In this document: in pieces, positions 1-64,000 of the stretch | Layout: every line of letters starts with the position of its first letter | Position numbering within the stretch: position 1 is the first letter of the stretch | Source: Flavobacteriaceae bacterium | GTDB lineage: Bacteria > Bacteroidota > Bacteroidia > Flavobacteriales_C > GCA-002722245 | Direction: 5' to 3' | DNA length: 64,000 nucleotides | Assembly (NCBI GenBank): GCA_964230605.1 | Contig: CAXRIN010000058.1 | Location: forward strand, 10,969 to 74,968 | Notes under the pieces: generated by a model | The model's database searches: none | Told to the model about the DNA's origin: nothing | What the model saw: only the letters and a program-made list of their open reading frames with translations | Position numbers and translations under genes: made by a program

Positions 1-1
1 T

Positions 2-163
2 TGGGGGATCGTTCTTATCGTTTTAGTTGTTCTTTTATTATTTGGAGGAAAGAAGATTCCGGAACTAATGAAAGGATTAGGAAAGGGTGTTAAAGAATTC
101 AAAGACGCAACTAACGAAATGAAGAACGAAGCGAAAGGAGAAGTTGAAGAGAAGAAAAACTAA
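2..163 (+). CDS. tatA: Twin-arginine translocase TatA/E family subunit, 5' end cut by the window edge
   Basis: Frame 2 reads [53 protein letters not shown] then TAA at 161-163. A hydrophobic helix followed by [16 protein letters not shown] is the TatA signature. It is absent from the ORF track because no start codon lies in the window. Confidence 0.8.
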
Positions 164-187
164 ATTTCGTTTTGAAAAATATTTAAA

Positions 188-213
188 GGCTGTCCTTCGG
201 ACAGTCTTTTTTG
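188..213 (+). terminator. Rho-independent terminator after tatA
   Basis: GGCTGTC (188-194) pairs with GACAGTC (200-206), including one G-U, around a 5-nt loop. A T-run follows at 207-212. Confidence 0.6.
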
Positions 214-242
214 TTTTGTGATGTTTGGTTAAATTTACACGC

Positions 243-1799
243 ATGGAGAATCGTTTGGATTACTTGGTTATTGGAGGAGGAATCGCAGGATTAAGTTTTG
301 CACTTAAAGCTGCTGATACTGGTGTTGTTGGGTTGATTACGAAAGAAAACACCCAAGAATCCAATACATCTTATGCTCAGGGCGGAATTGCTGGAGTTTG
401 GACAGAAACGGATGATTTTGAAAAACACATTGCTGATACACTTGATGCTGGAGCTGGGTTAAATAAAAAAGAGATTGTAGAAATTGTTGTTAAAGAAGCA
501 AAAACAAGAATTGACGAATTAATAGCATGGGGAACTAAATTTGATAAAAACCGAAAAGGTGACTATGATCTTGCAAAAGAAGGAGGCCATTCGGAAAACA
601 GAATCCTTCATTACAAAGACATTACAGGAAAAGAGATTGTAAGGGCTTTACTTGAACAAGTAGAGCAGCATCCTAACATTCATATTTATACAGACCACTT
701 TGCGATTGATATTATTACTCAGCACCATTTAGGTGAAAAAATCACAAGAAAAGAAGGAAATATTGAGTGTTATGGAGCTTACGTTTTAAACAAAGTAACC
801 AAAGAAATTGAAACTATCTTAGCCAAAAATGTGATAATGGCTACAGGTGGCGCTGGTCTTGCTTACAAATCCACAACAAATCCACTTATTGCTACTGGTG
901 ATGGAATTGCCATGGCATACCGAGCAAAGGCAGAGGTTAAAGACATGGAGTTTGTTCAATTTCACCCTACCTCTCTTTACAATCCAGGTTCTTATCCATC
1001 CTTTTTAGTTTCCGAAGCCGTTAGAGGTTTTGGTGGTGTTTTAAGGGATCAAAACGGGAATGAGTTTATGCAGAAATATGACGAGCGTGGTTCATTAGCT
1101 CCTCGTGATATTGTTGCTAGATCAATTGATACCGAGATGAAAATTCACGGTGAAGATTGCATGTATTTGGATTGTACGCATTTGAATATGAAAAAATTCA
1201 AAGCTCATTTTCCTAATATTTATAATAAATGTAAATCCTTGGGTATTGACCCTGCATTTGACTACATCCCTGTAGTTCCAGCAGCTCACTATACTTGCGG
1301 AGGTATTGTTGTTGATGAACACGGGCAATCATCAATTAAAAACCTTTATGCCATTGGAGAGTGTTCGTGTACTGGATTGCATGGCGCTAACAGATTAGCA
1401 AGTAATTCATTACTAGAGGCGATTGTATTTTCACATCGTGCTTTCCTAAAATCGAGTGAAAATATTACTGCAAAGGATTTTAAAAATAACGTTCCAAATT
1501 GGGATGCTTCAGGAACTGAAGCTCCTGAGGAAATGGTTCTTATCACTCAAAGTTTACGTGAAGTACAAGGCATAATGAGTTCGTATGTAGGAATTGTAAG
1601 AAGTGATTTGCGTTTAAAACGAGCTTTGGACAGACTTGAAATTCTTTACCGAGAAGTTGAAGAATTGTACGAAAAAACAACTCCATCCCAAAAGCTTTGT
1701 GAAACAAGGAACTTAATTAATGTAGCCTATCTTATAATTAAATTCGCGTCGAATAGAAAAGAAAGTGTTGGATTACACTACTCGTTGGACTATAATTAA
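243..1799 (+). CDS. nadB: L-aspartate oxidase
   Basis: FAD Rossmann motif DYLVIGGGIAGLSFA at the N-terminus. HYTCGGI and GECSCTGLHGANRLASNSLLE motifs of the aspartate oxidase/succinate dehydrogenase flavoprotein family are present, and length is about 520 aa. The ORF track starts at TTG 225; I prefer the first ATG at 243 (MENRLDY). Confidence 0.9.
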   Translation: MENRLDYLVIGGGIAGLSFALKAADTGVVGLITKENTQESNTSYAQGGIAGVWTETDDFEKHIADTLDAGAGLNKKEIVEIVVKEAKTRIDELIAWGTKFDKNRKGDYDLAKEGGHSENRILHYKDITGKEIVRALLEQVEQHPNIHIYTDHFAIDIITQHHLGEKITRKEGNIECYGAYVLNKVTKEIETILAKNVIMATGGAGLAYKSTTNPLIATGDGIAMAYRAKAEVKDMEFVQFHPTSLYNPGSYPSFLVSEAVRGFGGVLRDQNGNEFMQKYDERGSLAPRDIVARSIDTEMKIHGEDCMYLDCTHLNMKKFKAHFPNIYNKCKSLGIDPAFDYIPVVPAAHYTCGGIVVDEHGQSSIKNLYAIGECSCTGLHGANRLASNSLLEAIVFSHRAFLKSSENITAKDFKNNVPNWDASGTEAPEEMVLITQSLREVQGIMSSYVGIVRSDLRLKRALDRLEILYREVEELYEKTTPSQKLCETRNLINVAYLIIKFASNRKESVGLHYSLDYN

Positions 1800-1829
1800 A
1801 AGTAAGGGCAGATTTTAAAAATGCTTAAC

Positions 1830-2456
1830 TTATTTTGCCCACTTCTTGATTTCTGCAAGCGTTGAAGAATCTCCTTCCCAGTTTTGAAACTCCATTTTAC
1901 CTGGTCCTTTGTATGATGCAAACCAAGTTTGGACGATTTGCTTAACAGATTCTGGCAATTCGTTGTAACTTGAAATTCCTAAAACATTCAAGTCTTTATT
2001 AAGCGGAACAGCTATGATTTTATGATCTTCTTCGCCTCTATCCAAAAGTTTTAGCGTAGCAATAGGCTGAATAGCCAAAACTGATCCTTGCGGCACAGTT
2101 TCTCCTAATATTAAAACGTCTAAAGCATCTCCATCTCCACCTCTATCTTTATCCATTAAAGTGCCAGGAAGAAATCCATAATTACCAGGATAAGGCAGAA
2201 ATTTTACGACTCTTTCTTTACCATCTATGATTTCACATTCGAAGGATTTAGAGTCGTAATTATACTCATATTTATGATTAGTTCCAGCAGGAATTTCAAT
2301 TACAGCCTGCATGTGACCAAGTTCATTTTTTAATGGCGTTTTCCTATGATCAGGAAGAATTTCTTTAGAAGCCGAATTTAGTCCATCAACTCCTACCCCG
2401 TCATTTCCGCACGAAAGAAGAAAAAATGAAGCAAGTAAAATCAAAAAGAATCTCAT
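1830..2456 (-). CDS. ppa: Family I inorganic pyrophosphatase with lipoprotein signal peptide
   Basis: PPase motifs EIPAGTNHKYEY, YPGNYGFLPGTL and GGDGDALDVLIL. The N-terminus MRFFLILLASFFLLSCG is a signal peptide plus lipobox. The start ATG overlaps the upstream stop (TAATG at 2454-2458). Confidence 0.85.
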   Translation of the reverse strand: MRFFLILLASFFLLSCGNDGVGVDGLNSASKEILPDHRKTPLKNELGHMQAVIEIPAGTNHKYEYNYDSKSFECEIIDGKERVVKFLPYPGNYGFLPGTLMDKDRGGDGDALDVLILGETVPQGSVLAIQPIATLKLLDRGEEDHKIIAVPLNKDLNVLGISSYNELPESVKQIVQTWFASYKGPGKMEFQNWEGDSSTLAEIKKWAK

Positions 2457-3094
2457 TACACTTGCTCTTTGTAATAAATTTTAACTTCAGCTACATCTTT
2501 AAGGAAATCAATATTTCCAACGCTTACTTTGAAAACCTCTAAACCAGTTCTCTCTTTTAAATCAGCAATTAACTCAGCTTCTTTCTCTGGTTTAATCATA
2601 TCTATCTTCTCGTAAACTATAGTCTTACTTCTTTCATGATTATTAAACCAAATCGTTTCAATCCCATAGGTTGTTGCAACTATCATAAGATCCACAAAAA
2701 TAATCTCTACGTGACTGATTTTTTTATTTGATAATGCATTAATCATTGCCAAACCTATTACAATGAACAGATAAGTCATTTCCTTAAATGGAATTGTCTC
2801 TGTACGATATCTAATTATTCCAAAAACAGCGAATAATCCGAATGCGAATCCCATTTCCATGTTTGTTTTTCTAAAAAGCACACAAACAAAGAAGGTAATG
2901 ATGTTAAAAATGATGAATGTAAACAGGTAATCCTTATCTCTATTATTACGATAAAAGATGTATCGAACTGTTATAAATAGAAAAGTGAAGTTTAGTAAAA
3001 ACTTAAAAATCAACTTCCAGAAATCGTCTGCATTGAAGATTTCCATTCCAAATAATCTAACAACTTCAGCTGTTTCCATTCCAAATATTCCCAT
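2456..3094 (-). CDS. DUF4956-like multi-pass membrane protein
   Basis: Several hydrophobic helices plus a GLFAVFGIIRYRTETIPFKEMTYLF segment that I recognise as DUF4956-like, and a soluble C-terminal tail. The start is uncertain: ATG at 3094, 3079 or 3046. Confidence 0.6.
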   Translation of the reverse strand: MGIFGMETAEVVRLFGMEIFNADDFWKLIFKFLLNFTFLFITVRYIFYRNNRDKDYLFTFIIFNIITFFVCVLFRKTNMEMGFAFGLFAVFGIIRYRTETIPFKEMTYLFIVIGLAMINALSNKKISHVEIIFVDLMIVATTYGIETIWFNNHERSKTIVYEKIDMIKPEKEAELIADLKERTGLEVFKVSVGNIDFLKDVAEVKIYYKEQV

Positions 3095-3860
3095 GATCTT
3101 GATGTATTTTGTTTAAATAGAGCATGTTGCTCTTGAATTTATTGTATTTAAGATGGCTGTTCAGTAATGTAGCACCTGAAGCATATTTGCTGAAACTAGC
3201 TTGACGAATTCCCTTATCCTTCAAAACCTGCATCACTTTTGAACTTCTGTTAACCTTTTCCTGCTTAACCTCTGCTATTACTAAGTTATCTAGTTTCTTG
3301 TCTATTTCTCCTTTTGCAAAACCTAGAGAAAAGTCAATCGTTAATCTTTCTTTATCAGTTTTGCTCACCAAAGTTATTCTTGAGAAACTATTAGTCAAAA
3401 CATGAATTAAATTATCCACCTCAAAAGGTGTTTTTTCATTCAAAAATTCGGTGTCAATCGAATCAAAATTGTCTAAATCAACCCACGACTTAATTCGAGA
3501 TTTTAAAGTTTTACCCTTATTATTCTTGAATTTAACTTCAAGGAAAGAAAGATCCGAACCAACATATTCTCTGTATCTTACTTTATACCTGTTTTGCTTT
3601 CCATTTTGATGGGCAGTGAACATGTAAAAGTCTGATGTGTCAAAGTAATCGGTTTTATAGTTGGCAAATCTTTTCCCTTTTATTTCTAAAGACTTATAAA
3701 AAGGTTGCACAGCCTTTAAGATTTCCGGCAATAGTTTAGCTTCAAACACAAACTTTGTGTCTGTTCTGTCCATTAAACTAACTCCATCCATTTCAGCCAA
3801 ATTGATTGGCTCAAATGTTTGTAGTTCATTTACTACGCTATTTAACTGTTGCTTTTCCAA
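3066..3860 (-). CDS. VTC domain (polyphosphate-polymerase-like, CYTH/triphosphate-tunnel superfamily) protein
   Basis: Segments LMDRTDTKFVF, YKSLEIKGKRFANYKTDYFDT, NRYKVRYREY and SFLEVKFKNNKGKTLKSR match the basic-residue tunnel pattern of bacterial VTC domain proteins. No signal peptide or TM helix. The ORF begins with TTG at 3860, and the conserved N-terminal segment lies upstream of the first ATG. Confidence 0.7.
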   Translation of the reverse strand: MEKQQLNSVVNELQTFEPINLAEMDGVSLMDRTDTKFVFEAKLLPEILKAVQPFYKSLEIKGKRFANYKTDYFDTSDFYMFTAHQNGKQNRYKVRYREYVGSDLSFLEVKFKNNKGKTLKSRIKSWVDLDNFDSIDTEFLNEKTPFEVDNLIHVLTNSFSRITLVSKTDKERLTIDFSLGFAKGEIDKKLDNLVIAEVKQEKVNRSSKVMQVLKDKGIRQASFSKYASGATLLNSHLKYNKFKSNMLYLNKIHQDHGNIWNGNS

Positions 3861-5637
3861 ACTCGTTCCCGTATAGAATCCCTCTTACGTCTTCAGTATA
3901 TTTATCTACAGATTTACCATCTAGCGTTAAACTAGATTTTGTTTCAATCAAGAAATCCTTTTTAAAATCATTATACTTAATGTTTGTTCCTTCAATTACG
4001 GATGGTCCAAATTCCTTTTTCTTTTGAAATGCACAAAAAACAACCTCGGAATTCTTTACCTCAGAATTAGCAATTTTTATTGATGATTTGTCTTTTGCAG
4101 TGATGGCTAATGACGCTCCATCAATTACAATTTGATCAACATCCATAGCACTTGCCTCTCCAGAACTTAAAGCTTTATCAGCTACTTCAATAAACGTACA
4201 ACCAACAATTTTCACTTGACTTCCAGAAACATCGATTCCATCATTTCCTAATTTCCTAAAAGTCGTATTACTTATTAATCCATCACTAAAATCAGCATCG
4301 AAAGCATCTGAAAAAGTATTTTCAAACAAACAACTATCAACTACAAAAGGATATGAACGGAACAAATTCAATCCATCCTCACTTTGATTATTCAAGAATT
4401 TACTATTCTTTACTGTGACTGGTGATTCATAAAAAGTGACTGCACTTGGCAATTTCCAATTCATGAATTCCAAATTCTTTAATCCATCAAATGTGGCATT
4501 TTTCACACTAGATGGCAATTTTGCATTTATTACATGTAAACCTCTTCCAGAAGAATCGGATGTGGTAATTGTAAGTCCATTTATTTGAACAGGAGAAAAA
4601 CTCAAAATGAAACCATCATTTATTAAATCTATTTTTTGTCCTTCAGAAAACTCAATTTTCACACCCTTTGGAGCAATTACGTTATCGGAAATTACCGTTT
4701 GATTATCCTTTAATATATACTTCCCATTTTGTTTGTGGAAATACTTTAAAAATGCATCTTGATTAAAACAAGAAACTGTATCAACAAATAAATTTTGAGC
4801 TTTAAATGTTTTTAGTTCTATTCCGCTCGACTCAACTAAACTCTTCTGCTCATCAGTAAAACTTAAAGAAGCCATCAATTGATTATCTCCTTCCAACTTT
4901 CCTCTTACATTGTCTGCAGTTGCTTCTTTTTCGAAACGAGCATAAGGCTCTATTAAATTAGAAACAGGGTTAAGATAATAAACAAAGCTAATATGCTTGC
5001 TTTCAGATAAATTAAAGGCTTTTAAAGTAGATAAGACTGTGATTGTTTTTTCCCAATCAAACAAACATTGCGTTGCTAACACGTTTGTTTTCCAACTTTG
5101 AATTCTAGACTTTAGTTTAGTAATTCCTTCATCTGTAATTCCTTTTGGTGTAGATAAAACATCGAGATCTTCATTAACAATAGAGAATAAAATTCCCTCT
5201 CTGTTACTATTACTTTCAATTAATTGCTTTTCAATCCCTTCTTGATAAAAAGCTTCACCTAGAGTATCCTTGAATTGAACCCCCATTAAAGAACAATCAA
5301 AACCAATTAATTTTTGTGCTTTTAAAGCTTTTTGAAATGAAACTAATTGTTTAAATATAACCTGATCATCTTCAGAAGATATCCAGAAAAAATCTAATTC
5401 TCTTTTACTTAGTAGAGTGGATTTCTTTTTAGTTGAAAGCGTGAACCCATTTTCGTTTTTAATGATCTCAACTTTAACCTCTTGGTCATCAAATTTAGCT
5501 TTGTACTTTTTGTCTTCATTAATGGAATTTAGTTTTGCATCTAACTCCAAATCAACAACAATTTCAGCCTTGTTTTTCTTATCTCCACAAGACAATAAAA
5601 TCAAGCTAAACAAGCCTAAAGTGAATATTCTTTTCAT
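3838..5637 (-). CDS. Lipoprotein with C-terminal right-handed parallel beta-helix repeats; N-terminal part possibly CotH-like
   Basis: MKRIFTLGLFSLILLSCG is a signal peptide plus lipobox. The C-terminal 250 aa carry repeated short beta-helix turns (DAFDADFSDGLISNTTF, GNDGIDVSGSQVKIVGCTF, ADKALSSGEAS, ITAKDKSSIKIANSEV). The CotH resemblance of the N-terminal region is only motif-level and from memory. Confidence 0.5.
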   Translation of the reverse strand: MKRIFTLGLFSLILLSCGDKKNKAEIVVDLELDAKLNSINEDKKYKAKFDDQEVKVEIIKNENGFTLSTKKKSTLLSKRELDFFWISSEDDQVIFKQLVSFQKALKAQKLIGFDCSLMGVQFKDTLGEAFYQEGIEKQLIESNSNREGILFSIVNEDLDVLSTPKGITDEGITKLKSRIQSWKTNVLATQCLFDWEKTITVLSTLKAFNLSESKHISFVYYLNPVSNLIEPYARFEKEATADNVRGKLEGDNQLMASLSFTDEQKSLVESSGIELKTFKAQNLFVDTVSCFNQDAFLKYFHKQNGKYILKDNQTVISDNVIAPKGVKIEFSEGQKIDLINDGFILSFSPVQINGLTITTSDSSGRGLHVINAKLPSSVKNATFDGLKNLEFMNWKLPSAVTFYESPVTVKNSKFLNNQSEDGLNLFRSYPFVVDSCLFENTFSDAFDADFSDGLISNTTFRKLGNDGIDVSGSQVKIVGCTFIEVADKALSSGEASAMDVDQIVIDGASLAITAKDKSSIKIANSEVKNSEVVFCAFQKKKEFGPSVIEGTNIKYNDFKKDFLIETKSSLTLDGKSVDKYTEDVRGILYGNEFGKATVK

Positions 5638-5651
5638 TCGAAAATTTTGGG

Positions 5652-5659
5652 CAAATGTA
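5652..5659 (-). promoter_or_regulatory. Bacteroidota-type -7 box (TACATTTG) upstream of the beta-helix/VTC operon
   Basis: The minus strand reads TACATTTG, matching the TAnnTTTG consensus, 14 nt upstream of the ATG at 5637. Confidence 0.4.
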
Positions 5660-5674
5660 GAACAAAATTATAAA

Positions 5675-5911
5675 TTATACATATTCACCTCGATGAGGCT
5701 TTAGGTCATCCCTTAATTGAATCATATAATTTTTAGTAGTCAAAATATACGCCAAATAGTAATGGGGAAAAATCTCATCGCAATCAGCTGTTGTATTTTC
5801 TAAACCTTTAGCCTCAATATACTCTCTTACGTGCTTAACATGATGCTCTGCAACCTCTTTTGCATCAATACTTCTTAAATCCCAAATCAACTTTATTTTC
5901 TCATCACTCAT
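5675..5911 (-). CDS. Small hypothetical protein (78 aa)
   Basis: ORF MSDEKIKLIWDLRS...HRGEYV starting at the internal ATG 5911. The upstream part of the 121-aa track ORF is low-complexity and crosses a terminator-like hairpin. No recognisable family. Confidence 0.4.
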   Translation of the reverse strand: MSDEKIKLIWDLRSIDAKEVAEHHVKHVREYIEAKGLENTTADCDEIFPHYYLAYILTTKNYMIQLRDDLKPHRGEYV

Positions 5912-6004
5912 AATTTCAAAAATAAAGCTTCGTTTTGACTTATATTTCTTATCAGATAAAATTATTAAAATAAGTAATTGCTTTATTCTACTTAAAGAGA
6001 TCCT

Positions 6005-6035
6005 AAAAAACAAAAGCCACGCTTCTTGCGGGGCT
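6005..6035 (-). terminator. Putative Rho-independent terminator of the polysaccharide/M20 operon
   Basis: On the minus strand AGCCCCGC / GCGTGGCT forms an 8-bp stem with one mismatch and a 5-nt loop, followed by TTTGTTTTTT. It lies about 100 nt downstream of the M20 stop. Confidence 0.45.
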
Positions 6036-6134
6036 ATCATTTATCCATTCTAGGATGCCTAGATTTTTACTAGGACTTTTATTGTATCCATTGCAAAGAT
6101 GGTGAATCAACTTCATAATTGAGGAAATTGAATC

Positions 6135-7202
6135 TTAAGAAACCTTTAACTCTTCTCCCAATTGAGTTAACACTGAGATATATTTTGGGATAGCTTGTTC
6201 TAATTCTTCTATATAAATAAATTCATCGGCAGTGTGAGATCTTGCTGAATCTCCAGGACCCATTTTTACGCTCTCACAAGGCATAAGTGCCTGATCTGAA
6301 AGGGTTGGGGACCCGTATGTGTTGATTCCTAATTTTTCGGCAACTATCCTAATTGGATGATTTGGATTAACTCCACTTGAATTTAATCTGGTAGATCTTG
6401 CTATTACTTCACAGTTAACATTAGATTTAATAATATCCAAAACTTCCTGGTTTGTATACTTATCATTTACACGAACATCCACAACAAAATCGCATTCTGC
6501 GGGAACAACATTGTGCTGACTACCAGCCTTTATAACGGTAACACTCATGCTTATTCCCCCAATTTCATCCGAGTGATTTGGAAAGTCATAAGTATTAAAC
6601 CAATTAATGTCTTCTATAGCTCTGTAAATTGCATTTACGCCTTCTTTTCGCGCTGCGTGACCAGATTTACCTTTTGCCTTACAATCCAAAACCATTAAAC
6701 CTCTTTCGGCAATAGCAATGTCCAACAAAGTAGGTTCACCAACTATAGCGAAATCAATTTTTGGCAACGAGGGAAATAAGTATTCCATTCCATCTTTACC
6801 ACTAATTTCCTCTTCTGCTGAGGCAGCAAAAACCAAATTAAACGGTAAGTTTTCTTGGTTATAAAAATGAAGAAACGTTCCCAATAAAGTCACTAGAGCT
6901 CCTCCCGCATCATTACTTCCTAAGCCATATAATTTGCCATCTTGAATCTGTGCCTTATAAGGTTCTTTAGTGTAGCCTTTATTTGGCTTTACCGTGTCTA
7001 AATGTGAATTTAAAAGGATAGTATACTTATCCTCTGAAAAATTTTGATTTTTAGCCCAAACGTTGTTTTTATCTCGAACGAAAGGAACTCCATTTTTTGC
7101 TAAGATATTCTCTATATACTCTGCTGCTGGTTCTTCTTCTTTACTCAAAGATTTTATATCTATTAAACCAGCAAGTGTTTCAACAGGATTAATAGGCATC
7201 AT
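6135..7202 (-). CDS. M20 family metallohydrolase (ArgE/DapE-like deacylase)
   Basis: Motifs SHLDTVKP, GLGSNDAGGALV, AASAEEEISG and GKSGHAAR are typical of the acetylornithine deacetylase/succinyl-DAP desuccinylase family. The start (ATGATG at 7197-7202) lies 14 nt inside the upstream gene. Confidence 0.75.
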   Translation of the reverse strand: MMPINPVETLAGLIDIKSLSKEEEPAAEYIENILAKNGVPFVRDKNNVWAKNQNFSEDKYTILLNSHLDTVKPNKGYTKEPYKAQIQDGKLYGLGSNDAGGALVTLLGTFLHFYNQENLPFNLVFAASAEEEISGKDGMEYLFPSLPKIDFAIVGEPTLLDIAIAERGLMVLDCKAKGKSGHAARKEGVNAIYRAIEDINWFNTYDFPNHSDEIGGISMSVTVIKAGSQHNVVPAECDFVVDVRVNDKYTNQEVLDIIKSNVNCEVIARSTRLNSSGVNPNHPIRIVAEKLGINTYGSPTLSDQALMPCESVKMGPGDSARSHTADEFIYIEELEQAIPKYISVLTQLGEELKVS

Positions 7203-8841
7203 AGTAGAAGTTATTTAAGGTTGTTCTTAAACCAACGTATACAAAACGAGTTTCGTTTGACGATAGAGTTTTTCGTGATAGAGAACGATCCGTTAATCCG
7301 ATTTCGAAATATAAACGAGCTCTTGGGTTCACCATAAAAGCATATCGAACATCCATATAATTCAATTTATTTAAGTCACCTTGACCAATCGAGTATCCAG
7401 TTAATCCTTCATCTCCATTAATATCTACACGATTAGTATTGTATCCATAAAAGATATTTCCACCATGGTTTACTCCTAAAGTATCTCTTCCTATTTCCGA
7501 CCACACCACTTTCAAAGTAAACTTATGACGCTTGTATTTATAACGAACGATTCCCACAGCCTCCTGGAAATTTGCACCAAGTGGATGAGCCAAAGGCTCA
7601 TTCATTTGAGTGTGAGCATTGGCACTATCAAAATGAGTATAAGTAAATGGACGAACAGCGTTATATTCTAACTGAGCACTTAATCCGTAAACGTTAGCAA
7701 TATTATATGCTTTAACTCCGATTTGAGCTCCATATTTATTTCGCCAAGACCCGTTAAAATCCCTGAAATCTTGGGTATTAAATTCGTCTAGAATAAACTG
7801 CCCATAAGCCGTAAACTTATCTGAAATCTTATACTTAGCCGTAGCTCCCAAAATCACATTATCAGCCGATCCATTTTGCCATTCAACCGGTCTCATAAAA
7901 ATTACCGGATTCATATATTGCCAATCAAATCCTTTGTCTGCTTTTAACCAAGAAACCGATTCGTAAAGGGAAAAGTTAATTTTCTTTGTAATATTCCAGC
8001 TTAAATAATGAACAGCTAGGTACTTTTGCGTCCAGTTTTGATCTGCATTTGCTCCAGGTCCAAAACCAATATGGCTTAATTGTGCCCAAAGATTTACGTA
8101 CTTAATATTCCAAACATTCGTTTCTAATTTGAAATAAGGGTAGTTGAAAGCATTATCACTCAATAATAGCGATCGATAACCATCTCCTAAGAAGTTTTTC
8201 CCGTGTCCTAAATAAGCAGTGAAATACTTATTTCCTCTATAACCAACAGCACCAGAAGCAAAAGCCCAGTCTGCTCCTGCATTTTCTTTGAAAATCTTAT
8301 ATCTTCCTTGTCCAGGAACTACATATCCAGACTGCGCATAGCTGTTTATGTATGGCAATAATTTCGCTTGATTTTCATAAAAAGCGGACTCAAAAAACAC
8401 TTTTTCGCCAATTTGTCCGGATAACCAATAACCTCTCGTATTATTCCAAAAGTATTCCTTCAAATAAGCTTCACGACCTGTTTGTAAACCCAAAAGCATA
8501 TTCCCGCGGATTTTTAACCCGTCGTTATTGACATATACCAGATCCTCATCCATTAACTTGTTTTCAGACCATCGTAAGAATTTCGCCCAATTTGAAGTTG
8601 GCAATAAATATAACCTGTTCGTATCCGTAACCGTTGAATCAATCGAATCCATATTGATTACCTTTTGAACATCCTGGTAGAAATATGGCTTAATAGAAGT
8701 GTGACTATTGGATTTTGTTTCATTAAGGTACATCTCAACAAATGCATTTTCGTCGTGATCCAAAGGATAAAATAATTGCTGAGCGTAAGAAACTGCCACT
8801 CCGAAAAATAGAATGGCTAATAAGCGAAATTTAGTAATCAT
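7189..8841 (-). CDS. Capsule-assembly Wzi family / RemB-like outer-membrane beta-barrel protein (copy 2)
   Basis: Signal peptide MITKFRLLAILFFGVAVSYAQ. GHGKNFLGDGYRSLLLSDNAFNYPY core, alternating beta-strand pattern and a C-terminal aromatic residue (YYDAY). Paralog of the upstream gene. Confidence 0.55.
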   Translation of the reverse strand: MITKFRLLAILFFGVAVSYAQQLFYPLDHDENAFVEMYLNETKSNSHTSIKPYFYQDVQKVINMDSIDSTVTDTNRLYLLPTSNWAKFLRWSENKLMDEDLVYVNNDGLKIRGNMLLGLQTGREAYLKEYFWNNTRGYWLSGQIGEKVFFESAFYENQAKLLPYINSYAQSGYVVPGQGRYKIFKENAGADWAFASGAVGYRGNKYFTAYLGHGKNFLGDGYRSLLLSDNAFNYPYFKLETNVWNIKYVNLWAQLSHIGFGPGANADQNWTQKYLAVHYLSWNITKKINFSLYESVSWLKADKGFDWQYMNPVIFMRPVEWQNGSADNVILGATAKYKISDKFTAYGQFILDEFNTQDFRDFNGSWRNKYGAQIGVKAYNIANVYGLSAQLEYNAVRPFTYTHFDSANAHTQMNEPLAHPLGANFQEAVGIVRYKYKRHKFTLKVVWSEIGRDTLGVNHGGNIFYGYNTNRVDINGDEGLTGYSIGQGDLNKLNYMDVRYAFMVNPRARLYFEIGLTDRSLSRKTLSSNETRFVYVGLRTTLNNFYYDAY

Positions 8842-10387
8842 AATACAGGTTGAATAAAGAAGTTCTGAAACCTGCGTAAAGGTAATGATGATTTTCTTTA
8901 TTACCGGCCAACCATTGAGTTCTATTTTGATATCCCAGCTCCAGCATCAGCATATATTTTGGATTTAGGATATATCTAACTTTTGTATCCCAATGAATCT
9001 GTTTATAGGGTGTTCCATACCCGGCTTTGTAACCATTCTCAAATTCACGATCAAAATAAGGCTTGAAAATATCCTTACCGTTTGAAATTGAATCTACCAA
9101 CTCCTCTCCACCATTTAAGTATACTACCTTCGCATTCAAATTCCATCTTTTAACTCTATAATTTACAACTCCGATAAGTTCTTGAAAATTAGCCCCATAT
9201 GGATGAGCAAGAGAGTTATAATTGTGTCCATAATTTAATCCAGATGTCCTGTGAGAATAAGTAAATGGCCGAATAAAGTTGTGCTCTGCTAAAATCACTA
9301 AATTCTCAATTGGCAAATTATGGAGTTTAACACCTAATTGATATCCATATTTGTTAGCCCACCAAGTAGGATTATTCAAAAGATTATCTGAATGTAATTC
9401 ATCCATAATCAATTGACCATAAAGGTTAGTTGTTTTATGAGGATCCCAACTAACATTTAATCCCATTAACATATTATCCGGAGAGCCGATGTTATACTCT
9501 TGAGGCCTCATAATAACGAATGGGTTCAAATAATTGATCTCTAATGCATTTCTATCTATTGAATCACCTTGCCATATAACCGCTTCAAAAACAGCAATTT
9601 TTAATTTCTTAGTTGCTAAAAAATCCAGAAAATGAAAGCTTCCATATTTTTTACGTTTTAACCCATCGCCTACCAAATCGTTTGTGAAATCAATAAACTC
9701 GGCAATAATATTGGAGTATTTAATTCTTCCGATATTTAAATCATTCTTTAAGAAAGGATAGTTTCCAGCGGCATCAGACAATAATAAGCTTCGATAACCA
9801 TTTCCTAAAAAGTTTTTTCCATGACCTGCGGTTAACGTATAATATTTATTTGCTTCATACACGAGTCCGCCATAAGAAACAGCATATTCTGATTTTGTAT
9901 ATGGATTTTTTACCTCGGCTTCTCCGGGCGCAACAGCTGTATTTTCAACGATACGTGAAATTCTTGGGTCAAACTGCTGATGATTTTCATAATAGGCAGA
10001 AACCCACTTAAATTTGGTTCCAATAGTCCCCCTTGCTACAGCGCCTCTTCTTAAACTTATGTAATCATTATTGCCTAATTCACAATCGCAGTAAGGATTA
10101 ATTCGGACAGAGTAATTTTCATTTTTAAAACCAATCACATTTTTGTTTAAAAACCAATCAAAAATGGAATATTTTGAACTCAAATTAAAAGTATCAGAAG
10201 ATAATGTTTCAAATACAAAATGACTTTCAAAACTAGAATTACTCGAATTCAACATTGTATCACCAACTGATAATTCTTTATCAAACATCCATTCAATCTC
10301 ATGATTCATAAGATTAAACTGCCCTTTTGAGTAAAAGGAAAAGAAAGAAAAAAGTAATAAAACAAACTTGAATTTAGCTTGCAACAC
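8831..10387 (-). CDS. Capsule-assembly Wzi family / RemB-like outer-membrane beta-barrel protein (copy 1)
   Basis: Signal peptide. GHGKNFLGNGYRSLLLSDAAGNYPF core that aligns with the neighbouring gene, and a C-terminal YYDY. Confidence 0.55.
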   Translation of the reverse strand: MLQAKFKFVLLLFSFFSFYSKGQFNLMNHEIEWMFDKELSVGDTMLNSSNSSFESHFVFETLSSDTFNLSSKYSIFDWFLNKNVIGFKNENYSVRINPYCDCELGNNDYISLRRGAVARGTIGTKFKWVSAYYENHQQFDPRISRIVENTAVAPGEAEVKNPYTKSEYAVSYGGLVYEANKYYTLTAGHGKNFLGNGYRSLLLSDAAGNYPFLKNDLNIGRIKYSNIIAEFIDFTNDLVGDGLKRKKYGSFHFLDFLATKKLKIAVFEAVIWQGDSIDRNALEINYLNPFVIMRPQEYNIGSPDNMLMGLNVSWDPHKTTNLYGQLIMDELHSDNLLNNPTWWANKYGYQLGVKLHNLPIENLVILAEHNFIRPFTYSHRTSGLNYGHNYNSLAHPYGANFQELIGVVNYRVKRWNLNAKVVYLNGGEELVDSISNGKDIFKPYFDREFENGYKAGYGTPYKQIHWDTKVRYILNPKYMLMLELGYQNRTQWLAGNKENHHYLYAGFRTSLFNLYYDY

Positions 10388-11495
10388 TTTTACTTGATTT
10401 TGATTTTTTTACTGGTTCAGGATGAACAATTTTCAAAGCTCCTTTATTATTTCTCCTGCGTAATACAAAAGAAGGAATTGTTGTAAATATAGATGCGATA
10501 ACTATTTCAACAGCAAGTAACTCCAAACTTCCAATATTTCTTAAAGAGTAAATGGTAACAATAAAAAGAACATTAAAAGTCATAATAGTGACCGACGCTT
10601 TCATGTGAGAAAAGCCAAGTTCTAACAATCTATGATGTATATGATTCTTATCTGGATTTAATGGACTTTTACCCTTTAAAGCTCTAAAAATAAATACCCT
10701 TAAAGTATCAAAAAGAGGAACAATTAGAATTCCAAATGCAAGAATTGGAACCGAATTTAATCCCCAGTTGGACTCCGGGCTAAGTTGAATGAAATAAATG
10801 GTTTGAACTCCAATTATTAACCCAAGGATCAATGATCCTGTATCACCCATAAATATTTTAGCTGGCGTTTTATTAAACCATAAAAACCCAAACAAAGATC
10901 CAACGAGAGAGGCTGAAATGATCGCCAAATTCAAATGTCCTGTCACATAAAACCACACTCCTAAAAAAGAAGAAACTACAACAGACACACCTGCGGATAA
11001 CCAATTGATACCATCAATTAAGTTAAAACCATTCATAATGACAACTAATGTGAAGATTGTAAGTGTAGCTGAAATTTCTGGAGTTAATTGATCAATGCCT
11101 AAAAACCCATACATACTAGTAATCCTTACACCTCCTAAAACAACCAAAATTCCAGCTGCTAAAAGTTGACCCATTAATTTTTTAATTGGAGCAGTAATTA
11201 GAATATCATCCTTTATTCCAATAAAAAAAATAATCATTAATGCTCCCACCAAGTAATTATAATTTAATGCTCCATCACTTACGATAGTAAGACTTGAACT
11301 AATCATAAAACCAGCAAAAATTGCTAGTCCACCTAAAGTGGGAATAACTTTTTCGTGAGATTTTCTTTCGTCTGGAACATCATACAAATGCTTCAAATAA
11401 GAAACTCTAATTACAGAAGGAATTGCAATTAATACGATTAATAGGCTAGATATGAAAGCTAGAACTAGTTGTAGCATATACTTTGGCTGGGTCAA
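10374..11495 (-). CDS. MraY/WecA-family polyprenyl-phosphate N-acetylhexosamine-1-phosphate transferase (GT4 family)
   Basis: About 10 TM helices with motifs IGIKDD, NLIDGINWL and MGDTGSLILG, typical of WecA/WbpL/MraY-type initiating transferases. Confidence 0.85.
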   Translation of the reverse strand: MTQPKYMLQLVLAFISSLLIVLIAIPSVIRVSYLKHLYDVPDERKSHEKVIPTLGGLAIFAGFMISSSLTIVSDGALNYNYLVGALMIIFFIGIKDDILITAPIKKLMGQLLAAGILVVLGGVRITSMYGFLGIDQLTPEISATLTIFTLVVIMNGFNLIDGINWLSAGVSVVVSSFLGVWFYVTGHLNLAIISASLVGSLFGFLWFNKTPAKIFMGDTGSLILGLIIGVQTIYFIQLSPESNWGLNSVPILAFGILIVPLFDTLRVFIFRALKGKSPLNPDKNHIHHRLLELGFSHMKASVTIMTFNVLFIVTIYSLRNIGSLELLAVEIVIASIFTTIPSFVLRRRNNKGALKIVHPEPVKKSKSSKSVAS

Positions 11496-11557
11496 ATATA
11501 CGTAATAAAATTTTCCAAGCTAAGTAAAAGACTTATTCGGTAATGTTTGGTTGTCTG

Positions 11558-12769
11558 TTATTTAATAATCTCCTGCAGGTAATTACGCATTAAATCAGCC
11601 ATTTTTACACGATCAAAATCTTTAGCTAACTCCAAACATCCCTTTTGACAATTAGCATATGTATTTTTATCAGATTTTAATTTCACTAATTTCTCCAGAA
11701 AATCTTCTTTGTTTTCAGGTTCAAAGCATAACCCTGCTCCATATTTGTTTATGATATCTTGACTCTCCCCCTCAACTCCTAATAATATTGGAATTTGCAT
11801 AGCTGAGTTTTCAAAAATTTTAGAAGGTATTACCGTTTTAAATAAATCACTTTTTTTCAAAGGCACCAATGAAACATCCATCAATGATAAAACATCTGGG
11901 ACTTTCTCTTTTGGCATACTATCTAAGAAGGTAATATTTTTCAGATCTAATTTTAAAGCAAGATCTTTCAATTTATCCTTCTCTGCTCCATCACCCATTA
12001 AAATAAGATGTAAATCCAAGTCATCCTTTGGCCAAGAATTTAGAATAAAATCCAATTTATGGGCCATTCCATGCGTCCCAACATATCCTACAACGAATTT
12101 TCCTTCTAAGCCTAACTCTGAAACCAGTTCCTCATCTTTTTCTCTTTTAGAAAATCTACTCAAATTGGCTCCATTTCTTACAACCTTGATCTTATCTCCA
12201 TCAATTCCTCGGCTAATTAAATTCTGCTTAAATGACTCTGTAACAGAAATAACCCTAGTTGATCTCTTGTAAAGTCTTAATTCTATTTTTTCTAAAATCT
12301 TGAAAATTTTACTATCACCACTTATAGCCCCAACAGCTCTAATTGACTCGGGCCAAATATCTCTTAATTCGAAAATCCATGGCTTTCTTTTAAAAACAGA
12401 TAATGTTTCGGCAGTCCATGTTGTGAAAAATTGTGGTGAAGTACCAATTATTACATCAGCCTTTTGAAAAAGTCCAGCCCAAAATGCCATGAAAGCAAAG
12501 CTCATAAAATCTATAATTCTTTTAGCAAAACCCTCATTTGCAGAAATATAAGACCATACTCTGATAACTTTTATTCCTTCTATCTCCTCCTTTTGATACA
12601 ATTTATTCTTATACCCATCATATACCTTTCCTTTAGGAAAATTTGGAGCACAAGTTATAACAGTTACTTCATCTCCTTTTTTAACCCATTCTTTACAGTG
12701 CTCAAAAGTTCTGGTTGCTGGCGCATTAACTTCTGGTGGAAAATTATCGGTTATAAAAAGGATTCTCAT
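11558..12769 (-). CDS. Glycosyltransferase family 4, WbuB-like
   Basis: N-terminus MRILFITDNFPPEVNAPATRTFEHCKEW and a GT-B C-terminal EGESQ/E-x7-E region. Resembles WbuB-type N-acetyl-amino-sugar transferases. Confidence 0.75.
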   Translation of the reverse strand: MRILFITDNFPPEVNAPATRTFEHCKEWVKKGDEVTVITCAPNFPKGKVYDGYKNKLYQKEEIEGIKVIRVWSYISANEGFAKRIIDFMSFAFMAFWAGLFQKADVIIGTSPQFFTTWTAETLSVFKRKPWIFELRDIWPESIRAVGAISGDSKIFKILEKIELRLYKRSTRVISVTESFKQNLISRGIDGDKIKVVRNGANLSRFSKREKDEELVSELGLEGKFVVGYVGTHGMAHKLDFILNSWPKDDLDLHLILMGDGAEKDKLKDLALKLDLKNITFLDSMPKEKVPDVLSLMDVSLVPLKKSDLFKTVIPSKIFENSAMQIPILLGVEGESQDIINKYGAGLCFEPENKEDFLEKLVKLKSDKNTYANCQKGCLELAKDFDRVKMADLMRNYLQEIIK

Positions 12770-12782
12770 TTTTTAAAATTAC

Positions 12783-14381
12783 TTATTTATTACAGCTAGT
12801 TAAGGTAACCTTCGTTTTAAGTTGCTCTTTAAATATAACTTCTATCATATTGGCATTTTCGGTTTTATTGTATCCATGGGCATAAGTATACTCTTTAATG
12901 CGAATACTTTCAGCTCCCTCGAATTCAATTTCACAACCATCAACCTTTACCTGATTATCTATCAATTCAACTCCGATATTAGGGTGAAAATGGTAATACG
13001 AACTACTCTTGGAAGTCAGTATCCCTTTTGAAACCATATTATCTTCAATAAAAATCGTCTTTGTTTGAAATTCAATTTTTCTTTGATGATATATCCCGTA
13101 CCTTTTGTAACCATCATGATAACCTGTGATAGAGTTATCAGACTCATCGGTAATTACAGCCTTAGCCCTTCTTCCTACTCTGAAACCTCCCCAAACTTCA
13201 GATTGATCAATTTTATCATATCTAACTGTATTATGACTAGAAGTACTTCTCTCTCTTTGACGACGGAATCCTACATCATATGTGGAAATTCCAGGATCAA
13301 CAATGACTGGCTGACCTTGGCAATTTAAAAGAAAGTTAAAAGTATCTGAATGGGCGTGTCCTGGGATGTATGAAGGTCCAATTTCTCCGTAATCAACAAA
13401 CAATTCAACTTCACTGTCCCTGAACATTCTATACCCTGAATCTTTCAATTCTGATTTTTTCCAATTGATATTTAATCTTTTAGCATAGTCAAACAATTCC
13501 TCTGATGTTACCGAAATACCTTCAGTCGAATCATTTACTCGAGGTGTTGTTCCATTTGAAAAAGTTACTGCATCTAACCAACCCAACATTTTTTCAGCTG
13601 TTGCAAGCAAAAATTCTTCGAAAACCAAATCCTCATACACATCTCTATTATTCTTACATAAATTGTAAGTATCTAGTAATCTATGTAATATAATTTTATG
13701 GTACATCGGACTTAATTCAAAATGAGCCCCATCCCCTAGAATTTGTTCTCGCAATTCAATTGATACAATCTCTTTTCCTTTTTGATATAATTCATTTCCC
13801 TTAAAATAATACCCTCCAAATAGAAGTGAAAATCCATTTTCTAACAAATGATTTCCTAAAAGATGATATTCTAATTTATCCAATAGAATACGATACTGAC
13901 TGTATAGATATAAATCAATTGATTTCTTCTCAATTTGGTGAAGAGATAAAAATTTAACCCAGTTAATCCCTCTTAATGAAATTGGATAAGGTTCATTGGC
14001 GTTTTTTAAATCTCTAATCTGATCGATGAAGAGATAAATTAAAGCTTGACCAATTTCCGAAGACATTTCTTTCTGATTCAGAAAGTCGAAATAATTCAAG
14101 TTGTAAGCCCATAATTTGCCATTTTCCATGTAATCCCAATCGATACCATCTGAAAATGTAACGGACTTGTTTAAAAACTTAAAACTGTTGGATTTGTAAG
14201 ACTCTCCGTTAGGAATAATCTCAGTAAAATTCAACGGTTTTCCTTTTCTGTATAAGTTAAACTTATACTTAAAGTTTACAAAGCTTCTATACTTAGCTCT
14301 AAATGCATAAAATAATCTAAATGCAATTTGTTTAAGCTTTAGATGAATTACTGTTCTAAGAAGTAAAAATATATTGCTCAT
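12783..14381 (-). CDS. Heparinase II/III family (alginate-lyase-fold) protein, no signal peptide
   Basis: GHAHSDTFNFLL motif and the surrounding C-terminal beta-sandwich pattern of heparinase II/III-like proteins, with an N-terminal alpha-helical toroid-like half. The N-terminus is not signal-peptide-like. Confidence 0.7.
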   Translation of the reverse strand: MSNIFLLLRTVIHLKLKQIAFRLFYAFRAKYRSFVNFKYKFNLYRKGKPLNFTEIIPNGESYKSNSFKFLNKSVTFSDGIDWDYMENGKLWAYNLNYFDFLNQKEMSSEIGQALIYLFIDQIRDLKNANEPYPISLRGINWVKFLSLHQIEKKSIDLYLYSQYRILLDKLEYHLLGNHLLENGFSLLFGGYYFKGNELYQKGKEIVSIELREQILGDGAHFELSPMYHKIILHRLLDTYNLCKNNRDVYEDLVFEEFLLATAEKMLGWLDAVTFSNGTTPRVNDSTEGISVTSEELFDYAKRLNINWKKSELKDSGYRMFRDSEVELFVDYGEIGPSYIPGHAHSDTFNFLLNCQGQPVIVDPGISTYDVGFRRQRERSTSSHNTVRYDKIDQSEVWGGFRVGRRAKAVITDESDNSITGYHDGYKRYGIYHQRKIEFQTKTIFIEDNMVSKGILTSKSSSYYHFHPNIGVELIDNQVKVDGCEIEFEGAESIRIKEYTYAHGYNKTENANMIEVIFKEQLKTKVTLTSCNK

Positions 14382-16525
14382 TACAACTTTTGTAATTCAC
14401 CGGTTTTAAGTGATTTTAAAACAGCAAAAGTAACTTTAGAAGTTGAATATAATTCATCAAAGCTAATAGCTAATTTTCCTTTTTCAACTGCCGTTTTCAA
14501 CGCTTTGAATTCCCCTTTAAAGCCTTTGTCTTGATTAGCATTTTTTGATTTTGTAGATTTTCCACCCTTGAAAATTTCTAATTCACGGAAGTTATCCATC
14601 TTCATTGCAATATCAGGAGCAAAAAGCTCTATATACTCCTTTGGTAACTGACTATTTCCAAAAGCATAGTAGTTAATAACAGCTGTAGATCCGTTTTGAT
14701 ATTTAATGGTAATACTTACATTATCTTCATCAGGAACGCTTTGATCTGGCTTGGTAACACAACTCGCAAATACACTCTCTGGCAATGAACCAACCAAATA
14801 AGTACAAGCGTCGATAAAGTGACAAACTTCTCCTAAAATTCTTCCTCCTCCAACTTCAGGATCTTGAATCCAAACATCTGTTGGAATAGTTCCAGCATTA
14901 ACACGGTAATTAATACTCATTGGCAATTCGCCAACAACCTTTTTCATTTCAGTCACCAAAGGCGCAAATCTTCGGTTATAACCAACTTGTAAAACAGGTT
15001 TCTTTTCAGCGGTTGAGTAAAATGTTTTTATATCCTCTAATTCATTTTCATAAATGGCTAGCGGCTTTTCTACGAAAACGTTCTTACCTGCTTTCAGTGA
15101 ATTTAAAACCTTTTCTCCATGATCATTGTGACGAGTTGTAATAAACACGGTATTGATTTCATCACTTTTTAACAGTTCTTGATAATCAGTTGTGATATAC
15201 TTGAATTCGTGCTTATTTCCTGTTGAATGAGCACTAACTCCAGTTGCCGTACATAATCCAACAAAATTTGAATTTCCAACTTCCTTTAAATTTGGAATAA
15301 TAACCGATTTGGTAAAGTTTCCTGCTCCAATTAATCCAACATTAAGTGCATCGGATTTTACAGCTGCATCAGATATTTTTACTAACTCAGATTTTAATTC
15401 AACCCCTTCTTTATAATTTAATAAAATACCCAAGTAATCTTCTTGAATTTTTCCTTCCAGTAAATCATATGCAGTCAAAGCATTGTCAAATTCATATTCA
15501 TGAGTAACCATTTCTGATGGCGTAATTCTACCTTCATCTACCAAATCTAAAAAGGCTTCAAAGTTTCTTTGCTCTGTCCATCTAACATGCGGAAAAGGAT
15601 AATCAATCCCTTGCTCTTCATATTTCGGATCATATCTACCAGGACCATAAGCCATTGAAAGCTTTAATTCCAATTCCTTTTTGTAGTATTCATTTCTTGG
15701 TATATCCATACCAACTAAACCTACAACTACAACTCTTCCCTTCATTCTAGAAATTTCACCAGCATCCATAATTGGCTGATTACTAGAAGTACTTGCTGCT
15801 ATAATAACCGCATCAGCACCATTACCATTTGTAAACAAATTAGATTTTTCAATAACTTCATTTGGCACACAAACTTCATCAGCACCCAATTTTTTCGCTA
15901 ATTCTAATTTCTTAGGGTCAAAATCTGTCCCTAACACTTTACATCCGTTTGCCTTTAATAGTTGAACTGTGATTTGACCTAGCAAACCTAATCCCATAAC
16001 CACGATTCTTTCTCCTAAAGTAGGAGCCGTTTGTCTGATTCCTTGAAGAGCTATTGAACCAACTGTTACAAAAGATGCATCAGCGTCACTAACATTTTTG
16101 GGAACCTTTACAAAAAGATTCTTCGGAACATAATTTATTTCACTGTGATTGGCATATCCTGCACCTCCACAAGCAACACGATCACCAACGGAAACACCAG
16201 TAACTTTAGAACCAACCTGCACAACTTCTCCAACACATGAATACCCCAAAGGTATTGGAGTATCTAACTTAGTAAATACTTTTTCAAGCGTATTTTTAAT
16301 ACCCTCTTGTTTCATTTTATTTACCACTTGTTTAACCAAATCAGGACGAGCTTTTGCCTTTCCTACTAATGATTTTTTGGCTAAATCAACAATCATTTTT
16401 TCAGTTCCCGCCGAAACAAGTGATGTTTTAGTTTTAACTAAAACACCATTTTCACCACAAATTGGTGCCGGCACCTCAAATACTCCTAATTCTCCAGTTT
16501 TGTATGATTGGATAAGTTGCTTCAT
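14381..16525 (-). CDS. Bi-domain oxidoreductase: Zn-dependent alcohol dehydrogenase/MDR domain fused to a Gfo/Idh/MocA domain
   Basis: The N-terminal half has MDR motifs (GYSCVGEV, GDRVACGG, VMGLGLLGQ). The C-terminal half has a Gfo/Idh/MocA Rossmann (VGLIGAGNFTKSVIIP) and the EKPL motif. I prefer ATG 16525 (MKQLIQSY) to the track start at 16600. Confidence 0.8.
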   Translation of the reverse strand: MKQLIQSYKTGELGVFEVPAPICGENGVLVKTKTSLVSAGTEKMIVDLAKKSLVGKAKARPDLVKQVVNKMKQEGIKNTLEKVFTKLDTPIPLGYSCVGEVVQVGSKVTGVSVGDRVACGGAGYANHSEINYVPKNLFVKVPKNVSDADASFVTVGSIALQGIRQTAPTLGERIVVMGLGLLGQITVQLLKANGCKVLGTDFDPKKLELAKKLGADEVCVPNEVIEKSNLFTNGNGADAVIIAASTSSNQPIMDAGEISRMKGRVVVVGLVGMDIPRNEYYKKELELKLSMAYGPGRYDPKYEEQGIDYPFPHVRWTEQRNFEAFLDLVDEGRITPSEMVTHEYEFDNALTAYDLLEGKIQEDYLGILLNYKEGVELKSELVKISDAAVKSDALNVGLIGAGNFTKSVIIPNLKEVGNSNFVGLCTATGVSAHSTGNKHEFKYITTDYQELLKSDEINTVFITTRHNDHGEKVLNSLKAGKNVFVEKPLAIYENELEDIKTFYSTAEKKPVLQVGYNRRFAPLVTEMKKVVGELPMSINYRVNAGTIPTDVWIQDPEVGGGRILGEVCHFIDACTYLVGSLPESVFASCVTKPDQSVPDEDNVSITIKYQNGSTAVINYYAFGNSQLPKEYIELFAPDIAMKMDNFRELEIFKGGKSTKSKNANQDKGFKGEFKALKTAVEKGKLAISFDELYSTSKVTFAVLKSLKTGELQKL

Positions 16526-16546
16526 GCTTCTGTTAGATTTTGGGGA

Positions 16547-16554
16547 CAAATATA
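16547..16554 (-). promoter_or_regulatory. Bacteroidota-type -7 box (TATATTTG) of polysaccharide operon A
   Basis: The minus strand reads TATATTTG, 21 nt upstream of ATG 16525, matching TAnnTTTG. Confidence 0.4.
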
Positions 16555-16619
16555 GCAAGCAAAACCCAGTGTTAAGGGACGATTTTGTTTTATTATCCAA
16601 AATCAGTTGTGTTTAAAAC

Positions 16620-16649
16620 AAAAAAGCCATCTAGATGGACTAGATGGCT
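16620..16649 (-). terminator. Strong orphan Rho-independent terminator (minus-strand orientation)
   Basis: Perfect 10-bp stem AGCCATCTAG (16625-16634) / CTAGATGGCT (16640-16649) with a 5-nt loop. On the minus strand it is followed by TTTTTTGTTTT. No annotated minus-strand gene ends here. Confidence 0.55.
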
Positions 16650-16707
16650 GTGGGTAAGTTTAAAGAACGATTTAATAAGGTAAATATGTTTAATCAATTT
16701 TTGCTTG

Positions 16708-16733
16708 AAAAATGGGCGGGGCCTAATCCGCCC
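16708..16733 (-). terminator. Second terminator-like GC hairpin (minus-strand orientation)
   Basis: GGGCGG (16714-16719) / CCGCCC (16728-16733) with an 8-nt loop. On the minus strand it is followed by ATTTTTC. Confidence 0.35.
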
Positions 16734-16830
16734 AAATAAACCTATAATTATGAGATGGAATACCACCCTCAACTTTAACGAAAGTATTTCACTTTGCTTA
16801 GGTAACCTAAAAACAATACATGACTGTGGT

Positions 16831-16872
16831 TGGACAACCCCATATTCTACATCGGACAATCACTGGACAACC
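16831..16872. promoter_or_regulatory. Three phased (T/C)GGACAA(C/T)C repeats, candidate regulator-binding sites
   Basis: TGGACAACC at 16831, CGGACAATC at 16853 and TGGACAACC at 16864, with start-to-start spacing of 22 and 11 nt (one or two helical turns). The first copy sits within the palindrome GGTTGGACAACC. Confidence 0.35.
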
Positions 16873-17001
16873 ACTTACAAATAAAGTCTAGACACCCAAT
16901 TTCATTATGATTTTATCATTTTTTAGTTTTCTTTCTAGGATTCTATTAGTTTCGTAGCAAGGAATAAATGATTAATTTTTATCTACAATTTCCCTAAACC
17001 T

Positions 17002-19797
17002 ATGATTATTAAAAAACTTTTTCTTTTATTTCTGACGATCTTTTGGATGAACACTTTTTGCTCCGTTCCTGAAATAGTCAATTTTACTTCTAAAAACTAC
17101 GATGCTCACTCCATTAACTATGATATTGAACAAGATACATCTGGCTTGATTTATATTGGGAATGCTTATTGTGTTTTAGAATTTGACGCTAAAAAATTCA
17201 GGAAAATCCCTCTAGTATCTGGTAAAAGTGCCATTAGTTTCGCCAAAGATGATCAAGGAAAAATATTTGTTGGTTCTTCATCTGAATTTGGATACTTAAC
17301 CAAAGATTCTACTCAAAAAACAGTCTATAAATCATTGAAGCATCTTATTCCCGGAAAAAAAGAAATCAATGAAATTTTTCACACTTCGTGGTACGACGGT
17401 GCTATTTATTTTGGATGTTATAGAGGGATTTACAGATATAAAAACGAGATTATTGAAAAAGTTGAGGGATTTACAGACTCCACTCTAATTGACCATATTC
17501 AAATCGTAAAAGGAGAACTTTTATATTGGGAAAACGCTAAAGGTTTGGGAAGAGTTCAAGGTTTAAAGGCAACAAATTTTCATGAAGATATTTATACCAG
17601 AGCAGTAAGGGGTATTGAATACATAAATGAAAACTATGTGATTTTTGGAAAGTTCGGCGTAAAAGCAATCAGAAAACCAAACCTTTATTCTTCTGCTCAG
17701 GCTGAGTTAATTAAAGTCGATGTTTCATCAATCCTCAAATTAAATGATGATGAAGTTTTAATAGGAACAATTAATAGTGGAATATACCTTTTGAATGCAC
17801 AAGGAAATCTTAAAAGGCATTTTACTGTTGATCATGGTTTACAAGATAATTTCATAAGAAAATTGTTCAAAGACAAAGAGGGCAACATTTGGATTGCTTA
17901 TAACAATGGAATTGGAATCTTCAAATGGGGCTCTCCTTTACAATACATTACTCATTCACAAGGTTTTGAAGGAATGGGTTATACAGGAGTAGTTTTTGAA
18001 AACAAGCTTTACATCGGAACCTCAAGAGGACTATATGTAATGAACGATTGGGAAGAAGGCTTATCTAAAATTGATGATTTTGAATTAGTCCCTGGAATGC
18101 CTGAAGGAACAATTAATTATTTGACCATCGCTAACGGAAAACTAATTATTTGCCAAGCTGCTGAAACATATACCCTTGAAAATAACAAAGCTCAAAGAAT
18201 TTCAGATGGATCATGGTATGGATCATGGATTTGGAAAACCGCAGATAAATACAATAAAAATGAAGCTTTTGTAGGTACTTATGAAGGAGTAGAGCGATAC
18301 ATTTTTAAAAATAACAACTGGATTCATTTAGGACACATTAAAAAATTTGCTGAGTCTTCCAGAGTTATGGAAATTGATGAAAGAGGAATAATTTGGGCAA
18401 TTCAGGGAAATAAAGGTTTGTATAGAGTTGAATTAAACGAATCAAGAGATTCAGCCATCTCAATAATTAATTATGCTGAAAAACCAGGATTCAAATCCGA
18501 TGACTTTAATGATATTTTTTATTTCGATAATAAGATATATATCACAACATATAAGGGAGTTTATTTCCTCAAAGGGGATTCTTTGATATTAGATAAGTCA
18601 TTTGATAACATTAAAAAATATGTTCAAAGAGCACGAATATATGATTACAACAAAATTTATGGAATTTATAAAGATCAGGCCTACTTGATCAAAAAAGTGG
18701 ATCAAAAATGGCAAATTGATCCATCTTCGCTTTCGTTTTCAAAAAGTAGTCTTGTAGGTTCAACTGAATTTTTTAGTAAAATATCCAAAAACACTTATCT
18801 CTTAGGAACTCAAGATGGATATGCCATTTATAAACCAAACAAGGAATCTAAACCTTCTGATTCTAAATGTTTGATTAGAAATATAGAATTGATTGGTGAA
18901 GAAGTTGATTCAAGCTTATTCCTTGGAAAACCTAAACAGAAATTAGAGTTTGAGTATGCTTACAATAATATTCGTTTTACATTCTCAATTCCTGAATACA
19001 GTGTAATCGACCAAATAATATATCAAACTCAACTCCTGAGAGATAACAAACCTTTAAGTGGTTGGCAAAATGTAAAAGAGGTTAATTATAAAGAATTCAC
19101 CAACCTAAAGGAAGGAGAGTATACTTTTATTGTAAGAGCTAAAAAAGGAAATCAAGCAATGGGAACTGAAACATACAACTTCAGTATTCTACCTCCTTGG
19201 TATAGAACAAATACTGCGAATATCACTTATTTCATAGGGCTTATTTTAGGTGGTTTGTTTATTAGACTGAGATTTAAAAAACAAGCGGAAAAGCTTAAAG
19301 CAGAAAAAACGCGAGAATTAGAGATAAAGGAAAAATTACACAATGCTGAAAAGTTAGAAATTGAGCTGAAAAACAAAGACAATGAATTAGCATACATGGC
19401 ACTTTCCTACACGCAAAAAAAGGAAATGCTTGCATCATTAGAAAACAAATTAGATGCGCTTTCAAAAGAATTAGAGCACAATGACAGACAAAAAGTTAAC
19501 TCTTTAAAAAGAACAGTCTCTTCAAGCATTGATGATGAAAGTAACTGGGAAAACTTTCAAGTTCACTTCGATCAAAAAAACAATAATTTCTTTCAAAAAC
19601 TTAAAGAAGTTGATAATAAGCTAAACGAATCATATTTGTTATTTCTTTCTTATGTAAGAATGGGAAAATCAAATAAGGAAATTGCCGATTTATTAAACAT
19701 ATCAGTTGCTGCTGTTGAGAAAAGAAAATATAGATTAAAGAAAAAGTGGGGGCTTGAAAATGATACCAGTTTCACAGATTTCTTGAGAGATTTATAA
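17002..19797 (+). CDS. Transmembrane one-component regulator: beta-propeller (Reg_prop-like) + Y_Y_Y sensor, TM helix, coiled coil, LuxR-type HTH
   Basis: N-terminal signal/anchor, then about 700 aa of propeller-like repeats. A Y_Y_Y-type segment (EGEYTFIVRAKK...ILPPWYRT) is followed directly by the TM helix ITYFIGLILGGLFIRLRF. A heptad-rich segment follows, then the C-terminal SNKEIADLLNISVAAVEKRKYRLKKKWGL HTH. No kinase or receiver motifs. Confidence 0.75.
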   Translation: MIIKKLFLLFLTIFWMNTFCSVPEIVNFTSKNYDAHSINYDIEQDTSGLIYIGNAYCVLEFDAKKFRKIPLVSGKSAISFAKDDQGKIFVGSSSEFGYLTKDSTQKTVYKSLKHLIPGKKEINEIFHTSWYDGAIYFGCYRGIYRYKNEIIEKVEGFTDSTLIDHIQIVKGELLYWENAKGLGRVQGLKATNFHEDIYTRAVRGIEYINENYVIFGKFGVKAIRKPNLYSSAQAELIKVDVSSILKLNDDEVLIGTINSGIYLLNAQGNLKRHFTVDHGLQDNFIRKLFKDKEGNIWIAYNNGIGIFKWGSPLQYITHSQGFEGMGYTGVVFENKLYIGTSRGLYVMNDWEEGLSKIDDFELVPGMPEGTINYLTIANGKLIICQAAETYTLENNKAQRISDGSWYGSWIWKTADKYNKNEAFVGTYEGVERYIFKNNNWIHLGHIKKFAESSRVMEIDERGIIWAIQGNKGLYRVELNESRDSAISIINYAEKPGFKSDDFNDIFYFDNKIYITTYKGVYFLKGDSLILDKSFDNIKKYVQRARIYDYNKIYGIYKDQAYLIKKVDQKWQIDPSSLSFSKSSLVGSTEFFSKISKNTYLLGTQDGYAIYKPNKESKPSDSKCLIRNIELIGEEVDSSLFLGKPKQKLEFEYAYNNIRFTFSIPEYSVIDQIIYQTQLLRDNKPLSGWQNVKEVNYKEFTNLKEGEYTFIVRAKKGNQAMGTETYNFSILPPWYRTNTANITYFIGLILGGLFIRLRFKKQAEKLKAEKTRELEIKEKLHNAEKLEIELKNKDNELAYMALSYTQKKEMLASLENKLDALSKELEHNDRQKVNSLKRTVSSSIDDESNWENFQVHFDQKNNNFFQKLKEVDNKLNESYLLFLSYVRMGKSNKEIADLLNISVAAVEKRKYRLKKKWGLENDTSFTDFLRDL

Positions 19798-19887
19798 AAT
19801 AATAGACAAAAAAAGGAATATCAGAGGTTAATTTTCGTTACATCAATTGCAGTACAAAATATGTTGTAAATTTATTGTGCTACTGTT

Positions 19888-22215
19888 ATGATTAAAACTA
19901 TCAGTCACATATCCATCCTGATTTTATTGTTTGGTTCATTATTATCAACCGCTCAATTAGCCGGAATAGGTAAATTTTATGATCACCTTCCTTATAACCA
20001 AGGAACTGTTGTATGCTTGGCTGGGGACAAAGTTTATGCTGGAGTTGGGCAAACACTTTTTGTGTTAGATCAAAAAGACAATTCAATTACCAAACTAAGC
20101 AAAGTAAATCAGCTCTCTGATTTAGGTGTTACAACTATAGCTTATTCCAAAAAACATAAAAGTGTTATTATTGGATACTTAACAGGAAATATCGACATCA
20201 TTGTTAATAACCAAGTCATTAATATCCCTGATATTGAACGAACCTCAATTCAAGGTTTTAAATCTATAAACGATATTTACATTGATGAAGACTTTGCTTT
20301 TTTAAGCACTGGTTTTGGTATTGTAAAACTTGACATACAACGTCAAGAAATCAAAGAAACCTATCTGATTGGAGATAACGCAACAAATGTTTTTGTTAAC
20401 GACATTACTTTTTACAATGATTCCATTTTCGCAGCAACACAAGAAGGTATATATGTTGCTAATTTAAATAGTGCAAATCTTTCAAACTTTCAAAATTGGT
20501 CTGTTTTACCCTTCCGATTAGGCACCAATTTTAACGCCTTAGCTTCCAATGATTCCATTATAATGTTTAATGCATCAATTGAAGGAAATAACAAGGATAC
20601 TATTCATTTATACAATAAAGGTGTTTGGAGTAAACTAAGTTTCGAAGGATACAAAAATGCTGATGTTTACAGTATTGAATATGAGAATGAAGAGTGGCTT
20701 TTAACTTTTAATGACATTGCTCATTGTTTAAACAAAAATGGAGAAGCTAAAGAAAAGACATTTACTTATGCCGGAAATTACACTGGAATAAAACCTAAAC
20801 ACATGATTTCTGATGGTAATACTGGTTACTGGATTGCCGATAATAAATATGGATTAGCGCACAGATTTTCAGCATGGAATTATGATGTTTTTACCCCATC
20901 AGGCCCTGCATACTATCAGGCATTTAAATTAGATTTTAAAGGAGATGCACTCTGGGTTGCATCTGGAACATTAACAGCATTTTGGGGAAATAATTACGAC
21001 AAAAAAGGAGTATATCGCTACCAAAATAATGAATGGGATTCATACAATCGAGGAGGTTATGATTCAATATCTGATATTAGTACGGTTAGTATAAACCCAT
21101 TTAATACTCAAGAAGTTTATTTTGGAAGTTGGGGAAAAGGTTTAGTGCGTACCGAAAATGGTAAAATCAAAGATGTTTTTCAAAATCATAATTCCGGAAT
21201 TAACTCTCTTAATTTATTCAGAAATCACTTGGTTGGAGGAAATACATTCGATGAAAATGGAGTGCTTTGGGTTACATGCTCTGGCGCCCCTGGTGCTCCC
21301 GTAACTAACCCCCTAGTTGCATATGATGGTAAAGATTGGCACGAATATAATCTTGAAAATAAATTGGTAAATTCCACGCATGCCGGTGAAATATTTGTAG
21401 ATGCAGAAGGATATAAATGGTTTGCTTCAAGAGATAATGGTGTTTTCGTATTTGATGATAATGGAACTTTAGGAGATGATAACGATGATAGAGTTGCATT
21501 AATTACAACAGGTGAAAACAGTGGGAATTTACCTACCAAAAATGTGCATTGCATTGCACAAGATCAAGATGGAAAAGTGTGGATAGGTACCGAAGAAGGA
21601 TTAACTGTTTTAAATTCAACTTTTGGTGTTTTTGATGGGGAAGCAAAAGCGGATAGAATTATAATTGAACAAGACGGTTCTTTTCAATACTTATTAGAAA
21701 CGGAAATTGTGAAAACCATAAAAGTAGATGCAGCAAATAGAAAATGGATTGGAACAGCATCTGGAGGTGTATACTTAATTAGTGAGGACGGACAAGAGAC
21801 AATACATCACTTTACAACAGAAAATTCACCTTTAATATCAAATACAATATTCGATATCGAAATATTCGGTACTACTGGAGAAGTATTCTTCGCAACGGAC
21901 AAAGGATTAATGTCATATATTGGTGATGCAACAGACGGTGATGAATATAATGGTCCAACCTATGCGTATCCAAACCCCGTAAGGCCTGATTATGAAGGGT
22001 TGATTGGAATTAAAGGTTTGGCTGAAAATGCTGAAGTAAAAATTACAGATATAACAGGAAACGTTATATACGAAACCATTAGCCAAGGAACAACCGCTAC
22101 CTGGGATGGAAAATCATTAAATGGTAAACGAGCCCAAACTGGTGTTTATATCGTTTTCTCAGTTAACGAGGATGGTTCTCAAAAAGAAGTAGCTAAAATT
22201 CTTTTTATCAATTAA
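19888..22215 (+). CDS. porZ: Secreted two-propeller protein with T9SS C-terminal sorting domain, PorZ-like
   Basis: Signal peptide MIKTISHISILILLFGSLLSTAQ and Reg_prop-like repeats (WIGTEEGL, WIGTASGGVY, WFASRDNGVF). C-terminus YAYPNPVRPDYEGLIGIKGL..VKITDITGNVIYE..TGVYIVFS..KILFIN fits the T9SS CTD. Size (775 aa) and architecture match PorZ; the gene symbol is tentative. Confidence 0.55.
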   Translation: MIKTISHISILILLFGSLLSTAQLAGIGKFYDHLPYNQGTVVCLAGDKVYAGVGQTLFVLDQKDNSITKLSKVNQLSDLGVTTIAYSKKHKSVIIGYLTGNIDIIVNNQVINIPDIERTSIQGFKSINDIYIDEDFAFLSTGFGIVKLDIQRQEIKETYLIGDNATNVFVNDITFYNDSIFAATQEGIYVANLNSANLSNFQNWSVLPFRLGTNFNALASNDSIIMFNASIEGNNKDTIHLYNKGVWSKLSFEGYKNADVYSIEYENEEWLLTFNDIAHCLNKNGEAKEKTFTYAGNYTGIKPKHMISDGNTGYWIADNKYGLAHRFSAWNYDVFTPSGPAYYQAFKLDFKGDALWVASGTLTAFWGNNYDKKGVYRYQNNEWDSYNRGGYDSISDISTVSINPFNTQEVYFGSWGKGLVRTENGKIKDVFQNHNSGINSLNLFRNHLVGGNTFDENGVLWVTCSGAPGAPVTNPLVAYDGKDWHEYNLENKLVNSTHAGEIFVDAEGYKWFASRDNGVFVFDDNGTLGDDNDDRVALITTGENSGNLPTKNVHCIAQDQDGKVWIGTEEGLTVLNSTFGVFDGEAKADRIIIEQDGSFQYLLETEIVKTIKVDAANRKWIGTASGGVYLISEDGQETIHHFTTENSPLISNTIFDIEIFGTTGEVFFATDKGLMSYIGDATDGDEYNGPTYAYPNPVRPDYEGLIGIKGLAENAEVKITDITGNVIYETISQGTTATWDGKSLNGKRAQTGVYIVFSVNEDGSQKEVAKILFIN

Positions 22216-22314
22216 TTCCAGATACTGATAACATTACCAACAAAAAATCAACCTTATTTACTATTTACACTAAATTAACTTTAACTTTACACTCCTTAAA
22301 TTTTCTGCCTGTTT

Positions 22315-23238
22315 ATGAAAGAGGAGTATTCGTTCGTGAGTGTAAATAACAGACTAAGCTTTTTAAAAGTTGTACTTAAAAAAAGTCTTGTACCCATAAT
22401 TTTAATTACAATACTTGGAGGAGTAACTGGTTATTTTTTTAAGCCTAGTGGAACCTATGTTTCAAAAGGACTGCTATCAAATGGTGTCATAATTGAAAAT
22501 CCATATTTACGAGATAATTTCTCTGTAAAATCAAGTGATGTCTCAATATCCTTTGAAGAAGTTAAAACTCTATTTTATTCAAAAAGCTTACTTAAAAATA
22601 CTTTGTTAACTCTATGTGAAGTAAATGGCAGGAAAGATAACCTTGCCAACCATCTATTAGAATACAGTGATTTAGGAAAAGAAAAAATAGACTCAAAAAA
22701 CTTAAATGAAAAAACAATAAATCAATTAATTGATAAAGTATCCAATAATCTTGATATCTATGAGAAAAAAGGAAACTTTACAGTTGTTGAGTTCTCTCAT
22801 AAAAATCAAGAAATAGCATCAATTACAGCTCAAGTAGTAATTGATAATGGAATAAATTTTCTAAAATCTGATTACCTACCAAACTACCAAGCTTCAATAA
22901 ATAATATAAATTCAGAGCTGAACTCAGTAAAGAATAACCTTGAAGCATTAAACAATAAAACTGATTTGAATTATTTGGAGAGTTTAGAACAAAAAAAATT
23001 AGAAAATCAATTCTTTCAACTAGAAAACCAATTGGCATTTTTCAAAACGAAAAAACTTACTGAAGAACTGCCCGTTAAATTAATAGATTCACCTGATAAA
23101 CTAGCAAGCTATCAAACATACCCAACTTGGTTAATTGTATCACTTTACACTGCTTTTAGCTTTATATTTGCACTATCATTCTTCGTGGTTTTTTTCATGT
23201 TTCAAAACAACTACATAGAAATGAAAGCGTCAATGTAA
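22315..23238 (+). CDS. Polysaccharide co-polymerase (Wzz/PCP)-like chain-length determinant, no kinase domain
   Basis: N-terminal TM (LVPIILITILGGVTGYFF), a long coiled-coil periplasmic region and a C-terminal TM (WLIVSLYTAFSFIFALSFFVVFFMF). This is PCP topology, and it is the first gene of locus B. Confidence 0.45.
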   Translation: MKEEYSFVSVNNRLSFLKVVLKKSLVPIILITILGGVTGYFFKPSGTYVSKGLLSNGVIIENPYLRDNFSVKSSDVSISFEEVKTLFYSKSLLKNTLLTLCEVNGRKDNLANHLLEYSDLGKEKIDSKNLNEKTINQLIDKVSNNLDIYEKKGNFTVVEFSHKNQEIASITAQVVIDNGINFLKSDYLPNYQASINNINSELNSVKNNLEALNNKTDLNYLESLEQKKLENQFFQLENQLAFFKTKKLTEELPVKLIDSPDKLASYQTYPTWLIVSLYTAFSFIFALSFFVVFFMFQNNYIEMKASM

Positions 23239-23257
23239 TCACGAGAATTCATATTTA

Positions 23258-24520
23258 ATGAATACCATAATTAAGAAGCTCAAGAGTAGTCCTACTTTAA
23301 AAAACTTCGGGATTATTGTTGCATCAAGATTTCTAAGCTCAGGGCTATATATGTTCCTGACGTTTTACTTGATGGATGTGATGTCAGCCAAACAATTTGG
23401 ACAATATTCATATTTATATGCACTAGCTGGGTACATTCCTTTTTACGTCACTTTAGGAATAAACAAATCCTTTACAGCCTTTACTTCTAATATTTCAAAT
23501 GAAAGTGAATACAATAACTATTTAGGCCTCTTTTGGAAAACCAAAATCATCTTGTCCTTTATAATGTTATTACTAATTGTAATTCATTACTTGTTTGTTG
23601 GAATTTTAATTGAAAGTGTTGTTTTGCTAGGTGGATTAATGTTTGGTTTTACCGAAAGTTTTAAATCCCCTGCTGAATCTAGAAAACAGTTTGATTTTGT
23701 GTCTTTAGTTGTACCTATTAGAAATGTTTTGCTTCTAATTATCACGTTCACTCTATTTTGGATTGATAAACCAAGCATCAAAAACGTAATTATTGCACTT
23801 CTTTTTGCTAATGGTTTGAACTTACTTATTACCGGTATTCTTTATTTGAAAAAAATTGGCCCTTTTCAATGGAAAACCAATCTTCCATTTTCCACTTTGT
23901 TTAATCATACAAAATGGATCTTCGTAAAGGAATTTTTACTCAACAACTTAGCAAGAATTGAAATTTTCGCACTAACCTATTTCGTAACAACCGGACAAAT
24001 TGCAGAAGTTGAACGCGCCTATTTTTCGGGTGCCTTTACACTTTGTTTTGTATTACCAATTATTACGAACTCTTTAACAAAAGTACTTTTACCTGAAGTC
24101 GCCACTCTGACAGCCTCTCGTACCTTAAAATTCTATCTGAAAAAAATTAAGCGATCATTACGACTTTCTGTTCCAATAGCATTGGCTTTTTATCTTGCAA
24201 TATTCACAGTTGTAAAGTTTTATTTCCGATCGAAATATGAAAACAGTTTACCCCTTTTTCCTTTTATTATTCTAGCCACACTTATTTCATTTTACTCTAA
24301 TAATATTTCACTTATTTTTTACCGAGAAGGAAAAGTTAAATTCATTGGTATACAATCAATTATTCAATTTTTAGTGGGCTTATTAGGATGTATAACTTTA
24401 ATTCCACTATACGGTGCAATGGGAGCTGTCATTTCTTTACTTACAGTTCGTGTTGTTGGTTTTGTTTTAGTTTTGTCAAAGACTAAAAAGAGTTTATATG
24501 GGAAAACTGAATTTAATTAA
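23258..24520 (+). CDS. wzx: Oligosaccharide flippase (Wzx / MOP superfamily)
   Basis: 420 aa with about 12 TM helices and polysaccharide-locus context. Typical basic loops between helices. Confidence 0.65.
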   Translation: MNTIIKKLKSSPTLKNFGIIVASRFLSSGLYMFLTFYLMDVMSAKQFGQYSYLYALAGYIPFYVTLGINKSFTAFTSNISNESEYNNYLGLFWKTKIILSFIMLLLIVIHYLFVGILIESVVLLGGLMFGFTESFKSPAESRKQFDFVSLVVPIRNVLLLIITFTLFWIDKPSIKNVIIALLFANGLNLLITGILYLKKIGPFQWKTNLPFSTLFNHTKWIFVKEFLLNNLARIEIFALTYFVTTGQIAEVERAYFSGAFTLCFVLPIITNSLTKVLLPEVATLTASRTLKFYLKKIKRSLRLSVPIALAFYLAIFTVVKFYFRSKYENSLPLFPFIILATLISFYSNNISLIFYREGKVKFIGIQSIIQFLVGLLGCITLIPLYGAMGAVISLLTVRVVGFVLVLSKTKKSLYGKTEFN

Positions 24521-25034
24521 AAATCTGATTTTCAAACAGAAACCTAAATTCAAACAGGTCGGTTCAGGCTCGGTGATTAAATCTGGAGACTTTTTTAGCA
24601 CTCAAAATATTTCCATCGGTAAAAATGTATATGTTGGACCTGGTTCATACTGGTATGGACATGGAAAAATATCAATAGGAAACAATGTTATCATCGGACC
24701 AAAATCAACTATTTGGACTGTTAATCATAATTATGACTCTGAAGTTAGTTTGCCTTACGATGAAATTGATTATCACAAAGAAGTAGTCATTCATGATAAT
24801 GTTTGGATAGGTGTAAACGTATGTATAAATCCGGGGGTGACAATTGGCGAAGGTGCTGTAATAGCAATGGGTAGTGTTATTACTAAAGATGTTGAACCAC
24901 TTGCAATAGTTGGTGGAAATCCAGCAAAAACAATAAAATACCGAGATAAAGACAAATACGAAAGGGTTAAAAAACTAGATAATTTTCATTATTTGGAAAG
25001 AAAACGACAGGGCATCAAAAAGATTAAGAAGTGA
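24498..25034 (+). CDS. Hexapeptide-repeat (left-handed beta-helix) O-acetyltransferase
   Basis: Repeated [LIV]-G-x4 hexapeptides (ISIGKNVYVGPGS, ISIGNNVIIGPKS, VWIGVNVCINPGVTIGEGAVIAMGSVI) and a GGNPAK tail. Confidence 0.8.
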   Translation: MGKLNLIKNLIFKQKPKFKQVGSGSVIKSGDFFSTQNISIGKNVYVGPGSYWYGHGKISIGNNVIIGPKSTIWTVNHNYDSEVSLPYDEIDYHKEVVIHDNVWIGVNVCINPGVTIGEGAVIAMGSVITKDVEPLAIVGGNPAKTIKYRDKDKYERVKKLDNFHYLERKRQGIKKIKK

Positions 25035-26170
25035 AAAAGAAAAACCTTTTACTTTGGGGGTATTACGGCGCAAATAATTTTGGCGACGATCTCATTTTCG
25101 AATCATTAATTCAAATTCTAGATCAAACGAACCAAGACTATAACATATTTTATACCCTTAAAGATGAAAATTATAAATACGATGTTAATGCCATTCCTTT
25201 AATTTTCTTCAATAAAAAGCACTCAAATAAAATAATCAACTTCATTTTAAATATTTGGTTTGTTTTTAAAACAGTTTTAAAAATGGACATCATTATTATT
25301 GGTGGAGGAACTCAATATTTCGAATTAGCATCAAGAAAATCAATATCTATTCCTATCAAATACTTAGCATGTCGATTGATGAAAATAAGAGGTAAAGTTT
25401 TCATCAATGCTGGTGTTGGGATTGGAGAAATAAAATCAAAAGTCGGTAAGCTTTGTTTAAAAGGAATTTTCTCAAAATCAAATTATTCATTCGTACGAGA
25501 CCCCAAATCGAAAATCTTTTTAGAATCAATTGGTGTCCCTGAAAAAAAAGTAACATTAGGAAAGGATCTCTCCTATTATTTACCACTCCCTGCTGAAGAT
25601 AAAATAGTTGAGCATCCTCAGAAAATAGGACTTAACTTTTTTGATTTTTATAACTACATCCAACATAATCAAGAAAAAAACAACTGTTTCATAAAGGACT
25701 TAAAACAATTTGTAACATGGCTAAAAATTGAAAAAGGATTTGAAATTCACTTTTTTGCTTTTCAAAATGACGCAGGCGGAAAAGATTATTTGTTTATGCA
25801 GAAACATTTCTCAGATATTGATGCCCCAATTCATCTTTATCACAACGATACAAAGGAGTTTATTAAACAAATAAGCTCCATGGATTTAAATATTGGCTTA
25901 CGTTTTCATTTTGCAGTTCTTTCCCTTCAACACAACATCCCTTTTATAGGGTTAAATTATCAACCTAAAGTTGAAAGGGAACTCAAAACATTTGGATTAG
26001 ATAATTACATCCTGCAAACGGATGAAACAAATCAGCTCTTGGAAAAAACCAATCAATTAATTGGTGAATTCTCACATATCAAATCAAATATTAAAAGTAC
26101 ACTTGAAAGCAGCAATCATGAAGTTGATAAGAAGTTAATTGCTGAATTTATAAACACAATTAATGGGTAA
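25031..26170 (+). CDS. Polysaccharide pyruvyl transferase family protein (CsaB/WcaK-like)
   Basis: N-terminal LLWGYYGANNFGDDLIFESL motif and the IIIGGGT, RD..S and GLRFHF motifs typical of pyruvyl transferases. GTG start at 25031 overlaps the upstream stop. Confidence 0.7.
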   Translation: MKKKNLLLWGYYGANNFGDDLIFESLIQILDQTNQDYNIFYTLKDENYKYDVNAIPLIFFNKKHSNKIINFILNIWFVFKTVLKMDIIIIGGGTQYFELASRKSISIPIKYLACRLMKIRGKVFINAGVGIGEIKSKVGKLCLKGIFSKSNYSFVRDPKSKIFLESIGVPEKKVTLGKDLSYYLPLPAEDKIVEHPQKIGLNFFDFYNYIQHNQEKNNCFIKDLKQFVTWLKIEKGFEIHFFAFQNDAGGKDYLFMQKHFSDIDAPIHLYHNDTKEFIKQISSMDLNIGLRFHFAVLSLQHNIPFIGLNYQPKVERELKTFGLDNYILQTDETNQLLEKTNQLIGEFSHIKSNIKSTLESSNHEVDKKLIAEFINTING

Positions 26171-27554
26171 ATTATTATCTATAAAATATTGGTATTTAAT
26201 TCCGTTGATTTACTTAGGAATATTTTGGAATCAATATTTTGGAAGTGAGATTGTTGTTTATACTATATTCCTTTTTGGAATATTATTAAGTGTTAAATCC
26301 TTATCAGAAGGCACCTTATATTTCATTATCGTTTTACTTCTATTTGATGACTTCCCTTTTCAGGCTAAAGAAAATCAAATATTTAACTCTATTTATACAG
26401 CCAAAATATTTGGACAAACCATCACAAAACTTCTTAGTTTATGGCTATTTGGTTTAATTGTTTTGAAGTCTTTTCAAACCAAAAAAATAATTATCGGAAA
26501 CTTATTTTCGAAAATTTTTCTTTCGCTAATGATTATAGGTATTATCGTTGGAATTTCATCCTTAAACTATAAATATGCCGAAAGCTTTATCAACGATTTC
26601 AGATTCTTTTTTAATTACATAGTTGGCTTTGGAATTGTGGTTTATCTCTTATCTGAAAAAAAGTATTTCAAGAGTATTTTTCCTCTGATGACTTTAATCT
26701 TTTTATCAAAAACAATAGTGCTTACTGGAACTGCAATTATATTATCAAACTTTGGATCCATTTTGACCATAAAAGCTGGCACTGGGTCCTACCTCATCAT
26801 TTTTGTAGTTTGTTACCTTTTATATTTATTAACTGAGAGGAAGTATATTTTATACACATCAATTGGCCTCTTTTTAACCCTAGGGTTTTTAGTACTATCT
26901 GCATCTCGTGGTAGAATTGTCATTACAGGTTTAGTAATCATATTGTACATTTTAACTATTCGAAAAACTAAATACATTCCTATAATAATTGCCTTCACAG
27001 GCATTGCAACTATTGGGATATTCTTTATCAATCCGTCATTAATAGATTATTTAATGTGGAAAATAACTTCATTTACTCCCCAAAAAGGATCTGGACAAAG
27101 TTCCTATGTAAGGTTTGTAGAAGTAAGTAACATTTTACATCAGAATTTCACCAGTTTAAAATCTTTTTTCTTTGGTAATGGATTGGGTGGCTATTGGGAT
27201 TCAAAATATTTTGAATACCCATTTGATTTAAAAAATACTTCCAGTTATCCTGAAGAATGGATTTTAAGAGATCGATATTTTAAGCCACATGGTATCGTGC
27301 AATTTTTACTTCTTAAAGTAGGTTTTATAGGAACTCTTACTTTTTATGGAAGCTGCATTTACATTTTTATAAAAAACTTTATCAATTTTCATAAAAACCA
27401 ACTCTTAAGTAAAGAATCTACAGCTTTTGTTGCTATTATTGGAGCCGGATTGCTCCCATTTTATCTTATCGCCTTTTCTGCCAAATTGCAATTATTAGGT
27501 GGCGTAATAGTGGGTATTTATTATTGTTATAGCAAAACCTTAAAAATTGAGTAA
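26163..27554 (+). CDS. wzy: O-antigen polymerase/ligase family membrane protein (Wzy-like)
   Basis: At least 10 TM helices and a LSASRGRIV motif of the Wzy_C/O-antigen ligase domain, followed by a large external loop. Confidence 0.6.
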   Translation: MGKLLSIKYWYLIPLIYLGIFWNQYFGSEIVVYTIFLFGILLSVKSLSEGTLYFIIVLLLFDDFPFQAKENQIFNSIYTAKIFGQTITKLLSLWLFGLIVLKSFQTKKIIIGNLFSKIFLSLMIIGIIVGISSLNYKYAESFINDFRFFFNYIVGFGIVVYLLSEKKYFKSIFPLMTLIFLSKTIVLTGTAIILSNFGSILTIKAGTGSYLIIFVVCYLLYLLTERKYILYTSIGLFLTLGFLVLSASRGRIVITGLVIILYILTIRKTKYIPIIIAFTGIATIGIFFINPSLIDYLMWKITSFTPQKGSGQSSYVRFVEVSNILHQNFTSLKSFFFGNGLGGYWDSKYFEYPFDLKNTSSYPEEWILRDRYFKPHGIVQFLLLKVGFIGTLTFYGSCIYIFIKNFINFHKNQLLSKESTAFVAIIGAGLLPFYLIAFSAKLQLLGGVIVGIYYCYSKTLKIE

Positions 27555-28599
27555 AATTACAATCATAGATTTCTTAAGCAAAGGTTCAAGTCACTTGAAT
27601 TTTAATAAATCCTATATTGCTGCCATCCCAAAACATCTTCAAATACATAACTTCATTGGAAACCAATCTCACTTTTCTCTTTTAGAAAAAAATGGGTTTA
27701 ACAACAACACGATTAACAAGGACAACCTTTCTTGGCACTTAAGAGTAACTTTACTATTCTTCTTACTCATAGCAAACAGTCGAAAAAACATAACGGTTCT
27801 TGCCTTCGAAAACTATTTACTTCCTGTTCTATTCATATTATTTTTTCCTTTTTTTCTGAATAAAAGAATCACAATGGTAGTTCATAATAATGTTCCAGGG
27901 TTGAAACGAAAAGGTTTGAAAACACTACCATTTAAACTATTTATTAAAATTCTAAATCCTAAACTCATTTGCTTAACAAGTAAAATGAAAGAAGAAATGA
28001 ACGAACTTGGGTATGAAAAAAATACGGTTTGGATTCCTCATATGAACTACAAACACTTTGGCGAATCTTTGAATTCAAAATCAACAATCCATTTCGAAAA
28101 CGAAAAAGTAAATGTAGTACTTTTTGGCAGACAATCTAAACTATTCATTGAACATACACTGCCTCAAATAAAAGATATCAAATTTAAAAATCTACTATTT
28201 CATGTTTTCAGTGATGAATTGAAAGAATCAAATAATGAAAATGTAATCATTCATAAATTCAAACCATCACAACTTGAATATCAATCACTTTTAAGAAATT
28301 GCGATTATGCATTTTTCCCAGATCTAAACGTAAATTTTCGTCCTAGTGGAATTTTATTGGATTGTATAAGTAGCCATTGTCCAATTATTGCACCCAATGA
28401 AGGACATTTTTCAGAATTCAGTAACGATAAAATAGGATGGTTATATAACCAAAATAACTTGATTTCCATTCTGTTCGAAATTGATAAATCAATCATTAAA
28501 CGAAGCAATTTTCCAAAAGAAAACTTTAACGCTCCAATATCTGAAACTTCTCTGGATAAGTTTTCTCTAAAACTTAACTCAATTTACACGAGCAATTAA
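27547..28599 (+). CDS. Putative GT-B fold glycosyltransferase
   Basis: The C-terminal half (FGRQSK..., CDYAFFP...RPSGILLDCISSHCPIIAPNEGHFSEF) resembles a GT-B nucleotide-sugar-binding domain. The TTG start overlaps the upstream stop. Family assignment is weak. Confidence 0.4.
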   Translation: MSKITIIDFLSKGSSHLNFNKSYIAAIPKHLQIHNFIGNQSHFSLLEKNGFNNNTINKDNLSWHLRVTLLFFLLIANSRKNITVLAFENYLLPVLFILFFPFFLNKRITMVVHNNVPGLKRKGLKTLPFKLFIKILNPKLICLTSKMKEEMNELGYEKNTVWIPHMNYKHFGESLNSKSTIHFENEKVNVVLFGRQSKLFIEHTLPQIKDIKFKNLLFHVFSDELKESNNENVIIHKFKPSQLEYQSLLRNCDYAFFPDLNVNFRPSGILLDCISSHCPIIAPNEGHFSEFSNDKIGWLYNQNNLISILFEIDKSIIKRSNFPKENFNAPISETSLDKFSLKLNSIYTSN

Positions 28600-28601
28600 A
28601 G

Positions 28602-29642
28602 ATGAAAAAGATCCTAATCCTACAAAATACAATACTCCATTATCGCAAACCTTTTTATAATAAACTTGCTGAGCAATATGATGTAACCGTACTACATTCA
28701 GGAAAAGTAAGTGTAAATAAAGAAGATATTTATAAAGAAATTATTACCCCTGTTAAATCTATTTCAAAATTTAAATTTCAAAAAGGTGTTTTAAAAGAGG
28801 TTAGAAGTGAAAAATATGATTTCATCATTGCTATGATGGATATTTTTTGGATTTTTAGTATTATTTCTTCATTCATTCACCCCAAAAAAAGTGGATTTGC
28901 TTGGTGGGGAATTATTGCTGGTAAAAGTGAAAAAGGAAATAAAATAAGAGGCCTCTTCTTAAGAAATAAACCGACTATTTTCTATAACGAAGACGGATTA
29001 CAAAAATTAGCAAAACTTGGTTACCAAAGTGACAACTATACTTTTTGCACTAATACATTTCATATTGAAAACCGAATTGAATGTTTTAAAGAAGAAGAGA
29101 AAGACTCATTCCTCTTTGTTGGATCTTTGGATAAGAGGAAGAACATTGAAATACTAATCAGAGCTTTTCATCAAGCAATTCCTAATATTCCTGAAAAAAT
29201 CAAACTTAAAATTATTGGTGACGGAGAAGATTATAAATTAGCTTCCGATTTAATCAAAGAATTGAACTTAAAAACAAGAGTTTCTCTAGAGGGAAGAATA
29301 ACAGAAACTTCGAAATTAGAAAAGTATTACAAAAAAGCAATTTTAGCTGTTTCCTTTGGGCAAGCAGGTTTAGGAGTTTTGCAAAGTTTAGGCTACGGAG
29401 TCGCATTTCTGACTTACAAGAATGCTATTAGTGGAGGGGAAATTAGCAATATTAAACATCAACAAACTGGGATTCTTTGCGAAGACTCCATGGAAGACTT
29501 ATCGAAGTATTTCATTCACTACTCCAATGATATTACATCAGCCTTAAAAATGGGTGAAAACGCTTACAACTATTACACAGAAAATTGCACATTGGAACAC
29601 ATGATTAAAAAATTCAGTGAAGTAATAGATAAAAAATACTAA
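28602..29642 (+). CDS. Glycosyltransferase family 4/1 (GT-B)
   Basis: FLFVGSLDKRKNIEILIRAF, IIGDGED and a later E-x7-E-like region (GGEISNIKHQQTG), typical of retaining GT4 enzymes. Confidence 0.65.
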   Translation: MKKILILQNTILHYRKPFYNKLAEQYDVTVLHSGKVSVNKEDIYKEIITPVKSISKFKFQKGVLKEVRSEKYDFIIAMMDIFWIFSIISSFIHPKKSGFAWWGIIAGKSEKGNKIRGLFLRNKPTIFYNEDGLQKLAKLGYQSDNYTFCTNTFHIENRIECFKEEEKDSFLFVGSLDKRKNIEILIRAFHQAIPNIPEKIKLKIIGDGEDYKLASDLIKELNLKTRVSLEGRITETSKLEKYYKKAILAVSFGQAGLGVLQSLGYGVAFLTYKNAISGGEISNIKHQQTGILCEDSMEDLSKYFIHYSNDITSALKMGENAYNYYTENCTLEHMIKKFSEVIDKKY

Positions 29643-30751
29643 AGGTTGTTTTCGTGAATCTCTTCCAAAATTTGAATATACCTTTCAGCTCTTTGGTCAA
29701 AAGTTAAAAACTCCTTCACCCTCTTTTTACCATTTTCAACCAATTGATCATACAACTGATCATCCTTAATTAGTAATTCAATTTGATCAGCAATATCCTC
29801 TGGATTTAAAGGATCAAAAAACAAAGCATTACCCTCGCCACAAATTTGCTTTGCAAAAGAAAGGTTTGAAGTTAAAATAGGTCGCTCCATTTTCATAGCT
29901 TCTGGATAAGAAGCGGTAAAACATTCCAATAAAGTTGGTAAAAACAATGCATCAGCTTTATTATAATATTCTGGACATTCAGCAGAAGTAATTGGCCCAG
30001 CATTTTTTAAGTAATCTGATTCCCCTCCAAAAGTAGTTTTAAAATCGTCCTCAGGAATAGTAAGTGTAAACTGGACTTTCAGCCCTCTTTCTTTTAATAT
30101 TGGGATTACTTGATTTAAAATTCTCAGGTTTTTATGCGGGTAATTAGCCGTAATCGTAATAAACTTAAACCATTCTCCTTTCTCAGGTTGCTTTACTGGA
30201 AAATCAATAAAATTTTGATTGTAAGTATTATCCGCAACCCATGTGTTTGAAAGAGGAATATTAAAATACTTCAATAATCGTTTCTTTACATCCTCTGTCT
30301 CAACAACAAATAAATGAGCGTTTCTTTTTGTAAAAAATGCCTTTATCCCGTTTTGAATTTTCTTCTTCGTCCACATTTTAGTGGATAATTCTCCAAAAGC
30401 TTTCGAATCGGGGTTAATTAACCAAGGCATAGCAAACCCCATTAAATGCTTCGATTTTGGTATCCAGTAACTTGGACCAAAAATGGTAAAAACCACGTCT
30501 GGATTAATTTGTGCTTCAATCGCGTCCAAATCTTTAGATTTACCTTTTAACCAGTACTTAAATCCAAAATCTACTTTGATTACCTTAATTACATCAGGAA
30601 GTAAATCAAAATTCAATTGATCATATACCTTACTTGAAGCCAACACATAAAATTCAAATTTTTCAAACTTGGATAGAAAATGTACAAAAGATAAGGTTAC
30701 TTGTGTACCTCCCCCCACTCGGATGTTTGATGCGTTGATAATAATTTTCAT
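29639..30751 (-). CDS. Glycosyltransferase family 1 (GT-B), transcribed head-on to loci B and C
   Basis: MKIIINASNIRVGGGTQV N-terminus and C-terminal FLPTLLECFTASYPEAM (E-x7-E). I prefer ATG 30751 to the track start. The stop codon overlaps the stop of the convergent gene (CTAA at 29639-29642). Confidence 0.65.
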   Translation of the reverse strand: MKIIINASNIRVGGGTQVTLSFVHFLSKFEKFEFYVLASSKVYDQLNFDLLPDVIKVIKVDFGFKYWLKGKSKDLDAIEAQINPDVVFTIFGPSYWIPKSKHLMGFAMPWLINPDSKAFGELSTKMWTKKKIQNGIKAFFTKRNAHLFVVETEDVKKRLLKYFNIPLSNTWVADNTYNQNFIDFPVKQPEKGEWFKFITITANYPHKNLRILNQVIPILKERGLKVQFTLTIPEDDFKTTFGGESDYLKNAGPITSAECPEYYNKADALFLPTLLECFTASYPEAMKMERPILTSNLSFAKQICGEGNALFFDPLNPEDIADQIELLIKDDQLYDQLVENGKKRVKEFLTFDQRAERYIQILEEIHENNL

Positions 30752-30787
30752 TCTATCCCTATTCCATAAAAATATGAAAATCACGCA

Positions 30788-30795
30788 CAAAAATA
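30788..30795 (-). promoter_or_regulatory. Candidate -7 box (TATTTTTG) for the minus-strand GT
   Basis: The minus strand reads TATTTTTG, 36 nt upstream of ATG 30751. Confidence 0.3.
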
Positions 30796-30875
30796 ACGTT
30801 TGTAATTTGGATAAGCTATTAATTACTGACTATTCTGATCATTGGTAGAATAAAGAATAAATGAAAAGATTGCGT

Positions 30876-30883
30876 TATATTTG
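30876..30883 (+). promoter_or_regulatory. Bacteroidota-type -7 box (TATATTTG) upstream of wza
   Basis: TATATTTG lies 18 nt upstream of ATG 30902. Confidence 0.4.
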
Positions 30884-30901
30884 GGGTCTAAAAAGCTAAA
30901 T

Positions 30902-33208
30902 ATGTCTAATTTCAAGATTAGCCTAACCATTTTTCTTGTTGGAATTTTATTATCAACATCAGGTCAAATTTCAATTAGCCAGATTCGAAATGCTGGAATT
31001 AAATCTGAAGATGATTTAAGAAACTTAGGTGTATCCGACGCTGAAATTCAAAGTATTAAAGAAGAAATATTCGGAACTGCAGGTGACACGCAATCAAGTC
31101 CTTCTTCAGATGGAGAAGTGGGTTCAGATGATGTAAAAGAACCAGTTGTAAACGAAACTCCAATTTTAGTTCCTGAAACAGAGCAAAAAAATACAAACGA
31201 GGAGTATACTGTATTTGGTCAAAATATTTTTGAATCAGGATATTTTACTATCAAAGAAAATAGTGATAGAATTTTACCCTCTCCAAACTACATCCTAGGT
31301 ACTGGGGACAGAATTAGTATAACTATCTGGGGTGCTTCGGAATTTAGTAATGAATTTACGCTAGATGTATTTGGAAATATTACACCAAGCTTAGTGGGTA
31401 GAATTAACCTTAAGGGAAAAACCTTTGAACAAGCAGAGCAAATTGTGAAAGCTAGATTTGGCAAAGTTTATAACTTATCATCTTCCAAAATCGCTCTAAG
31501 CTTAACGTATTCAAAAGTTATTTCCGTTAACATTGTTGGTGAGGTAAAAAACCCTGGAACATACAGCACTCCAAGTATCAACTCTGCCTTTAACTTATTA
31601 TCTCTTGCAAAAGGTACCACGAAATATGGATCGGTGAGAGATATTGAAATAAGACGAGATGGAAGAATTATTAGCACGCTAGATTTATATGAGTTTCTTG
31701 TAAGCCCTTCTAAATATTCAAATACATTTCTTCAAGATGGAGATTTTATTGTTGTGAAAAGGCAAAAAGGTGTTGTTAGGTTAGATGGGGAAGTAAAAAG
31801 ACCTGGATTATATGAAATTAAGAACAACGAACAATTAACTTCAATTATCGAAATTGCAGGTGGGTTTGATGTATTTGCGGATAAGGAATCTGTAAATATA
31901 ATTGGTGTCGACAAAGGGAAATTACTTTTCAAGTCATTCGATTTCCAAACTATTAAAGAAAATAAGCTGGCATTGAAAGATGGCGATATTGTAAAAATAT
32001 TGCGTGTTCCAAATTTAGTTCATGGAATGGTTGAAGTAAAGGGAGCCATTAATGTTCCTGGAGAATATCAATTCGAAAGCGGTATGAAAATATCCGATTT
32101 AGTAGAGCTTGCAAATGGAATAAATAGAAACAGCTACCTTAAACAAGCTCAACTTATTCGCCAAAATGAAAACCTTGAAGAAACGATTATTCAAGTTAAC
32201 CTAAATTCTATTATTAACAATCCGGGAAGCACTGCAAATATTGAGCTAAAGGAATTTGATATTTTAAATGTCTTTAATAAAAGTGAATTTAATTCACAAT
32301 ATATAGTAATAGGTACTGGTGCACTTAAGAAAACTGGCGAAATTGATTTTAAGGAAGGGCTTGAATTAAATGACCTTATCTTAGAATTAAATGGTTTTAA
32401 AAAAGAAGCAGACTTAGATAAAATAGAAGTTGAACGAGTATTATTCTCAAAAAAAGATAGTGCAAATGCATATGTTCAAATCATTAACCTAACTTATCCC
32501 GCAGATTCCAACTTTAAACTTGCTGCTCATGACATTGTAAATGTTCGTACATTACCGGAATTCCAATTTCAAAAAACCATTACAATTACAGGGGAGGTTA
32601 AATATCCGGGTGAATATTCATTAAATGGTCATGATGATAAATTAAGCGATCTTATTAAAAGAGCTGGAGGTTTAACAAATTGGGCTTTCACTAATGGTGC
32701 CAAATTAAATCGTAAAGAGAATAACTTAGGTTTATTGTTAATGGATTTAGATCATGCCATTAATAAATCTAATTCAAAATTTGATTACATTTTAAAACCT
32801 GGTGACGTTATAACAATACCTAAAAACACTAATGTGGTTTCTATTTCAGGCGCTATTGGATACAAAAATGTAAATCAGGACGAAAACATAGTAAACTCAC
32901 CTCTTCACAGAAGTAGACGAGCACAATTCTACATAAAAAAGTATGGTGGTGGATATGATGAACGAGCTAAAAGAAAAAAGGTATATGTTATCAGCTCAAA
33001 TGGAATGGTTAAAGAAAGTATTTTTGGTGGCTTAATTAAACCAAAAATAGATCCGGGAGATAAAATTGTTGTTGAATATAAACCTGAAAAACAGAAAAAA
33101 GAGAAGGGGGAATCGGTTGATTGGAACAGAGTAATTGAAAATGCCACGATAAAAATCACAGGTGTTTTAACCCTACTCATCTTAGCTAACGGAGCTTTTG
33201 GTAACTAA
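30902..33208 (+). CDS. wza: Polysaccharide export outer-membrane protein (Wza-like, multi-SLBB, long Bacteroidota form)
   Basis: Signal peptide, then YILGTGDRISITIWG (Poly_export motif). Repeated SLBB-like units follow (GEVKNPGTYS, GEVKRPGLYE, GAINVPGEYQ, GEVKYPGEYS) and there is a C-terminal TM helix. Confidence 0.8.
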   Translation: MSNFKISLTIFLVGILLSTSGQISISQIRNAGIKSEDDLRNLGVSDAEIQSIKEEIFGTAGDTQSSPSSDGEVGSDDVKEPVVNETPILVPETEQKNTNEEYTVFGQNIFESGYFTIKENSDRILPSPNYILGTGDRISITIWGASEFSNEFTLDVFGNITPSLVGRINLKGKTFEQAEQIVKARFGKVYNLSSSKIALSLTYSKVISVNIVGEVKNPGTYSTPSINSAFNLLSLAKGTTKYGSVRDIEIRRDGRIISTLDLYEFLVSPSKYSNTFLQDGDFIVVKRQKGVVRLDGEVKRPGLYEIKNNEQLTSIIEIAGGFDVFADKESVNIIGVDKGKLLFKSFDFQTIKENKLALKDGDIVKILRVPNLVHGMVEVKGAINVPGEYQFESGMKISDLVELANGINRNSYLKQAQLIRQNENLEETIIQVNLNSIINNPGSTANIELKEFDILNVFNKSEFNSQYIVIGTGALKKTGEIDFKEGLELNDLILELNGFKKEADLDKIEVERVLFSKKDSANAYVQIINLTYPADSNFKLAAHDIVNVRTLPEFQFQKTITITGEVKYPGEYSLNGHDDKLSDLIKRAGGLTNWAFTNGAKLNRKENNLGLLLMDLDHAINKSNSKFDYILKPGDVITIPKNTNVVSISGAIGYKNVNQDENIVNSPLHRSRRAQFYIKKYGGGYDERAKRKKVYVISSNGMVKESIFGGLIKPKIDPGDKIVVEYKPEKQKKEKGESVDWNRVIENATIKITGVLTLLILANGAFGN

Positions 33209-33209
33209 T

Positions 33210-34283
33210 ATGAAAAAATTTATTCATCAAAATAGTATTAACTATTTAGCTATTTTCAAGTTTCTTCTTTCAAAGAAAAAAACCATCATAATATTAGGGT
33301 TTGTTGGTGCAGTATTTGGTGGAATAAAAGCATATATATCCCCAAAGATTTACTCTTCGTCGATAACAATTATTCCAAATAAAGCGTCTAAAGGGTTTGG
33401 TGGTAAATTTAATGGACTTGCCTCTCTAGCCGGAATTTCACTTGGTGGAGTTGACAATAGTGACATTCCTCCAATTACCTACGATAAAGTTCTTGAGAGT
33501 TATGATTTTAACCATAAATTATTAAATACTAAGCTACCTATCGTAGATAGTGATACTATGATGACTTTCATTGAGTATCAAGAAAAATTTAAGAGGAATG
33601 GGATTGGAAAATTTATAAAGGGTTTAATTGGTTTTAATAATGATAATGATAGTCTTCCAATCGACGAACTATCCGAAATTGCTCAAAAAAACGAATTAAA
33701 ACTTTATACTAATGACGAGTATAAAAATTTGATAAAATTTCAATCTATGGTGAATATAGACGTTGATGACCTCAACGATATTTTTACCATTCGAGTAAAG
33801 TTTCCAGATAAAATTGCAGCCCCATATTTGGCTGAAAAAGCAACAATATTGCTGCAAGATTTTATAATAAATGCCAAAATCAAAAAAGCCAAAGCTGATT
33901 ATGAGTTTTTGAAAAGTCGTTATGATGAAGAAAAAGAAAAGTTTTTAGAAGCTCAATTAGCTTTAGCTAAGTTTGAAGATACGCACATCAACATTGTTTC
34001 ATCTGTTCAAAATACCCAAAGAACAATTCTTAAATCAGAATATCAATTAAGAAATCAAGTTTTCACTCAACTATCAATGCAACTGGAATCTAGTCAAATG
34101 ACTTTACAAAAGGACACGCCTGTTTTTACAGTTGTTAAAGGTGCAAATGTACCTCGATTAAAAACTGAGCCTAGACCTATTAAGTTGGTCATAGTGAATG
34201 GAATCTTGTTCGGTTTCTTATATGTGGTTTTTATCCTGTTAAAAGAACTAAAAAATCAGTTTTTACCAAAAGAAACTGAATAA
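33210..34283 (+). CDS. Wzz/PCP chain-length determinant protein lacking a tyrosine-kinase domain
   Basis: N-terminal Wzz-type segment (LAIFKFLLSKKKTIIILGFVGAVFGGIKAYISPKIYSSS), a coiled-coil middle and a C-terminal TM (LVIVNGILFGFLYVVFILL). There are no Walker A/B motifs or a Tyr-rich tail. The ATG is 2 nt after the wza stop. Confidence 0.7.
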   Translation: MKKFIHQNSINYLAIFKFLLSKKKTIIILGFVGAVFGGIKAYISPKIYSSSITIIPNKASKGFGGKFNGLASLAGISLGGVDNSDIPPITYDKVLESYDFNHKLLNTKLPIVDSDTMMTFIEYQEKFKRNGIGKFIKGLIGFNNDNDSLPIDELSEIAQKNELKLYTNDEYKNLIKFQSMVNIDVDDLNDIFTIRVKFPDKIAAPYLAEKATILLQDFIINAKIKKAKADYEFLKSRYDEEKEKFLEAQLALAKFEDTHINIVSSVQNTQRTILKSEYQLRNQVFTQLSMQLESSQMTLQKDTPVFTVVKGANVPRLKTEPRPIKLVIVNGILFGFLYVVFILLKELKNQFLPKETE

Positions 34284-35584
34284 TGAATAATACTGTTAAG
34301 GTATTTCTTAAATTCTTAATGGGGAGCGGAATTTCAATTGTAATTTCCCTTTTAAGTGGTATAATCGTTTCCAGAAGTATTGGCCCAGAAGGAAAAGGAA
34401 TTGTTGCTGAACTATTGGTTATTCCTAGTCTTTTAGTACCTTTTGCAGAACTTGGATTAAGACAATCCAGCATTTACTTCATTGGAGAAAATTATTGCAA
34501 AAACAAACTCTCTAGTACAATTTTAATTATTTCCATTGTATCAACAATTACAATGAGTTTAGTTGTATACTCAATTTTATTTTTTGACGACGCAATTAAA
34601 GATTATACAACCTTTCAACTTGTTGCAATTTTAATGTACATTCCAATTATTGGTACTATTCGGCCAATTTTTGGTATTTTTCTAGGGGAAGGTCAAACGA
34701 CCGTTTATAACAATTATAGGTGGGGTCCTCCAACAGTGAAATTCATCTTTATCGTTTCATTCGCAATCTTTTTTGAGCTGGGAATAAATGAAGCGTTAAT
34801 TTCAATGTTCATTGGCGAACTAGTTTTTATTATCTGCGGCTTGATTCATCTTTCCAAATTCGCAACCCTCTCTCTTGTTAACTTTGATTCGCAACTTGCG
34901 AAAAGGTTAATTACAAAAGGAATTTTGTTCTGTTTATCGTTCGCAATTATCCAAATGAATCACAGAATTGATGTTTTGTTACTGAAAGAGTTTAAGGTCG
35001 CATCAACAAACATTGGATATTATATAAACGGTGTTGGAATTGCAGAATTAGTTTGGCAAACTCCTGCAATATTGGGGCTAATTATCTTATCAAAAGTTAA
35101 ATCGAAAAAGAAAGAAAAGAAATTAATGGTAGCTAAATCACTAAGGTATTCCAACACCATTGTGTTATTCACCTCTGGTTTTATTGTACTATTCTGTGAT
35201 TTAATAATTACGACTCTTTACGGTCCTGCTTTTAAAGGAAGTATCGAAGTAACCAGATATATATTAGTTGGAGTGGTATTATTTAACTCTTTCAAAATAT
35301 TAAACTCTTATTATGAGTCGGCAGGAAAACCAATTAATGTTTTAATTTTCACTTTACCGTCTTTGATTGTAAACCTAATAGCCAACTTTCTTTTAATTCC
35401 TAAATATGGAATTAACGGTGCTGTTTGGGCAACGAATATCAGCTACTTTGTTTGTTCGTTATTATTTACGTTAAGATTTTCTTTTACCGAAAAAATCGCT
35501 TTAAAGGATACGCTCGTGCTTCACAAAGCAGAGGTTATTGAACTTGTAAATGGGCTTAAAAGTAAGCTTAAATTAAATGGATAG
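34283..35584 (+). CDS. Polysaccharide biosynthesis protein / flippase (MOP superfamily, second Wzx-like)
   Basis: 433 aa with about 12-14 TM helices. N-terminal GSGISIVISLLSGIIVSRSIGPEGKG is typical of MOP flippases. The start overlaps the upstream stop (ATAATG). Confidence 0.65.
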   Translation: MNNTVKVFLKFLMGSGISIVISLLSGIIVSRSIGPEGKGIVAELLVIPSLLVPFAELGLRQSSIYFIGENYCKNKLSSTILIISIVSTITMSLVVYSILFFDDAIKDYTTFQLVAILMYIPIIGTIRPIFGIFLGEGQTTVYNNYRWGPPTVKFIFIVSFAIFFELGINEALISMFIGELVFIICGLIHLSKFATLSLVNFDSQLAKRLITKGILFCLSFAIIQMNHRIDVLLLKEFKVASTNIGYYINGVGIAELVWQTPAILGLIILSKVKSKKKEKKLMVAKSLRYSNTIVLFTSGFIVLFCDLIITTLYGPAFKGSIEVTRYILVGVVLFNSFKILNSYYESAGKPINVLIFTLPSLIVNLIANFLLIPKYGINGAVWATNISYFVCSLLFTLRFSFTEKIALKDTLVLHKAEVIELVNGLKSKLKLNG

Positions 35585-36530
35585 AAAAAACCGTATTTAA
35601 TTCTGGTTTTAACTTAACCTCGTCAATAACTAGCTTTTTATCCAAATCAATTTTCGCAACTCTTGTAGGAAGGATTTCACCTTTAAAAACATCACGAACA
35701 AACCCCCTTAAATTACCAACAATATTAGTGGCTCTAAACATAGAGAAACCAACTAACATTTCATTTGAATTTATAGGTTCAATTGATCTACACCAACCTA
35801 AAGCATTATTTATATTATAAAACTCGCCTAATTTATAAACTTCTTTCTTGTCTGGATTACAATCCTTAAATCTAACTACGTGCCCTGTTACCTCAGTAAA
35901 ATGGAGGTCTCCGTTTGCTTGAACACCATCATGAATTCTACCTATTTCAATATTAAATTTCGGTTTATCGGCTGTTAAACAAATCGCATCATGCTGATGA
36001 AAACGAGTGGCATAAATTTCGCCATCTAATTCAAAACAATAATTTGGGTGACTTTCATGAGGTTTAGTACTCTCAACTTTTCTATAATCAACAGATTTAT
36101 CAAAACGATCCCAAATATTGTTCTGTAAAGCGCTCCATTCGTTCAATAAATTACCTTCTAAATCTATTTCAAATACAGCATCCAAACCAGTCGAAACAAC
36201 GAGTAAAGTGTTATTTTTCGTTGGATGAACATAATGTAAATCGTTAAAAACTGGCAATGAAATTACCTTAACCACCTCAAACGAAGGAACTTTACAAATT
36301 AGAACTTCTGTTAAAGTACATAAATAGGCTATATCAAATTTAAAATGAGCTGCTTTAAATACAGAAGAAACTTTATCAACAGGTGCATTTTCTGGTCTTG
36401 TTTTCCAAGAAAACACAATTTCTTTTGCTTTTGTTGTTAAATCAACTTTACACACTACTGCTTTCTCATAAAGAACATCTTGATTAGATGCTTCAGAAAT
36501 AACACCTCCAACCGCGTAAAACGTACTCAT
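35568..36530 (-). CDS. Hypothetical protein, possible beta-propeller fold, His-rich motifs
   Basis: 320 aa with no signal peptide. Repeated strand-turn patterns and conserved-looking His motifs (NDLHYVHP, HESHPNY, FHQHDA, RIHDG). Has its own TATATTTG box and lies antisense to the surrounding locus. No family recognised. Confidence 0.5.
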   Translation of the reverse strand: MSTFYAVGGVISEASNQDVLYEKAVVCKVDLTTKAKEIVFSWKTRPENAPVDKVSSVFKAAHFKFDIAYLCTLTEVLICKVPSFEVVKVISLPVFNDLHYVHPTKNNTLLVVSTGLDAVFEIDLEGNLLNEWSALQNNIWDRFDKSVDYRKVESTKPHESHPNYCFELDGEIYATRFHQHDAICLTADKPKFNIEIGRIHDGVQANGDLHFTEVTGHVVRFKDCNPDKKEVYKLGEFYNINNALGWCRSIEPINSNEMLVGFSMFRATNIVGNLRGFVRDVFKGEILPTRVAKIDLDKKLVIDEVKLKPELNTVFSIHLI

Positions 36531-36546
36531 AAATCTCGATTTTTGT

Positions 36547-36554
36547 CAAATATA
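36547..36554 (-). promoter_or_regulatory. Bacteroidota-type -7 box (TATATTTG) for the 35568-36530 gene
   Basis: The minus strand reads TATATTTG, 16 nt upstream of ATG 36530. Confidence 0.4.
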
Positions 36555-36644
36555 AATTAAGATACAAGTTCAACTATAACTTTACTCCAAAAAGTTTTTT
36601 GATTTGAAAATAATGGTTGAATTTTGACGTAAATATTCTACTCT

Positions 36645-37901
36645 TTGATTTCTTTTTCAAAAATTCGAAATATTCTGGTTGGTTTTTTAGGTTTTGTCTT
36701 AGTAACCTGCACATACGTTGTTTTTGCAAAATACTCCGGCTTACCTGTATTTGTAATTACACTAGGGTTCTTCGCAACGTTCCTTTTTTTAGGGACACAA
36801 AATTTAAAGAAAGTTGCAGAATTTTGTAAATCGTATGTTGGCCTCGGACTTATTCTAATTTTAGTTTTGGGACCAATTTTATCTTTTGTTCTTAATCTGA
36901 GAGCAGACTTTAACAAGGTTATTTTACAATTTTTCTATTTGGCTATCGCTTTATTTACTTTTCAAAATTTTGAAATTCTAAAAAAATACAGGCGATTCCT
37001 TTTAATAGGTGTTTACTTCAATTTAGTCTTTGGACTTTTTAGTATTTTCTCCGGAAAATTTTTCCAAGGCTTCGCAGATGTTATCAATGATGATGTATTA
37101 GGTTATAGAGGAAGGGCAATTGCTTTTTATTTACAACCCAATAACCTAGGAGCGGCAACTGTAAATTTATACATCCTTTCAATTTTTCTATACAAAGAAA
37201 AAAATATAAAGCTATTTTTTCTTCCTTGTTTAATTACCGTTATTGCATCTGCCTCCAGAACATCTTTGGCGGTTATTTCGATTGTAGGTTTTGTTCAGGT
37301 TTTTACAATATTTATAATTCCTAAATTTCAAGCATTTAAAATTCGAGGCCAAATAACTAGAATTATTCTTATCACCGTAGGTGGAATCACCTTATTGGTT
37401 ACCTTATTTTTGAATTCTTCCTTAATATATAATGCTGACTATAAAAACCTTGTAACAAGAATTGAGTTTTTTATGAACATTGGGGAAAAGTTAGATCAAT
37501 TAGACAAAGAAAACTCCATGCTGGTAAGGGAGAAATATCAAAAAATATTTAAAAATGAAATAGAAAAAAAGCCATTTTTAGGGCACGGATTTGGTGTACA
37601 AAATGCGGACATGGAAGCAGGAATACTGAAAGGTAGTGCTCACAACCATTATTTAGAACTTTTATATCAAGGAGGTGCCATATTTTTAGTGCTTTACATA
37701 ATTTTTCTGGTGTTACTACTCAATCAAACAGTAAAATTCTATTTTGTGGAACCCTTCTATTTTACAGCATCACTTTGTTTCCTCACCTACATTATAATTT
37801 ATGGCTTCTTTTTGAATACTCTTTTCGATACTCGATCAATATATTTAACCCTCGGGATCATTTGTTATTTATCCGTTAATCCAAGCGCCAAAAAAATATA
37901 A
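36645..37901 (+). CDS. O-antigen polymerase/ligase family membrane protein (second Wzy-like)
   Basis: At least 10 TM helices, an ASASRTSLAV motif (Wzy_C-type) and a large loop with GHGFG. No ATG occurs near the 5' end, so a TTG start at 36645 is assumed. Confidence 0.55.
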   Translation: MISFSKIRNILVGFLGFVLVTCTYVVFAKYSGLPVFVITLGFFATFLFLGTQNLKKVAEFCKSYVGLGLILILVLGPILSFVLNLRADFNKVILQFFYLAIALFTFQNFEILKKYRRFLLIGVYFNLVFGLFSIFSGKFFQGFADVINDDVLGYRGRAIAFYLQPNNLGAATVNLYILSIFLYKEKNIKLFFLPCLITVIASASRTSLAVISIVGFVQVFTIFIIPKFQAFKIRGQITRIILITVGGITLLVTLFLNSSLIYNADYKNLVTRIEFFMNIGEKLDQLDKENSMLVREKYQKIFKNEIEKKPFLGHGFGVQNADMEAGILKGSAHNHYLELLYQGGAIFLVLYIIFLVLLLNQTVKFYFVEPFYFTASLCFLTYIIIYGFFLNTLFDTRSIYLTLGIICYLSVNPSAKKI

Positions 37902-37902
37902 C

Positions 37903-38964
37903 ATGAAAATCTGCTTATTCTCAGCATCATTAGAGCAAGGAGGTGCCGAAAGAGTTATGTCTGTTTTAGCCAATGAATTTGTTCAACTTGGGCATGATGT
38001 TGTTATCATTACATTGGTAGATCGCCCAATATTTTTCGATTTGGATAAAAGGATAAAAGTATCGTGCTTAAATTTTGAAAATAGTGGTCCCGTTCAAAGA
38101 GTTCTAAATCAACTCAAAACCGTAAAATCACTAAACGATTTTCTTCTTTCGGAAAAACCAGATGTTTTATTGAGTTTTATGGTAAAATATAACATTCTGG
38201 CTATTTTGGCAGCAAAAAATACTGGAGTAAAAGTATTTGTCTCAGACAGAAGTAATCCATTAAAAGAATTACCTTTTGTTCAATCGTTTCTTCGTAAAAA
38301 ACTCTATCCAAAAGCAACCGGAATTATATCACAAACTAGTCTAGCAAAAAAGGTGATGGAAGACATTGTTGGACCAATAAATAATATCAAAGTAATTTTA
38401 AATCCAATACCTCCATTTATAAAAGAAAATCTGCCGAAAGAAAAAATCATAATTTCAGTTGGAAGATTAGTCAAGTTAAAAGGACATGATTACTTGTTGA
38501 GAGCATTTTCTAAATCAATGCAAAAAGGTTGGCGATTAGTCATTTTAGGGGAAGGACCTGAAATGGATAGTTTAAAAAACTTAGCTGAACAACTAAATAT
38601 TAGCGATAAAGTCACTTTACCTGGTGCAGTTAAAAATGTTAATTCTTGGTTGGAAAAATCAAGCATCTTCGCTTTTACTTCTTCATCTGAGGGATTTCCT
38701 AACGCACTTGCAGAAGCGATGGTTGCAGGTTTACCCTGTATCAGTTTCGATTGTAATGCGGGGCCTCGAGATTTAATAAATAAAGAAAACGGTTTTTTAA
38801 TACCTGAAGGAGATGAAAATCTATTAGCAAAAAACTTAAAAGATTTAATGCTAAATGATGATCTTCGCACAACTATTGGGAAAAAGGCTCAAGAAATTGC
38901 AAAAACCTTAAATAATACAGCAATATCTAAAGAATATATAAACTTTTTTGAAGGACATGATTAA
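37903..38964 (+). CDS. Glycosyltransferase family 4
   Basis: MKICLFSASLEQGGAERVMSVLANEF N-terminus, then VGRLVKLKGHDYLLRAF, ILGEGPE and SSSEGFPNALAEAMVAGLPCIS (E-x7-E). Confidence 0.8.
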   Translation: MKICLFSASLEQGGAERVMSVLANEFVQLGHDVVIITLVDRPIFFDLDKRIKVSCLNFENSGPVQRVLNQLKTVKSLNDFLLSEKPDVLLSFMVKYNILAILAAKNTGVKVFVSDRSNPLKELPFVQSFLRKKLYPKATGIISQTSLAKKVMEDIVGPINNIKVILNPIPPFIKENLPKEKIIISVGRLVKLKGHDYLLRAFSKSMQKGWRLVILGEGPEMDSLKNLAEQLNISDKVTLPGAVKNVNSWLEKSSIFAFTSSSEGFPNALAEAMVAGLPCISFDCNAGPRDLINKENGFLIPEGDENLLAKNLKDLMLNDDLRTTIGKKAQEIAKTLNNTAISKEYINFFEGHD

Positions 38965-40084
38965 GGTACTAGTAAATGTTGCGACGCTTAAAAAAGGAGG
39001 TGGACAAAATGTTGCGCTTAATTTTCTCCAACAAATTATAAAAGAAAAACCTCAAGGCTTTGAGTTTGTATTTGCTGTTTCTGCATCTTCTCAAATTAAA
39101 CCCTTTTTAGAAAAAAACAATCAAGAAATCATCGTTGTAAGCGACAATCCGATTGTAAGAATGGTGACTGAATTCTTTAGAGGAAAAAGCATCATTAAAA
39201 AATATAAAATAGACATTATATATACTTACTTCGGAATTGGTCTTTATCCGAAAAGTATCAAGCAAGTTTCTGGATCGGCTGATTCCAACCTATACTTCCC
39301 AGAAATTGATTTTTGGAAAGAGTTTAAAGGTGTAAATAAACTTAAAAAACACTTAATCGATCGTTATAGGATATGGGGTTTAAAGAGAGCGAAAGCAATC
39401 ATATTTGAAAACCATGAAATGGAAGAACGAGGTAAAAAGTTATTCCAACTTAAACATACCTGTTACATCCCACCTTCTTTTAGCCAACCTGAAGAAAGTG
39501 AGGATTTTAGTCAGCTTACTCAAAACCCCGAAGAACATCGAGGGTTATTTTTATGCGGTTGGCAACGAAATAAAAACTTTATGCTTATTCCTGAAATAGC
39601 ACAAAAGTTTAAAGAAAAGGGGGTCAATTTTAAGTTTGTAATTTCCACCTCAACAGATGATTCGGTTGAATATTTAGAATTTAAAAAACTGGTTGATCAA
39701 TTTGGTGTTGCAAATTACATTCAGCTCGTAGGAAGTGTACCTAAAAGTCAATTACCATCCTTATTTTCTAAAATAGATTTTGTTTTTTTACTAAGTAAAC
39801 TAGAAAGCTTTAGCAATAACATTATCGAAGCTTATTATTATAAAAAACCACTAGTAATTTCTGATCTGGATTGGGCAAAATCCATATGTGGTGATGCTGC
39901 TATGTATGTAGATATTAATAATATTTCAGATATTTCAAATAAGGTTTTAACTTTACTGTTTGACAAAGGCAAAACTGAGGACTTGAAACAAAAGCAATCA
40001 ACTAAACTAAATGCTTTCCCCGACATTGCCGAAAAATCGAAAATGGAGTTAGATTATCTTAAAAAAATATATGAGTCAGCTTAA
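38957..40084 (+). CDS. Glycosyltransferase family 1 (GT-B)
   Basis: MIKVLVNVATLKKGGGQNV N-terminus is paralogous to the GT at 29639-30751. C-terminal SKLESFSNNIIEAYYYKKPLVISD. I prefer ATG 38957, which overlaps the upstream stop, to TTG 38948. Confidence 0.6.
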   Translation: MIKVLVNVATLKKGGGQNVALNFLQQIIKEKPQGFEFVFAVSASSQIKPFLEKNNQEIIVVSDNPIVRMVTEFFRGKSIIKKYKIDIIYTYFGIGLYPKSIKQVSGSADSNLYFPEIDFWKEFKGVNKLKKHLIDRYRIWGLKRAKAIIFENHEMEERGKKLFQLKHTCYIPPSFSQPEESEDFSQLTQNPEEHRGLFLCGWQRNKNFMLIPEIAQKFKEKGVNFKFVISTSTDDSVEYLEFKKLVDQFGVANYIQLVGSVPKSQLPSLFSKIDFVFLLSKLESFSNNIIEAYYYKKPLVISDLDWAKSICGDAAMYVDINNISDISNKVLTLLFDKGKTEDLKQKQSTKLNAFPDIAEKSKMELDYLKKIYESA

Positions 40085-40592
40085 GTCATTTATAGTCATA
40101 TCATACGAAGCTGTAATGAATGCTGTATTTGCGCTTCCTCGTTACAGGTTGTTTATTTTTTTAAAGAAAACCCTTCTTCAAATAATGGGCGCTAAAATTG
40201 GAAAAGGTGTTCATATCTACCCAGGTGTTTGGATTGCTCCTGGCCGCAACTTGATTATCGAAGACGAAGTAGATCTTGCAAAGGATGTATTAATAAACTC
40301 TTCAGGTGGTGTATTCATTGGAGAAAGAACTTTAATTGGATATCGTACTCAAATTATTTCCACCAATCACAGTATACCTGCAGTTGGTGAAGCTTTTCCT
40401 GTTTCAGGCGATGATCATAAACCAATTCACATCGAAAAAGACGTGTGGATTGGAGCAAATTGTGTAATTACCGCCGGAGTAAGAATTGGAGAAGGGGCAG
40501 TTGTTGCAGCAAGTAGTGTTGTAACTAAGGACGTTGAAAAAAACGCAATTGTTGGCGGAGTACCTGCCAAATTAATTAGAATGAGAGAATAA
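40071..40592 (+). CDS. Hexapeptide-repeat acetyltransferase (WcaF-like)
   Basis: Hexapeptide repeats (VWIGANCVITAGVRIGEGAVVAASSVV), a GGVPAK tail and an N-terminal hydrophobic segment as in colanic-acid-type acetyltransferases. Confidence 0.75.
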   Translation: MSQLKSFIVISYEAVMNAVFALPRYRLFIFLKKTLLQIMGAKIGKGVHIYPGVWIAPGRNLIIEDEVDLAKDVLINSSGGVFIGERTLIGYRTQIISTNHSIPAVGEAFPVSGDDHKPIHIEKDVWIGANCVITAGVRIGEGAVVAASSVVTKDVEKNAIVGGVPAKLIRMRE

Positions 40593-40597
40593 TAAAT

Positions 40598-41740
40598 ATG
40601 AGTGATAAAAGAGAATATCAAGAGTGCGCAAATTGCGTAATGGATACGACTGATAGTAATATCGTATTCGACGAAAATGGTGTTTGTGATCACTGTAATA
40701 CTTATTTCAAAGATATTGAGCCTAATTGGCATACAGACGAAAGAGGTGAGGCCGAAATTAAAGCTATTGTAGAAAAGATTAAAAAGGCTGGAAAAGGGAA
40801 AGATTTCGATTGTATTATGGGGATGAGTGGAGGAATTGATAGTTCTTACTTACTTTATTTAGCCGTTAAAAAATTAGGACTTCGACCATTAGTTTTCCAT
40901 GTTGATGCGGGATGGAACTCACAAGAAGCGGTAAACAACATTGAAAAAATGGTCGACCAACTTGGTCTGGATTTATATACCGAAGTTATCGATTGGGAGG
41001 AAATGAAGGATCTTCAATTAGCTTACTTCAAAGCCGGGGTTTCTAACATTGATACTCCTCAGGATCATAGCTTTTTTGCAACAATGTATAAGTTCGCCAA
41101 CGAACACAATGTAAAATACATCCTAACTGGCGGAAATTACTCTACCGAGTGTGTTAGAAACCCTTTGGAATGGATGTATTACCAATCCGACTCTATTCAG
41201 TTAAAAGATATTTATAAGCAATACGGAACAGGAAAACTTAAAAATTTCCCGATCACCAATATCCTGTGGCATAAGGTATATCTACCATGTGTAAAAGGAA
41301 TAAAGTTAATTCGCCCTCTAGATTTCATGGAATATGATAAAGAGGCAGCTACTCAATTCCTAGTAGATGAATACGGGTATCAAAGATATCCTCAAAAGCA
41401 TTTTGAATCCAGATTTACAAGATTTTACGAGTCTTATTGGTTACCCGAAAAATTTGGATATGATACGAGAAAAGTTCAATATTCTAGTTTAATCCTAACA
41501 GGGCAAATGACTAGAGAAGAAGCTCTAGAAAAATTAAAATCTCCAGCTTATAACCCAGAAACGATTAAAGAAGACTTTGAATATATTGCCACTAAGCTTG
41601 GAATTACTGTTGAGGAGCTTCAAGGTTATATGGATCAGCCGAATAGAAAAAATAGCGAATTTAAATCGCAAGAAAGTATTTACTCTATTGGTGCTAAAGT
41701 TATGAGAATAGTTGGATTAGAAAAGGGTGGAAAAAGATGA
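40598..41740 (+). CDS. N-acetyl sugar amidotransferase (WbpG/PseA-like, PP-loop ATP pyrophosphatase)
   Basis: N-terminal Cys cluster CANCVMDTTD...GVCDHCN and the PP-loop motif MGMSGGIDSSY. Followed directly by HisH/HisF paralogs. Confidence 0.8.
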   Translation: MSDKREYQECANCVMDTTDSNIVFDENGVCDHCNTYFKDIEPNWHTDERGEAEIKAIVEKIKKAGKGKDFDCIMGMSGGIDSSYLLYLAVKKLGLRPLVFHVDAGWNSQEAVNNIEKMVDQLGLDLYTEVIDWEEMKDLQLAYFKAGVSNIDTPQDHSFFATMYKFANEHNVKYILTGGNYSTECVRNPLEWMYYQSDSIQLKDIYKQYGTGKLKNFPITNILWHKVYLPCVKGIKLIRPLDFMEYDKEAATQFLVDEYGYQRYPQKHFESRFTRFYESYWLPEKFGYDTRKVQYSSLILTGQMTREEALEKLKSPAYNPETIKEDFEYIATKLGITVEELQGYMDQPNRKNSEFKSQESIYSIGAKVMRIVGLEKGGKR

Positions 41741-42351
41741 TAACCATTGTTGATTACGGATCAGGAAATATTGAAGCTTTTAAAAATATTTATAAAAGGC
41801 TTAATATAGAATGTGAAGTCGCTACTACTCCAGATGAAATTTTACAAGCAAAAAAACTTATTCTTCCAGGTGTTGGTGCGTTTGACGAAACGATGCGAAT
41901 CTTAAGAGATTCCGGAATGATAGAGGCTTTAAATAAGCAAGTTTTAGAAAACAAAGTTCCAGTAATTGGGATTTGTGTTGGAATGCAAATCTTGTCCAAA
42001 AGAAGTGACGAAGGAGAATTAAACGGATTGGGTTGGATTGATGCTGAGGTGAAGAAGTTTGACGTTTCAAAGCTTACACAAAAACCACACTTGCCACACA
42101 TGGGTTGGAATACATTCCAGGCCGAAAAAGAAAGTCCAATACTGGCTGAATTAGAGCCTGAAAAAGGATTCTACTTTCTACATACTTATTACTTCTCGTG
42201 CAACAATCAGGATGATATTTTAACTTCCACAGTTTATGGAGATAGATACACATCGGCTGTTAACCACGATAATATTTTTGGGGTGCAATTCCATCCGGAA
42301 AAAAGCCACAGTAATGGAGTACAATTATTGAAAAACTTTGCCAACCTATAA
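41737..42351 (+). CDS. hisH: Glutamine amidotransferase, HisH paralog of the acetamidino-sugar module
   Basis: Class I GATase motifs LPGVGAF, GICVGMQIL and FHPEKS. The start overlaps the upstream stop (ATGA). Confidence 0.8.
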   Translation: MITIVDYGSGNIEAFKNIYKRLNIECEVATTPDEILQAKKLILPGVGAFDETMRILRDSGMIEALNKQVLENKVPVIGICVGMQILSKRSDEGELNGLGWIDAEVKKFDVSKLTQKPHLPHMGWNTFQAEKESPILAELEPEKGFYFLHTYYFSCNNQDDILTSTVYGDRYTSAVNHDNIFGVQFHPEKSHSNGVQLLKNFANL

Positions 42352-42353
42352 TT

Positions 42354-43109
42354 ATGTTAAGATCAAGAATAATCCCATGTTTATTGGTTCATAATAAAGG
42401 CTTGGTGAAGACCGTCAACTTTAAGGATCCTAAGTATGTTGGAGATCCTATTAATGCTGTTAAAATTTTCAATGAAAAGGAAGTTGATGAATTAATTGTC
42501 TTGGATATTGATGCAACTGTTGAAAAACGCGAGCCCAATTTCCAAATGATAAAAAACTTGGCTACAGAGTGTAGAATGCCTTTCTGTTACGGTGGCGGTG
42601 TTACAACTCCTGAACAAGCTAAAGAAATTGTAAAACTCGGAGCGGAAAAAGTTGCGCTAAGTGCAGCAGCGGTTGAAAACCCAGAATTGATTAAGGCAAT
42701 CGGACAAGAAGTTGGGGTTCAAAGTGTAGTTGTTGTTATCGACGTTAAGAAAAAAGGAATTTTTGGTAAATACGAAGTCTTCACTCATAACGGTAAAAAA
42801 TCAACTGGTTTGAATCCTGTTGATTTTGCCAAAAAGATGGAGGAGATCGGTGTTGGTGAAATTGTAATCAATTCTATAGACCAAGAGGGAACTATGAAGG
42901 GTTATGATTTTAAGCTTTTCGATAGCATCAGGAATCAAATTTCCGTTCCTCTTACTATAATGGGAGGAGCAGGATCTTCTGAGCATATTAAAGAAGCCTT
43001 AGATAAATTTGGCGTAATTGGTGCAGCGGCAGGAAGCTTATTTGTTTTCAAAGGAAAATACCGTGCCGTTCTTATTCAATACCTGGATAAAACAACACTT
43101 TTCAAATAA
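42354..43109 (+). CDS. hisF: HisF-like cyclase subunit (AglZ/HisF2-type acetamidino modification protein)
   Basis: RIIPCLLV...GLVKTVNF, DELIVLDI, GGGV and GAAAGSLF motifs of a (beta/alpha)8 HisF-like barrel. Confidence 0.8.
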   Translation: MLRSRIIPCLLVHNKGLVKTVNFKDPKYVGDPINAVKIFNEKEVDELIVLDIDATVEKREPNFQMIKNLATECRMPFCYGGGVTTPEQAKEIVKLGAEKVALSAAAVENPELIKAIGQEVGVQSVVVVIDVKKKGIFGKYEVFTHNGKKSTGLNPVDFAKKMEEIGVGEIVINSIDQEGTMKGYDFKLFDSIRNQISVPLTIMGGAGSSEHIKEALDKFGVIGAAAGSLFVFKGKYRAVLIQYLDKTTLFK

Positions 43110-43136
43110 TTAATTAGGAATTCTTAGAAAAAATAA

Positions 43137-43170
43137 AGGCCGGGTAATCAAGCCGGCCTGTATATTTTTG
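43137..43170 (+). terminator. Rho-independent terminator closing locus C
   Basis: AGGCCGG (43137-43143) / CCGGCCT (43153-43159) forms a 7-bp GC stem with a 9-nt loop, followed by GTATATTTTTG. Confidence 0.65.
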
Positions 43171-43306
43171 TTCTCCAGTTTATCTGTCAGGATTTGTTAG
43201 AAGAAACAATTTATTAAGTAACACTATAAAGCTAAACGCTAAACTCCTCAAAATGTTACAATTATCGATGAAAAAAGTTTTTTCTTCGACCAATTATAAA
43301 TTTCTA

Positions 43307-44020
43307 TTACTGTTTATCCTGCAGTGCAAACACCTTTTTTAATAGGTCTGATGTTCTTTCTTGAAGATTATTTCTGATTTCTTTTTCTTCAATCGTTATC
43401 ATTTTAAAAACTCCATTTAACGCCTTTTGAGTTGCATAGTCTTTTATGTCTGTGTTCATCTTGGTTACAAATGGAATCTTATTGTAAGTAGTAGTTAAAT
43501 CAGACCAAGCTTTATCTGCGCCAACTTTACCAAATGAATTGGCCATTACAGGATAAAATTTATTGTAGAGAGAATCTCTGGTTGTAGACTCTAAATATGC
43601 TGTAGCAGAGCTATCATTTCCCATTAAAATATTTCGGGCATCAGCAAAAGACATGTTTTGAATAGCTGAAATGAAAATCGGTGTTGCTTCTTTCACAGCG
43701 TCCTCTGCAGCCCTATTCATTAACTCTAAACCTTTATCTGGTAATACACCTAAACCTAGAGATCTCAACTTACTTTCAACATTCGACAATTCTGATGGAA
43801 ATGGAATTTTCACCAAAGAATTTCCTAAAAACCCATCAGTTGTTGTTAGCTTTTGTACTTCTTTTGTTACTCCTTTATTTAATGCTTCTTTTAAACCATT
43901 TGCAATATCTAAATCTGTAACAATTGCTTCTTGAGCTTTGGATACTTCATTTAAAACATGAAATAATTCTGTACAGGAAATTAAAGTAACAGACAGTAAG
44001 GCAATCAATATCTTTTTCAT
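43307..44020 (-). CDS. DUF4197-like lipoprotein
   Basis: [16 protein letters not shown] signal plus lipobox from ATG 44020. [10 protein letters not shown]...[14 protein letters not shown] matches my recollection of DUF4197. Confidence 0.5.
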
Positions 44021-44033
44021 AATCGCTTTTTTG

Positions 44034-44041
44034 CAAAGGTA
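44034..44041 (-). promoter_or_regulatory. -7 box (TACCTTTG) for the DUF4197 gene
   Basis: The minus strand reads TACCTTTG, 13 nt upstream of ATG 44020. Confidence 0.35.
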
Positions 44042-44055
44042 ATTAACCAAATCAC

Positions 44056-44063
44056 TACTTTTG
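44056..44063 (+). promoter_or_regulatory. -7 box (TACTTTTG) for leuS
   Basis: TACTTTTG lies 20 nt upstream of ATG 44084. Confidence 0.4.
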
Positions 44064-44083
44064 CAAGGCTTAAGTACATTATT

Positions 44084-46846
44084 ATGGATTACAATTTTAT
44101 TGAGGTAGAGAAAAAGTGGAGAGAAAAGTGGGCTGAGGAAAAAACCTACAAAACGTTAAACGAATCGGAAAAACCAAAATGCTATGTTTTGGACATGTTT
44201 CCTTATCCTTCAGGTGCTGGTTTACACGTTGGTCATCCGCTTGGTTATATCGCTTCAGATATATATGCTCGATTTAAAAAATTGAAAGGTTTTAATGTAC
44301 TTCACCCAATGGGTTATGATGCTTTTGGATTACCAGCAGAACAATATGCTATCCAAACTGGTCAACACCCTAAAATCACAACGGACGCTAACTTGGCCCG
44401 CTATCGTGAACAATTGGATAAAATTGGTTTCTCATTCGATTGGGATAGAGAAATTAGAACCTGTGAGCCAGAATATTACAAATGGACTCAATGGATTTTC
44501 GCTCAGTTATTCAAATCTTGGTACAATAATCAAAGTCAAAAAGCTGAAAGTATTGACAACTTGATCATGATTTTCGAAAATGGAGGAAATGCAAGTATTG
44601 ATGCTGCTTGTGCGGAAACGCCAATTTTTACAGCTCAAGAATGGGCTTCAAAATCCGAAAAAGAACAATCGGATATTCTTTTAAACTACCGATTAGCCTA
44701 CTTAAGCGAATCGATGGTTAACTGGTGTCCAGCATTGGGAACTGTATTAGCAAATGATGAAGTTATAAATGGCTTATCGGAAAGAGGTGGTCACCCAGTT
44801 GAAAGAAAATTGATGCTTCAGTGGAGTTTAAGAATCTCTGCATACGCGGAGCGCCTTCTTCAAGGTTTAGAAGAAATTGATTGGACTGATTCTCTTAAAG
44901 AGATGCAAAGAAACTGGATTGGAAAGTCAACCGGAGCTAGTTTAAAATTCAAAATTCAAAATTCAAAATTAGACCTTGAGGTATTCACCACTCGTCCTGA
45001 TACGATTTTTGGTGTTTCATTTATGGTAATCGCACCAGAGCATGAATATGTTGAAAAATTAACTTCTGATGAGCAAAAAGCTGCAGTTGAGGAATACGTA
45101 ACTAGTGCCAAAAATAAAAGTGAAAGAGAGAGAATGGCCGACGTGAAAAATGTTACGGGTGTTTTCACTGGTTCATGTGCTATTCATCCATTCACAGGAA
45201 AAGAAATTCCAATTTGGATTGGTGACTACATTTTAGCTGGATATGGAACAGGTGCAGTTATGGCTGTTGCTGCACATGATTCTCGTGATTATGCTTTTGC
45301 TAAGCAATTCGATTTACCAATTCTTCCTGTTATCGAGGGTGGAAATATTGAAGAAGAAGCTTACGAAGCAAAATCTGGAATTATGATTAATTCCGACTTT
45401 TTAGATGGTTTAAAGGTTAAGCAGGCTATGAAAACTGCGATCTGGAAAATCGAATCTGAAGGATTAGGAAAAGGTAAAACAAACTACCGATTAAGAGACG
45501 CTATTTTTGGTAGACAAAGATATTGGGGTGAACCAATCCCAATGTATTTCGAAAACGGAATTCCAAAACTATTGGATGAATCGAAATACCCACTTACACT
45601 TCCTGAAGTTGATGAATATTTACCAACTGAAGATGGTGACCCGCCATTGGGAAGAGCTAAAAATTGGAAGCCGGAAAATGGTGACCATTACGAATTAAGT
45701 ACAATGCCTGGTTGGGCTGGTTCATCGTGGTACTATTTAAGATATATGGATCCTCAAAATGATGGGACTTTTGCATCTAGAGAAGCGACAGATTACTGGA
45801 ATCAAGTTGACTTATATATTGGAGGAACGGAGCATGCTACTGGTCACTTATTGTATTCTAGATTTTGGTGTAAAGTATTGTTCGATTTAGGTTATATCGG
45901 ATTTGAAGAGCCATTCAAGAAGTTAATTAATCAAGGAATGATTTTAGGGACTTCTAACTTTGCTTACAGGATAAATGGAACTAACAAATTCGTTTCAAAA
46001 GGATTAAAAGATCAATACGATACAACTCCTGTTCACGTTGACGTAAACATTGTTAAAAATGACGAATTAGATATTGAAGCTTTTAAAGCCTGGAGAGCTG
46101 ATTTTGCTAATGCGGAATTTGAATTAGAAGACGGAAAATATATCTGTGGTGAAGAAGTTGAAAAAATGTCTAAATCTAAATTCAATGTCGTTAACCCAGA
46201 CGATATTGTATTAGAGCATGGTGCTGATGTATTAAGACTATATGAAATGTTCCTTGGACCGCTTGAACAAGCAAAACCTTGGAGTACAAAAGGGATTGAT
46301 GGAGTTAGCAGATTTATAAGAAAGTTCTGGAACTTATATCATGACGCTGACGGAAACTTCTCAGTTTCAGAAGGAGAAGGTTCAAAAGAAGAGATGAAAG
46401 TTCTTCACACGCTAATAAAAAAGGTTCAGGAGGATATTGAGAACTTCTCATTCAACACATCTGTTTCGGCATTCATGGTTTGTGTAAATGAATTACAGAA
46501 ATTAAAATGCAATAAAAAAGTAGTATTGCGTGAATTAGCCATTGTTGTTTCACCATACGCGCCTTTCATTGCAGAAGAATTATGGAGTAAATTAGATGAA
46601 GAAGGAAGTGTAACAAACGCTTCATTCCCAGAATTCAATCCTTCGTTTTTAGTTGAAAGCTCACACACTTATCCAATTTCATTTAATGGGAAAATGAGAT
46701 TTAAATTGGAATTTCCATTAGATATGGATAAGGCTGAAATAGAGAAAGAAGTTTTAGCCCATGAGGATTCACAAAAATGGTTAGAAGGTAAAGCGCCGAA
46801 AAAAATCATTGTTGTTCCTAAAAAGATTGTAAACATAGTTTTGTAA
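44084..46846 (+). CDS. leuS: Leucine--tRNA ligase
   Basis: [16 protein letters not shown] (HIGH motif) and [10 protein letters not shown] (KMSKS motif), 920 aa, with a CP1 editing domain insert. Confidence 0.97.
44944..44970 (+). repeat. Tandem heptanucleotide repeat (AAAATTC) x3 plus a partial copy, inside leuS
   Basis: Direct reading gives aaaattc aaaattc aaaattc aaaatt, encoding KFKIQNSKL. Confidence 0.9.
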
Positions 46847-46858
46847 TCAGGATTAAAT

Positions 46859-46954
46859 ATGAGATCGCCGCGTCATCCTTCCTCGCGATGACGAACTCTA
46901 AGTAAGAATAAAAATCACACGTCATTGCGAGGAGGCACGACGTAGTAATCTCAT
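46859..46954. repeat. REP-like imperfect inverted repeat (two inverted copies of a CGTCAT(T/C)GCGAGGA-type unit), probable leuS terminator
   Basis: Arms at 46859-46893 and 46920-46954 pair at about three quarters of positions (ATGAGAT...CCTCGCGATGACG versus CGTCATTGCGAGG...ATCTCAT). The left arm also contains its own CGTCAT/ATGACG hairpin. The element starts 13 nt after the leuS stop. Confidence 0.6.
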
Positions 46955-47050
46955 TTCTTTTGAAGAGAGTAATTCAAATATCTACAATTCTATTTGTTCT
47001 TTTCTACTTTCTTGAGATTCAATCCAACAAAGCATTTCTTCTGCGATTTA

Positions 47051-47560
47051 ATGCAGACGCAAATTGTATGTGAACCGATAGACAATGACGGAGCAATCTT
47101 CGCTTTAATAGCTTTGATTAATATTTCAATTGTAATAAACTCATTTTTCATTTGGTTTGCTAACCAAACAAATTGGTCAAAACCTAAAAAATTACTTGTC
47201 AAAATAACCAGCGCTATTGCAGCGATTTTCACCCTATTTATTTTTACTGATTTACATGATGAATTTATCTTGACTGCATCTATTATCGGAATTATTCCAA
47301 TAAGTTTTACGGCTATTGAAACCTTAAAAAATTGGAGTATTTTCAAACCAATTCTGGGATTGATCTCCTTTTCAATTTTAACTTTTTACAATACCATTTT
47401 TTACCTCAACATTTGGGAAGTTTCATGGCCAATTTTACAAAAAATGAGCATCCTATTGTGCTTAACTTGGGTTAACTTGATCATTCGGGATTCAAAAAAA
47501 CTTCATAAAATACAGTTACTTTTTCAGGGTTTTGGAATTACAATAAAAAAGACCTTATGA
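47051..47560 (+). CDS. Hypothetical multi-pass membrane protein
   Basis: About 5 hydrophobic helices. The stop overlaps the downstream start (ATGA at 47557-47560), which supports the plus-strand reading over the antisense ORF at 46990-47346. I prefer ATG 47051. Confidence 0.5.
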   Translation: MQTQIVCEPIDNDGAIFALIALINISIVINSFFIWFANQTNWSKPKKLLVKITSAIAAIFTLFIFTDLHDEFILTASIIGIIPISFTAIETLKNWSIFKPILGLISFSILTFYNTIFYLNIWEVSWPILQKMSILLCLTWVNLIIRDSKKLHKIQLLFQGFGITIKKTL

Positions 47561-48471
47561 AAAAGCTGTTTTTATTACTTGTAGTTTTATTCACTGTTTA
47601 CTCTTGCCAAATTCACTATTCCGTTGCGTACAATTCTTGTGATATTGTTGCTCAATCAAAGGATTTGAATGTTTGCAAGCAACTCAAAGACTCTGCAATT
47701 ATCTACGCGATTTTTGTTGATGCTAAGAACTTTCATCCGTGGACAGAATTTGCTGTAAAATCAACTTTAGATTCCTTGAAAAAGGCGACAGACTGGATAC
47801 AAAGTCAAGCGAAACTAGCTGGGAGAGATTTAAAAATTAAAACCATTCAGCACATGGATGGAAACAAAATTTCATTTCAAGAAAGAAGAACAGGAACTTA
47901 TTTTGCCCTTGAAAAAAACCTTACTTTTTCTCAAACCAAAAAAACAAATAAAAAATTCAACTCTCGACTTAATCACTGGAGTGATCAAGTGGCAAAATAT
48001 GTTGGCAAAAAAATAAAAATGAACTCTACCAACACAGGAACTCGAATGAAAATAAAAAGCATGGAAAACTTAATTCTTGCTTTGCAGGATGAATACAAAA
48101 GCGATAATATTTCGGTTATGATTTTCGTAAATGGTTTCTTTCACTCTCTTTCGTCTGCTACTTACAATTCGGGTTACAATGGATTAAAACCAGAATATAG
48201 TATTATGACGGATAAAAACCCAGCAACTTTAGCGCACGAATATCTTCATTTATATGGGGCGGTAGATTTATACCCGAATCAAAACTTTCCCAATTTTAAT
48301 TACAAAGAAATTGAGGAAATCTTCCCCAACGAAATCATGCGCATCACTCATAAAAACATCGATAAATTAATGCTTTCGCCAATCACAAAATATTACATTG
48401 GATGGCAACCTAATTTGGATAAAGCCAATACGAGATTACTTTATCATAAAGCTAGGGTTTTGGAGTATTGA
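47557..48471 (+). CDS. Lipoprotein with metzincin-like HExxHxxGxxD zinc-peptidase motif
   Basis: MKKLFLLLVVLFTVYSC signal plus lipobox. HEYLHLYGAVD is encoded at 48235-48267, and a downstream NEIMRI may be a Met-turn. Confidence 0.5.
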   Translation: MKKLFLLLVVLFTVYSCQIHYSVAYNSCDIVAQSKDLNVCKQLKDSAIIYAIFVDAKNFHPWTEFAVKSTLDSLKKATDWIQSQAKLAGRDLKIKTIQHMDGNKISFQERRTGTYFALEKNLTFSQTKKTNKKFNSRLNHWSDQVAKYVGKKIKMNSTNTGTRMKIKSMENLILALQDEYKSDNISVMIFVNGFFHSLSSATYNSGYNGLKPEYSIMTDKNPATLAHEYLHLYGAVDLYPNQNFPNFNYKEIEEIFPNEIMRITHKNIDKLMLSPITKYYIGWQPNLDKANTRLLYHKARVLEY

Positions 48472-48583
48472 TGTGTTTTATGAGAACCTTTTTATAAGAT
48501 TGCTGAGAAAAAAAACAATCTCATTTAGCTTGAAAATATTGCAACAACTTAATTGTTATCTGGAAAAAATAATTTTTGAAATT

Positions 48584-48702
48584 ATTACGTCTGTAGTGGC
48601 CTATGAGAATAGGCCATAACAAGAAACATAATACAAATCATAGCAGGGATAACTTGACGCAATGAATCAAGGCCTATTCTCATAGGCCACTACAGACGTA
48701 AT
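48584..48702. repeat. Perfect 32-bp inverted repeat with a 55-nt spacer between convergent genes
   Basis: 48584-48615 (attacgtctgtagtggcctatgagaataggcc) is the exact reverse complement of 48671-48702. Each arm also contains a GGCCTA/TAGGCC sub-hairpin. Confidence 0.9.
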
Positions 48703-48830
48703 GACTAAATTTTACAGAAAGGAAACGCTTTTTACTTAATAGAAAAATTGCTAATCATCAATCAATTAAGAAGTAAATGATCTCATTTTCAGATTCCACG
48801 GACAATGCAACAAATACCGCATGAAAAGAA

Positions 48831-50858
48831 TTACTCTTCCTCGAAAACAAGTGTGATTTTATTAAAGTCAGCAGCGGCGTTAATTACTGTTCTGAATTCT
48901 TCATAACGCTCTAAAGGAACAGAAATCTCATCGTAATATTCGTTGCAAATTACCGTAAGTAAATTACCGTCTAATTCATATTTACTAGTGAATTCCATGG
49001 TTTTTTCACCGTCTTTTGATGAAGAGAAATCCATATTTAAATCTTCTAAATTGGTGATTTTATAACCTTCTGGAAATTTTATTTTTAATGTTCTCAAATA
49101 GCCATGATTGTATGAGTTTTCTACGGGAAACTTTCGAGCAGTATCTTGATACATCTCAACTTGAGCGCCAATTACTTGCCCGAGCTTAAACAGATACTTT
49201 TTTCCAGCCTTTTCAATTAATGCACTTGATGAAACATCCCCTTCAAAAATGTATGGTTTCTCCAGCATATACCCTTTCATTTCTTCGTTAGCAGAAGTAA
49301 TATTGGTTACCTCAGCATCTTCAGCAAAAGACTTTAATCGATCCTCAAGAATCTCATTTTTCTTTTCCTCATTATCAATCATACTCATTACCGGACGCAA
49401 ATATGCCGCGCTATATCCGCTTGCTTCATGTTTTACATGAGCTTTTACTTTTTCAAAATCTTCTTCAAAATCAATGTCGGCAGTAAAATTATCATAGTTA
49501 ACCTTAGTCATTGTTCCTGGAATTTCTTTAACCTCTGGATACGCCGAACGAATTCCCCCAATTTTAACCGTCTTTAAAAACAGACCCTTTGTATAAGCAT
49601 AAGCGCTTGGAATTAGCCCAAAACGAACATAAACATCCATTGGCGACATGAATTGATCCAACTTTGGGAAATAAAACAAATAGGTTTCCAAATAATTATA
49701 TGTTTCGAAATCTTCGTCAAATTCACCATCAAAACGGCTGCACGTTAATACCACTTGATGATCAATTTCCAATTGCTCAAAAATGTGAGCATAAATTCTT
49801 ACCGCATTTTGTTTGCTGTAAACTTTTTGTTTTACTGGCTCATGAATGTAATATTTGCCTGTTTGACCAAAATCAAACTTTGATTTCAAATAATGTTCAA
49901 TGGCGATAATTTGATCTTTCTTATCTTTTATTTTATCCCATTTTTGAGATTTAATTAATCCTTTAATAGCCTTTGCTTCTTTCTTAATATCCTTTTCACT
50001 TTTTCCTCCATAAATTACCTTAGAGTACTCTGTAGCGGCCTCGCTATAGCTATAAAAATTTCTTTTATTCGCTGCTTTATTTTCAAAAAGCTTAACCTCT
50101 ATTCTTTGCTTTAACGAATTATCTTTTGAATAATCCTCTTCCTTAAACTTTTCAACCTTTGGTAATTTTAACACATAACGATTGATTTCCTTTTGAAGAG
50201 CCGAAGTATCATTAATCATTTCAGGAAGCCCATTATAGCTTTTCATTTTAAAAACTAATGCCTCAGGAGAATTAATTTCGTAGTGAAAATTTCTTTTTGG
50301 ATAATCATCCTGAACATTACAAGAAAAGTAAAATGAATAAGCTAACTCTTTAGTTGTATATGTATACTCAATTTCAGAACCTACTTCTATTCCTTCCAGC
50401 GCGAAAATTGTAAATGGGCCATAGTTTTCATAGTTCTCCACTTCTTTTTTATTGCTATCATCAAACTCAATTAGCTTACCATCTTTAGTAATTGCGCGGG
50501 CTTTTAAGTTTGTCACTTTCTTACCTCCAGCGGTGGAAATAAAGACTTTATTGAATCGTTCAACAGCTTTATCGTTATTCAAGCGAATTCTTTTGTAATG
50601 TAAATTTTCCTCAATCAATCGGTCATCCATCATTTGACCTGTAATTGGATTTACAAAAGACCCATATTCATAATTTATGACTTGAATATCAGCTAAAAAC
50701 ACCGCATTGCTTTGTTTTTCATCTTCTGTTAATTCCGTTAATGTTGGGGTTTCTTCCCAAAAATCTTCATTAAAGGGCATTGCTGTACCTTCAATTTGAG
50801 CAAAAATTGGAGCCGCCATTCCAAATAATGCAGCGAATATTATTGATTTAATCTTCAT
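48831..50858 (-). CDS. Secreted DUF3857/DUF3858-like protein with a transglutaminase-like region lacking the catalytic Cys
   Basis: Signal peptide MKIKSIIFAALFGMAAPIFAQ. Overall architecture parallels the upstream gene, but NAVRIYAHIF sits where the neighbour has GDCKDMASII (by-eye alignment). Confidence 0.5.
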   Translation of the reverse strand: MKIKSIIFAALFGMAAPIFAQIEGTAMPFNEDFWEETPTLTELTEDEKQSNAVFLADIQVINYEYGSFVNPITGQMMDDRLIEENLHYKRIRLNNDKAVERFNKVFISTAGGKKVTNLKARAITKDGKLIEFDDSNKKEVENYENYGPFTIFALEGIEVGSEIEYTYTTKELAYSFYFSCNVQDDYPKRNFHYEINSPEALVFKMKSYNGLPEMINDTSALQKEINRYVLKLPKVEKFKEEDYSKDNSLKQRIEVKLFENKAANKRNFYSYSEAATEYSKVIYGGKSEKDIKKEAKAIKGLIKSQKWDKIKDKKDQIIAIEHYLKSKFDFGQTGKYYIHEPVKQKVYSKQNAVRIYAHIFEQLEIDHQVVLTCSRFDGEFDEDFETYNYLETYLFYFPKLDQFMSPMDVYVRFGLIPSAYAYTKGLFLKTVKIGGIRSAYPEVKEIPGTMTKVNYDNFTADIDFEEDFEKVKAHVKHEASGYSAAYLRPVMSMIDNEEKKNEILEDRLKSFAEDAEVTNITSANEEMKGYMLEKPYIFEGDVSSSALIEKAGKKYLFKLGQVIGAQVEMYQDTARKFPVENSYNHGYLRTLKIKFPEGYKITNLEDLNMDFSSSKDGEKTMEFTSKYELDGNLLTVICNEYYDEISVPLERYEEFRTVINAAADFNKITLVFEEE

Positions 50859-50878
50859 AACAATTCTAAGTATTTAAC

Positions 50879-52831
50879 TTACTTCTTTTTTACAATTACA
50901 ACCTCTTTGTAAGCTTTTTTTAGTTTTTTCACCATTTTATTCCACTCTTCAAATTGAGACTCTTCAATTAAAATGGTATCAACGTAAATGGATTTATTTA
51001 AGATGATTTTATCGTTTGACTTTTCATATTTAATTGAAAATCCAAACAAGTCATTTTTAAACTCAACATCTTCGGGAACGTACTCTACCTTGGAACCCTT
51101 TGGAATTTCAAATTCAACCCTATATCGTCTATCCAGTTTGTGATTAAATTTTCTAGCTATTCCATTTCTATCCTCAATATCCAATTTACTATTCTTAAAA
51201 TCTCGGTCTAAATTCAGGTTAACATAAGTCTCTTCCTCAACCGTTTTACTATAGTCTTCAAGGTTAAATTTGTAATTAATAGTTAAGGTAGTATCTCTGT
51301 TGTGCAAACCTATAAAGCTTGATTCATCAACACGAAACTTGTTGTTACCTTTTTCTAAATAAGACTCAACATAATTTCTTCGATCTTCATCGTTACTCAT
51401 GTTAGCTAACTTGTATACATAATTAAACTTATTATAACCAGCCGCTTCAATTTTACCTGTTCCCACTAGCTTTTCACCTTCCAATCGCATTGAAACAAAA
51501 TCAACTTCTCTATTCTTTTCCTTATCAACAACTGGAATTCTGTAAACTTCATATTTGCCCTCGCCTTTTGAAATTAACGCCTGTTTTCCTTGAATAAAAT
51601 CGGTTGGATAACCATATGGCGTATATGAACCCACAGCATCTAAAATTACTACCTCATCCTTTTCGTTTCGATAAGATGCAATCATATGATTATCAACTAC
51701 AGGCGTTGCTATTTCGGTATAATCATATGGCAATTCATCACTACCTACCCAAGTAATATTTGCTTCAACTCCTGCGTATTTCATCATGTCGGTAATAATA
51801 CTCGCCATATCCTTGCAATCCCCATATCTTTTTCGGCAAACACTTGCTGCAGGTCTTGGAATAAAACCACCCATACCGTCTTCAAAAGCAACGTATTTAA
51901 TATTATCCTGAACCCAATTAAAAATAGCTCTTGCTTTTTCATCTTTACCAGGAAGATCTTCAACCAAATCTTGAGTAATAGCCTTTAAAGTGGAATCCTC
52001 TTCAGCATTAACATCTTTAATTAAAGAATAATACCAATTGTATAAACCATCCAAATTGGGCAACACAGAAACCGTATTATCTTTTAATCTTATCTCTCCA
52101 ATATAAGCAACAATATGAGGTGTATAATATCTCAAATTGGGTGCACCTGGATATGATTCATATGCATCTTGATTAGCAACTTTCCATGTTAAAGTGGTTG
52201 TATTTCCATTAACTTCTTTGGTGTGTTTTACATCAATTTTCTCTGTATTAAAAAGCTTGAATTTCACATCCACATTAGAAGGGTAAGAAATACTGTACTC
52301 TGAATTTAAAGTTGGTAAATAACTAACTAAAAAAGAGCTACCTAAAAAACGTGGGTTTTTTATTACTTCACGATATGAGAGGTTGATTTTTGTTCCAGGA
52401 TCAGAACCAGGAAACTTAAAAGATTTTTGCTTATTGTCATGATAAAAGTAACTTCCATCGTAAACATCTTCTGTTTTAAAGTCGGTTACTTTTACCTTCT
52501 TTAATTTGGATGGGTCTCCATTTTTAGGAAGGTACGCATAAGCATTAATGTCTTGAATTTCCGAAAATTTTGAATATTGAATAGATTGGTCGCCGTAGGC
52601 TCTGGCTTTATCGGTCAAATACAGAATTTCCCAATTAACGTCGTTATAGATTTCATAGGAATTACCTTTAGTTTTTATAGTAACATGCTCTTTCTCATAT
52701 AAATAAACAGCATGCTCATCTTTATATCTTTCTTTCAATTCCTCGAAACTTGGTGTTTCCTCCCCACCATAAACGCTACCAAAAATTGTAACGCAAAAAA
52801 TCGACAATAAAAATTTAAACTCTAATCTCAT
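50879..52831 (-). CDS. Secreted DUF3857 + transglutaminase-like cysteine peptidase domain protein
   Basis: Signal peptide from ATG 52831. Transglutaminase core triad candidates are YGDCKDMASI (Cys), DNHMIASY (His) and VVILDAVG (Asp). Confidence 0.65.
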   Translation of the reverse strand: MRLEFKFLLSIFCVTIFGSVYGGEETPSFEELKERYKDEHAVYLYEKEHVTIKTKGNSYEIYNDVNWEILYLTDKARAYGDQSIQYSKFSEIQDINAYAYLPKNGDPSKLKKVKVTDFKTEDVYDGSYFYHDNKQKSFKFPGSDPGTKINLSYREVIKNPRFLGSSFLVSYLPTLNSEYSISYPSNVDVKFKLFNTEKIDVKHTKEVNGNTTTLTWKVANQDAYESYPGAPNLRYYTPHIVAYIGEIRLKDNTVSVLPNLDGLYNWYYSLIKDVNAEEDSTLKAITQDLVEDLPGKDEKARAIFNWVQDNIKYVAFEDGMGGFIPRPAASVCRKRYGDCKDMASIITDMMKYAGVEANITWVGSDELPYDYTEIATPVVDNHMIASYRNEKDEVVILDAVGSYTPYGYPTDFIQGKQALISKGEGKYEVYRIPVVDKEKNREVDFVSMRLEGEKLVGTGKIEAAGYNKFNYVYKLANMSNDEDRRNYVESYLEKGNNKFRVDESSFIGLHNRDTTLTINYKFNLEDYSKTVEEETYVNLNLDRDFKNSKLDIEDRNGIARKFNHKLDRRYRVEFEIPKGSKVEYVPEDVEFKNDLFGFSIKYEKSNDKIILNKSIYVDTILIEESQFEEWNKMVKKLKKAYKEVVIVKKK

Positions 52832-52862
52832 ATTACTCACACCCAATTAAACTATATGAAGT

Positions 52863-55800
52863 TTACTTCATCGCAATTACAACGTCGTCGTTGTACGTTA
52901 AAGTGTAAAGAAGTTTACCGTTTTGATCATAATATTTTGCATCTCCATGCATAACTCCCTCAACATAACTCTCTTCCAACAATAAAACACCCTTCTTACT
53001 ATATTTCTTTAATTTCCCATTTAATCTTCCAAAATGGTAATCGGCATCAAATCTAACCTGTCCATTTTCATAGTAAGCTTTGTAATTTCCATCTATTTTA
53101 TCATGCAAATAATTAGCTTCAACCCAAGGCTTACCATTACTATGTAATCGTTTATATGGCCCCTCGTATAAACCATTTTTCATAGCATATTCTGAACCTA
53201 ACTGACCGTTATTATAATACGTTATAATTAAACCGTTACCATTTATTTGAATTGGTTCAATTAGCTTGCCATCTTTTTCGTAACCGTATGAAACACATTC
53301 TCCACCATTAAAAGTTCTGCTAATTACCACTTCTCCAAAAGCATCATGGTTTTCAAAAGTTCCATGAGTAAAACCATGATTTTCAGGTGCATTACTATTT
53401 ACAACTCCCGAAGGATGAAAGTAATTGGTTCCTGTTAAAGTTCCGTTTTTATCGTAATATTCAACTTCCTTAATTCCACCGTCAATAAAATATCTGGTTA
53501 GGGAATCTATAACTATTCCTTTTTCATATACAGCTTTTGAGGACATTTTTCCATTGTGGTAAAAATGCTTCCATTCCCCATCTTTTTTGCCATAAGAATA
53601 AACACCTTTACCCATTGTTTTACCATCAGGGTAATAACTTACAAATGGTCCGTGATCCTCTCCGTGATTTTGAGTGAATGACTGAATTAATTTTCCATTT
53701 GGATAATAAAACTCCTTTTTTCCATGATGTTCACCACCATCTAAATTTGAAACTAAGAACTTATTTCCAGTAACACTTAAAAAGTTATATGCACCTTTTC
53801 CAGCGGGTGTTTTAATTTTACACACAACTTCCCCAGTAGTATCAATAACTTCTGTTTTATATTGAACAGAGCCTTTATAAAAGTAGTTGGCTCTCTTCTT
53901 CCCGTCGATTGCAAAATCTTGTAAATTACCTATTATTTCACCATTGCTACGCCATTGAATTTCACTTAATTCGCCATTTGGGTGATAATACTTCCACTCT
54001 CCAACCTGCTCTCCATTTTGGTAGTGTCCTTCAGCATACAAAGTAGCATTATCATAGTATGATTTATAAAGCCCATGAAGTTCTCCGTTCAAATAATATG
54101 ATTCAACAGAAATGCCTCCCCAATCGAAAAACTCTTTTCCCTCACCTTGAAGAATTCCTTTTTCATAAGTATACTGCTCTTTTACTTGTCCATTTTTCCA
54201 ATACAAAGTATACGGTCCGTGATAATTATTTCCCTTCTTCGATCCAACAATGTACTTAAAGCCAAATCGATCATTTAGTTGATAATTCTTTTTTCCTTTT
54301 GATATAATTTCTCCTTTATCGTTGTAGTTGTTATACTTTTTAAACTTTCCATTCTTATAATAATGCTCCCACAAAACTTTATTTTCAAAACCATAATCTT
54401 TATAAACACCATGTAAGTTGCCATTAGCGTATTGGCAAAAAACCATTGTGTCCCCATTAGCATCAAACTCTATATAATCACCATGCAATTTGTCATTTTT
54501 GTAACTGTATATGTATGCCACAGCACCATCATAAAAGTAACTTTTCCAATCGCCCGACTTATCTCCACCTTTAAACTGACCTTCGACAGCAATTTTTCCA
54601 TTAGAGTGATATTCAACATAATCACCTATTGCCTTTCCTCTGCTATAAATTCTTTTTCTAATCGTATCTCCTTCAGGACTCAACACAACAAATTCACCAT
54701 CCCTTTCGCCGTCAATTAAATTCACTTCTGAAGCCTTTTGACCAGTAGTGTAGAACTCCTGCAATGGCCCATTGGCCTCATTATTTTTGAATACTTTTAT
54801 TTGACTAATAATCCCTTTATTATCATAAATCTTTACTTCACCATTCAACTCATTATCTTGAAACTCTCCATCATAACTTGGTGTACCGTCCTTACGAGCA
54901 TAAAAACCAAAACCATTTAATTTACCGTCTTCATAAACACCAGATTCCTTTAAAACACCATCTTCATCATACCAAAAGTTTTCACCTTGTAGTTTTCCTT
55001 CATCATTGTAATTAGTTTTAGCCGCCACTTTCCCCGATGAATAAAAATATATCCAGGGTCCAACTTTCTCATCTTTCTCATTCAGTTTACCCACTGCCGA
55101 CAACATTCCTCTTCCATCTAAAATGTAATCCCTCTGGTAAACTTTACCATTCACTTCAAACTTGTTTTCATTCACATGGTCATACCAATAATCTACTAAT
55201 AGCTCTTCAAAAGCATTTACTTGATATTCATAGGTATTCACCAATTTTTGAATGGATAGATCCTGAATAACAGCAAGGAGATATAATGTATATCCTTTTT
55301 CCAAACCTTTCTTTTTCACTTCTTGAAAGAATTTACCGTAGTAATTCATTGTAAAATCACTTGTTCCTTCTTTATAAGAAAACTGATTAAACATTAAATC
55401 GGTAACATTATTTGCTGAATAATTAAGAGACAAAGCGGATTTATAGTCTCTATTCAAAGCTAATTTTGAAGTGATTAAATTATTCACATTACTAAACAAC
55501 TTATTGTCATCTTCTTCACGAGAAACTTCAAAATTATTTTGCATCATATTTTCCATATCCCCGAAGGCCTTTTTTAAAACCGTAGAATTTCTATTAGAAA
55601 TTATCGCCATTTGGAAACCTAAAATGGCTTCCATTTCTCTTCCTTCTTCAGCCATAATTTTGGCCAATTGATAATGTGATGGAGAATGTTGCGGGTGTTG
55701 CATTAAAATGGCCTGCAACTTGGCCTTTGCCTCTTCATATTTGCCTTGATCCTCCAGCATTAATGCAACCAGAAATTCATATTGAAAGTAAAGAGGAAAA

Positions 55801-56174
55801 CGCTTTTTAGCAATAGTAATAGAGGCCTTCGCTTTTTCGAATTCTCTTAAATCAATCAAAGATTTTATTTTATAATAATGTGCCTCCGACTCAAATTTTG
55901 ATTCTCTCTCAATTGCCTTTTCACAAGTATTGATTACATCTTTGTAATATTTTCCCGTGTACTCAGCTATCCATTTATTGAGTTGTCCTAGTTCATAAAG
56001 TGTATCACTGGAATTTATTCTATCAAAATAATCAAAAGCAGCAGAGAACTCCTCTTGAGCTAAATGTTCGTATGCTTTTACAAAATGTTTATTAGATGGA
56101 ACAAACTCATAATCAGCTTGTCCGAATAAAAAATGCGCTGATAATACACCAAACGCTAAAATAAATTTCCTCAT
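52863..56174 (-). CDS. Secreted TPR + MORN-variant (YwqK-like) repeat protein, 1103 aa
   Basis: Signal peptide MRKFILAFGVLSAHFLFGQ and N-terminal TPR-like helices (about aa 30-200). More than a dozen repeats of the pattern G.W..YY.NG....E..Y..G...G follow. Confidence 0.7.
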   Translation of the reverse strand: MRKFILAFGVLSAHFLFGQADYEFVPSNKHFVKAYEHLAQEEFSAAFDYFDRINSSDTLYELGQLNKWIAEYTGKYYKDVINTCEKAIERESKFESEAHYYKIKSLIDLREFEKAKASITIAKKRFPLYFQYEFLVALMLEDQGKYEEAKAKLQAILMQHPQHSPSHYQLAKIMAEEGREMEAILGFQMAIISNRNSTVLKKAFGDMENMMQNNFEVSREEDDNKLFSNVNNLITSKLALNRDYKSALSLNYSANNVTDLMFNQFSYKEGTSDFTMNYYGKFFQEVKKKGLEKGYTLYLLAVIQDLSIQKLVNTYEYQVNAFEELLVDYWYDHVNENKFEVNGKVYQRDYILDGRGMLSAVGKLNEKDEKVGPWIYFYSSGKVAAKTNYNDEGKLQGENFWYDEDGVLKESGVYEDGKLNGFGFYARKDGTPSYDGEFQDNELNGEVKIYDNKGIISQIKVFKNNEANGPLQEFYTTGQKASEVNLIDGERDGEFVVLSPEGDTIRKRIYSRGKAIGDYVEYHSNGKIAVEGQFKGGDKSGDWKSYFYDGAVAYIYSYKNDKLHGDYIEFDANGDTMVFCQYANGNLHGVYKDYGFENKVLWEHYYKNGKFKKYNNYNDKGEIISKGKKNYQLNDRFGFKYIVGSKKGNNYHGPYTLYWKNGQVKEQYTYEKGILQGEGKEFFDWGGISVESYYLNGELHGLYKSYYDNATLYAEGHYQNGEQVGEWKYYHPNGELSEIQWRSNGEIIGNLQDFAIDGKKRANYFYKGSVQYKTEVIDTTGEVVCKIKTPAGKGAYNFLSVTGNKFLVSNLDGGEHHGKKEFYYPNGKLIQSFTQNHGEDHGPFVSYYPDGKTMGKGVYSYGKKDGEWKHFYHNGKMSSKAVYEKGIVIDSLTRYFIDGGIKEVEYYDKNGTLTGTNYFHPSGVVNSNAPENHGFTHGTFENHDAFGEVVISRTFNGGECVSYGYEKDGKLIEPIQINGNGLIITYYNNGQLGSEYAMKNGLYEGPYKRLHSNGKPWVEANYLHDKIDGNYKAYYENGQVRFDADYHFGRLNGKLKKYSKKGVLLLEESYVEGVMHGDAKYYDQNGKLLYTLTYNDDVVIAMK

Positions 56175-56280
56175 GGTAGTTGTTGTTGACCCTAATTTAA
56201 CCAGAAATAAGTAAAAAAAGGCCTACTCCGATTAATGTTTCTCGATGTTTAACACAGTTTAAATTGAACTGGATCAACAT

Positions 56281-56754
56281 TTATTCTTCATAATTATCAT
56301 CATGAACTCCCTTTTTTAATCCCTTGAATAATCTTTCCAATTGACCAACTAGAAATGTAATTACAATAGAAATAACAGCGAATATAATTGCTGCTCGATG
56401 TAAACCAATTCCGATAATTGATCCTAAACCTGCAATTAGCCAAATAAAAGATGCAGAGGTAACCCCAATTACCAAACCTTTTTTAGAAAACATCACTCCG
56501 GCTCCAAGAAAACCTACACCAGTTACAATCTGACCAATAACTCGTGTATAATCACCATTAAAATTGACAACCGATTTTGAAATGGCCACAAAAATATAGG
56601 TGCTCATGCATATGATTATACTTGTTCTAATCCCTGCAGGCTTACCGTAATATTGTCTTTCAAATCCAATTACAGATCCGCATATCACACAGGTTAAAAT
56701 TGATTTCCATGAAAACGGTTCAATATCCACCAACCATCTCTCTAATAACTCCAT
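56281..56754 (-). CDS. MgtC/SapB family membrane protein
   Basis: GFERQYYGKPAGIRTSIII motif and 4-5 TM helices in 157 aa. Confidence 0.8.
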   Translation of the reverse strand: MELLERWLVDIEPFSWKSILTCVICGSVIGFERQYYGKPAGIRTSIIICMSTYIFVAISKSVVNFNGDYTRVIGQIVTGVGFLGAGVMFSKKGLVIGVTSASFIWLIAGLGSIIGIGLHRAAIIFAVISIVITFLVGQLERLFKGLKKGVHDDNYEE

Positions 56755-56791
56755 GGGTTGTAAACGGAAAATAAGTTAGAAGGGTTATAAA

Positions 56792-57163
56792 TCAATACTC
56801 AAGTGTCATTGAACTAAAAGAATCTACAAGATGATCTAGTTTTGATTTTTGATCATTTAAAATGATAGATATAATATCAAATCGAACAGGAAGTTCAAGT
56901 TGTAAGTTTTCTAAATAAACATGAGCAACCTTTAAGATATCTTTTTCTTTTTGATAGTTAACCGCTTCTTCAGGTTCTCCAAACTTGTTAGATGTTCTTG
57001 TTTTTACCTCAACAAAAACTAACTCCTCCCCATCTTCAGCAATAATATCCACCTCTAAATTGCTCATTCTCCAATTAGTATGATGAATTATATATCCTTT
57101 GCTTTTTAAATACTGAACTGCAATTTTCTCTCCCTCCTGTCCTACTTGATTGTGAAATGCCAC
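56792..57163 (-). CDS. YraN family (UPF0102) endonuclease-like protein
   Basis: GEKIAVQYLKSKGYII...EVDIIA...LVFVEVKTRTS motif set. Confidence 0.8.
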   Translation of the reverse strand: MAFHNQVGQEGEKIAVQYLKSKGYIIHHTNWRMSNLEVDIIAEDGEELVFVEVKTRTSNKFGEPEEAVNYQKEKDILKVAHVYLENLQLELPVRFDIISIILNDQKSKLDHLVDSFSSMTLEY

Positions 57164-58278
57164 TATGCTTTGATTTGAAAATTATTTCCAGGCAATGCTT
57201 TTATAGCACCATTCAATTCTAGGCTGAATAATAAACCTGAAACTTTCTGTACAGTTTGATTCATTTGAATGGCTATTTGTTCTTTATTAGATACTCCTTT
57301 TGATTGAATAATTTCAATAATTTTTCGCTCTTCATCATTTAATTCTGAAAATAAATTAAGCTGCTTTTGAGGCATACTTGTGTTTGCTTCAACCCAATTC
57401 ATTACTTGTAATACATCATCACCCGATTCAATAAGGGCTGCTTTGTTTGACTTAATTAATGCGTTACAGCCTGCTGAATAAATATCAATTGTTCTTCCCG
57501 GAACGGCAAAAACATCTCTTCCATAAGAATGAGCAATATTTGCTGTTATAAGAGCACCACCTTTAGCTGCTGCTTCAACCAAAATTGTAGCATCAGCAAT
57601 CCCTGCAACAATTCTATTTCTTTTCGGAAAATTCTCTCTGTCAGGGTTAGTTCCACTCATAAATTCCGTTAATAACCCTCCATTTTCCAGCATACTTTTA
57701 GCTAAATGACGATTTTGTTGAGGGTATATTTTATCCAACCCATGAGCCAAAACACCTACAGTGGGAATATTATTTTCAAGCGAATATTTATGAGCAAAAG
57801 CGTCTATTCCATATGCCAATCCGCTAACGATTAACACATCTTGTTTTTTCAAATCCTCAATAATTTTTTGAGTCATATCATCGCCATAACCAGTTGCCTT
57901 TCTTGCTCCTACAATTGAAACAATTTTTTGATTATTTAATCCTGGTATCCCTTTGTAATACAACACGAAAGGCCCGTCTTGACAATCTTTTAACTTTTGA
58001 GGATAATGTTCATCATCATAACACCAAATGGAAATTTGATGCTTTTGAATAAAGTTCAATTCTCTCTCCGCCCTTTTTAATGCATCTGATTTTACCTGAT
58101 TATCCAGTAATGTTGATAATAAAACTCTACCTACCCCAGGGATTTCTTGAAGCTCTTTTTTAGAAGCTTTAAATATATTTCGTGCGCCTTTAAAGTACTC
58201 TGTTAGCAACTTGGCAAATAAATCTCCAATTCCCGGCAACTGGATTAATGCTATTCGATATAGGATTTCTTGATTCAT
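57163..58278 (-). CDS. dprA: DNA-processing protein DprA
   Basis: SGLAYGIDAFAHKYSL, VGVLAHGLDKIYP and NRIVAGIADATILVEA motifs, with a C-terminal winged-helix-like tail. Confidence 0.9.
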   Translation of the reverse strand: MNQEILYRIALIQLPGIGDLFAKLLTEYFKGARNIFKASKKELQEIPGVGRVLLSTLLDNQVKSDALKRAERELNFIQKHQISIWCYDDEHYPQKLKDCQDGPFVLYYKGIPGLNNQKIVSIVGARKATGYGDDMTQKIIEDLKKQDVLIVSGLAYGIDAFAHKYSLENNIPTVGVLAHGLDKIYPQQNRHLAKSMLENGGLLTEFMSGTNPDRENFPKRNRIVAGIADATILVEAAAKGGALITANIAHSYGRDVFAVPGRTIDIYSAGCNALIKSNKAALIESGDDVLQVMNWVEANTSMPQKQLNLFSELNDEERKIIEIIQSKGVSNKEQIAIQMNQTVQKVSGLLFSLELNGAIKALPGNNFQIKA

Positions 58279-58332
58279 AGTTATGCTAATAGCAAAACTA
58301 TATTTATACAGTAAATACTCCTTTTTAAAAAC

Positions 58333-58361
58333 AAAAAAGCGATCATTCAGGATCGCTTTTT
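58333..58361 (-). terminator. Rho-independent terminator after thiL (bidirectional shape)
   Basis: GCGATC (58339-58344) / GATCGC (58351-58356) with a 6-nt loop, flanked by an A-run and a T-run. The T-run is on the minus strand after the hairpin. Confidence 0.6.
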
Positions 58362-58393
58362 ACATTTATGGAATAATTAAGATGTTTTTTGTT

Positions 58394-59440
58394 TTATTTT
58401 TCCTCATTAAGTCCATTCCAACCTTGAGCCTCAATTGGATGTGTTGAACCATCTTTAGCTGTTAATTTATAACCTTCTGATTCTTCAACAAAATGACCAA
58501 CAACCGTAAACATTGGATGATTTTTAATTTTTTCATAATCAGCTAAATCAATAGCAAACAATAACTCATAATCTTCACCCCCGTTCAAAGCACACATTGT
58601 TGGATCTAAATGATTGTCTCTTGCTCTATCAAAAGTTTGCTGATCGATTGGTAATTTATCTTCATAAATTGATACACCAACTTTGCTTTGCTTACATAAA
58701 TGCAAAACTTCAGAAGATAAACCGTCTGAAATATCAATCATAGCGTTTGGTTTAACGCCAAGCGTTTCAAATTCACGAATTACATCCAATCTTGCCTCCG
58801 GCTTTAATTGTCTCTCTAAAATGTAATCACAATCTGATAAATCAGGCTGTACACTAGGACTTTCTTCATAAATCTGCTTTTCTCTTTCTAAGATTTGCAG
58901 CCCCATATAAGCTCCTCCTAAATCTCCTGAAACAACTAACAAATTAGATTCTTTTGCACCATCTCGATAAACAATCTTACCTTCTTTTCCTTCACCAATT
59001 GCAGTAATTGAAATGGTTAAACCAGATAGTGAAGATGTAGTATCACCTCCTATTAAATCAACATTATATAACTCGCAAGCTAAATGAATTCCCTCATAAA
59101 TTTCCTCAACAGCCTCTAGTGAAAATCTGTTAGACAAAGACAAAGAAACTGTGATTTGACGAGGTATTCCGTTCATTGCAATAATGTCCGAAATATTCAC
59201 CATCACAGCCTTGTATCCCAAATGCTTCAAAGGAACATAGCTCAAATCAAAATGAACGCCCTCAACCAAAAGATCTGTAGAAATTAAAGTTTTAGAATCA
59301 GCATCATACTGAATTACAGCAGCGTCATCACCTATTCCTCTCAACGAGGATTCGTTTCTAATTTCAACGTTCTTTTTTATTAAATCAATCAATCCAAACT
59401 CACCTAGTTCGGATAATTCTGTTCTTTTTTCTTCACTCAT
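58394..59440 (-). CDS. thiL: Thiamine-monophosphate kinase
   Basis: LGEFGLIDLI...GIGDDAAVI N-terminus and GGDTTSS motif of the AIR synthase-related ThiL family. Confidence 0.85.
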   Translation of the reverse strand: MSEEKRTELSELGEFGLIDLIKKNVEIRNESSLRGIGDDAAVIQYDADSKTLISTDLLVEGVHFDLSYVPLKHLGYKAVMVNISDIIAMNGIPRQITVSLSLSNRFSLEAVEEIYEGIHLACELYNVDLIGGDTTSSLSGLTISITAIGEGKEGKIVYRDGAKESNLLVVSGDLGGAYMGLQILEREKQIYEESPSVQPDLSDCDYILERQLKPEARLDVIREFETLGVKPNAMIDISDGLSSEVLHLCKQSKVGVSIYEDKLPIDQQTFDRARDNHLDPTMCALNGGEDYELLFAIDLADYEKIKNHPMFTVVGHFVEESEGYKLTAKDGSTHPIEAQGWNGLNEEK

Positions 59441-59826
59441 TTCTTTTCTCCCATCTTTTCCGCGGCCTTGCTAGACTCACGGTATGACTGTTGATACTTC
59501 ATCACCAAAGCATATTTTTCACAGCTTTTAGCTAATTCGTTTTCTACTTTAATTAGCAAGCTACCTCCGATACCAACTTTCGCGGCATCTTCTTCTCTTC
59601 TTTTCTCGGTTTCGTAATTTTTCCTAATTGCCACTTCATTTTTAGCAACGGCCTCAGAAAAACACTGCATCTTTATCGCATTTGAAAACTTAATAATTTG
59701 AGCTGTGTCAACATTATTTAAACAAACACAAGCGCTATCTGCAACTTGCTCTTCTAATGATAATTGTGCTTTCGACAAGCTTGTGATTCCGATTACAAGT
59801 AATAAGATTAATCCTAGTTTTTTCAT
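59437..59826 (-). CDS. Secreted hypothetical protein
   Basis: Signal peptide MKKLGLILLLVIGITSLSKAQ and four Cys. The stop overlaps the thiL start by 4 nt. Confidence 0.5.
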   Translation of the reverse strand: MKKLGLILLLVIGITSLSKAQLSLEEQVADSACVCLNNVDTAQIIKFSNAIKMQCFSEAVAKNEVAIRKNYETEKRREEDAAKVGIGGSLLIKVENELAKSCEKYALVMKYQQSYRESSKAAEKMGEKK

Positions 59827-60027
59827 AATAGTAATTTTTTAAAAATTAAATTCGGATGTATCACATAATTAAAGGTCTTATAAAGTTAGCGCAATTTATT
59901 TAGTTTTAAATTACCACTTTCATTATCTGTTTTCTACCCTCATTTTAGATTTAGCAAAATAATTCCTTTCAAAAAATGTGACTTATGAAAAATTTTATCA
60001 CATTTGAACAAACTTTTATCCTTAACA

Positions 60028-60573
60028 ATGAGTGTTTTTATTCCTTTTGATGAAAAAGTTGAAGTTTATAGCGATGCAATTTATGCTATGATTAAAGCAT
60101 TTCCTGTAGGAGAGGAAAAACGCCATGAAATCTTAAAAAATAATGGCTTGAATTTGAAAGACAATACTTGGTACAGCCAACAAAAATTTCTTTCAAGTCT
60201 TAAAGATTTAAGTGAAGAAACAGGCAGAGAATTTTTAGAAAAGGTTGGTGAAACAATTCCTGAATATGCTGTTTTCCCAGACAGCATTGTTGATTTAGAA
60301 AACGCTTTAAAGTCTTTGGATACAGCTTACAAAATGAATCATAGAAATGGTGAAATTGGTTACTACAAGGTCACTTGCTTTGATGCAATTCATAAAAAAG
60401 CCGAAATGGTTTGCAAAAACCCTTACCCCAGCGAGTTCGACTTAGGTTTAATTAAAGCATTAGTTTTAAAATTTTTACCAAAAAATTCCTTTTTCTATGA
60501 TGTTCAATTAGATAAATCTAAAGAAACCAGACAAAATGGTGCAGATAGCTGTACCTACATCATAACTTGGTAA
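60028..60573 (+). CDS. Hypothetical protein
   Basis: Clean ORF with an ATG at 60028 (the track starts at TTG 60004) and protein-like composition. No family recognised. Confidence 0.5.
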   Translation: MSVFIPFDEKVEVYSDAIYAMIKAFPVGEEKRHEILKNNGLNLKDNTWYSQQKFLSSLKDLSEETGREFLEKVGETIPEYAVFPDSIVDLENALKSLDTAYKMNHRNGEIGYYKVTCFDAIHKKAEMVCKNPYPSEFDLGLIKALVLKFLPKNSFFYDVQLDKSKETRQNGADSCTYIITW

Positions 60574-60576
60574 ACA

Positions 60577-61200
60577 ATGAAAAATATTCAAAACATAATT
60601 CTTGATTTAGGAGGGGTTTTAATTAACCTCGATTATCACAAAACAAATTCGGAATTAGGTAAACTTGGTTTAGCAGATGCTTTTACAAAGGCTAAGCAAA
60701 TAGATTTATTTGACGATTTAGAAGAAGGCAAAATCACTAATGAAGAATTCCTAGTGGGCTTCAATAAACTTGCTAATCAAAATCATAATCATGAAACAAT
60801 CATTGAAGCATGGAATGCTATTTTGCTGGATTTCCCAATTGCACGCCTAAACTTGGTTCAAGAACTTAATAAAAATTATCGAGTTTTTCTCTTCAGTAAC
60901 ACAAACGCTATACATATTGAGGAGGTATATAGAATTCTCCAAAGGGATCACGGAGTTCCAAATTTAGACGATCATTTTGAAAAGGTATATTTATCAAATG
61001 AACTTGGGATTCGAAAACCAAAACCAGAAGGTTTTCTTCATATCATAGACACACATGAATTGAATCCAACAGAGACTTTATTCATTGATGATAGTCCTCA
61101 ACACATCGTTGGAGCTAAAGAAGCAGGTATACATGCCGAGTGGCTAGATTTAGAAAAGGAGGACATCCACGGAATGTTAAACCGTTTATCTTTAATTTAG
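60577..61200 (+). CDS. HAD family hydrolase (subfamily IA)
   Basis: LDLGGVLI (motif I DxG), FSNTN (motif II) and K...FIDDS (motifs III/IV). Confidence 0.8.
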   Translation: MKNIQNIILDLGGVLINLDYHKTNSELGKLGLADAFTKAKQIDLFDDLEEGKITNEEFLVGFNKLANQNHNHETIIEAWNAILLDFPIARLNLVQELNKNYRVFLFSNTNAIHIEEVYRILQRDHGVPNLDDHFEKVYLSNELGIRKPKPEGFLHIIDTHELNPTETLFIDDSPQHIVGAKEAGIHAEWLDLEKEDIHGMLNRLSLI

Positions 61201-61281
61201 CAAAAACCTACACCGATCTCACTAATCTAGCAGATATGAAAAACCTGTGAAATTCGTGAAATTTGTGTGAGAATCAAATAA

Positions 61282-61950
61282 ATGAATTCAGTAGTTATAG
61301 TTGCAGGAGGAAAAGGGTTAAGAATGGGAAGTGAAATTCCAAAACAATTCATGGTACTTAATTCCGAACCAGTTTTAATGCACACCATTCGCGCTTTTTA
61401 CAATTGGGACAATAATTGTGAAATTGTTTTAGTGTTACCTGCTAGTCAGCAATCTTATTGGCAACTTTTAGTTGATCAATATGAATTTGACATTACTATT
61501 AAAATTACAACAGGTGGAAAAACACGATTTCACTCTGTAAAAAACGGACTTGAAGAAACTACCGGAAGTTTAATTGGAATCCATGATGGTGTTAGACCTT
61601 TAGTTAGTGAGCAGACTATTAAAAAGTGTTTTGAAGTTGCCGAATCTCACGGAAATGCTATTCCATGCATACCAGTAAACGACTCACTTAGAGTTGTAGA
61701 AAAAGGAAAAAATAAATTGGTTGATCGCTCAAAATATTTCCGAATTCAAACTCCGCAGGTTTTTCAAAGACCTATTATTATGAAAGGTTTTGAGCAGGAT
61801 TACTCTGATGAATTTACCGACGATGCCTCGGTAATTGAAAAAGCCGGAGAAATTATTCAATTAGTAGAAGGCAACGAAGAAAACATCAAAATCACAAGAC
61901 CTACGGATTTAAAGATTGCAAAAGTGTTTGTTAGTGACCTTTACTCTTAA
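61282..61950 (+). CDS. ispD: 2-C-methyl-D-erythritol 4-phosphate cytidylyltransferase
   Basis: VIVAGGKGLRMGSEIPKQF N-terminus, HDGVRP, and QTPQVF motifs. Confidence 0.9.
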   Translation: MNSVVIVAGGKGLRMGSEIPKQFMVLNSEPVLMHTIRAFYNWDNNCEIVLVLPASQQSYWQLLVDQYEFDITIKITTGGKTRFHSVKNGLEETTGSLIGIHDGVRPLVSEQTIKKCFEVAESHGNAIPCIPVNDSLRVVEKGKNKLVDRSKYFRIQTPQVFQRPIIMKGFEQDYSDEFTDDASVIEKAGEIIQLVEGNEENIKITRPTDLKIAKVFVSDLYS

Positions 61951-61975
61951 TTTTTCGCCCACTAACAAAAAACAA

Positions 61976-62000
61976 AAGCCCCAGCAAATGCCAGGGCTTT
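61976..62000. terminator. Weak hairpin between convergent ispD and asd, better T-run on the minus strand
   Basis: AAGCCC (61976-61981) / GGGCTT (61994-61999) with a 12-nt loop. On the minus strand it is followed by TTTTGTTTTTTG. Confidence 0.35.
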
Positions 62001-62021
62001 GAAATATTTAAAGAAACCTAA

Positions 62022-63035
62022 TTAAGCTCCTACTTTTTGTGAGATTAAGTACTCAGCAATTTGAACTGCATTTAAAGCAGCTCCTTTTCTAATTTGATCA
62101 GATACACACCAGAAAGTGATTCCGTTTGGATTAGCTAAATCCTCTCTAATTCTTCCAACATAAACATCATCCTTACCTGCTAAATCATAAGGCATTGGAT
62201 AACCTAAGTTTGGTAAATCGTCAACAACAGTAATACCTTCAGTAGCTTCACATGCTGCTCTAAACTCCTCAGGAGAAACCGGTCTTTCTGTTTCAGCCCA
62301 AATTGCCTCAGAGTGAGCTCTCATTACTGGAACTCTAACACAAGTTGCTGATACCTCAACATCCGAAGACATGATCTTCTTTGTTTCGTTATACATTTTC
62401 ATCTCCTCTTTTGTATATCCATTATCTTGGAATACATCAATATGAGGAATAACGTTAAATAATAACTGATGCGCAAAAGCCTCAACAGTTAAGTCTTTAT
62501 TCTCAACAAATTGTTTTACTTGTTCTTCTAATTCAGCCATACCTGAAGCTCCAGCTCCTGAAGCTGATTGGTAAGAAGAAACGTGTACTCTTTTAATGTG
62601 CGATAACCCTTCCAAAGCTTTTAAAGCAACTACCATTTGAATAGTTGTACAGTTTGGGTTAGCAATGATATTTCTTGGTCTGTCGTTAGCAGCTTTAGCA
62701 TTTACTTCTGGAACAACTAAAGGCACATCTGCATCCATACGGAAAGCACTTGAGTTATCAATCATGATAGCTCCGTACTTAGTAATAGTTTCAGCAAAAT
62801 CTTTTGAAATTCCTCCACCAGCTGAAACTAAAGCGATATCGATATCTTTAAAATCATCGTTATGTTTAAGTTCCTTAACAACTAGTGTTTTTCCATTAAA
62901 GTCATACTCTTTACCAGCACTTCTTGCCGATCCGAATAAAACCAATTCTTCCATACCTTGTAAAGGTCTTTCAGAAAGGATGCTTAAGAACTCTTGTCCT
63001 ACCGCTCCACTTGCTCCTACTATTGCAACTTTCAT
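62022..63035 (-). CDS. asd: Aspartate-semialdehyde dehydrogenase
   Basis: [17 protein letters not shown]-terminus, the IANPNCTT active-site Cys motif and SYQSASGAG. Confidence 0.95.
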
Positions 63036-63061
63036 AAGTTTTTAAATAAAAATTTGGACGC

Positions 63062-63069
63062 CAAAAGTA
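63062..63069 (-). promoter_or_regulatory. -7 box (TACTTTTG) for asd
   Basis: The minus strand reads TACTTTTG, 26 nt upstream of ATG 63035. Confidence 0.35.
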
Positions 63070-63185
63070 ATGCTTTTTATTCTGATTAACATGGTTTTAA
63101 CCAAGTTTTCGGTTTTTTCATGATTTGAATAGATAAATCCTTTAATTAAGCCTTTAAATTATTGTTTACGAGATAGTTTAGATTC

Positions 63186-64000
63186 ATGAAAAAGTATTTG
63201 TTGTCTCTTTTATTTTATTACATCATTACCTCTGTTTCTTCCCAATCAATTTTAAAATACGATTTACTCATTACTGAAGTGATGTTTGATCCTACTCCCG
63301 CAGTTGGTTTACCTGAAGAGGAATTTTTAGAGATTTACAATAATTCGACGCAGGCAATTGAATTAAAAGACATTGAAATTCATATTGGGATAAAGTATTT
63401 CAGGCCTGATAGTTTTGTAATTCAACCAGACTCATTTTATGTTTTTTGGGATGCTGAAATTCCTACTTTAAGAAATAGTGGTGATTCCATTTCCATAAAA
63501 TTCAATAATGATATAATACACAGAGTGGAATATTATTCAAACCTCCATGTTTCAGATTTCAAAGAAAACGGCGGTTGGAGTTTAGAGCTAGTTGATATTT
63601 CAAAACCATGTATTAACTATGGTAATTGGAGTTCGTCTTTAAATCATCTCGGTGGTACTCCTGGAAAAAAAAATAGTGTTGAGAAAAAAATAGAAACACC
63701 TACAGTTAAAGTAGAAAGTTATTTTCCTGTCTCTGAAAATGAGCTTTTGATAACTTTTAATGTTCCAATTGAAAGTCTTGAAACAAATCACAATTACCAA
63801 ATCAATTATAATGACGCATTAATTGAAATCCCAACCTTAGATTCAATTAATATTGATTCTCTTTTGATCTTAGATGTTTCCTCTTGTTTTGCAGCAAACT
63901 TTAATCCAATTCAAATTAAGTATGGTTTACCGCATGATCCCGACTCTGGTGATTTGATTATCAGCGAAATTCTTTTTAACCCAGATGAACAAGGGAGTGA
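63186..64000 (+). CDS. Lamin-tail-domain (LTD) containing secreted protein, 3' end beyond the window
   Basis: ATG at 63186 and open to the window end. Signal peptide MKKYLLSLLFYYIITSVSSQ. Two LTD-type starts (LLITEVMFDP..EFLEIYN and LIISEILFNP). Absent from the ORF track because there is no stop in the window. Confidence 0.6.
   Translation, partial: MKKYLLSLLFYYIITSVSSQSILKYDLLITEVMFDPTPAVGLPEEEFLEIYNNSTQAIELKDIEIHIGIKYFRPDSFVIQPDSFYVFWDAEIPTLRNSGDSISIKFNNDIIHRVEYYSNLHVSDFKENGGWSLELVDISKPCINYGNWSSSLNHLGGTPGKKNSVEKKIETPTVKVESYFPVSENELLITFNVPIESLETNHNYQINYNDALIEIPTLDSINIDSLLILDVSSCFAANFNPIQIKYGLPHDPDSGDLIISEILFNPDEQGS

Follow-up and report, generated by a model that had tools for sequence, protein, structure and literature searches.

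A putative four-gene VTC-DUF4956 operon of marine Flavobacteriales as a candidate membrane-coupled (poly)phosphate module

Organization of the putative operon

The stretch of Flavobacteriaceae DNA analysed here, hereafter the window, is 64,000 nucleotides long and carries a minus-strand cluster of four genes running from 5637 to 1830. Consecutive genes overlap by 23 nt, 29 nt and 1 nt (TAATG). The features of the cluster are the following:

5652..5659, minus strand: TACATTTG, Bacteroidota -7-box-like motif, 15 nt upstream of the gene 1 start codon
3838..5637, minus strand: gene 1, 599 aa, lipoprotein with a truncated CotH-like domain and a right-handed beta-helix
5587..5637, minus strand: gene 1 signal peptide and lipobox, MKRIFTLGLFSLILLSC, Cys17 (PS51257-style rule)
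4927..5508, minus strand: gene 1 CotH-like remnant, about aa 44-237, without kinase catalytic motifs
3868..4740, minus strand: gene 1 beta-helix domain, about aa 300-590, with an invariant Asp/Lys ladder
3066..3860, minus strand: gene 2, 264 aa, TTG start, predicted soluble VTC-domain triphosphate-tunnel protein
2456..3094, minus strand: gene 3, 212 aa, DUF4956 membrane protein
1830..2456, minus strand: gene 4, 208 aa, lipoprotein family I inorganic pyrophosphatase (PPase)
2409..2456, minus strand: PPase signal peptide and lipobox, MRFFLILLASFFLLSC, Cys16 (PS51257-style rule)

The coordinates and overlaps are those given by an earlier note on this DNA, which had described four overlapping minus-strand genes. 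Its assignment of beta-helix, VTC, DUF4956 and PPase domains is upheld by a Pfam profile search of the four products, in which every match lies above its gathering score (Beta_helix 36.5, VTC 74.4, DUF4956 178.6 and Pyrophosphatase 117.8 bits). Where the VTC gene begins with TTG, its orthologues have an aligned ATG (MEKQQ / MERKLL), and a VTC/DUF4956 overlap of 29-32 nt is also present in four other loci (L002, L004, L005 and L020). The overlaps are therefore not start-calling artefacts, and the tight gene coupling that had been proposed holds. Both outer proteins pass the PS51257-style lipobox rule (Cys17 in gene 1, Cys16 in the PPase) and no signal was found in the VTC protein by the same sequence rule, in agreement with the two lipoprotein signals and the VTC protein without export signal that had been described.

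In 7/7 orthologous loci with differing upstream genes (the window, L001, L002, L004, L005, L020 and L021), the start of the first gene is preceded at a distance of 15-20 nt by the motif TAnnTTTG, exact or with one mismatch. The motif is not enriched in the whole window, where 78 occurrences were found against 103 expected.

The two lipoproteins

The lipoprotein N-terminus of gene 1 is kept in the orthologues of L001, L002, L004, L005 and L006. Searched with Foldseek, the AF2 model of the gene 1 product (pLDDT 88.6) has as its best match the Bacillus cereus CotH spore-coat kinase (5JD9; see also 5JDA), which pairs with the N-terminal domain (E 5e-7, target-normalised TM 0.44), followed by beta-helix glycanases, lyases and tailspikes (GH87, GH28, AlgG, pectate lyases). 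Sequence identity with the Bacillus kinase is, however, only 9%, and the Pfam CotH profile has no match in the gene 1 product. The equivalents of the reference catalytic residues Bs D228 and D251 are not conserved, the kinase motifs are absent and the domain has lost its C-terminal third; the CotH domain looks kinase-dead. The resemblance to CotH proteins without catalytic Asp residues had been noticed before and holds, but it covers roughly residues 44-237 and not the N-terminal two thirds of the protein. The ladder of the beta-helix is made of the motifs SED..N..R, SDAFDADF, GNDG.D.SGS, DKA.S.GE, KD.S and FQKK.EFGP. Alignment of gene 1 with the CotH+beta-helix family by hhalign gave a probability of 100 and an E of 7e-114, with a gap of about 215 residues. 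To judge from its sequence, gene 1 is a truncated relative of the membrane-anchored CotH+beta-helix proteins of about 860 aa, homologous to them end to end.

The PPase aligns to the Sulfolobus enzyme 1QEZ (E 2e-20) with the motifs EIPAG..KYE, YP.NYGF.P.T, DGD..DVL, D....D.K and YK all present, and looks catalytically competent. It shares its fold family and the full catalytic motif set with the soluble family I PPases (Sulfolobus 1QEZ, E. coli 1INO), from which it differs by an N-terminal extension of about 50 residues that includes the lipoprotein signal and is kept across the Bacteroidota clade, by a 5-residue insertion before the DGD motif and by its operonic association with VTC-DUF4956. 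A start at the internal Met (MQAVIEIPAG), which the earlier note had raised as an objection, is unlikely since the signal peptide is kept in 96-108 of 120 homologues. The enzyme is a member of a wider clade of lipoprotein PPases in Bacteroidota, some of them in loci without VTC. Its stand-alone members in Fulvivirga and in a related contig adjoin a two-component system and a TonB-type receptor, with PhoD a few kb away.

The VTC protein and its membrane partner

When the AF2 model of the VTC protein (pLDDT 91.8) is compared with PDB structures by Foldseek, tunnel domains of yeast Vtc4/Vtc3/Vtc2 take the first ten places (E 6e-12 to 3e-10) and the triphosphatase YgiF comes eleventh (E 9e-10). 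Residues R95/R97, E197 and S224-K225 align with Vtc R264/R266, E426 and S457-K458, whose catalytic roles are taken from the literature, and are invariant in 45 bacterial homologues. By sequence profile the match to yeast Vtc is marginal (E 0.6, to Vtc2 only). The model describes a predicted soluble cytoplasmic triphosphate-tunnel enzyme that is structurally closest to the yeast Vtc4/3/2 tunnel domains. Strand beta1 reads R32-x-D34-x-K36, which departs both from the ExExK motif of hydrolases and from a wholly basic arrangement; sequence alone therefore does not separate polymerase from triphosphatase. Tunnel enzymes from plants and bacteria that have almost the same, Vtc4-like tunnel centre are hydrolases. 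We know of no bacterial VTC-domain protein for which polyP synthesis is biochemically established.

The DUF4956 protein spans the membrane with 4-5 TM segments, carries the invariant motif RYRT...MTYLF and has a C-terminal soluble domain of about 60 aa. No PDB entry is related to it in sequence, and no similarity to the Vtc1-type channel of yeast was detected. For one homologue, a published interpretation of the AF2 model gives a TM domain resembling MgtC together with an ACT domain, an architecture that would be equally compatible with a regulator role of DUF4956.

The yeast VTC complex (Vtc4 catalytic tunnel domain plus Vtc1/2/3 TM channel) resembles the bacterial system in its cytoplasmic triphosphate-tunnel domain, in the obligate partnership, genomic in bacteria, of the tunnel enzyme with a multi-pass membrane protein and in the phosphoanhydride hydrolase across the membrane, the PPase here being possibly analogous to the vacuolar polyphosphatases. 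In contrast, the bacterial VTC protein lacks an SPX sensor domain, has no TM domain fused to its tunnel domain and shows 12-16% sequence identity with Vtc4. It is paired with DUF4956, whose sequence is not related to that of the Vtc1-type domain.

Conservation and variation of the module

DUF4956 is immediately preceded by the VTC gene in 54 of 58 evaluable metagenome loci and in all genome loci with enough upstream sequence, L006 excepted. By gene order, this pair, whose two genes often overlap, is the core of the module. It is common in Bacteroidota from many settings, and its extracytoplasmic partners differ between loci. They may be DUF2490, alone or accompanied by a Cthe_2159 beta-helix protein, or CotH, or the PPase as in the window. 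No recognisable extracytoplasmic neighbour accompanies 27 of 62 pairs.

The four-gene order is kept in L001, L002, L004, L005, L020-L022, L025 and L026, with overlapping or abutting junctions, 49-83% protein identity and at least three unrelated genomic contexts. The sources of this variant are marine metagenomes and MAGs of marine Flavobacteriales, and it recurs in several lineages of the latter. The loss of neighbourhood conservation that the earlier note had named as a refutation is thus not seen. Wherever the PPase follows DUF4956 with a long enough flank (L025, L026 and L029), the beta-helix gene is also there. A small neighbouring ORF is found on one side of the module in some lineages and on the other side in others, which is consistent with a four-gene unit that moves as a whole. 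The four-gene set appears as a marine-Flavobacteriales variant of a widespread bacterial VTC-DUF4956(-CotH) envelope module.

Among the other variants, the Bacteroidota VTC-DUF4956-DUF2490(-Cthe_2159) clusters, such as Bacteroides thetaiotaomicron BT3498-99, have the same core pair in the same orientation and a downstream exported beta-helix lipoprotein, but of another family. Their partners are Cthe_2159 and a signal-bearing DUF2490 protein, which also matches outer-membrane beta-barrel profiles, instead of a CotH-derived beta-helix protein and a PPase.

Association with polysaccharide loci

A CotH-VTC-DUF4956 cluster has been published adjoining Gram-positive pel loci (S. intermedius SIR_1592-1594), its VTC protein being called 'polyphosphate polymerase' (Whitfield et al. 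2020). Deletion of the DUF4956 and CotH genes in S. intermedius results in less Pel-dependent aggregation. The triad is therefore not wholly unstudied, whereas the earlier note knew of no experimental characterisation of such a module. The same three families are contiguous in both systems and tied to extracellular polysaccharide loci, and the CotH-type protein is exported in both. However, the gene 1 CotH domain is about 215 residues shorter and devoid of the conserved motifs, and gene 1 is lipid-anchored and fused to a beta-helix rather than to FN3. The gene order also differs, and the window adds a lipoprotein PPase and has neither a pel operon nor a DUF4832 hydrolase.

The relatives of gene 1 of about 860 aa are part of DUF4956-CotH-VTC triads inside exopolysaccharide (Wzx/Wzy) loci. 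A large Wzx/Wzy locus lies just upstream of the four genes in the window, and the module of L004 is in or beside a polysaccharide locus. A link to surface-polymer modification must be considered because of these relatives and of the window's own Wzx/Wzy locus, and the recurrence of related triads inside exopolysaccharide loci suggests cell-surface polysaccharide as the final target. No phosphate transporter or Pho-box-type regulator was found next to the module in the window.

Proposed function and alternatives

The best explanation, which we hold tentatively and at slightly less than an even chance, is a membrane-coupled (poly)phosphate module in an envelope variant that moves its product across the membrane. 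Drawing on a nucleoside triphosphate, the VTC protein would make a phosphoanhydride product (polyP or a short chain) or hand it over. DUF4956 would stand in for the yeast Vtc1-type TM domains and deliver this product to the periplasmic side, with the invariant basic motif RYRT as a candidate entry site. The beta-helix lipoprotein may then bind or process the product or spend it on a surface polymer, and the anchored PPase would hydrolyse PPi or a short-chain end product, making the process irreversible and recycling the phosphate. The earlier proposal, in which a tunnel enzyme in the cytoplasm works with DUF4956 as conduit and with partners outside the membrane, fits all the evidence as an inferred mechanism. 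The points against this explanation are the hydrolase-like tunnel relatives, the marginal Vtc profile match, a DUF4956 without Vtc1 similarity, the VTC-DUF4956 pairs without partner and the PPase clade members without VTC.

It is rather unlikely that the module is regulatory or hydrolytic and translocates nothing. The VTC protein would then hydrolyse tri- or short-chain polyphosphate, or be a tunnel enzyme that processes nucleotides, as the hydrolytic Vtc4-like enzymes and the YgiF match allow, and DUF4956 a membrane sensor or regulator, in line with the MgtC-like plus ACT interpretation and the Pel phenotype of its homologue. The pair would tune the synthesis or modification of surface polysaccharides on which the beta-helix lipoprotein acts by binding or by lyase- or epimerase-like activity; its matches to glycanases, AlgG, pectate lyases and tailspikes agree with this, as do the polysaccharide loci in or beside which the related triads, the window and L004 are found. 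The PPase would have an independent housekeeping role in the periplasm and have been recruited for co-expression. Such a module offers, however, no reason for the strict pairing of a phosphoanhydride enzyme with a membrane protein, nor for a PPi-specific hydrolase outside the membrane in the same overlapping putative operon of several lineages, and the best fold matches of the VTC protein are polymerase-family tunnel domains and not hydrolases.

It is improbable that the module works in the reverse direction and serves to scavenge and store phosphorus in a P-poor ocean. The surface PPase, perhaps with the beta-helix protein, would free Pi from environmental PPi or polyP, and VTC-DUF4956 would capture or store it on the cytoplasmic side as polyP. 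The marine origin of the four-gene variant and the surroundings of the stand-alone PPases in Fulvivirga and the related contig speak for it. Against it, the core pair occurs in many other settings, including BT3498-99 and the Gram-positive pel loci, none of them a Pho-type context; the module of the window adjoins no phosphate transport or regulation gene of the kinds sought, and the beta-helix/CotH ancestry points to polysaccharide loci. That the PPase or beta-helix gene stands fortuitously beside the pair, without shared function, is most improbable: partners do vary, many pairs stand alone and the PPase clade is also found elsewhere in genomes, but this reading is already disfavoured by the four-gene order kept with its tight junctions across unrelated contexts and by the constant presence of the beta-helix gene where the PPase follows DUF4956 and the flank is sufficiently long.

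The CotH-VTC-DUF4956 triad being already known, the novelty lies in a four-gene variant of a widespread cluster. If the membrane-coupled (poly)phosphate module is the true explanation, polyphosphate chemistry may be moved across a bacterial membrane.

Organization of the operon

The module consists of four minus-strand genes read from 5637 to 1830:

5637..3838, minus strand: gene 1, beta-helix lipoprotein, 599 aa (Pfam Beta_helix, 36.5 bits)
3860..3066, minus strand: gene 2, VTC protein, 264 aa, TTG start (Pfam VTC, 74.4 bits)
3094..2456, minus strand: gene 3, DUF4956 protein, 212 aa (Pfam DUF4956, 178.6 bits)
2456..1830, minus strand: gene 4, pyrophosphatase (PPase), 208 aa (Pfam Pyrophosphatase, 117.8 bits)

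All four scores exceed the Pfam gathering thresholds, so that the domain calls made in the earlier note from the sequence (VTC, DUF4956, Pyrophosphatase and Beta_helix) are borne out by the profiles. The overlaps of 23 nt, 29 nt and one base (TAATG) between successive genes are also as described there. An NCBIfam search of the four proteins returned nothing beyond matches to PPase equivalogs, which were below threshold. In support of the TTG start called for the VTC gene, orthologues have an ATG at the same place (MEKQQ/MERKLL). The VTC/DUF4956 overlap of 29 nt is also found in the orthologous loci L002, L004 and L020 and amounts to 32 nt in L005. A 15-nt direct repeat, TATTTGGAATGGAAA, occupies 3040-3054 and 3073-3087. 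Through it the peptide FGME is present twice at the N-terminus of the DUF4956 protein, and this gene has three in-frame ATG codons as possible starts (3094, 3079 and 3046). The duplication is common to the window and its closest orthologue, L001; the other orthologues begin with MEIFGIP.

The lipoboxes noticed on both outer proteins are recovered by a PS51257-type regular expression (K/R in the n-region, an uncharged h-region, a [LVI..][AGS]C lipobox and a Cys at 15-35), with Cys17 in gene 1 and Cys16 in the PPase. No export signal was found in the VTC protein by signal scan, in agreement with the first reading.

The -7-box-like motif TACATTTG is indeed present upstream of gene 1 (5652-5659, minus strand). 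The pattern TAnnTTTG is not enriched within the window (78 found, 103 expected). It occurs, exactly or with one mismatch, 15-20 nt upstream of the first gene in 7/7 orthologous loci inspected, among which the upstream genes differ. A sigma-70 promoter scan gave promoter-like counts equal to the shuffled expectation, none of the five terminator-like sites from an intrinsic-terminator scan is on the strand of the operon, and an Rfam search of the window returned no match. The GC content is 0.29-0.33 across the module (window 1500-6000) versus 0.35-0.37 in the nadB and M20 peptidase region; the module is thus slightly more AT-rich than that region and resembles the edge of the polysaccharide locus.

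A variant of a known gene cluster

Genes coding for CotH, 'polyphosphate polymerase' (VTC), DUF4956 and DUF4832 proteins were described as accessory genes beside Gram-positive pel operons. In Streptococcus intermedius, deletion of the DUF4956 gene (SIR_1592) or of the CotH gene (SIR_1594) lowers Pel and aggregation, and the authors of that study speculate on phosphate metabolism. In Clostridium perfringens, the NELoc-2 locus groups a VTC gene, a membrane protein annotated as 'tubulin/FtsZ' and a CotH gene. Reviews of VTC evolution deal with eukaryotes only, and our literature search found no biochemical study of a bacterial VTC-domain protein.

In the window, the CotH, VTC and DUF4956 families are contiguous on one strand, the CotH member being degenerate. 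The gene cluster is therefore already known, and what is new in the window variant is the degenerate CotH domain, the predicted lipid anchoring and the added PPase with its export signal. The earlier note had proposed a membrane-coupled polyphosphate (polyP) or triphosphate machine: its domain identities, export signals and synteny hold, and its mechanism of a tunnel enzyme, a conduit and outside partners stays at the level of a proposal.

The VTC tunnel protein

The Pfam VTC match of gene 2 (74.4 bits for a cut-off of 23) spans aa 32-233. In a Foldseek search with its AF2 model (pLDDT 91.8), the ten best PDB matches are the tunnel domains of yeast Vtc4, Vtc3 and Vtc2 (E 6e-12 to 3e-10; query-normalised TM 0.54-0.62), indicating the closed eight-stranded tunnel fold. 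The next match is the E. coli triphosphatase YgiF (E 9e-10), followed by other CYTH/TTM enzymes. Searches of PDB sequences with the single sequence and with a 14-sequence profile gave only marginal Vtc2 matches (E 0.3-0.6), and the mapping of residues to Vtc4 therefore rests on a weak alignment together with the fold search.

Invariant positions in a 45-sequence alignment are R32, D34, K36, R91, K93, R95, R97, E108, K110, K112, K120 and R122, as well as R161, T163, E171, R172, T174, D176, E197, K199 and S224-K225-Y226. The weak Vtc2 profile alignment (E 0.6) places R95/R97 on the 'RLR' strand, E108/K110 on 'LEKK', R161 on 'TR' and R172/D176 on 'R.T.D'; only through this alignment do R95/R97, E197-x-K199 and S224-K225 correspond to Vtc motifs. 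The Vtc4 mutant R264A/R266A/E426N is catalytically dead and K458 of Vtc4 is catalytic. Hydrolytic tunnel enzymes bear a four-Glu acidic patch, replaced in Vtc4 by basic residues, and Vtc4 alone made polyP in the published assay of tunnel enzymes. If the weak alignment is right, K199 after E197 would be a Vtc4-like feature; strand beta1 reads R-x-D-x-K, a mixed pattern. Gene 2 belongs to the VTC family, and a polyP polymerase activity would be putative. According to Pfam, the 264-aa protein is a single domain, with neither an SPX domain nor a fused Vtc1-type channel. In contrast with Vtc4-type polymerases, its neighbour is a DUF4956 protein, which has no relative among solved structures.

The DUF4956 membrane protein

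The DUF4956 match (178.6 bits) covers profile positions 2-169 of 169, and the family comprises 1,480 representatives at 50% identity (E<=1e-3). Hydropathy indicates 4-5 transmembrane (TM) segments followed by a soluble C-terminal domain of ~60 residues. Residues G82, G86, F88, A89, F91, R95-Y96-R97-T98 and M106-T107-Y108-L109-F110 are invariant across 18 homologues. A search of the PDB with the DUF4956 profile gave no match; the S. intermedius homologue was read, from a published AF2 model, as an MgtC-like 4-TM domain with an intracellular ACT domain.

Three database proteins (P0371, P0381 and P0413) appear as DUF4956-CotH or DUF4956-DUF2490 fusions. Complete signal peptides are found at their junctions, so they are probably merged calls of adjacent genes and were set aside as evidence of physical interaction. 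Their DUF2490 part also matches outer-membrane beta-barrel profiles.

A CotH remnant fused to a beta-helix

Close homologues of gene 1 are 560-630 aa long and annotated with Beta_helix only. Over its C-terminal half, gene 1 shares 37-43% identity with the C-terminus of proteins of ~860 aa in which a Pfam CotH domain is found at the N-terminus, and the two families match end to end by profile-profile comparison (hhalign, probability 100, E 7e-114). In this comparison, residues 44-237 of gene 1 correspond to the beginning of the CotH region, and ~215 residues are missing between this segment and the beta-helix. The profile of the long family matches Bacillus cereus CotH (5JD9, E 3e-15). The same fold is found for gene 1: the best Foldseek PDB matches of its AF2 model (pLDDT 88.6, pTM 0.86) are 5JD9 and 5JDA (E 5e-7), followed by beta-helix tailspikes, GH87 and GH28 glycanases, AlgG, pectate lyases and NosD. 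The Pfam CotH profile matches the full-length relatives and gives no match to gene 1 at E<=0.1, and PDB sequence searches with the single sequence and the family profile were also negative. The CotH homology of gene 1 is thus visible only through the intermediate CotH+beta-helix family and the fold search.

Catalysis by CotH requires the catalytic D228 and the metal-binding D251 (Bacillus subtilis numbering). In the long relatives both columns are G/A; a His is conserved immediately ahead of the first column, and a D/E two residues beyond the second. Since hmmalign left the N-domain of the gene 1 family unaligned on the CotH+beta-helix profile, the hhalign mapping was used: the conserved D/H/N/D of the relatives become K, E, S and F in gene 1, in an alignment that is uncertain at 9% identity. 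The gene 1 family shows no conservation at the positions corresponding to the CotH catalytic columns. The likeness to CotH proteins devoid of catalytic Asp, already suspected, is confirmed; its extent was overestimated, the CotH part representing the N-terminal ~40% of the protein and not two thirds. Common to both families are FQEG..KR.IE.N..REG, YYLNP....EP and an Asp/Lys ladder on the beta-helix. Where gene 1 has its lipobox, the long relatives carry an N-terminal TM anchor, and therefore both should be tethered outside the membrane. These comparisons show that gene 1 descends from the CotH+beta-helix proteins of exopolysaccharide-associated DUF4956-CotH-VTC triads.

Association with surface-polysaccharide loci

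The three long CotH+beta-helix genes that were looked up (L103, L104 and L105) all adjoin a DUF4956 gene. L103 and L104 are DUF4956-CotH/beta-helix-VTC triads surrounded by genes for Wzy, Wzz, Poly_export, flippases, glycosyltransferases and a priming transferase. In L105, no VTC gene is recorded among the called genes and the surroundings include glycosyltransferases, an epimerase and WecG.

The window itself contains a large Wzx/Wzy-type surface-polysaccharide region, starting at ~10.4 kb (10374-40084 and beyond), ~4.7 kb upstream of the module and on the same strand. It encodes a GT4 priming enzyme, several GT1s, a heparinase II/III-like protein, a pyruvyl transferase, two flippases, two Wzy_C proteins, Wza (30881-33208) and Wzz (33198-34283). 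Between 16600 and 6135, the minus-strand genes follow one another closely or with overlaps toward the module, the last of them ending ~500 nt upstream of it. Two tandem paralogues lie in this interval (7189-8841 and 8831-10387, minus strand; 550 and 518 aa). They have hydrophobic N-termini, share motifs such as GHGKNFLG.GYRSLLLSD and overlap each other and their neighbours, the M20 peptidase and GT4 priming enzyme genes. Neither has a Pfam or NCBIfam match.

In L004, a Flavobacteriales MAG, genes for a GT1 and a carbamoyltransferase flank the module at one end and genes for MBOAT, Acyl_transf_3 and a flippase at the other (1620-5360 and 9271-14066), a neighbourhood of polysaccharide modification. 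No polysaccharide genes flank the module in L001, L002, L020 and L021. The association with surface-polysaccharide loci thus recurs, but it is not found everywhere. In an alternative explanation, gene 2 would encode a tunnel enzyme, hydrolytic or regulatory, by which the modification of polysaccharide is controlled, and nothing would be translocated. The match to YgiF, the Pel phenotype and loci such as L004 can be set beside this explanation, and the better matches to yeast Vtc domains and the PPase with its export signal on the other side; on balance it seems unlikely to us.

A pyrophosphatase with a lipoprotein signal

Family I pyrophosphatases are usually soluble enzymes of the cytoplasm. 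Gene 4, by contrast, has a conserved signal peptide and lipobox, from which export is predicted. Its best solved relative is the Sulfolobus enzyme 1QEZ (E 2e-20), and alignment to it shows the complete family I motifs (EIPAG..KYE, YP.NYGF.P.T, DGD..DVL, D....D.K and YK) with a 5-residue insertion before DGD. The earlier note had allowed for translation from an internal Met, which would remove the lipoprotein signal. The signal is conserved in every orthologue. Among the 120 best PPase homologues, a strict rule recognises it in 96 and a looser one in 108, and the remainder look like truncated start calls; an internal start is therefore unlikely and was set aside. No paper on periplasmic or lipoprotein pyrophosphatases was found in the literature search.

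The lipoprotein PPase clade is broader than the module. Members at 48-55% identity stand alone in Fulvivirga and a contig related to it, in a Saprospiraceae MAG and in one further contig.

In the Fulvivirga kasyanovii locus (L018:3234-11799) and in the related contig L108, the PPase gene lies beside a HisKA/response-regulator pair, a DUF1573 protein and a TonB-type receptor, and in the former a PhoD phosphatase is ~4 kb away. These neighbourhoods suggest a phosphate-acquisition setting. A phosphorus-scavenging role of the module itself, to which such settings would lend some colour, appears improbable beside its recurrent polysaccharide context.

Conservation of the gene neighbourhood

Scanning of genomes with the DUF4956 protein revealed the four-gene order in the Flavobacteriales MAGs L001, L002, L004 and L005; the copy in L003 is cut off by the contig end. 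The order is also kept, at 49-62% PPase identity, in one Crocinitomicaceae MAG and two ENA contigs, where the gene 1 counterpart is a 558-565-aa beta-helix protein and the flanks are wholly different (TPR/PD40 upstream, CinA downstream). The conserved neighbourhood expected by the earlier note is thus found, in unrelated contexts, and such conservation makes a fortuitous adjacency of the four genes, which was set aside, very improbable.

A small conserved ORF (5675-5911, minus strand, listed as 5675-6040; 78 aa from an internal ATG, no family match) is located upstream of the module in the window and L001, and downstream of it, between the PPase gene and nadB, in L002 and L003. This swap of sides agrees with a movement of the four genes as one block.

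A metagenome scan with the DUF4956 profile returned 80 loci. VTC is directly upstream of DUF4956 in 54 of the 58 evaluable ones. Downstream of DUF4956, in 62 loci, a DUF2490 gene was found in 31/62 and a PPase gene in 4/62, to which the short-flanked locus L029 is added; the queries used recognised nothing in 27/62. A beta-helix gene accompanies the PPase gene in all loci with a flank of sufficient length (L025, L026 and L029). The core is therefore the VTC-DUF4956 pair, and the form with PPase and beta-helix is a minority marine variant. In the common Bacteroidota form the core is followed by DUF2490 and often then by a Cthe_2159 beta-helix lipoprotein; the DUF4956/DUF2490 arrangement is exemplified by Bacteroides thetaiotaomicron BT3498-99. 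In a contig labelled as a Glaciecola MAG (L006:1479-3817), a gene 1-type beta-helix gene immediately precedes DUF4956; the VTC gene is missing from between the two, and no PPase gene follows.

Possible function of the module

A PPi hydrolase with intact motifs appears to have been recruited to the outer side of the membrane, in an overlapping operon and in several lineages. This recruitment is the strongest new hint of extracytoplasmic phosphoanhydride chemistry. The reading that we tentatively prefer, at slightly less than an even chance, is a translocation scheme in which the VTC protein would make or transfer a phosphoanhydride product, DUF4956 would conduct it across the membrane and the two lipoproteins would act on it outside. 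A more specific and rather doubtful proposal is that the module is a bacterial counterpart of the eukaryotic VTC machine. In such a machine, polyP would be made by a Vtc4-like polymerase, docked on DUF4956, and threaded by it across the cytoplasmic membrane, giving an ATP-free compartment a phosphoanhydride currency with which CotH-type and beta-helix proteins would modify surface polymers, the anchored PPase clearing leftover PPi.

PolyP synthesis in bacteria is attributed to PPK1 and PPK2. If the VTC-counterpart reading is true, a Vtc4-like membrane-coupled route would be a third polyP pathway besides these two, polyP or phosphoryl donors would be placed in the periplasm or at the cell surface, and the clearest sign in genomes of phosphoanhydride chemistry outside the membrane would be the Flavobacteriales variant that bears the PPase. 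This variant is an independent clue and ties the module historically to the CotH+beta-helix proteins of exopolysaccharide loci. The VTC-DUF4956 pair is itself widespread: gut Bacteroides have it, as do oral streptococci, where it has a biofilm phenotype, and marine Flavobacteriales, which are abundant.

What the first reader, a model, noticed from the sequence alone, without database searches (positions are those of the whole stretch)
17002..22215. Kinase-less transmembrane propeller/Y_Y_Y-LuxR regulator paired with a PorZ-like T9SS protein, wedged between polysaccharide loci
Seen: the 931-aa protein joins a large extracytoplasmic propeller + Y_Y_Y-type sensor (ending PPWYRT) to one TM helix, a long coiled coil and a C-terminal LuxR HTH. 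I see no histidine kinase or receiver motifs. A gene 91 nt downstream encodes a 775-aa secreted propeller protein ending in a T9SS CTD (YPNPVRP...VKITDITGNVIYE...GVYIVFS...KILFIN). Established: Reg_prop + Y_Y_Y sensors are the glycan-binding modules of Bacteroides hybrid two-component systems (for example the heparin-sensing BT4663). PorZ of Porphyromonas is a two-propeller + CTD protein that delivers anionic LPS to the T9SS sortase. Inference: the regulator may sense a periplasmic glycan directly, without phosphorelay. That glycan could be the same polymer handled by the PorZ-like neighbour and built by the flanking loci. The regulator could then control those loci through the repeat-containing intergenic region at 16.5-17.0 kb.
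Basis: partly seen in the sequence, partly recalled or inferred. Interest (0 to 1): 0.62.

Follow-up and report, generated by a model that had tools for sequence, protein, structure and literature searches.

The report
Kinase-less membrane glycan-sensor regulator beside PorZ
A membrane-spanning sensor fused directly to a DNA-binding domain (a type recently described as BguR) sits next to an ordinary PorZ secretion gene in an uncultured marine Flavobacteriales genome. The pairing is a local quirk of one lineage, but the regulator belongs to a distinct subfamily with its own conserved DNA operator, which in relatives also marks genes for secreted sugar-degrading enzymes.

Summary
Both genes are real and lie at the stated coordinates. 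The 775-aa protein is a true PorZ ortholog (NCBIfam equivalog 628 bits against a cutoff of 260). The 931-aa protein has a signal peptide, an HTCS-like double propeller with Y_Y_Y, one TM helix, a coiled coil and a LuxR/GerE HTH, with no kinase or receiver. A 2026 preprint (BguR) already describes and tests this architecture, so it is not new. New here: the protein belongs to a separate subfamily, known only from MAGs, with an invariant recognition helix (VEKRKYRLK) and a conserved, helically phased GGACAA direct-repeat operator upstream of its own gene (window 16832-16895). The operator is kept between clades sharing about 36% protein identity. In three distant relatives the same array precedes adjacent genes for T9SS-secreted CAZyme/CBM proteins. 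The PorZ adjacency arose once, in one clade. 76 more distant PorZ loci lack the regulator. porZ has its own -7-like promoter box and no full operator. In the 64-kb window the operator occurs once, so control of porZ or the downstream polysaccharide loci is unsupported. Control of the divergent upstream operon cannot be excluded. Verdict: new member of a known kind, moderate interest.

The parts
16832..16895 (+). Candidate operator: a helically phased direct-repeat array. Boxes are GGACAA at 16832, GGACAA-N5-GGACAA at 16854-16870, and AGACAC at 16890.
   Evidence: It is the only PWM hit in the window (28 bits; the next best is 12). The same array lies upstream of the regulator gene, on the same strand, in 15 of 24 family loci, including clades with only 34-38% protein identity. 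No hit of 20 bits or more occurs in 0.84 Mb of PorZ-only loci.
16947..16980 (+). Putative promoter of the regulator gene: a conserved AGTTTCGTA block (16947-16956) and a TAATTTTT -7-like box (16973-16980), with 19 nt between TTTC and the -7 box.
   Evidence: The AGTTTCGT block is conserved in the window, L010, L011 and L012. Assigning it as a Bacteroidota -33/-7 promoter is an inference from the known consensus TTTG-N19-21-TAnnTTTG.
17002..19797 (+). Membrane-spanning one-component regulator (931 aa). Signal peptide aa 1-21, double beta-propeller plus Y_Y_Y ectodomain aa 22-737, TM aa ~738-758 (nt 19213-19275), coiled-coil linker aa ~759-845, conserved pre-HTH box (NWENFQVHFDQKN) and LuxR/GerE HTH aa 876-931 (nt 19627-19794).
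19856..19874 (+). Conserved block AAAATATGTTGTAAATTTA in the 90-nt spacer. It contains a Bacteroidota -7-like box (TAAATTTA at 19867-19874; TAAATTTG in L001 and L011) 14 nt before the porZ ATG, and is the likely porZ promoter.
   Evidence: Alignment of 10 orthologous spacers. No terminator-like hairpin lies in the spacer. There is no paired GGACAA box, only a lone AGACAA at 19804.
19888..22215 (+). porZ: a T9SS PorZ ortholog (775 aa) with a signal peptide, two beta-propellers and a type A C-terminal domain (aa ~694-775, nt 21967-22212).
   Evidence: NF052228 equivalog at 628.5 bits vs cutoff 260, PF21544, TIGR04183 and PDB 5m11 at E=3e-61. Two metatranscriptome contigs map inside it.

Best explanation
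The 931-aa gene encodes a BguR-type membrane-spanning one-component transcription factor. A periplasmic HTCS-like double-propeller/Y_Y_Y domain probably binds an oligosaccharide. The signal would pass through one TM helix and a dimeric coiled coil to a LuxR/GerE HTH that stays at the membrane, with no phosphorelay. The protein belongs to a distinct subfamily, so far seen only in uncultured Flavobacteriales/Bacteroidota, defined by an invariant recognition helix (VEKRKYRLK). A helically phased GGACAA direct-repeat array co-occurs with that helix and is most simply read as the subfamily's own operator. The regulator would bind this array upstream of its own gene (autoregulation). In relatives the array also precedes adjacent genes for T9SS-secreted glycoside hydrolases and CBM proteins. 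The neighbouring gene is an ordinary PorZ ortholog with its own promoter. Its adjacency to the regulator is synteny acquired once in one marine clade, not a conserved functional module. Shown: the architecture, the absence of a kinase, PorZ orthology, conservation and specificity of the repeat array, and the lineage restriction of the pairing. Inferred: that this regulator binds the array, that the ligand is a glycan, and that it acts as an activator.
For: Architecture and lack of phosphorelay. The fold is closest to the HTCS sensors BT3049 (3v9f, TM 0.73) and BT4663 (4a2l, TM 0.72), with PorZ only at rank 16. Precedent: BguR has the same domain order, and its deletion abolishes an induction of more than 80-fold of a laminarin PUL. 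Subfamily: a 100/100 clade separate from BguR-like proteins. The HTH is 82-88% identical where ectodomains are 40-70% identical, and 62-66% where they are ~32%. VEKRKYRLK is invariant, against VEDTRYRIRK in the beta-glucan-linked P0074. Operator: GGACAA-N5-(G/A)GACA(A/G) lies upstream of the regulator gene, on the same strand, in 15 of 24 loci across clades A and D. There are no hits of 20 bits or more in 0.84 Mb of unrelated PorZ loci, and exactly one hit in the 64-kb window. Additional arrays lie 66-193 nt upstream of L023 genes for a CTD protein and a GH5-CTD, the L025 gene for CBM6/CBM35-CTD, and the L111 gene for GH5-CBM6 with a CTD-like C-terminus. Clade-D regulators are flanked by GH18-CTD, GH19-CTD, GH64 and lectin-CHU_C genes. 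PorZ pairing: present only in clade A and absent from 76 more distant PorZ loci. A conserved -7-like box precedes porZ.
Against: No binding experiment exists, so another factor could bind the GGACAA array. Clades B and C and locus L028 share the recognition helix but have no recognisable array upstream. In the putative target promoters the array is inverted relative to the downstream gene, whereas it is co-oriented with the regulator gene. Orientation therefore fits the divergent upstream gene as well as, or better than, autoregulation. The window's own clade has no CAZyme neighbour, so its ligand and regulon are unknown. The Y_Y_Y Pfam hit is below threshold in this protein.
Confidence: 0.6

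Rival explanations
1. The regulator is functionally tied to the T9SS itself. It would sense a T9SS-related periplasmic or surface signal, for example the anionic LPS or glycan that PorZ handles, or secretion load, and tune expression of T9SS components and cargo, including porZ.
For: Core T9SS genes lie next to family members in several lineages. PorZ is adjacent in clade A and 4.3 kb away in L020. An orphan GldM/PorM paralog is adjacent in L005 and L009. PorP/SprF is adjacent in L019 and L024. Within +-3 genes the counts are CHU_C 6, Por_Secre_tail 6, PorP_SprF 3 and PorZ 2 of 52 proteins, against Por_Secre_tail 3 of 62 farther away. The sensor and PorZ share the Reg_prop propeller type (hhalign 77%, E=2e-5; PorZ vs 3v9f E=9e-24). 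No terminator separates the two genes.
Against: None of the 76 more distant PorZ loci has such a regulator within 7 kb. The adjacency arose once. porZ has its own conserved -7 box and no operator pair in the spacer. The enrichment is mainly of cargo genes, which are abundant in these genomes, and it is explained equally well if the regulated CAZymes simply happen to be T9SS cargo. The sensor fold is much closer to glycan-binding HTCS sensors than to PorZ.
Confidence: 0.17
2. The GGACAA array mainly controls the divergently transcribed polysaccharide operon (genes from 16525 leftwards: the ADH-GFO fusion, heparinase II/III-like, GT and WecA-like genes). The regulator would then couple an extracellular glycan signal to synthesis of a surface polysaccharide.
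For: The window, L001, L012, L016 and L028 all keep this operon divergent from the regulator. In L001 the array sits in a 160-nt shared promoter region, 79 nt from the operon start. Relative to that operon, the array has the same orientation as in the putative target promoters of L023, L025 and L111.
Against: L010 and L011, in the same clade and with the same array, have no divergent operon. In the window the array is ~330 nt from the operon start, with two minus-strand terminator-like hairpins in between. The array is conserved in clade D, where the divergent gene is an unrelated AraC-type regulator.
Confidence: 0.15
3. The GGACAA array is bound by a different, unidentified transcription factor that controls this regulator gene, and the regulator's own operator is something else.
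For: There is no direct binding evidence. Clades B and C have the same recognition helix but no array upstream.
Against: The only gene common to all array-bearing intergenic regions is the regulator. The array co-varies with the recognition helix, being absent from the BguR-like L110. It reappears next to the regulator upstream of neighbouring genes in L023, L025 and L111.
Confidence: 0.2

Closest known systems
BguR of Formosa agariphila (beta-glucan utilization regulator; Bartosik et al., bioRxiv 10.64898/2026.01.10.698779)
   Same: Same domain order and size (940 vs 931 aa): signal peptide, tandem beta-propeller HTCS-like sensor, Y_Y_Y, one TM helix, helical linker and GerE HTH, with no HisKA, HATPase or REC. 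Both are marine Flavobacteriia proteins, and both have a conserved motif in the adjacent intergenic region.
   Different: BguR homologs are reported only next to SusCD beta-glucan PULs, and this protein has no SusC/D or PUL nearby. It falls in a separate clade from a beta-glucan-linked proxy (P0074, 27% identity) and has a different recognition helix. Relatives sit next to T9SS-secreted CAZymes rather than SusCD systems. The BguR sequence itself was not available for comparison.
Bacteroides hybrid two-component systems (BT4663 heparin sensor, BT3049, BT4673)
   Same: The periplasmic sensor fold matches (Foldseek TM 0.72-0.73, E~1e-30; sequence E=5e-19), as does the PPWY(R)T junction to the TM helix.
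   Different: The whole cytoplasmic phosphorelay (HisKA, HATPase, REC) and the AraC output are missing, replaced by a coiled coil and a LuxR/GerE HTH.
PorZ (PG1604/PG93) of Porphyromonas gingivalis, PDB 5m11
   Same: The 775-aa neighbour is an ortholog, with a full-length equivalog HMM match, two propellers and a retained type A CTD.
   Different: None detected at sequence level. The A-LPS shuttle function is known only for P. gingivalis (from my own knowledge of Lasica 2016 and Madej 2021, not re-read here) and is untested in Flavobacteriales.
SusR, and the ToxR/CadC-type membrane-bound one-component regulators
   Same: The sensor and the DNA-binding domain are in one membrane-anchored polypeptide, and there is no phosphotransfer.
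   Different: Unrelated sensor and output domains. ToxR and CadC have an N-terminal cytoplasmic wHTH, whereas here the HTH is C-terminal, after a type I membrane topology.
PorXY/SigP regulation of the T9SS in P. gingivalis
   Same: Possible regulatory input into T9SS-related genes.
   Different: PorXY is a phosphorelay working with an ECF sigma factor, and there is no homology. The link of the present regulator to T9SS components is only by neighbourhood.

Membership tests
BguR-type membrane-spanning one-component system | Signal peptide plus a periplasmic tandem beta-propeller sensor resembling HTCS sensors | tested here: met
   Reg_prop hit. PDB sequence hits to 3v9f, 3va6 and 4a2l. AF2 ectodomain pLDDT ~90. 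Foldseek TM 0.72-0.73 to BT3049 and BT4663.
BguR-type membrane-spanning one-component system | Membrane-proximal Y_Y_Y domain | tested here: met
   The Pfam Y_Y_Y hit at aa 688-724 scores 19 bits, below the 26.6 cutoff. However, the best PDB stretch aligns aa 647-733 to the Y_Y_Y region of 3v9f, the PPWYRT motif is present, and many orthologs carry PF07495.
BguR-type membrane-spanning one-component system | A single TM helix between the sensor and the output domain | tested here: met
   There is one internal hydrophobic segment at aa 738-758, at a conserved position in 38 orthologs. It is part of the long helix at aa 737-823.
BguR-type membrane-spanning one-component system | Helical linker plus a C-terminal GerE/LuxR HTH, with no HisKA, HATPase_c or Response_reg | tested here: met
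   GerE scores 24.3 bits against a 23.5 cutoff. No phosphorelay domain appears at E<=0.1 in Pfam or NCBIfam, and there are no H/N/G boxes.
BguR-type membrane-spanning one-component system | Located beside a SusCD beta-glucan PUL | tested here: not met
   The 64-kb window has no SusC/SusD or GH16/17/30/144 genes.
BguR-type membrane-spanning one-component system | Sequence orthology to BguR (UniProt T2KMC4) | not testable with these tools
   The BguR sequence is not held. A beta-glucan-linked proxy, P0074 (followed by GH16, GH64 and GH18 genes), is 27% identical in the ectodomain and 41% in the HTH, and falls in the outgroup.
Hybrid two-component system (HTCS) | Cytoplasmic HisKA + HATPase_c + receiver + AraC HTH | tested here: not met
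   None was detected. The cytoplasmic part is only 170 aa.
T9SS PorZ | Full-length match to the PorZ equivalog HMM above its curated cutoff | tested here: met
   NF052228 scores 628.5 bits against a cutoff of 260, covering aa 8-775 on profile positions 6-757 of 757.
T9SS PorZ | N-terminal PorZ-type propeller and a type A C-terminal sorting domain | tested here: met
   PF21544 scores 130.6 bits and TIGR04183 scores 26.8 vs 23. Pfam Por_Secre_tail at 25.6 is just under its cutoff of 27.
T9SS PorZ | Binds and delivers anionic LPS to the PorU sortase | not testable with these tools
   This is a biochemical property, known only for P. gingivalis.

The most novel reading that the evidence does not exclude
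This MAG-only subfamily is a dedicated glycan-responsive master regulator of T9SS output. Through the GGACAA array it would switch on T9SS-secreted glycanases and adhesins. In some lineages it would also control T9SS machinery genes (porZ, an orphan gldM/porM paralog, porP/sprF). Its PorZ-related propeller ectodomain would read the same surface or periplasmic glycan that PorZ handles, which would make it the first sensor known to couple substrate glycan availability to T9SS attachment-complex capacity.
Probability: 0.15. Interest if true: 0.65.

Novelty: new member of a known kind. Interest (0 to 1): 0.38.

Why it matters
Regulation of glycan degradation and of T9SS cargo in marine Flavobacteriia is poorly known, and BguR is the first tested membrane one-component glycan regulator. 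This locus shows that the architecture extends beyond SusCD PULs. A separate, uncultured-only subfamily has a recognisable operator that can be used to predict regulons directly from MAGs, and in relatives it points to T9SS-secreted chitinase, glucanase and cellulase genes. For the specific claim of a regulator-PorZ module, the result is largely negative. That is useful in itself, because it prevents over-reading a lineage-specific synteny.

Tried and rejected
1. Missed kinase or receiver domains: none found in Pfam or NCBIfam at E<=0.1, and no motif hits.

2. The regulator sensor and PorZ as a recent tandem duplication: rejected. BLASTP gives E=0.1 and hhalign gives only 77% probability. Foldseek ranks PorZ 16th, behind the HTCS sensors.

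3. A general PorZ-regulator pairing: rejected. Of 80 PorZ loci from metagenomes, only the 3 closest carry the regulator. 76 at 30-43% identity lack it, and L033 is cut at its 5' end.

4. Co-transcription of the regulator gene and porZ: unresolved. There is no terminator, but a conserved -7 box precedes porZ. The one metatranscriptome run shows only two 151-nt contigs inside porZ. Other runs are DNA or of unknown type.

5. A known RNA family in the 16400-17100 intergenic region: none in Rfam at E<=1.

6. Homology between the ~357-aa divergent gene of clade B and the AraC-type divergent gene of clade D: none.

7. The operator in clades B and C and in L028: not found, even at low PWM thresholds.

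8. Operator copies upstream of porZ, 22216-22314, 30752-30880, 36531-36644 or the LTD gene at 63186: none.

Full report
OBSERVATION.

The 931-aa protein has the following features.
- Pfam gives Reg_prop (aa 279-301), GerE (aa 882-925, just above the gathering score) and a sub-threshold Y_Y_Y match (aa 688-724). No HisKA, HATPase_c or Response_reg hit appears in either Pfam or NCBIfam.
- A motif scan finds no H-, N-, G1- or G2-box.
- Hydropathy shows an N-terminal signal-like segment and one internal hydrophobic segment at aa ~738-758, directly after PPWYRT. That segment keeps its position, but not its sequence, in all 38 orthologs.
- An AlphaFold2 model built on the ortholog alignment is confident in the ectodomain (pLDDT ~90). 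It predicts one long helix at aa 737-823 followed by a small helical domain.
- Foldseek puts the model closest to the periplasmic sensors of the Bacteroides hybrid two-component systems BT3049 (3v9f, TM 0.73) and BT4663 (4a2l, TM 0.72). PorZ (5m11) follows only at rank 16.

The 775-aa protein is not merely PorZ-like. It matches the NCBIfam PorZ equivalog model over its full length at 628.5 bits against a cutoff of 260. It has the PorZ N-terminal propeller domain and a type A CTD, and it matches the P. gingivalis PorZ crystal structure sequence at E=3e-61. The flanks are polysaccharide-biosynthesis loci, as stated.

WHAT IS ALREADY KNOWN. A 2026 preprint describes BguR of Formosa agariphila (bioRxiv 10.64898/2026.01.10.698779). 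BguR is 940 aa with a signal peptide, two propellers, Y_Y_Y, one TM helix, a helical linker and GerE, and it has no phosphorelay domains. It is required for growth on laminarin and for an induction of more than 80-fold of the adjacent PUL. A search with the cytoplasmic module alone (aa 762-931) against 1.84 billion representatives found 2,939 proteins at E<=1e-10, mostly at the C-terminus of ~930-990-aa proteins but also in shorter ones. Only 5 reached E<=1e-30.

A DISTINCT SUBFAMILY. Homologs fall into two groups. One is a tight group at >=45% identity, mostly unnamed metagenome and MAG proteins. The other is a large group at 25-32% identity, annotated as triple-tyrosine-motif or CsgD-family proteins.

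A scan of one genome per prokaryote species with the ortholog alignment returned only 20 loci, all from MAGs. A maximum-likelihood tree shows the window protein and these loci as a 100/100 clade. It is separated by a long branch from proteins such as P0074. P0074 is followed by GH16, GH64-CBM-CTD and GH18-CBM-CTD genes, which is a BguR-like beta-glucan context.

Within the subfamily the output domain is far more conserved than the sensor. The HTH is 82-88% identical where the ectodomain is 40-70% identical, and 62-66% where the ectodomain is ~32%. The presumed recognition helix VEKRKYRLK is invariant, whereas the outgroup has VE(x)(S/T)RYR(I/L)RKK.

A CONSERVED OPERATOR. Aligning the regions upstream of the regulator gene revealed GGACAA-N5-GGACAA.
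- In the window the array consists of GGACAA at 16832, GGACAA-N5-GGACAA at 16854-16870 and AGACAC at 16890. The spacings of 22, 11 and 25 nt keep the boxes roughly in helical phase.
- A match with two mismatches or fewer lies within 400 nt upstream of the regulator gene, always on its strand, in 15 of 24 family loci. It sits at -81 to -169 in the window's clade, and at -112 to -114 in seven of the eight clade-D loci whose proteins are only 34-38% identical. The eighth, L017, has it at -21 from the ORF's first ATG, about -120 from where homology to the window protein begins.
- A PWM built from the sites gives exactly one hit in the 64-kb window (28 bits; the next best is 12). It gives no hit of 20 bits or more in 0.84 Mb of unrelated PorZ loci.
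- The only gene shared by all these intergenic regions is the regulator itself.
- The three remaining hits of 20 bits or more, plus a GGACAT-variant array in a further lineage, all lie next to family regulators. They sit 66-193 nt upstream of genes for secreted carbohydrate-active proteins: L023 (a CTD protein and a GH5-CTD cellulase, downstream of a GH19-CTD chitinase), L025 (CBM6/CBM35-CTD) and L111 (GH5-CBM6/35 with a CTD-like C-terminus).

I read the array as the subfamily's operator. It would be used for autoregulation and for control of neighbouring secreted CAZyme genes.

Caveats:
- No binding data exist.
- Clades B and C and locus L028 lack the array.
- In the putative target promoters the array is inverted relative to the gene, so upstream of the regulator it could serve the divergent gene instead, or as well.

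THE PORZ PAIRING. From the regulator side, PorZ follows the regulator only in the window's own clade (window, L001/L002, L010, L011, L012, L016, L028, L030-L032). There PorZ itself has diverged to 56-68% identity. That clade is monophyletic (99/99), so the adjacency arose once. Sister clades have other neighbours.

From the PorZ side, only 3 of 80 PorZ loci from metagenomes carry the regulator, and those are the closest ones. 76 loci at 30-43% identity have no regulator within 7 kb. L033, at 75% identity, is cut at its 5' end and cannot be assessed.

Within the clade, the upstream polysaccharide operon is not constant, because L010 and L011 have an LTD-CHU_C cargo gene there instead. The 78-97-nt spacer has no terminator-like hairpin. 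It does contain a conserved block ending in TAAATTT(A/G) 14-30 nt before the porZ ATG, which matches the Bacteroidota -7 consensus TAnnTTTG. There is no pair of GGACAA boxes in the spacer. One estuarine metatranscriptome has two short contigs inside porZ and none in the regulator gene or across the spacer. This is weak evidence, but it is consistent with independent transcription. The two proteins share only the Reg_prop propeller type (BLASTP E=0.1; hhalign 77%, E=2e-5) and are not recent duplicates.

IS THERE A T9SS LINK AT ALL? Partly.
- Family regulators sit next to an orphan GldM/PorM paralog in L005 and L009 (TIGR03517 at 263 bits).
- They sit next to PorP/SprF genes in L019 and L024.
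- One lies 4.3 kb from PorZ in L020.
- Among 52 proteins within +-3 genes of ten non-redundant regulators, CHU_C (6), Por_Secre_tail (6), PorP_SprF (3) and PorZ (2) are the top families. Among 62 proteins farther out, only Por_Secre_tail (3) appears.

Most of this enrichment is explained if the regulated genes are secreted glycanases, lectins and CBM proteins that happen to use the T9SS. A direct role in T9SS machinery control remains a minority possibility.

MECHANISM (best estimate). An oligosaccharide binds the periplasmic double propeller of a dimer, as in BT4663. This step is inferred from the fold. The signal is transmitted through the TM helices and the conserved coiled coil. The membrane-tethered LuxR-type HTHs then bind the phased GGACAA repeats upstream of the -33/-7 promoter and activate transcription, as BguR activates its PUL. 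This last step is also inferred. The ligand and regulon in this genome are unknown. The window contains only the site at the regulator's own promoter region, which is shared with the divergent polysaccharide operon, ~330 nt away across two minus-strand hairpins.

VERDICT. The regulator is a new member, in a distinct MAG-only subfamily, of the recently described BguR-type one-component regulators. porZ is an ordinary ortholog, and the pairing is lineage-specific synteny. The useful new element is the subfamily-specific operator and its association with T9SS-secreted CAZyme genes.

Noticed in passing
L005:5482-7929 and L009:10748-12352: An orphan GldM/PorM paralog (TIGR03517 at 263 bits, with no gldK/L/N beside it) lies next to regulators of this subfamily in two lineages. 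In L005 it is followed by an ECF sigma factor and an 80-aa ORF on the same strand as the regulator. A stand-alone GldM copy is unusual.
   Followed up: partly
L017-L020, L024, L026, L029 (e.g. L018:8520-9602 -): In clade D a ~360-aa gene is conserved divergently upstream of the regulator. [quoted passage not shown] The two membrane regulators share the GGACAA-bearing intergenic region.
   Followed up: partly
window 16625-16649 and 16713-16734 (minus strand): Two terminator-like hairpins with T-tails on the minus strand lie between the GGACAA array and the start of the divergent polysaccharide operon. No Rfam family matches 16400-17100. They could end a short divergent transcript that starts near the operator, or insulate the operon.
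   Followed up: partly
window 19798-19850, and the orthologous spacers in L001, L010-L012, L028: Besides the -7-like box, the regulator-porZ spacer has two further conserved blocks, GGAATA(A/T)A and TTCGTT. An AGTTTCGTA block also precedes the regulator gene (16947-16956). Their function is unknown.
   Followed up: no
window 63186-63998 (+, runs off the end): A Lamin-tail-domain protein here is 45% identical to the LTD-CHU_C T9SS cargo gene that lies immediately upstream of the regulator in L010 and L011. In the window it lies 41 kb downstream of porZ, and no operator precedes it.
   Followed up: partly
one search hit list (P0125, P0132, P0140-P0143 and others): The conserved cytoplasmic module (coiled coil, HFDxxNxNF box, LuxR HTH) also ends proteins of ~190-700 aa. 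It is therefore probably combined with other, non-propeller sensor domains in Bacteroidota.
   Followed up: no
L020 and L022 (same MAG, nzgw151): One groundwater Flavobacteriales MAG carries two paralogs of the subfamily. One has the operator, the AraC neighbour and GH18-CTD genes. The other sits next to a 1382-aa CHU_C cargo gene and has no strong operator.
   Followed up: no
(all 20 loci): Every genome that encodes this subfamily in the species-representative collection is a metagenome-assembled genome. No cultured isolate was found, which limits genetics.
   Followed up: no
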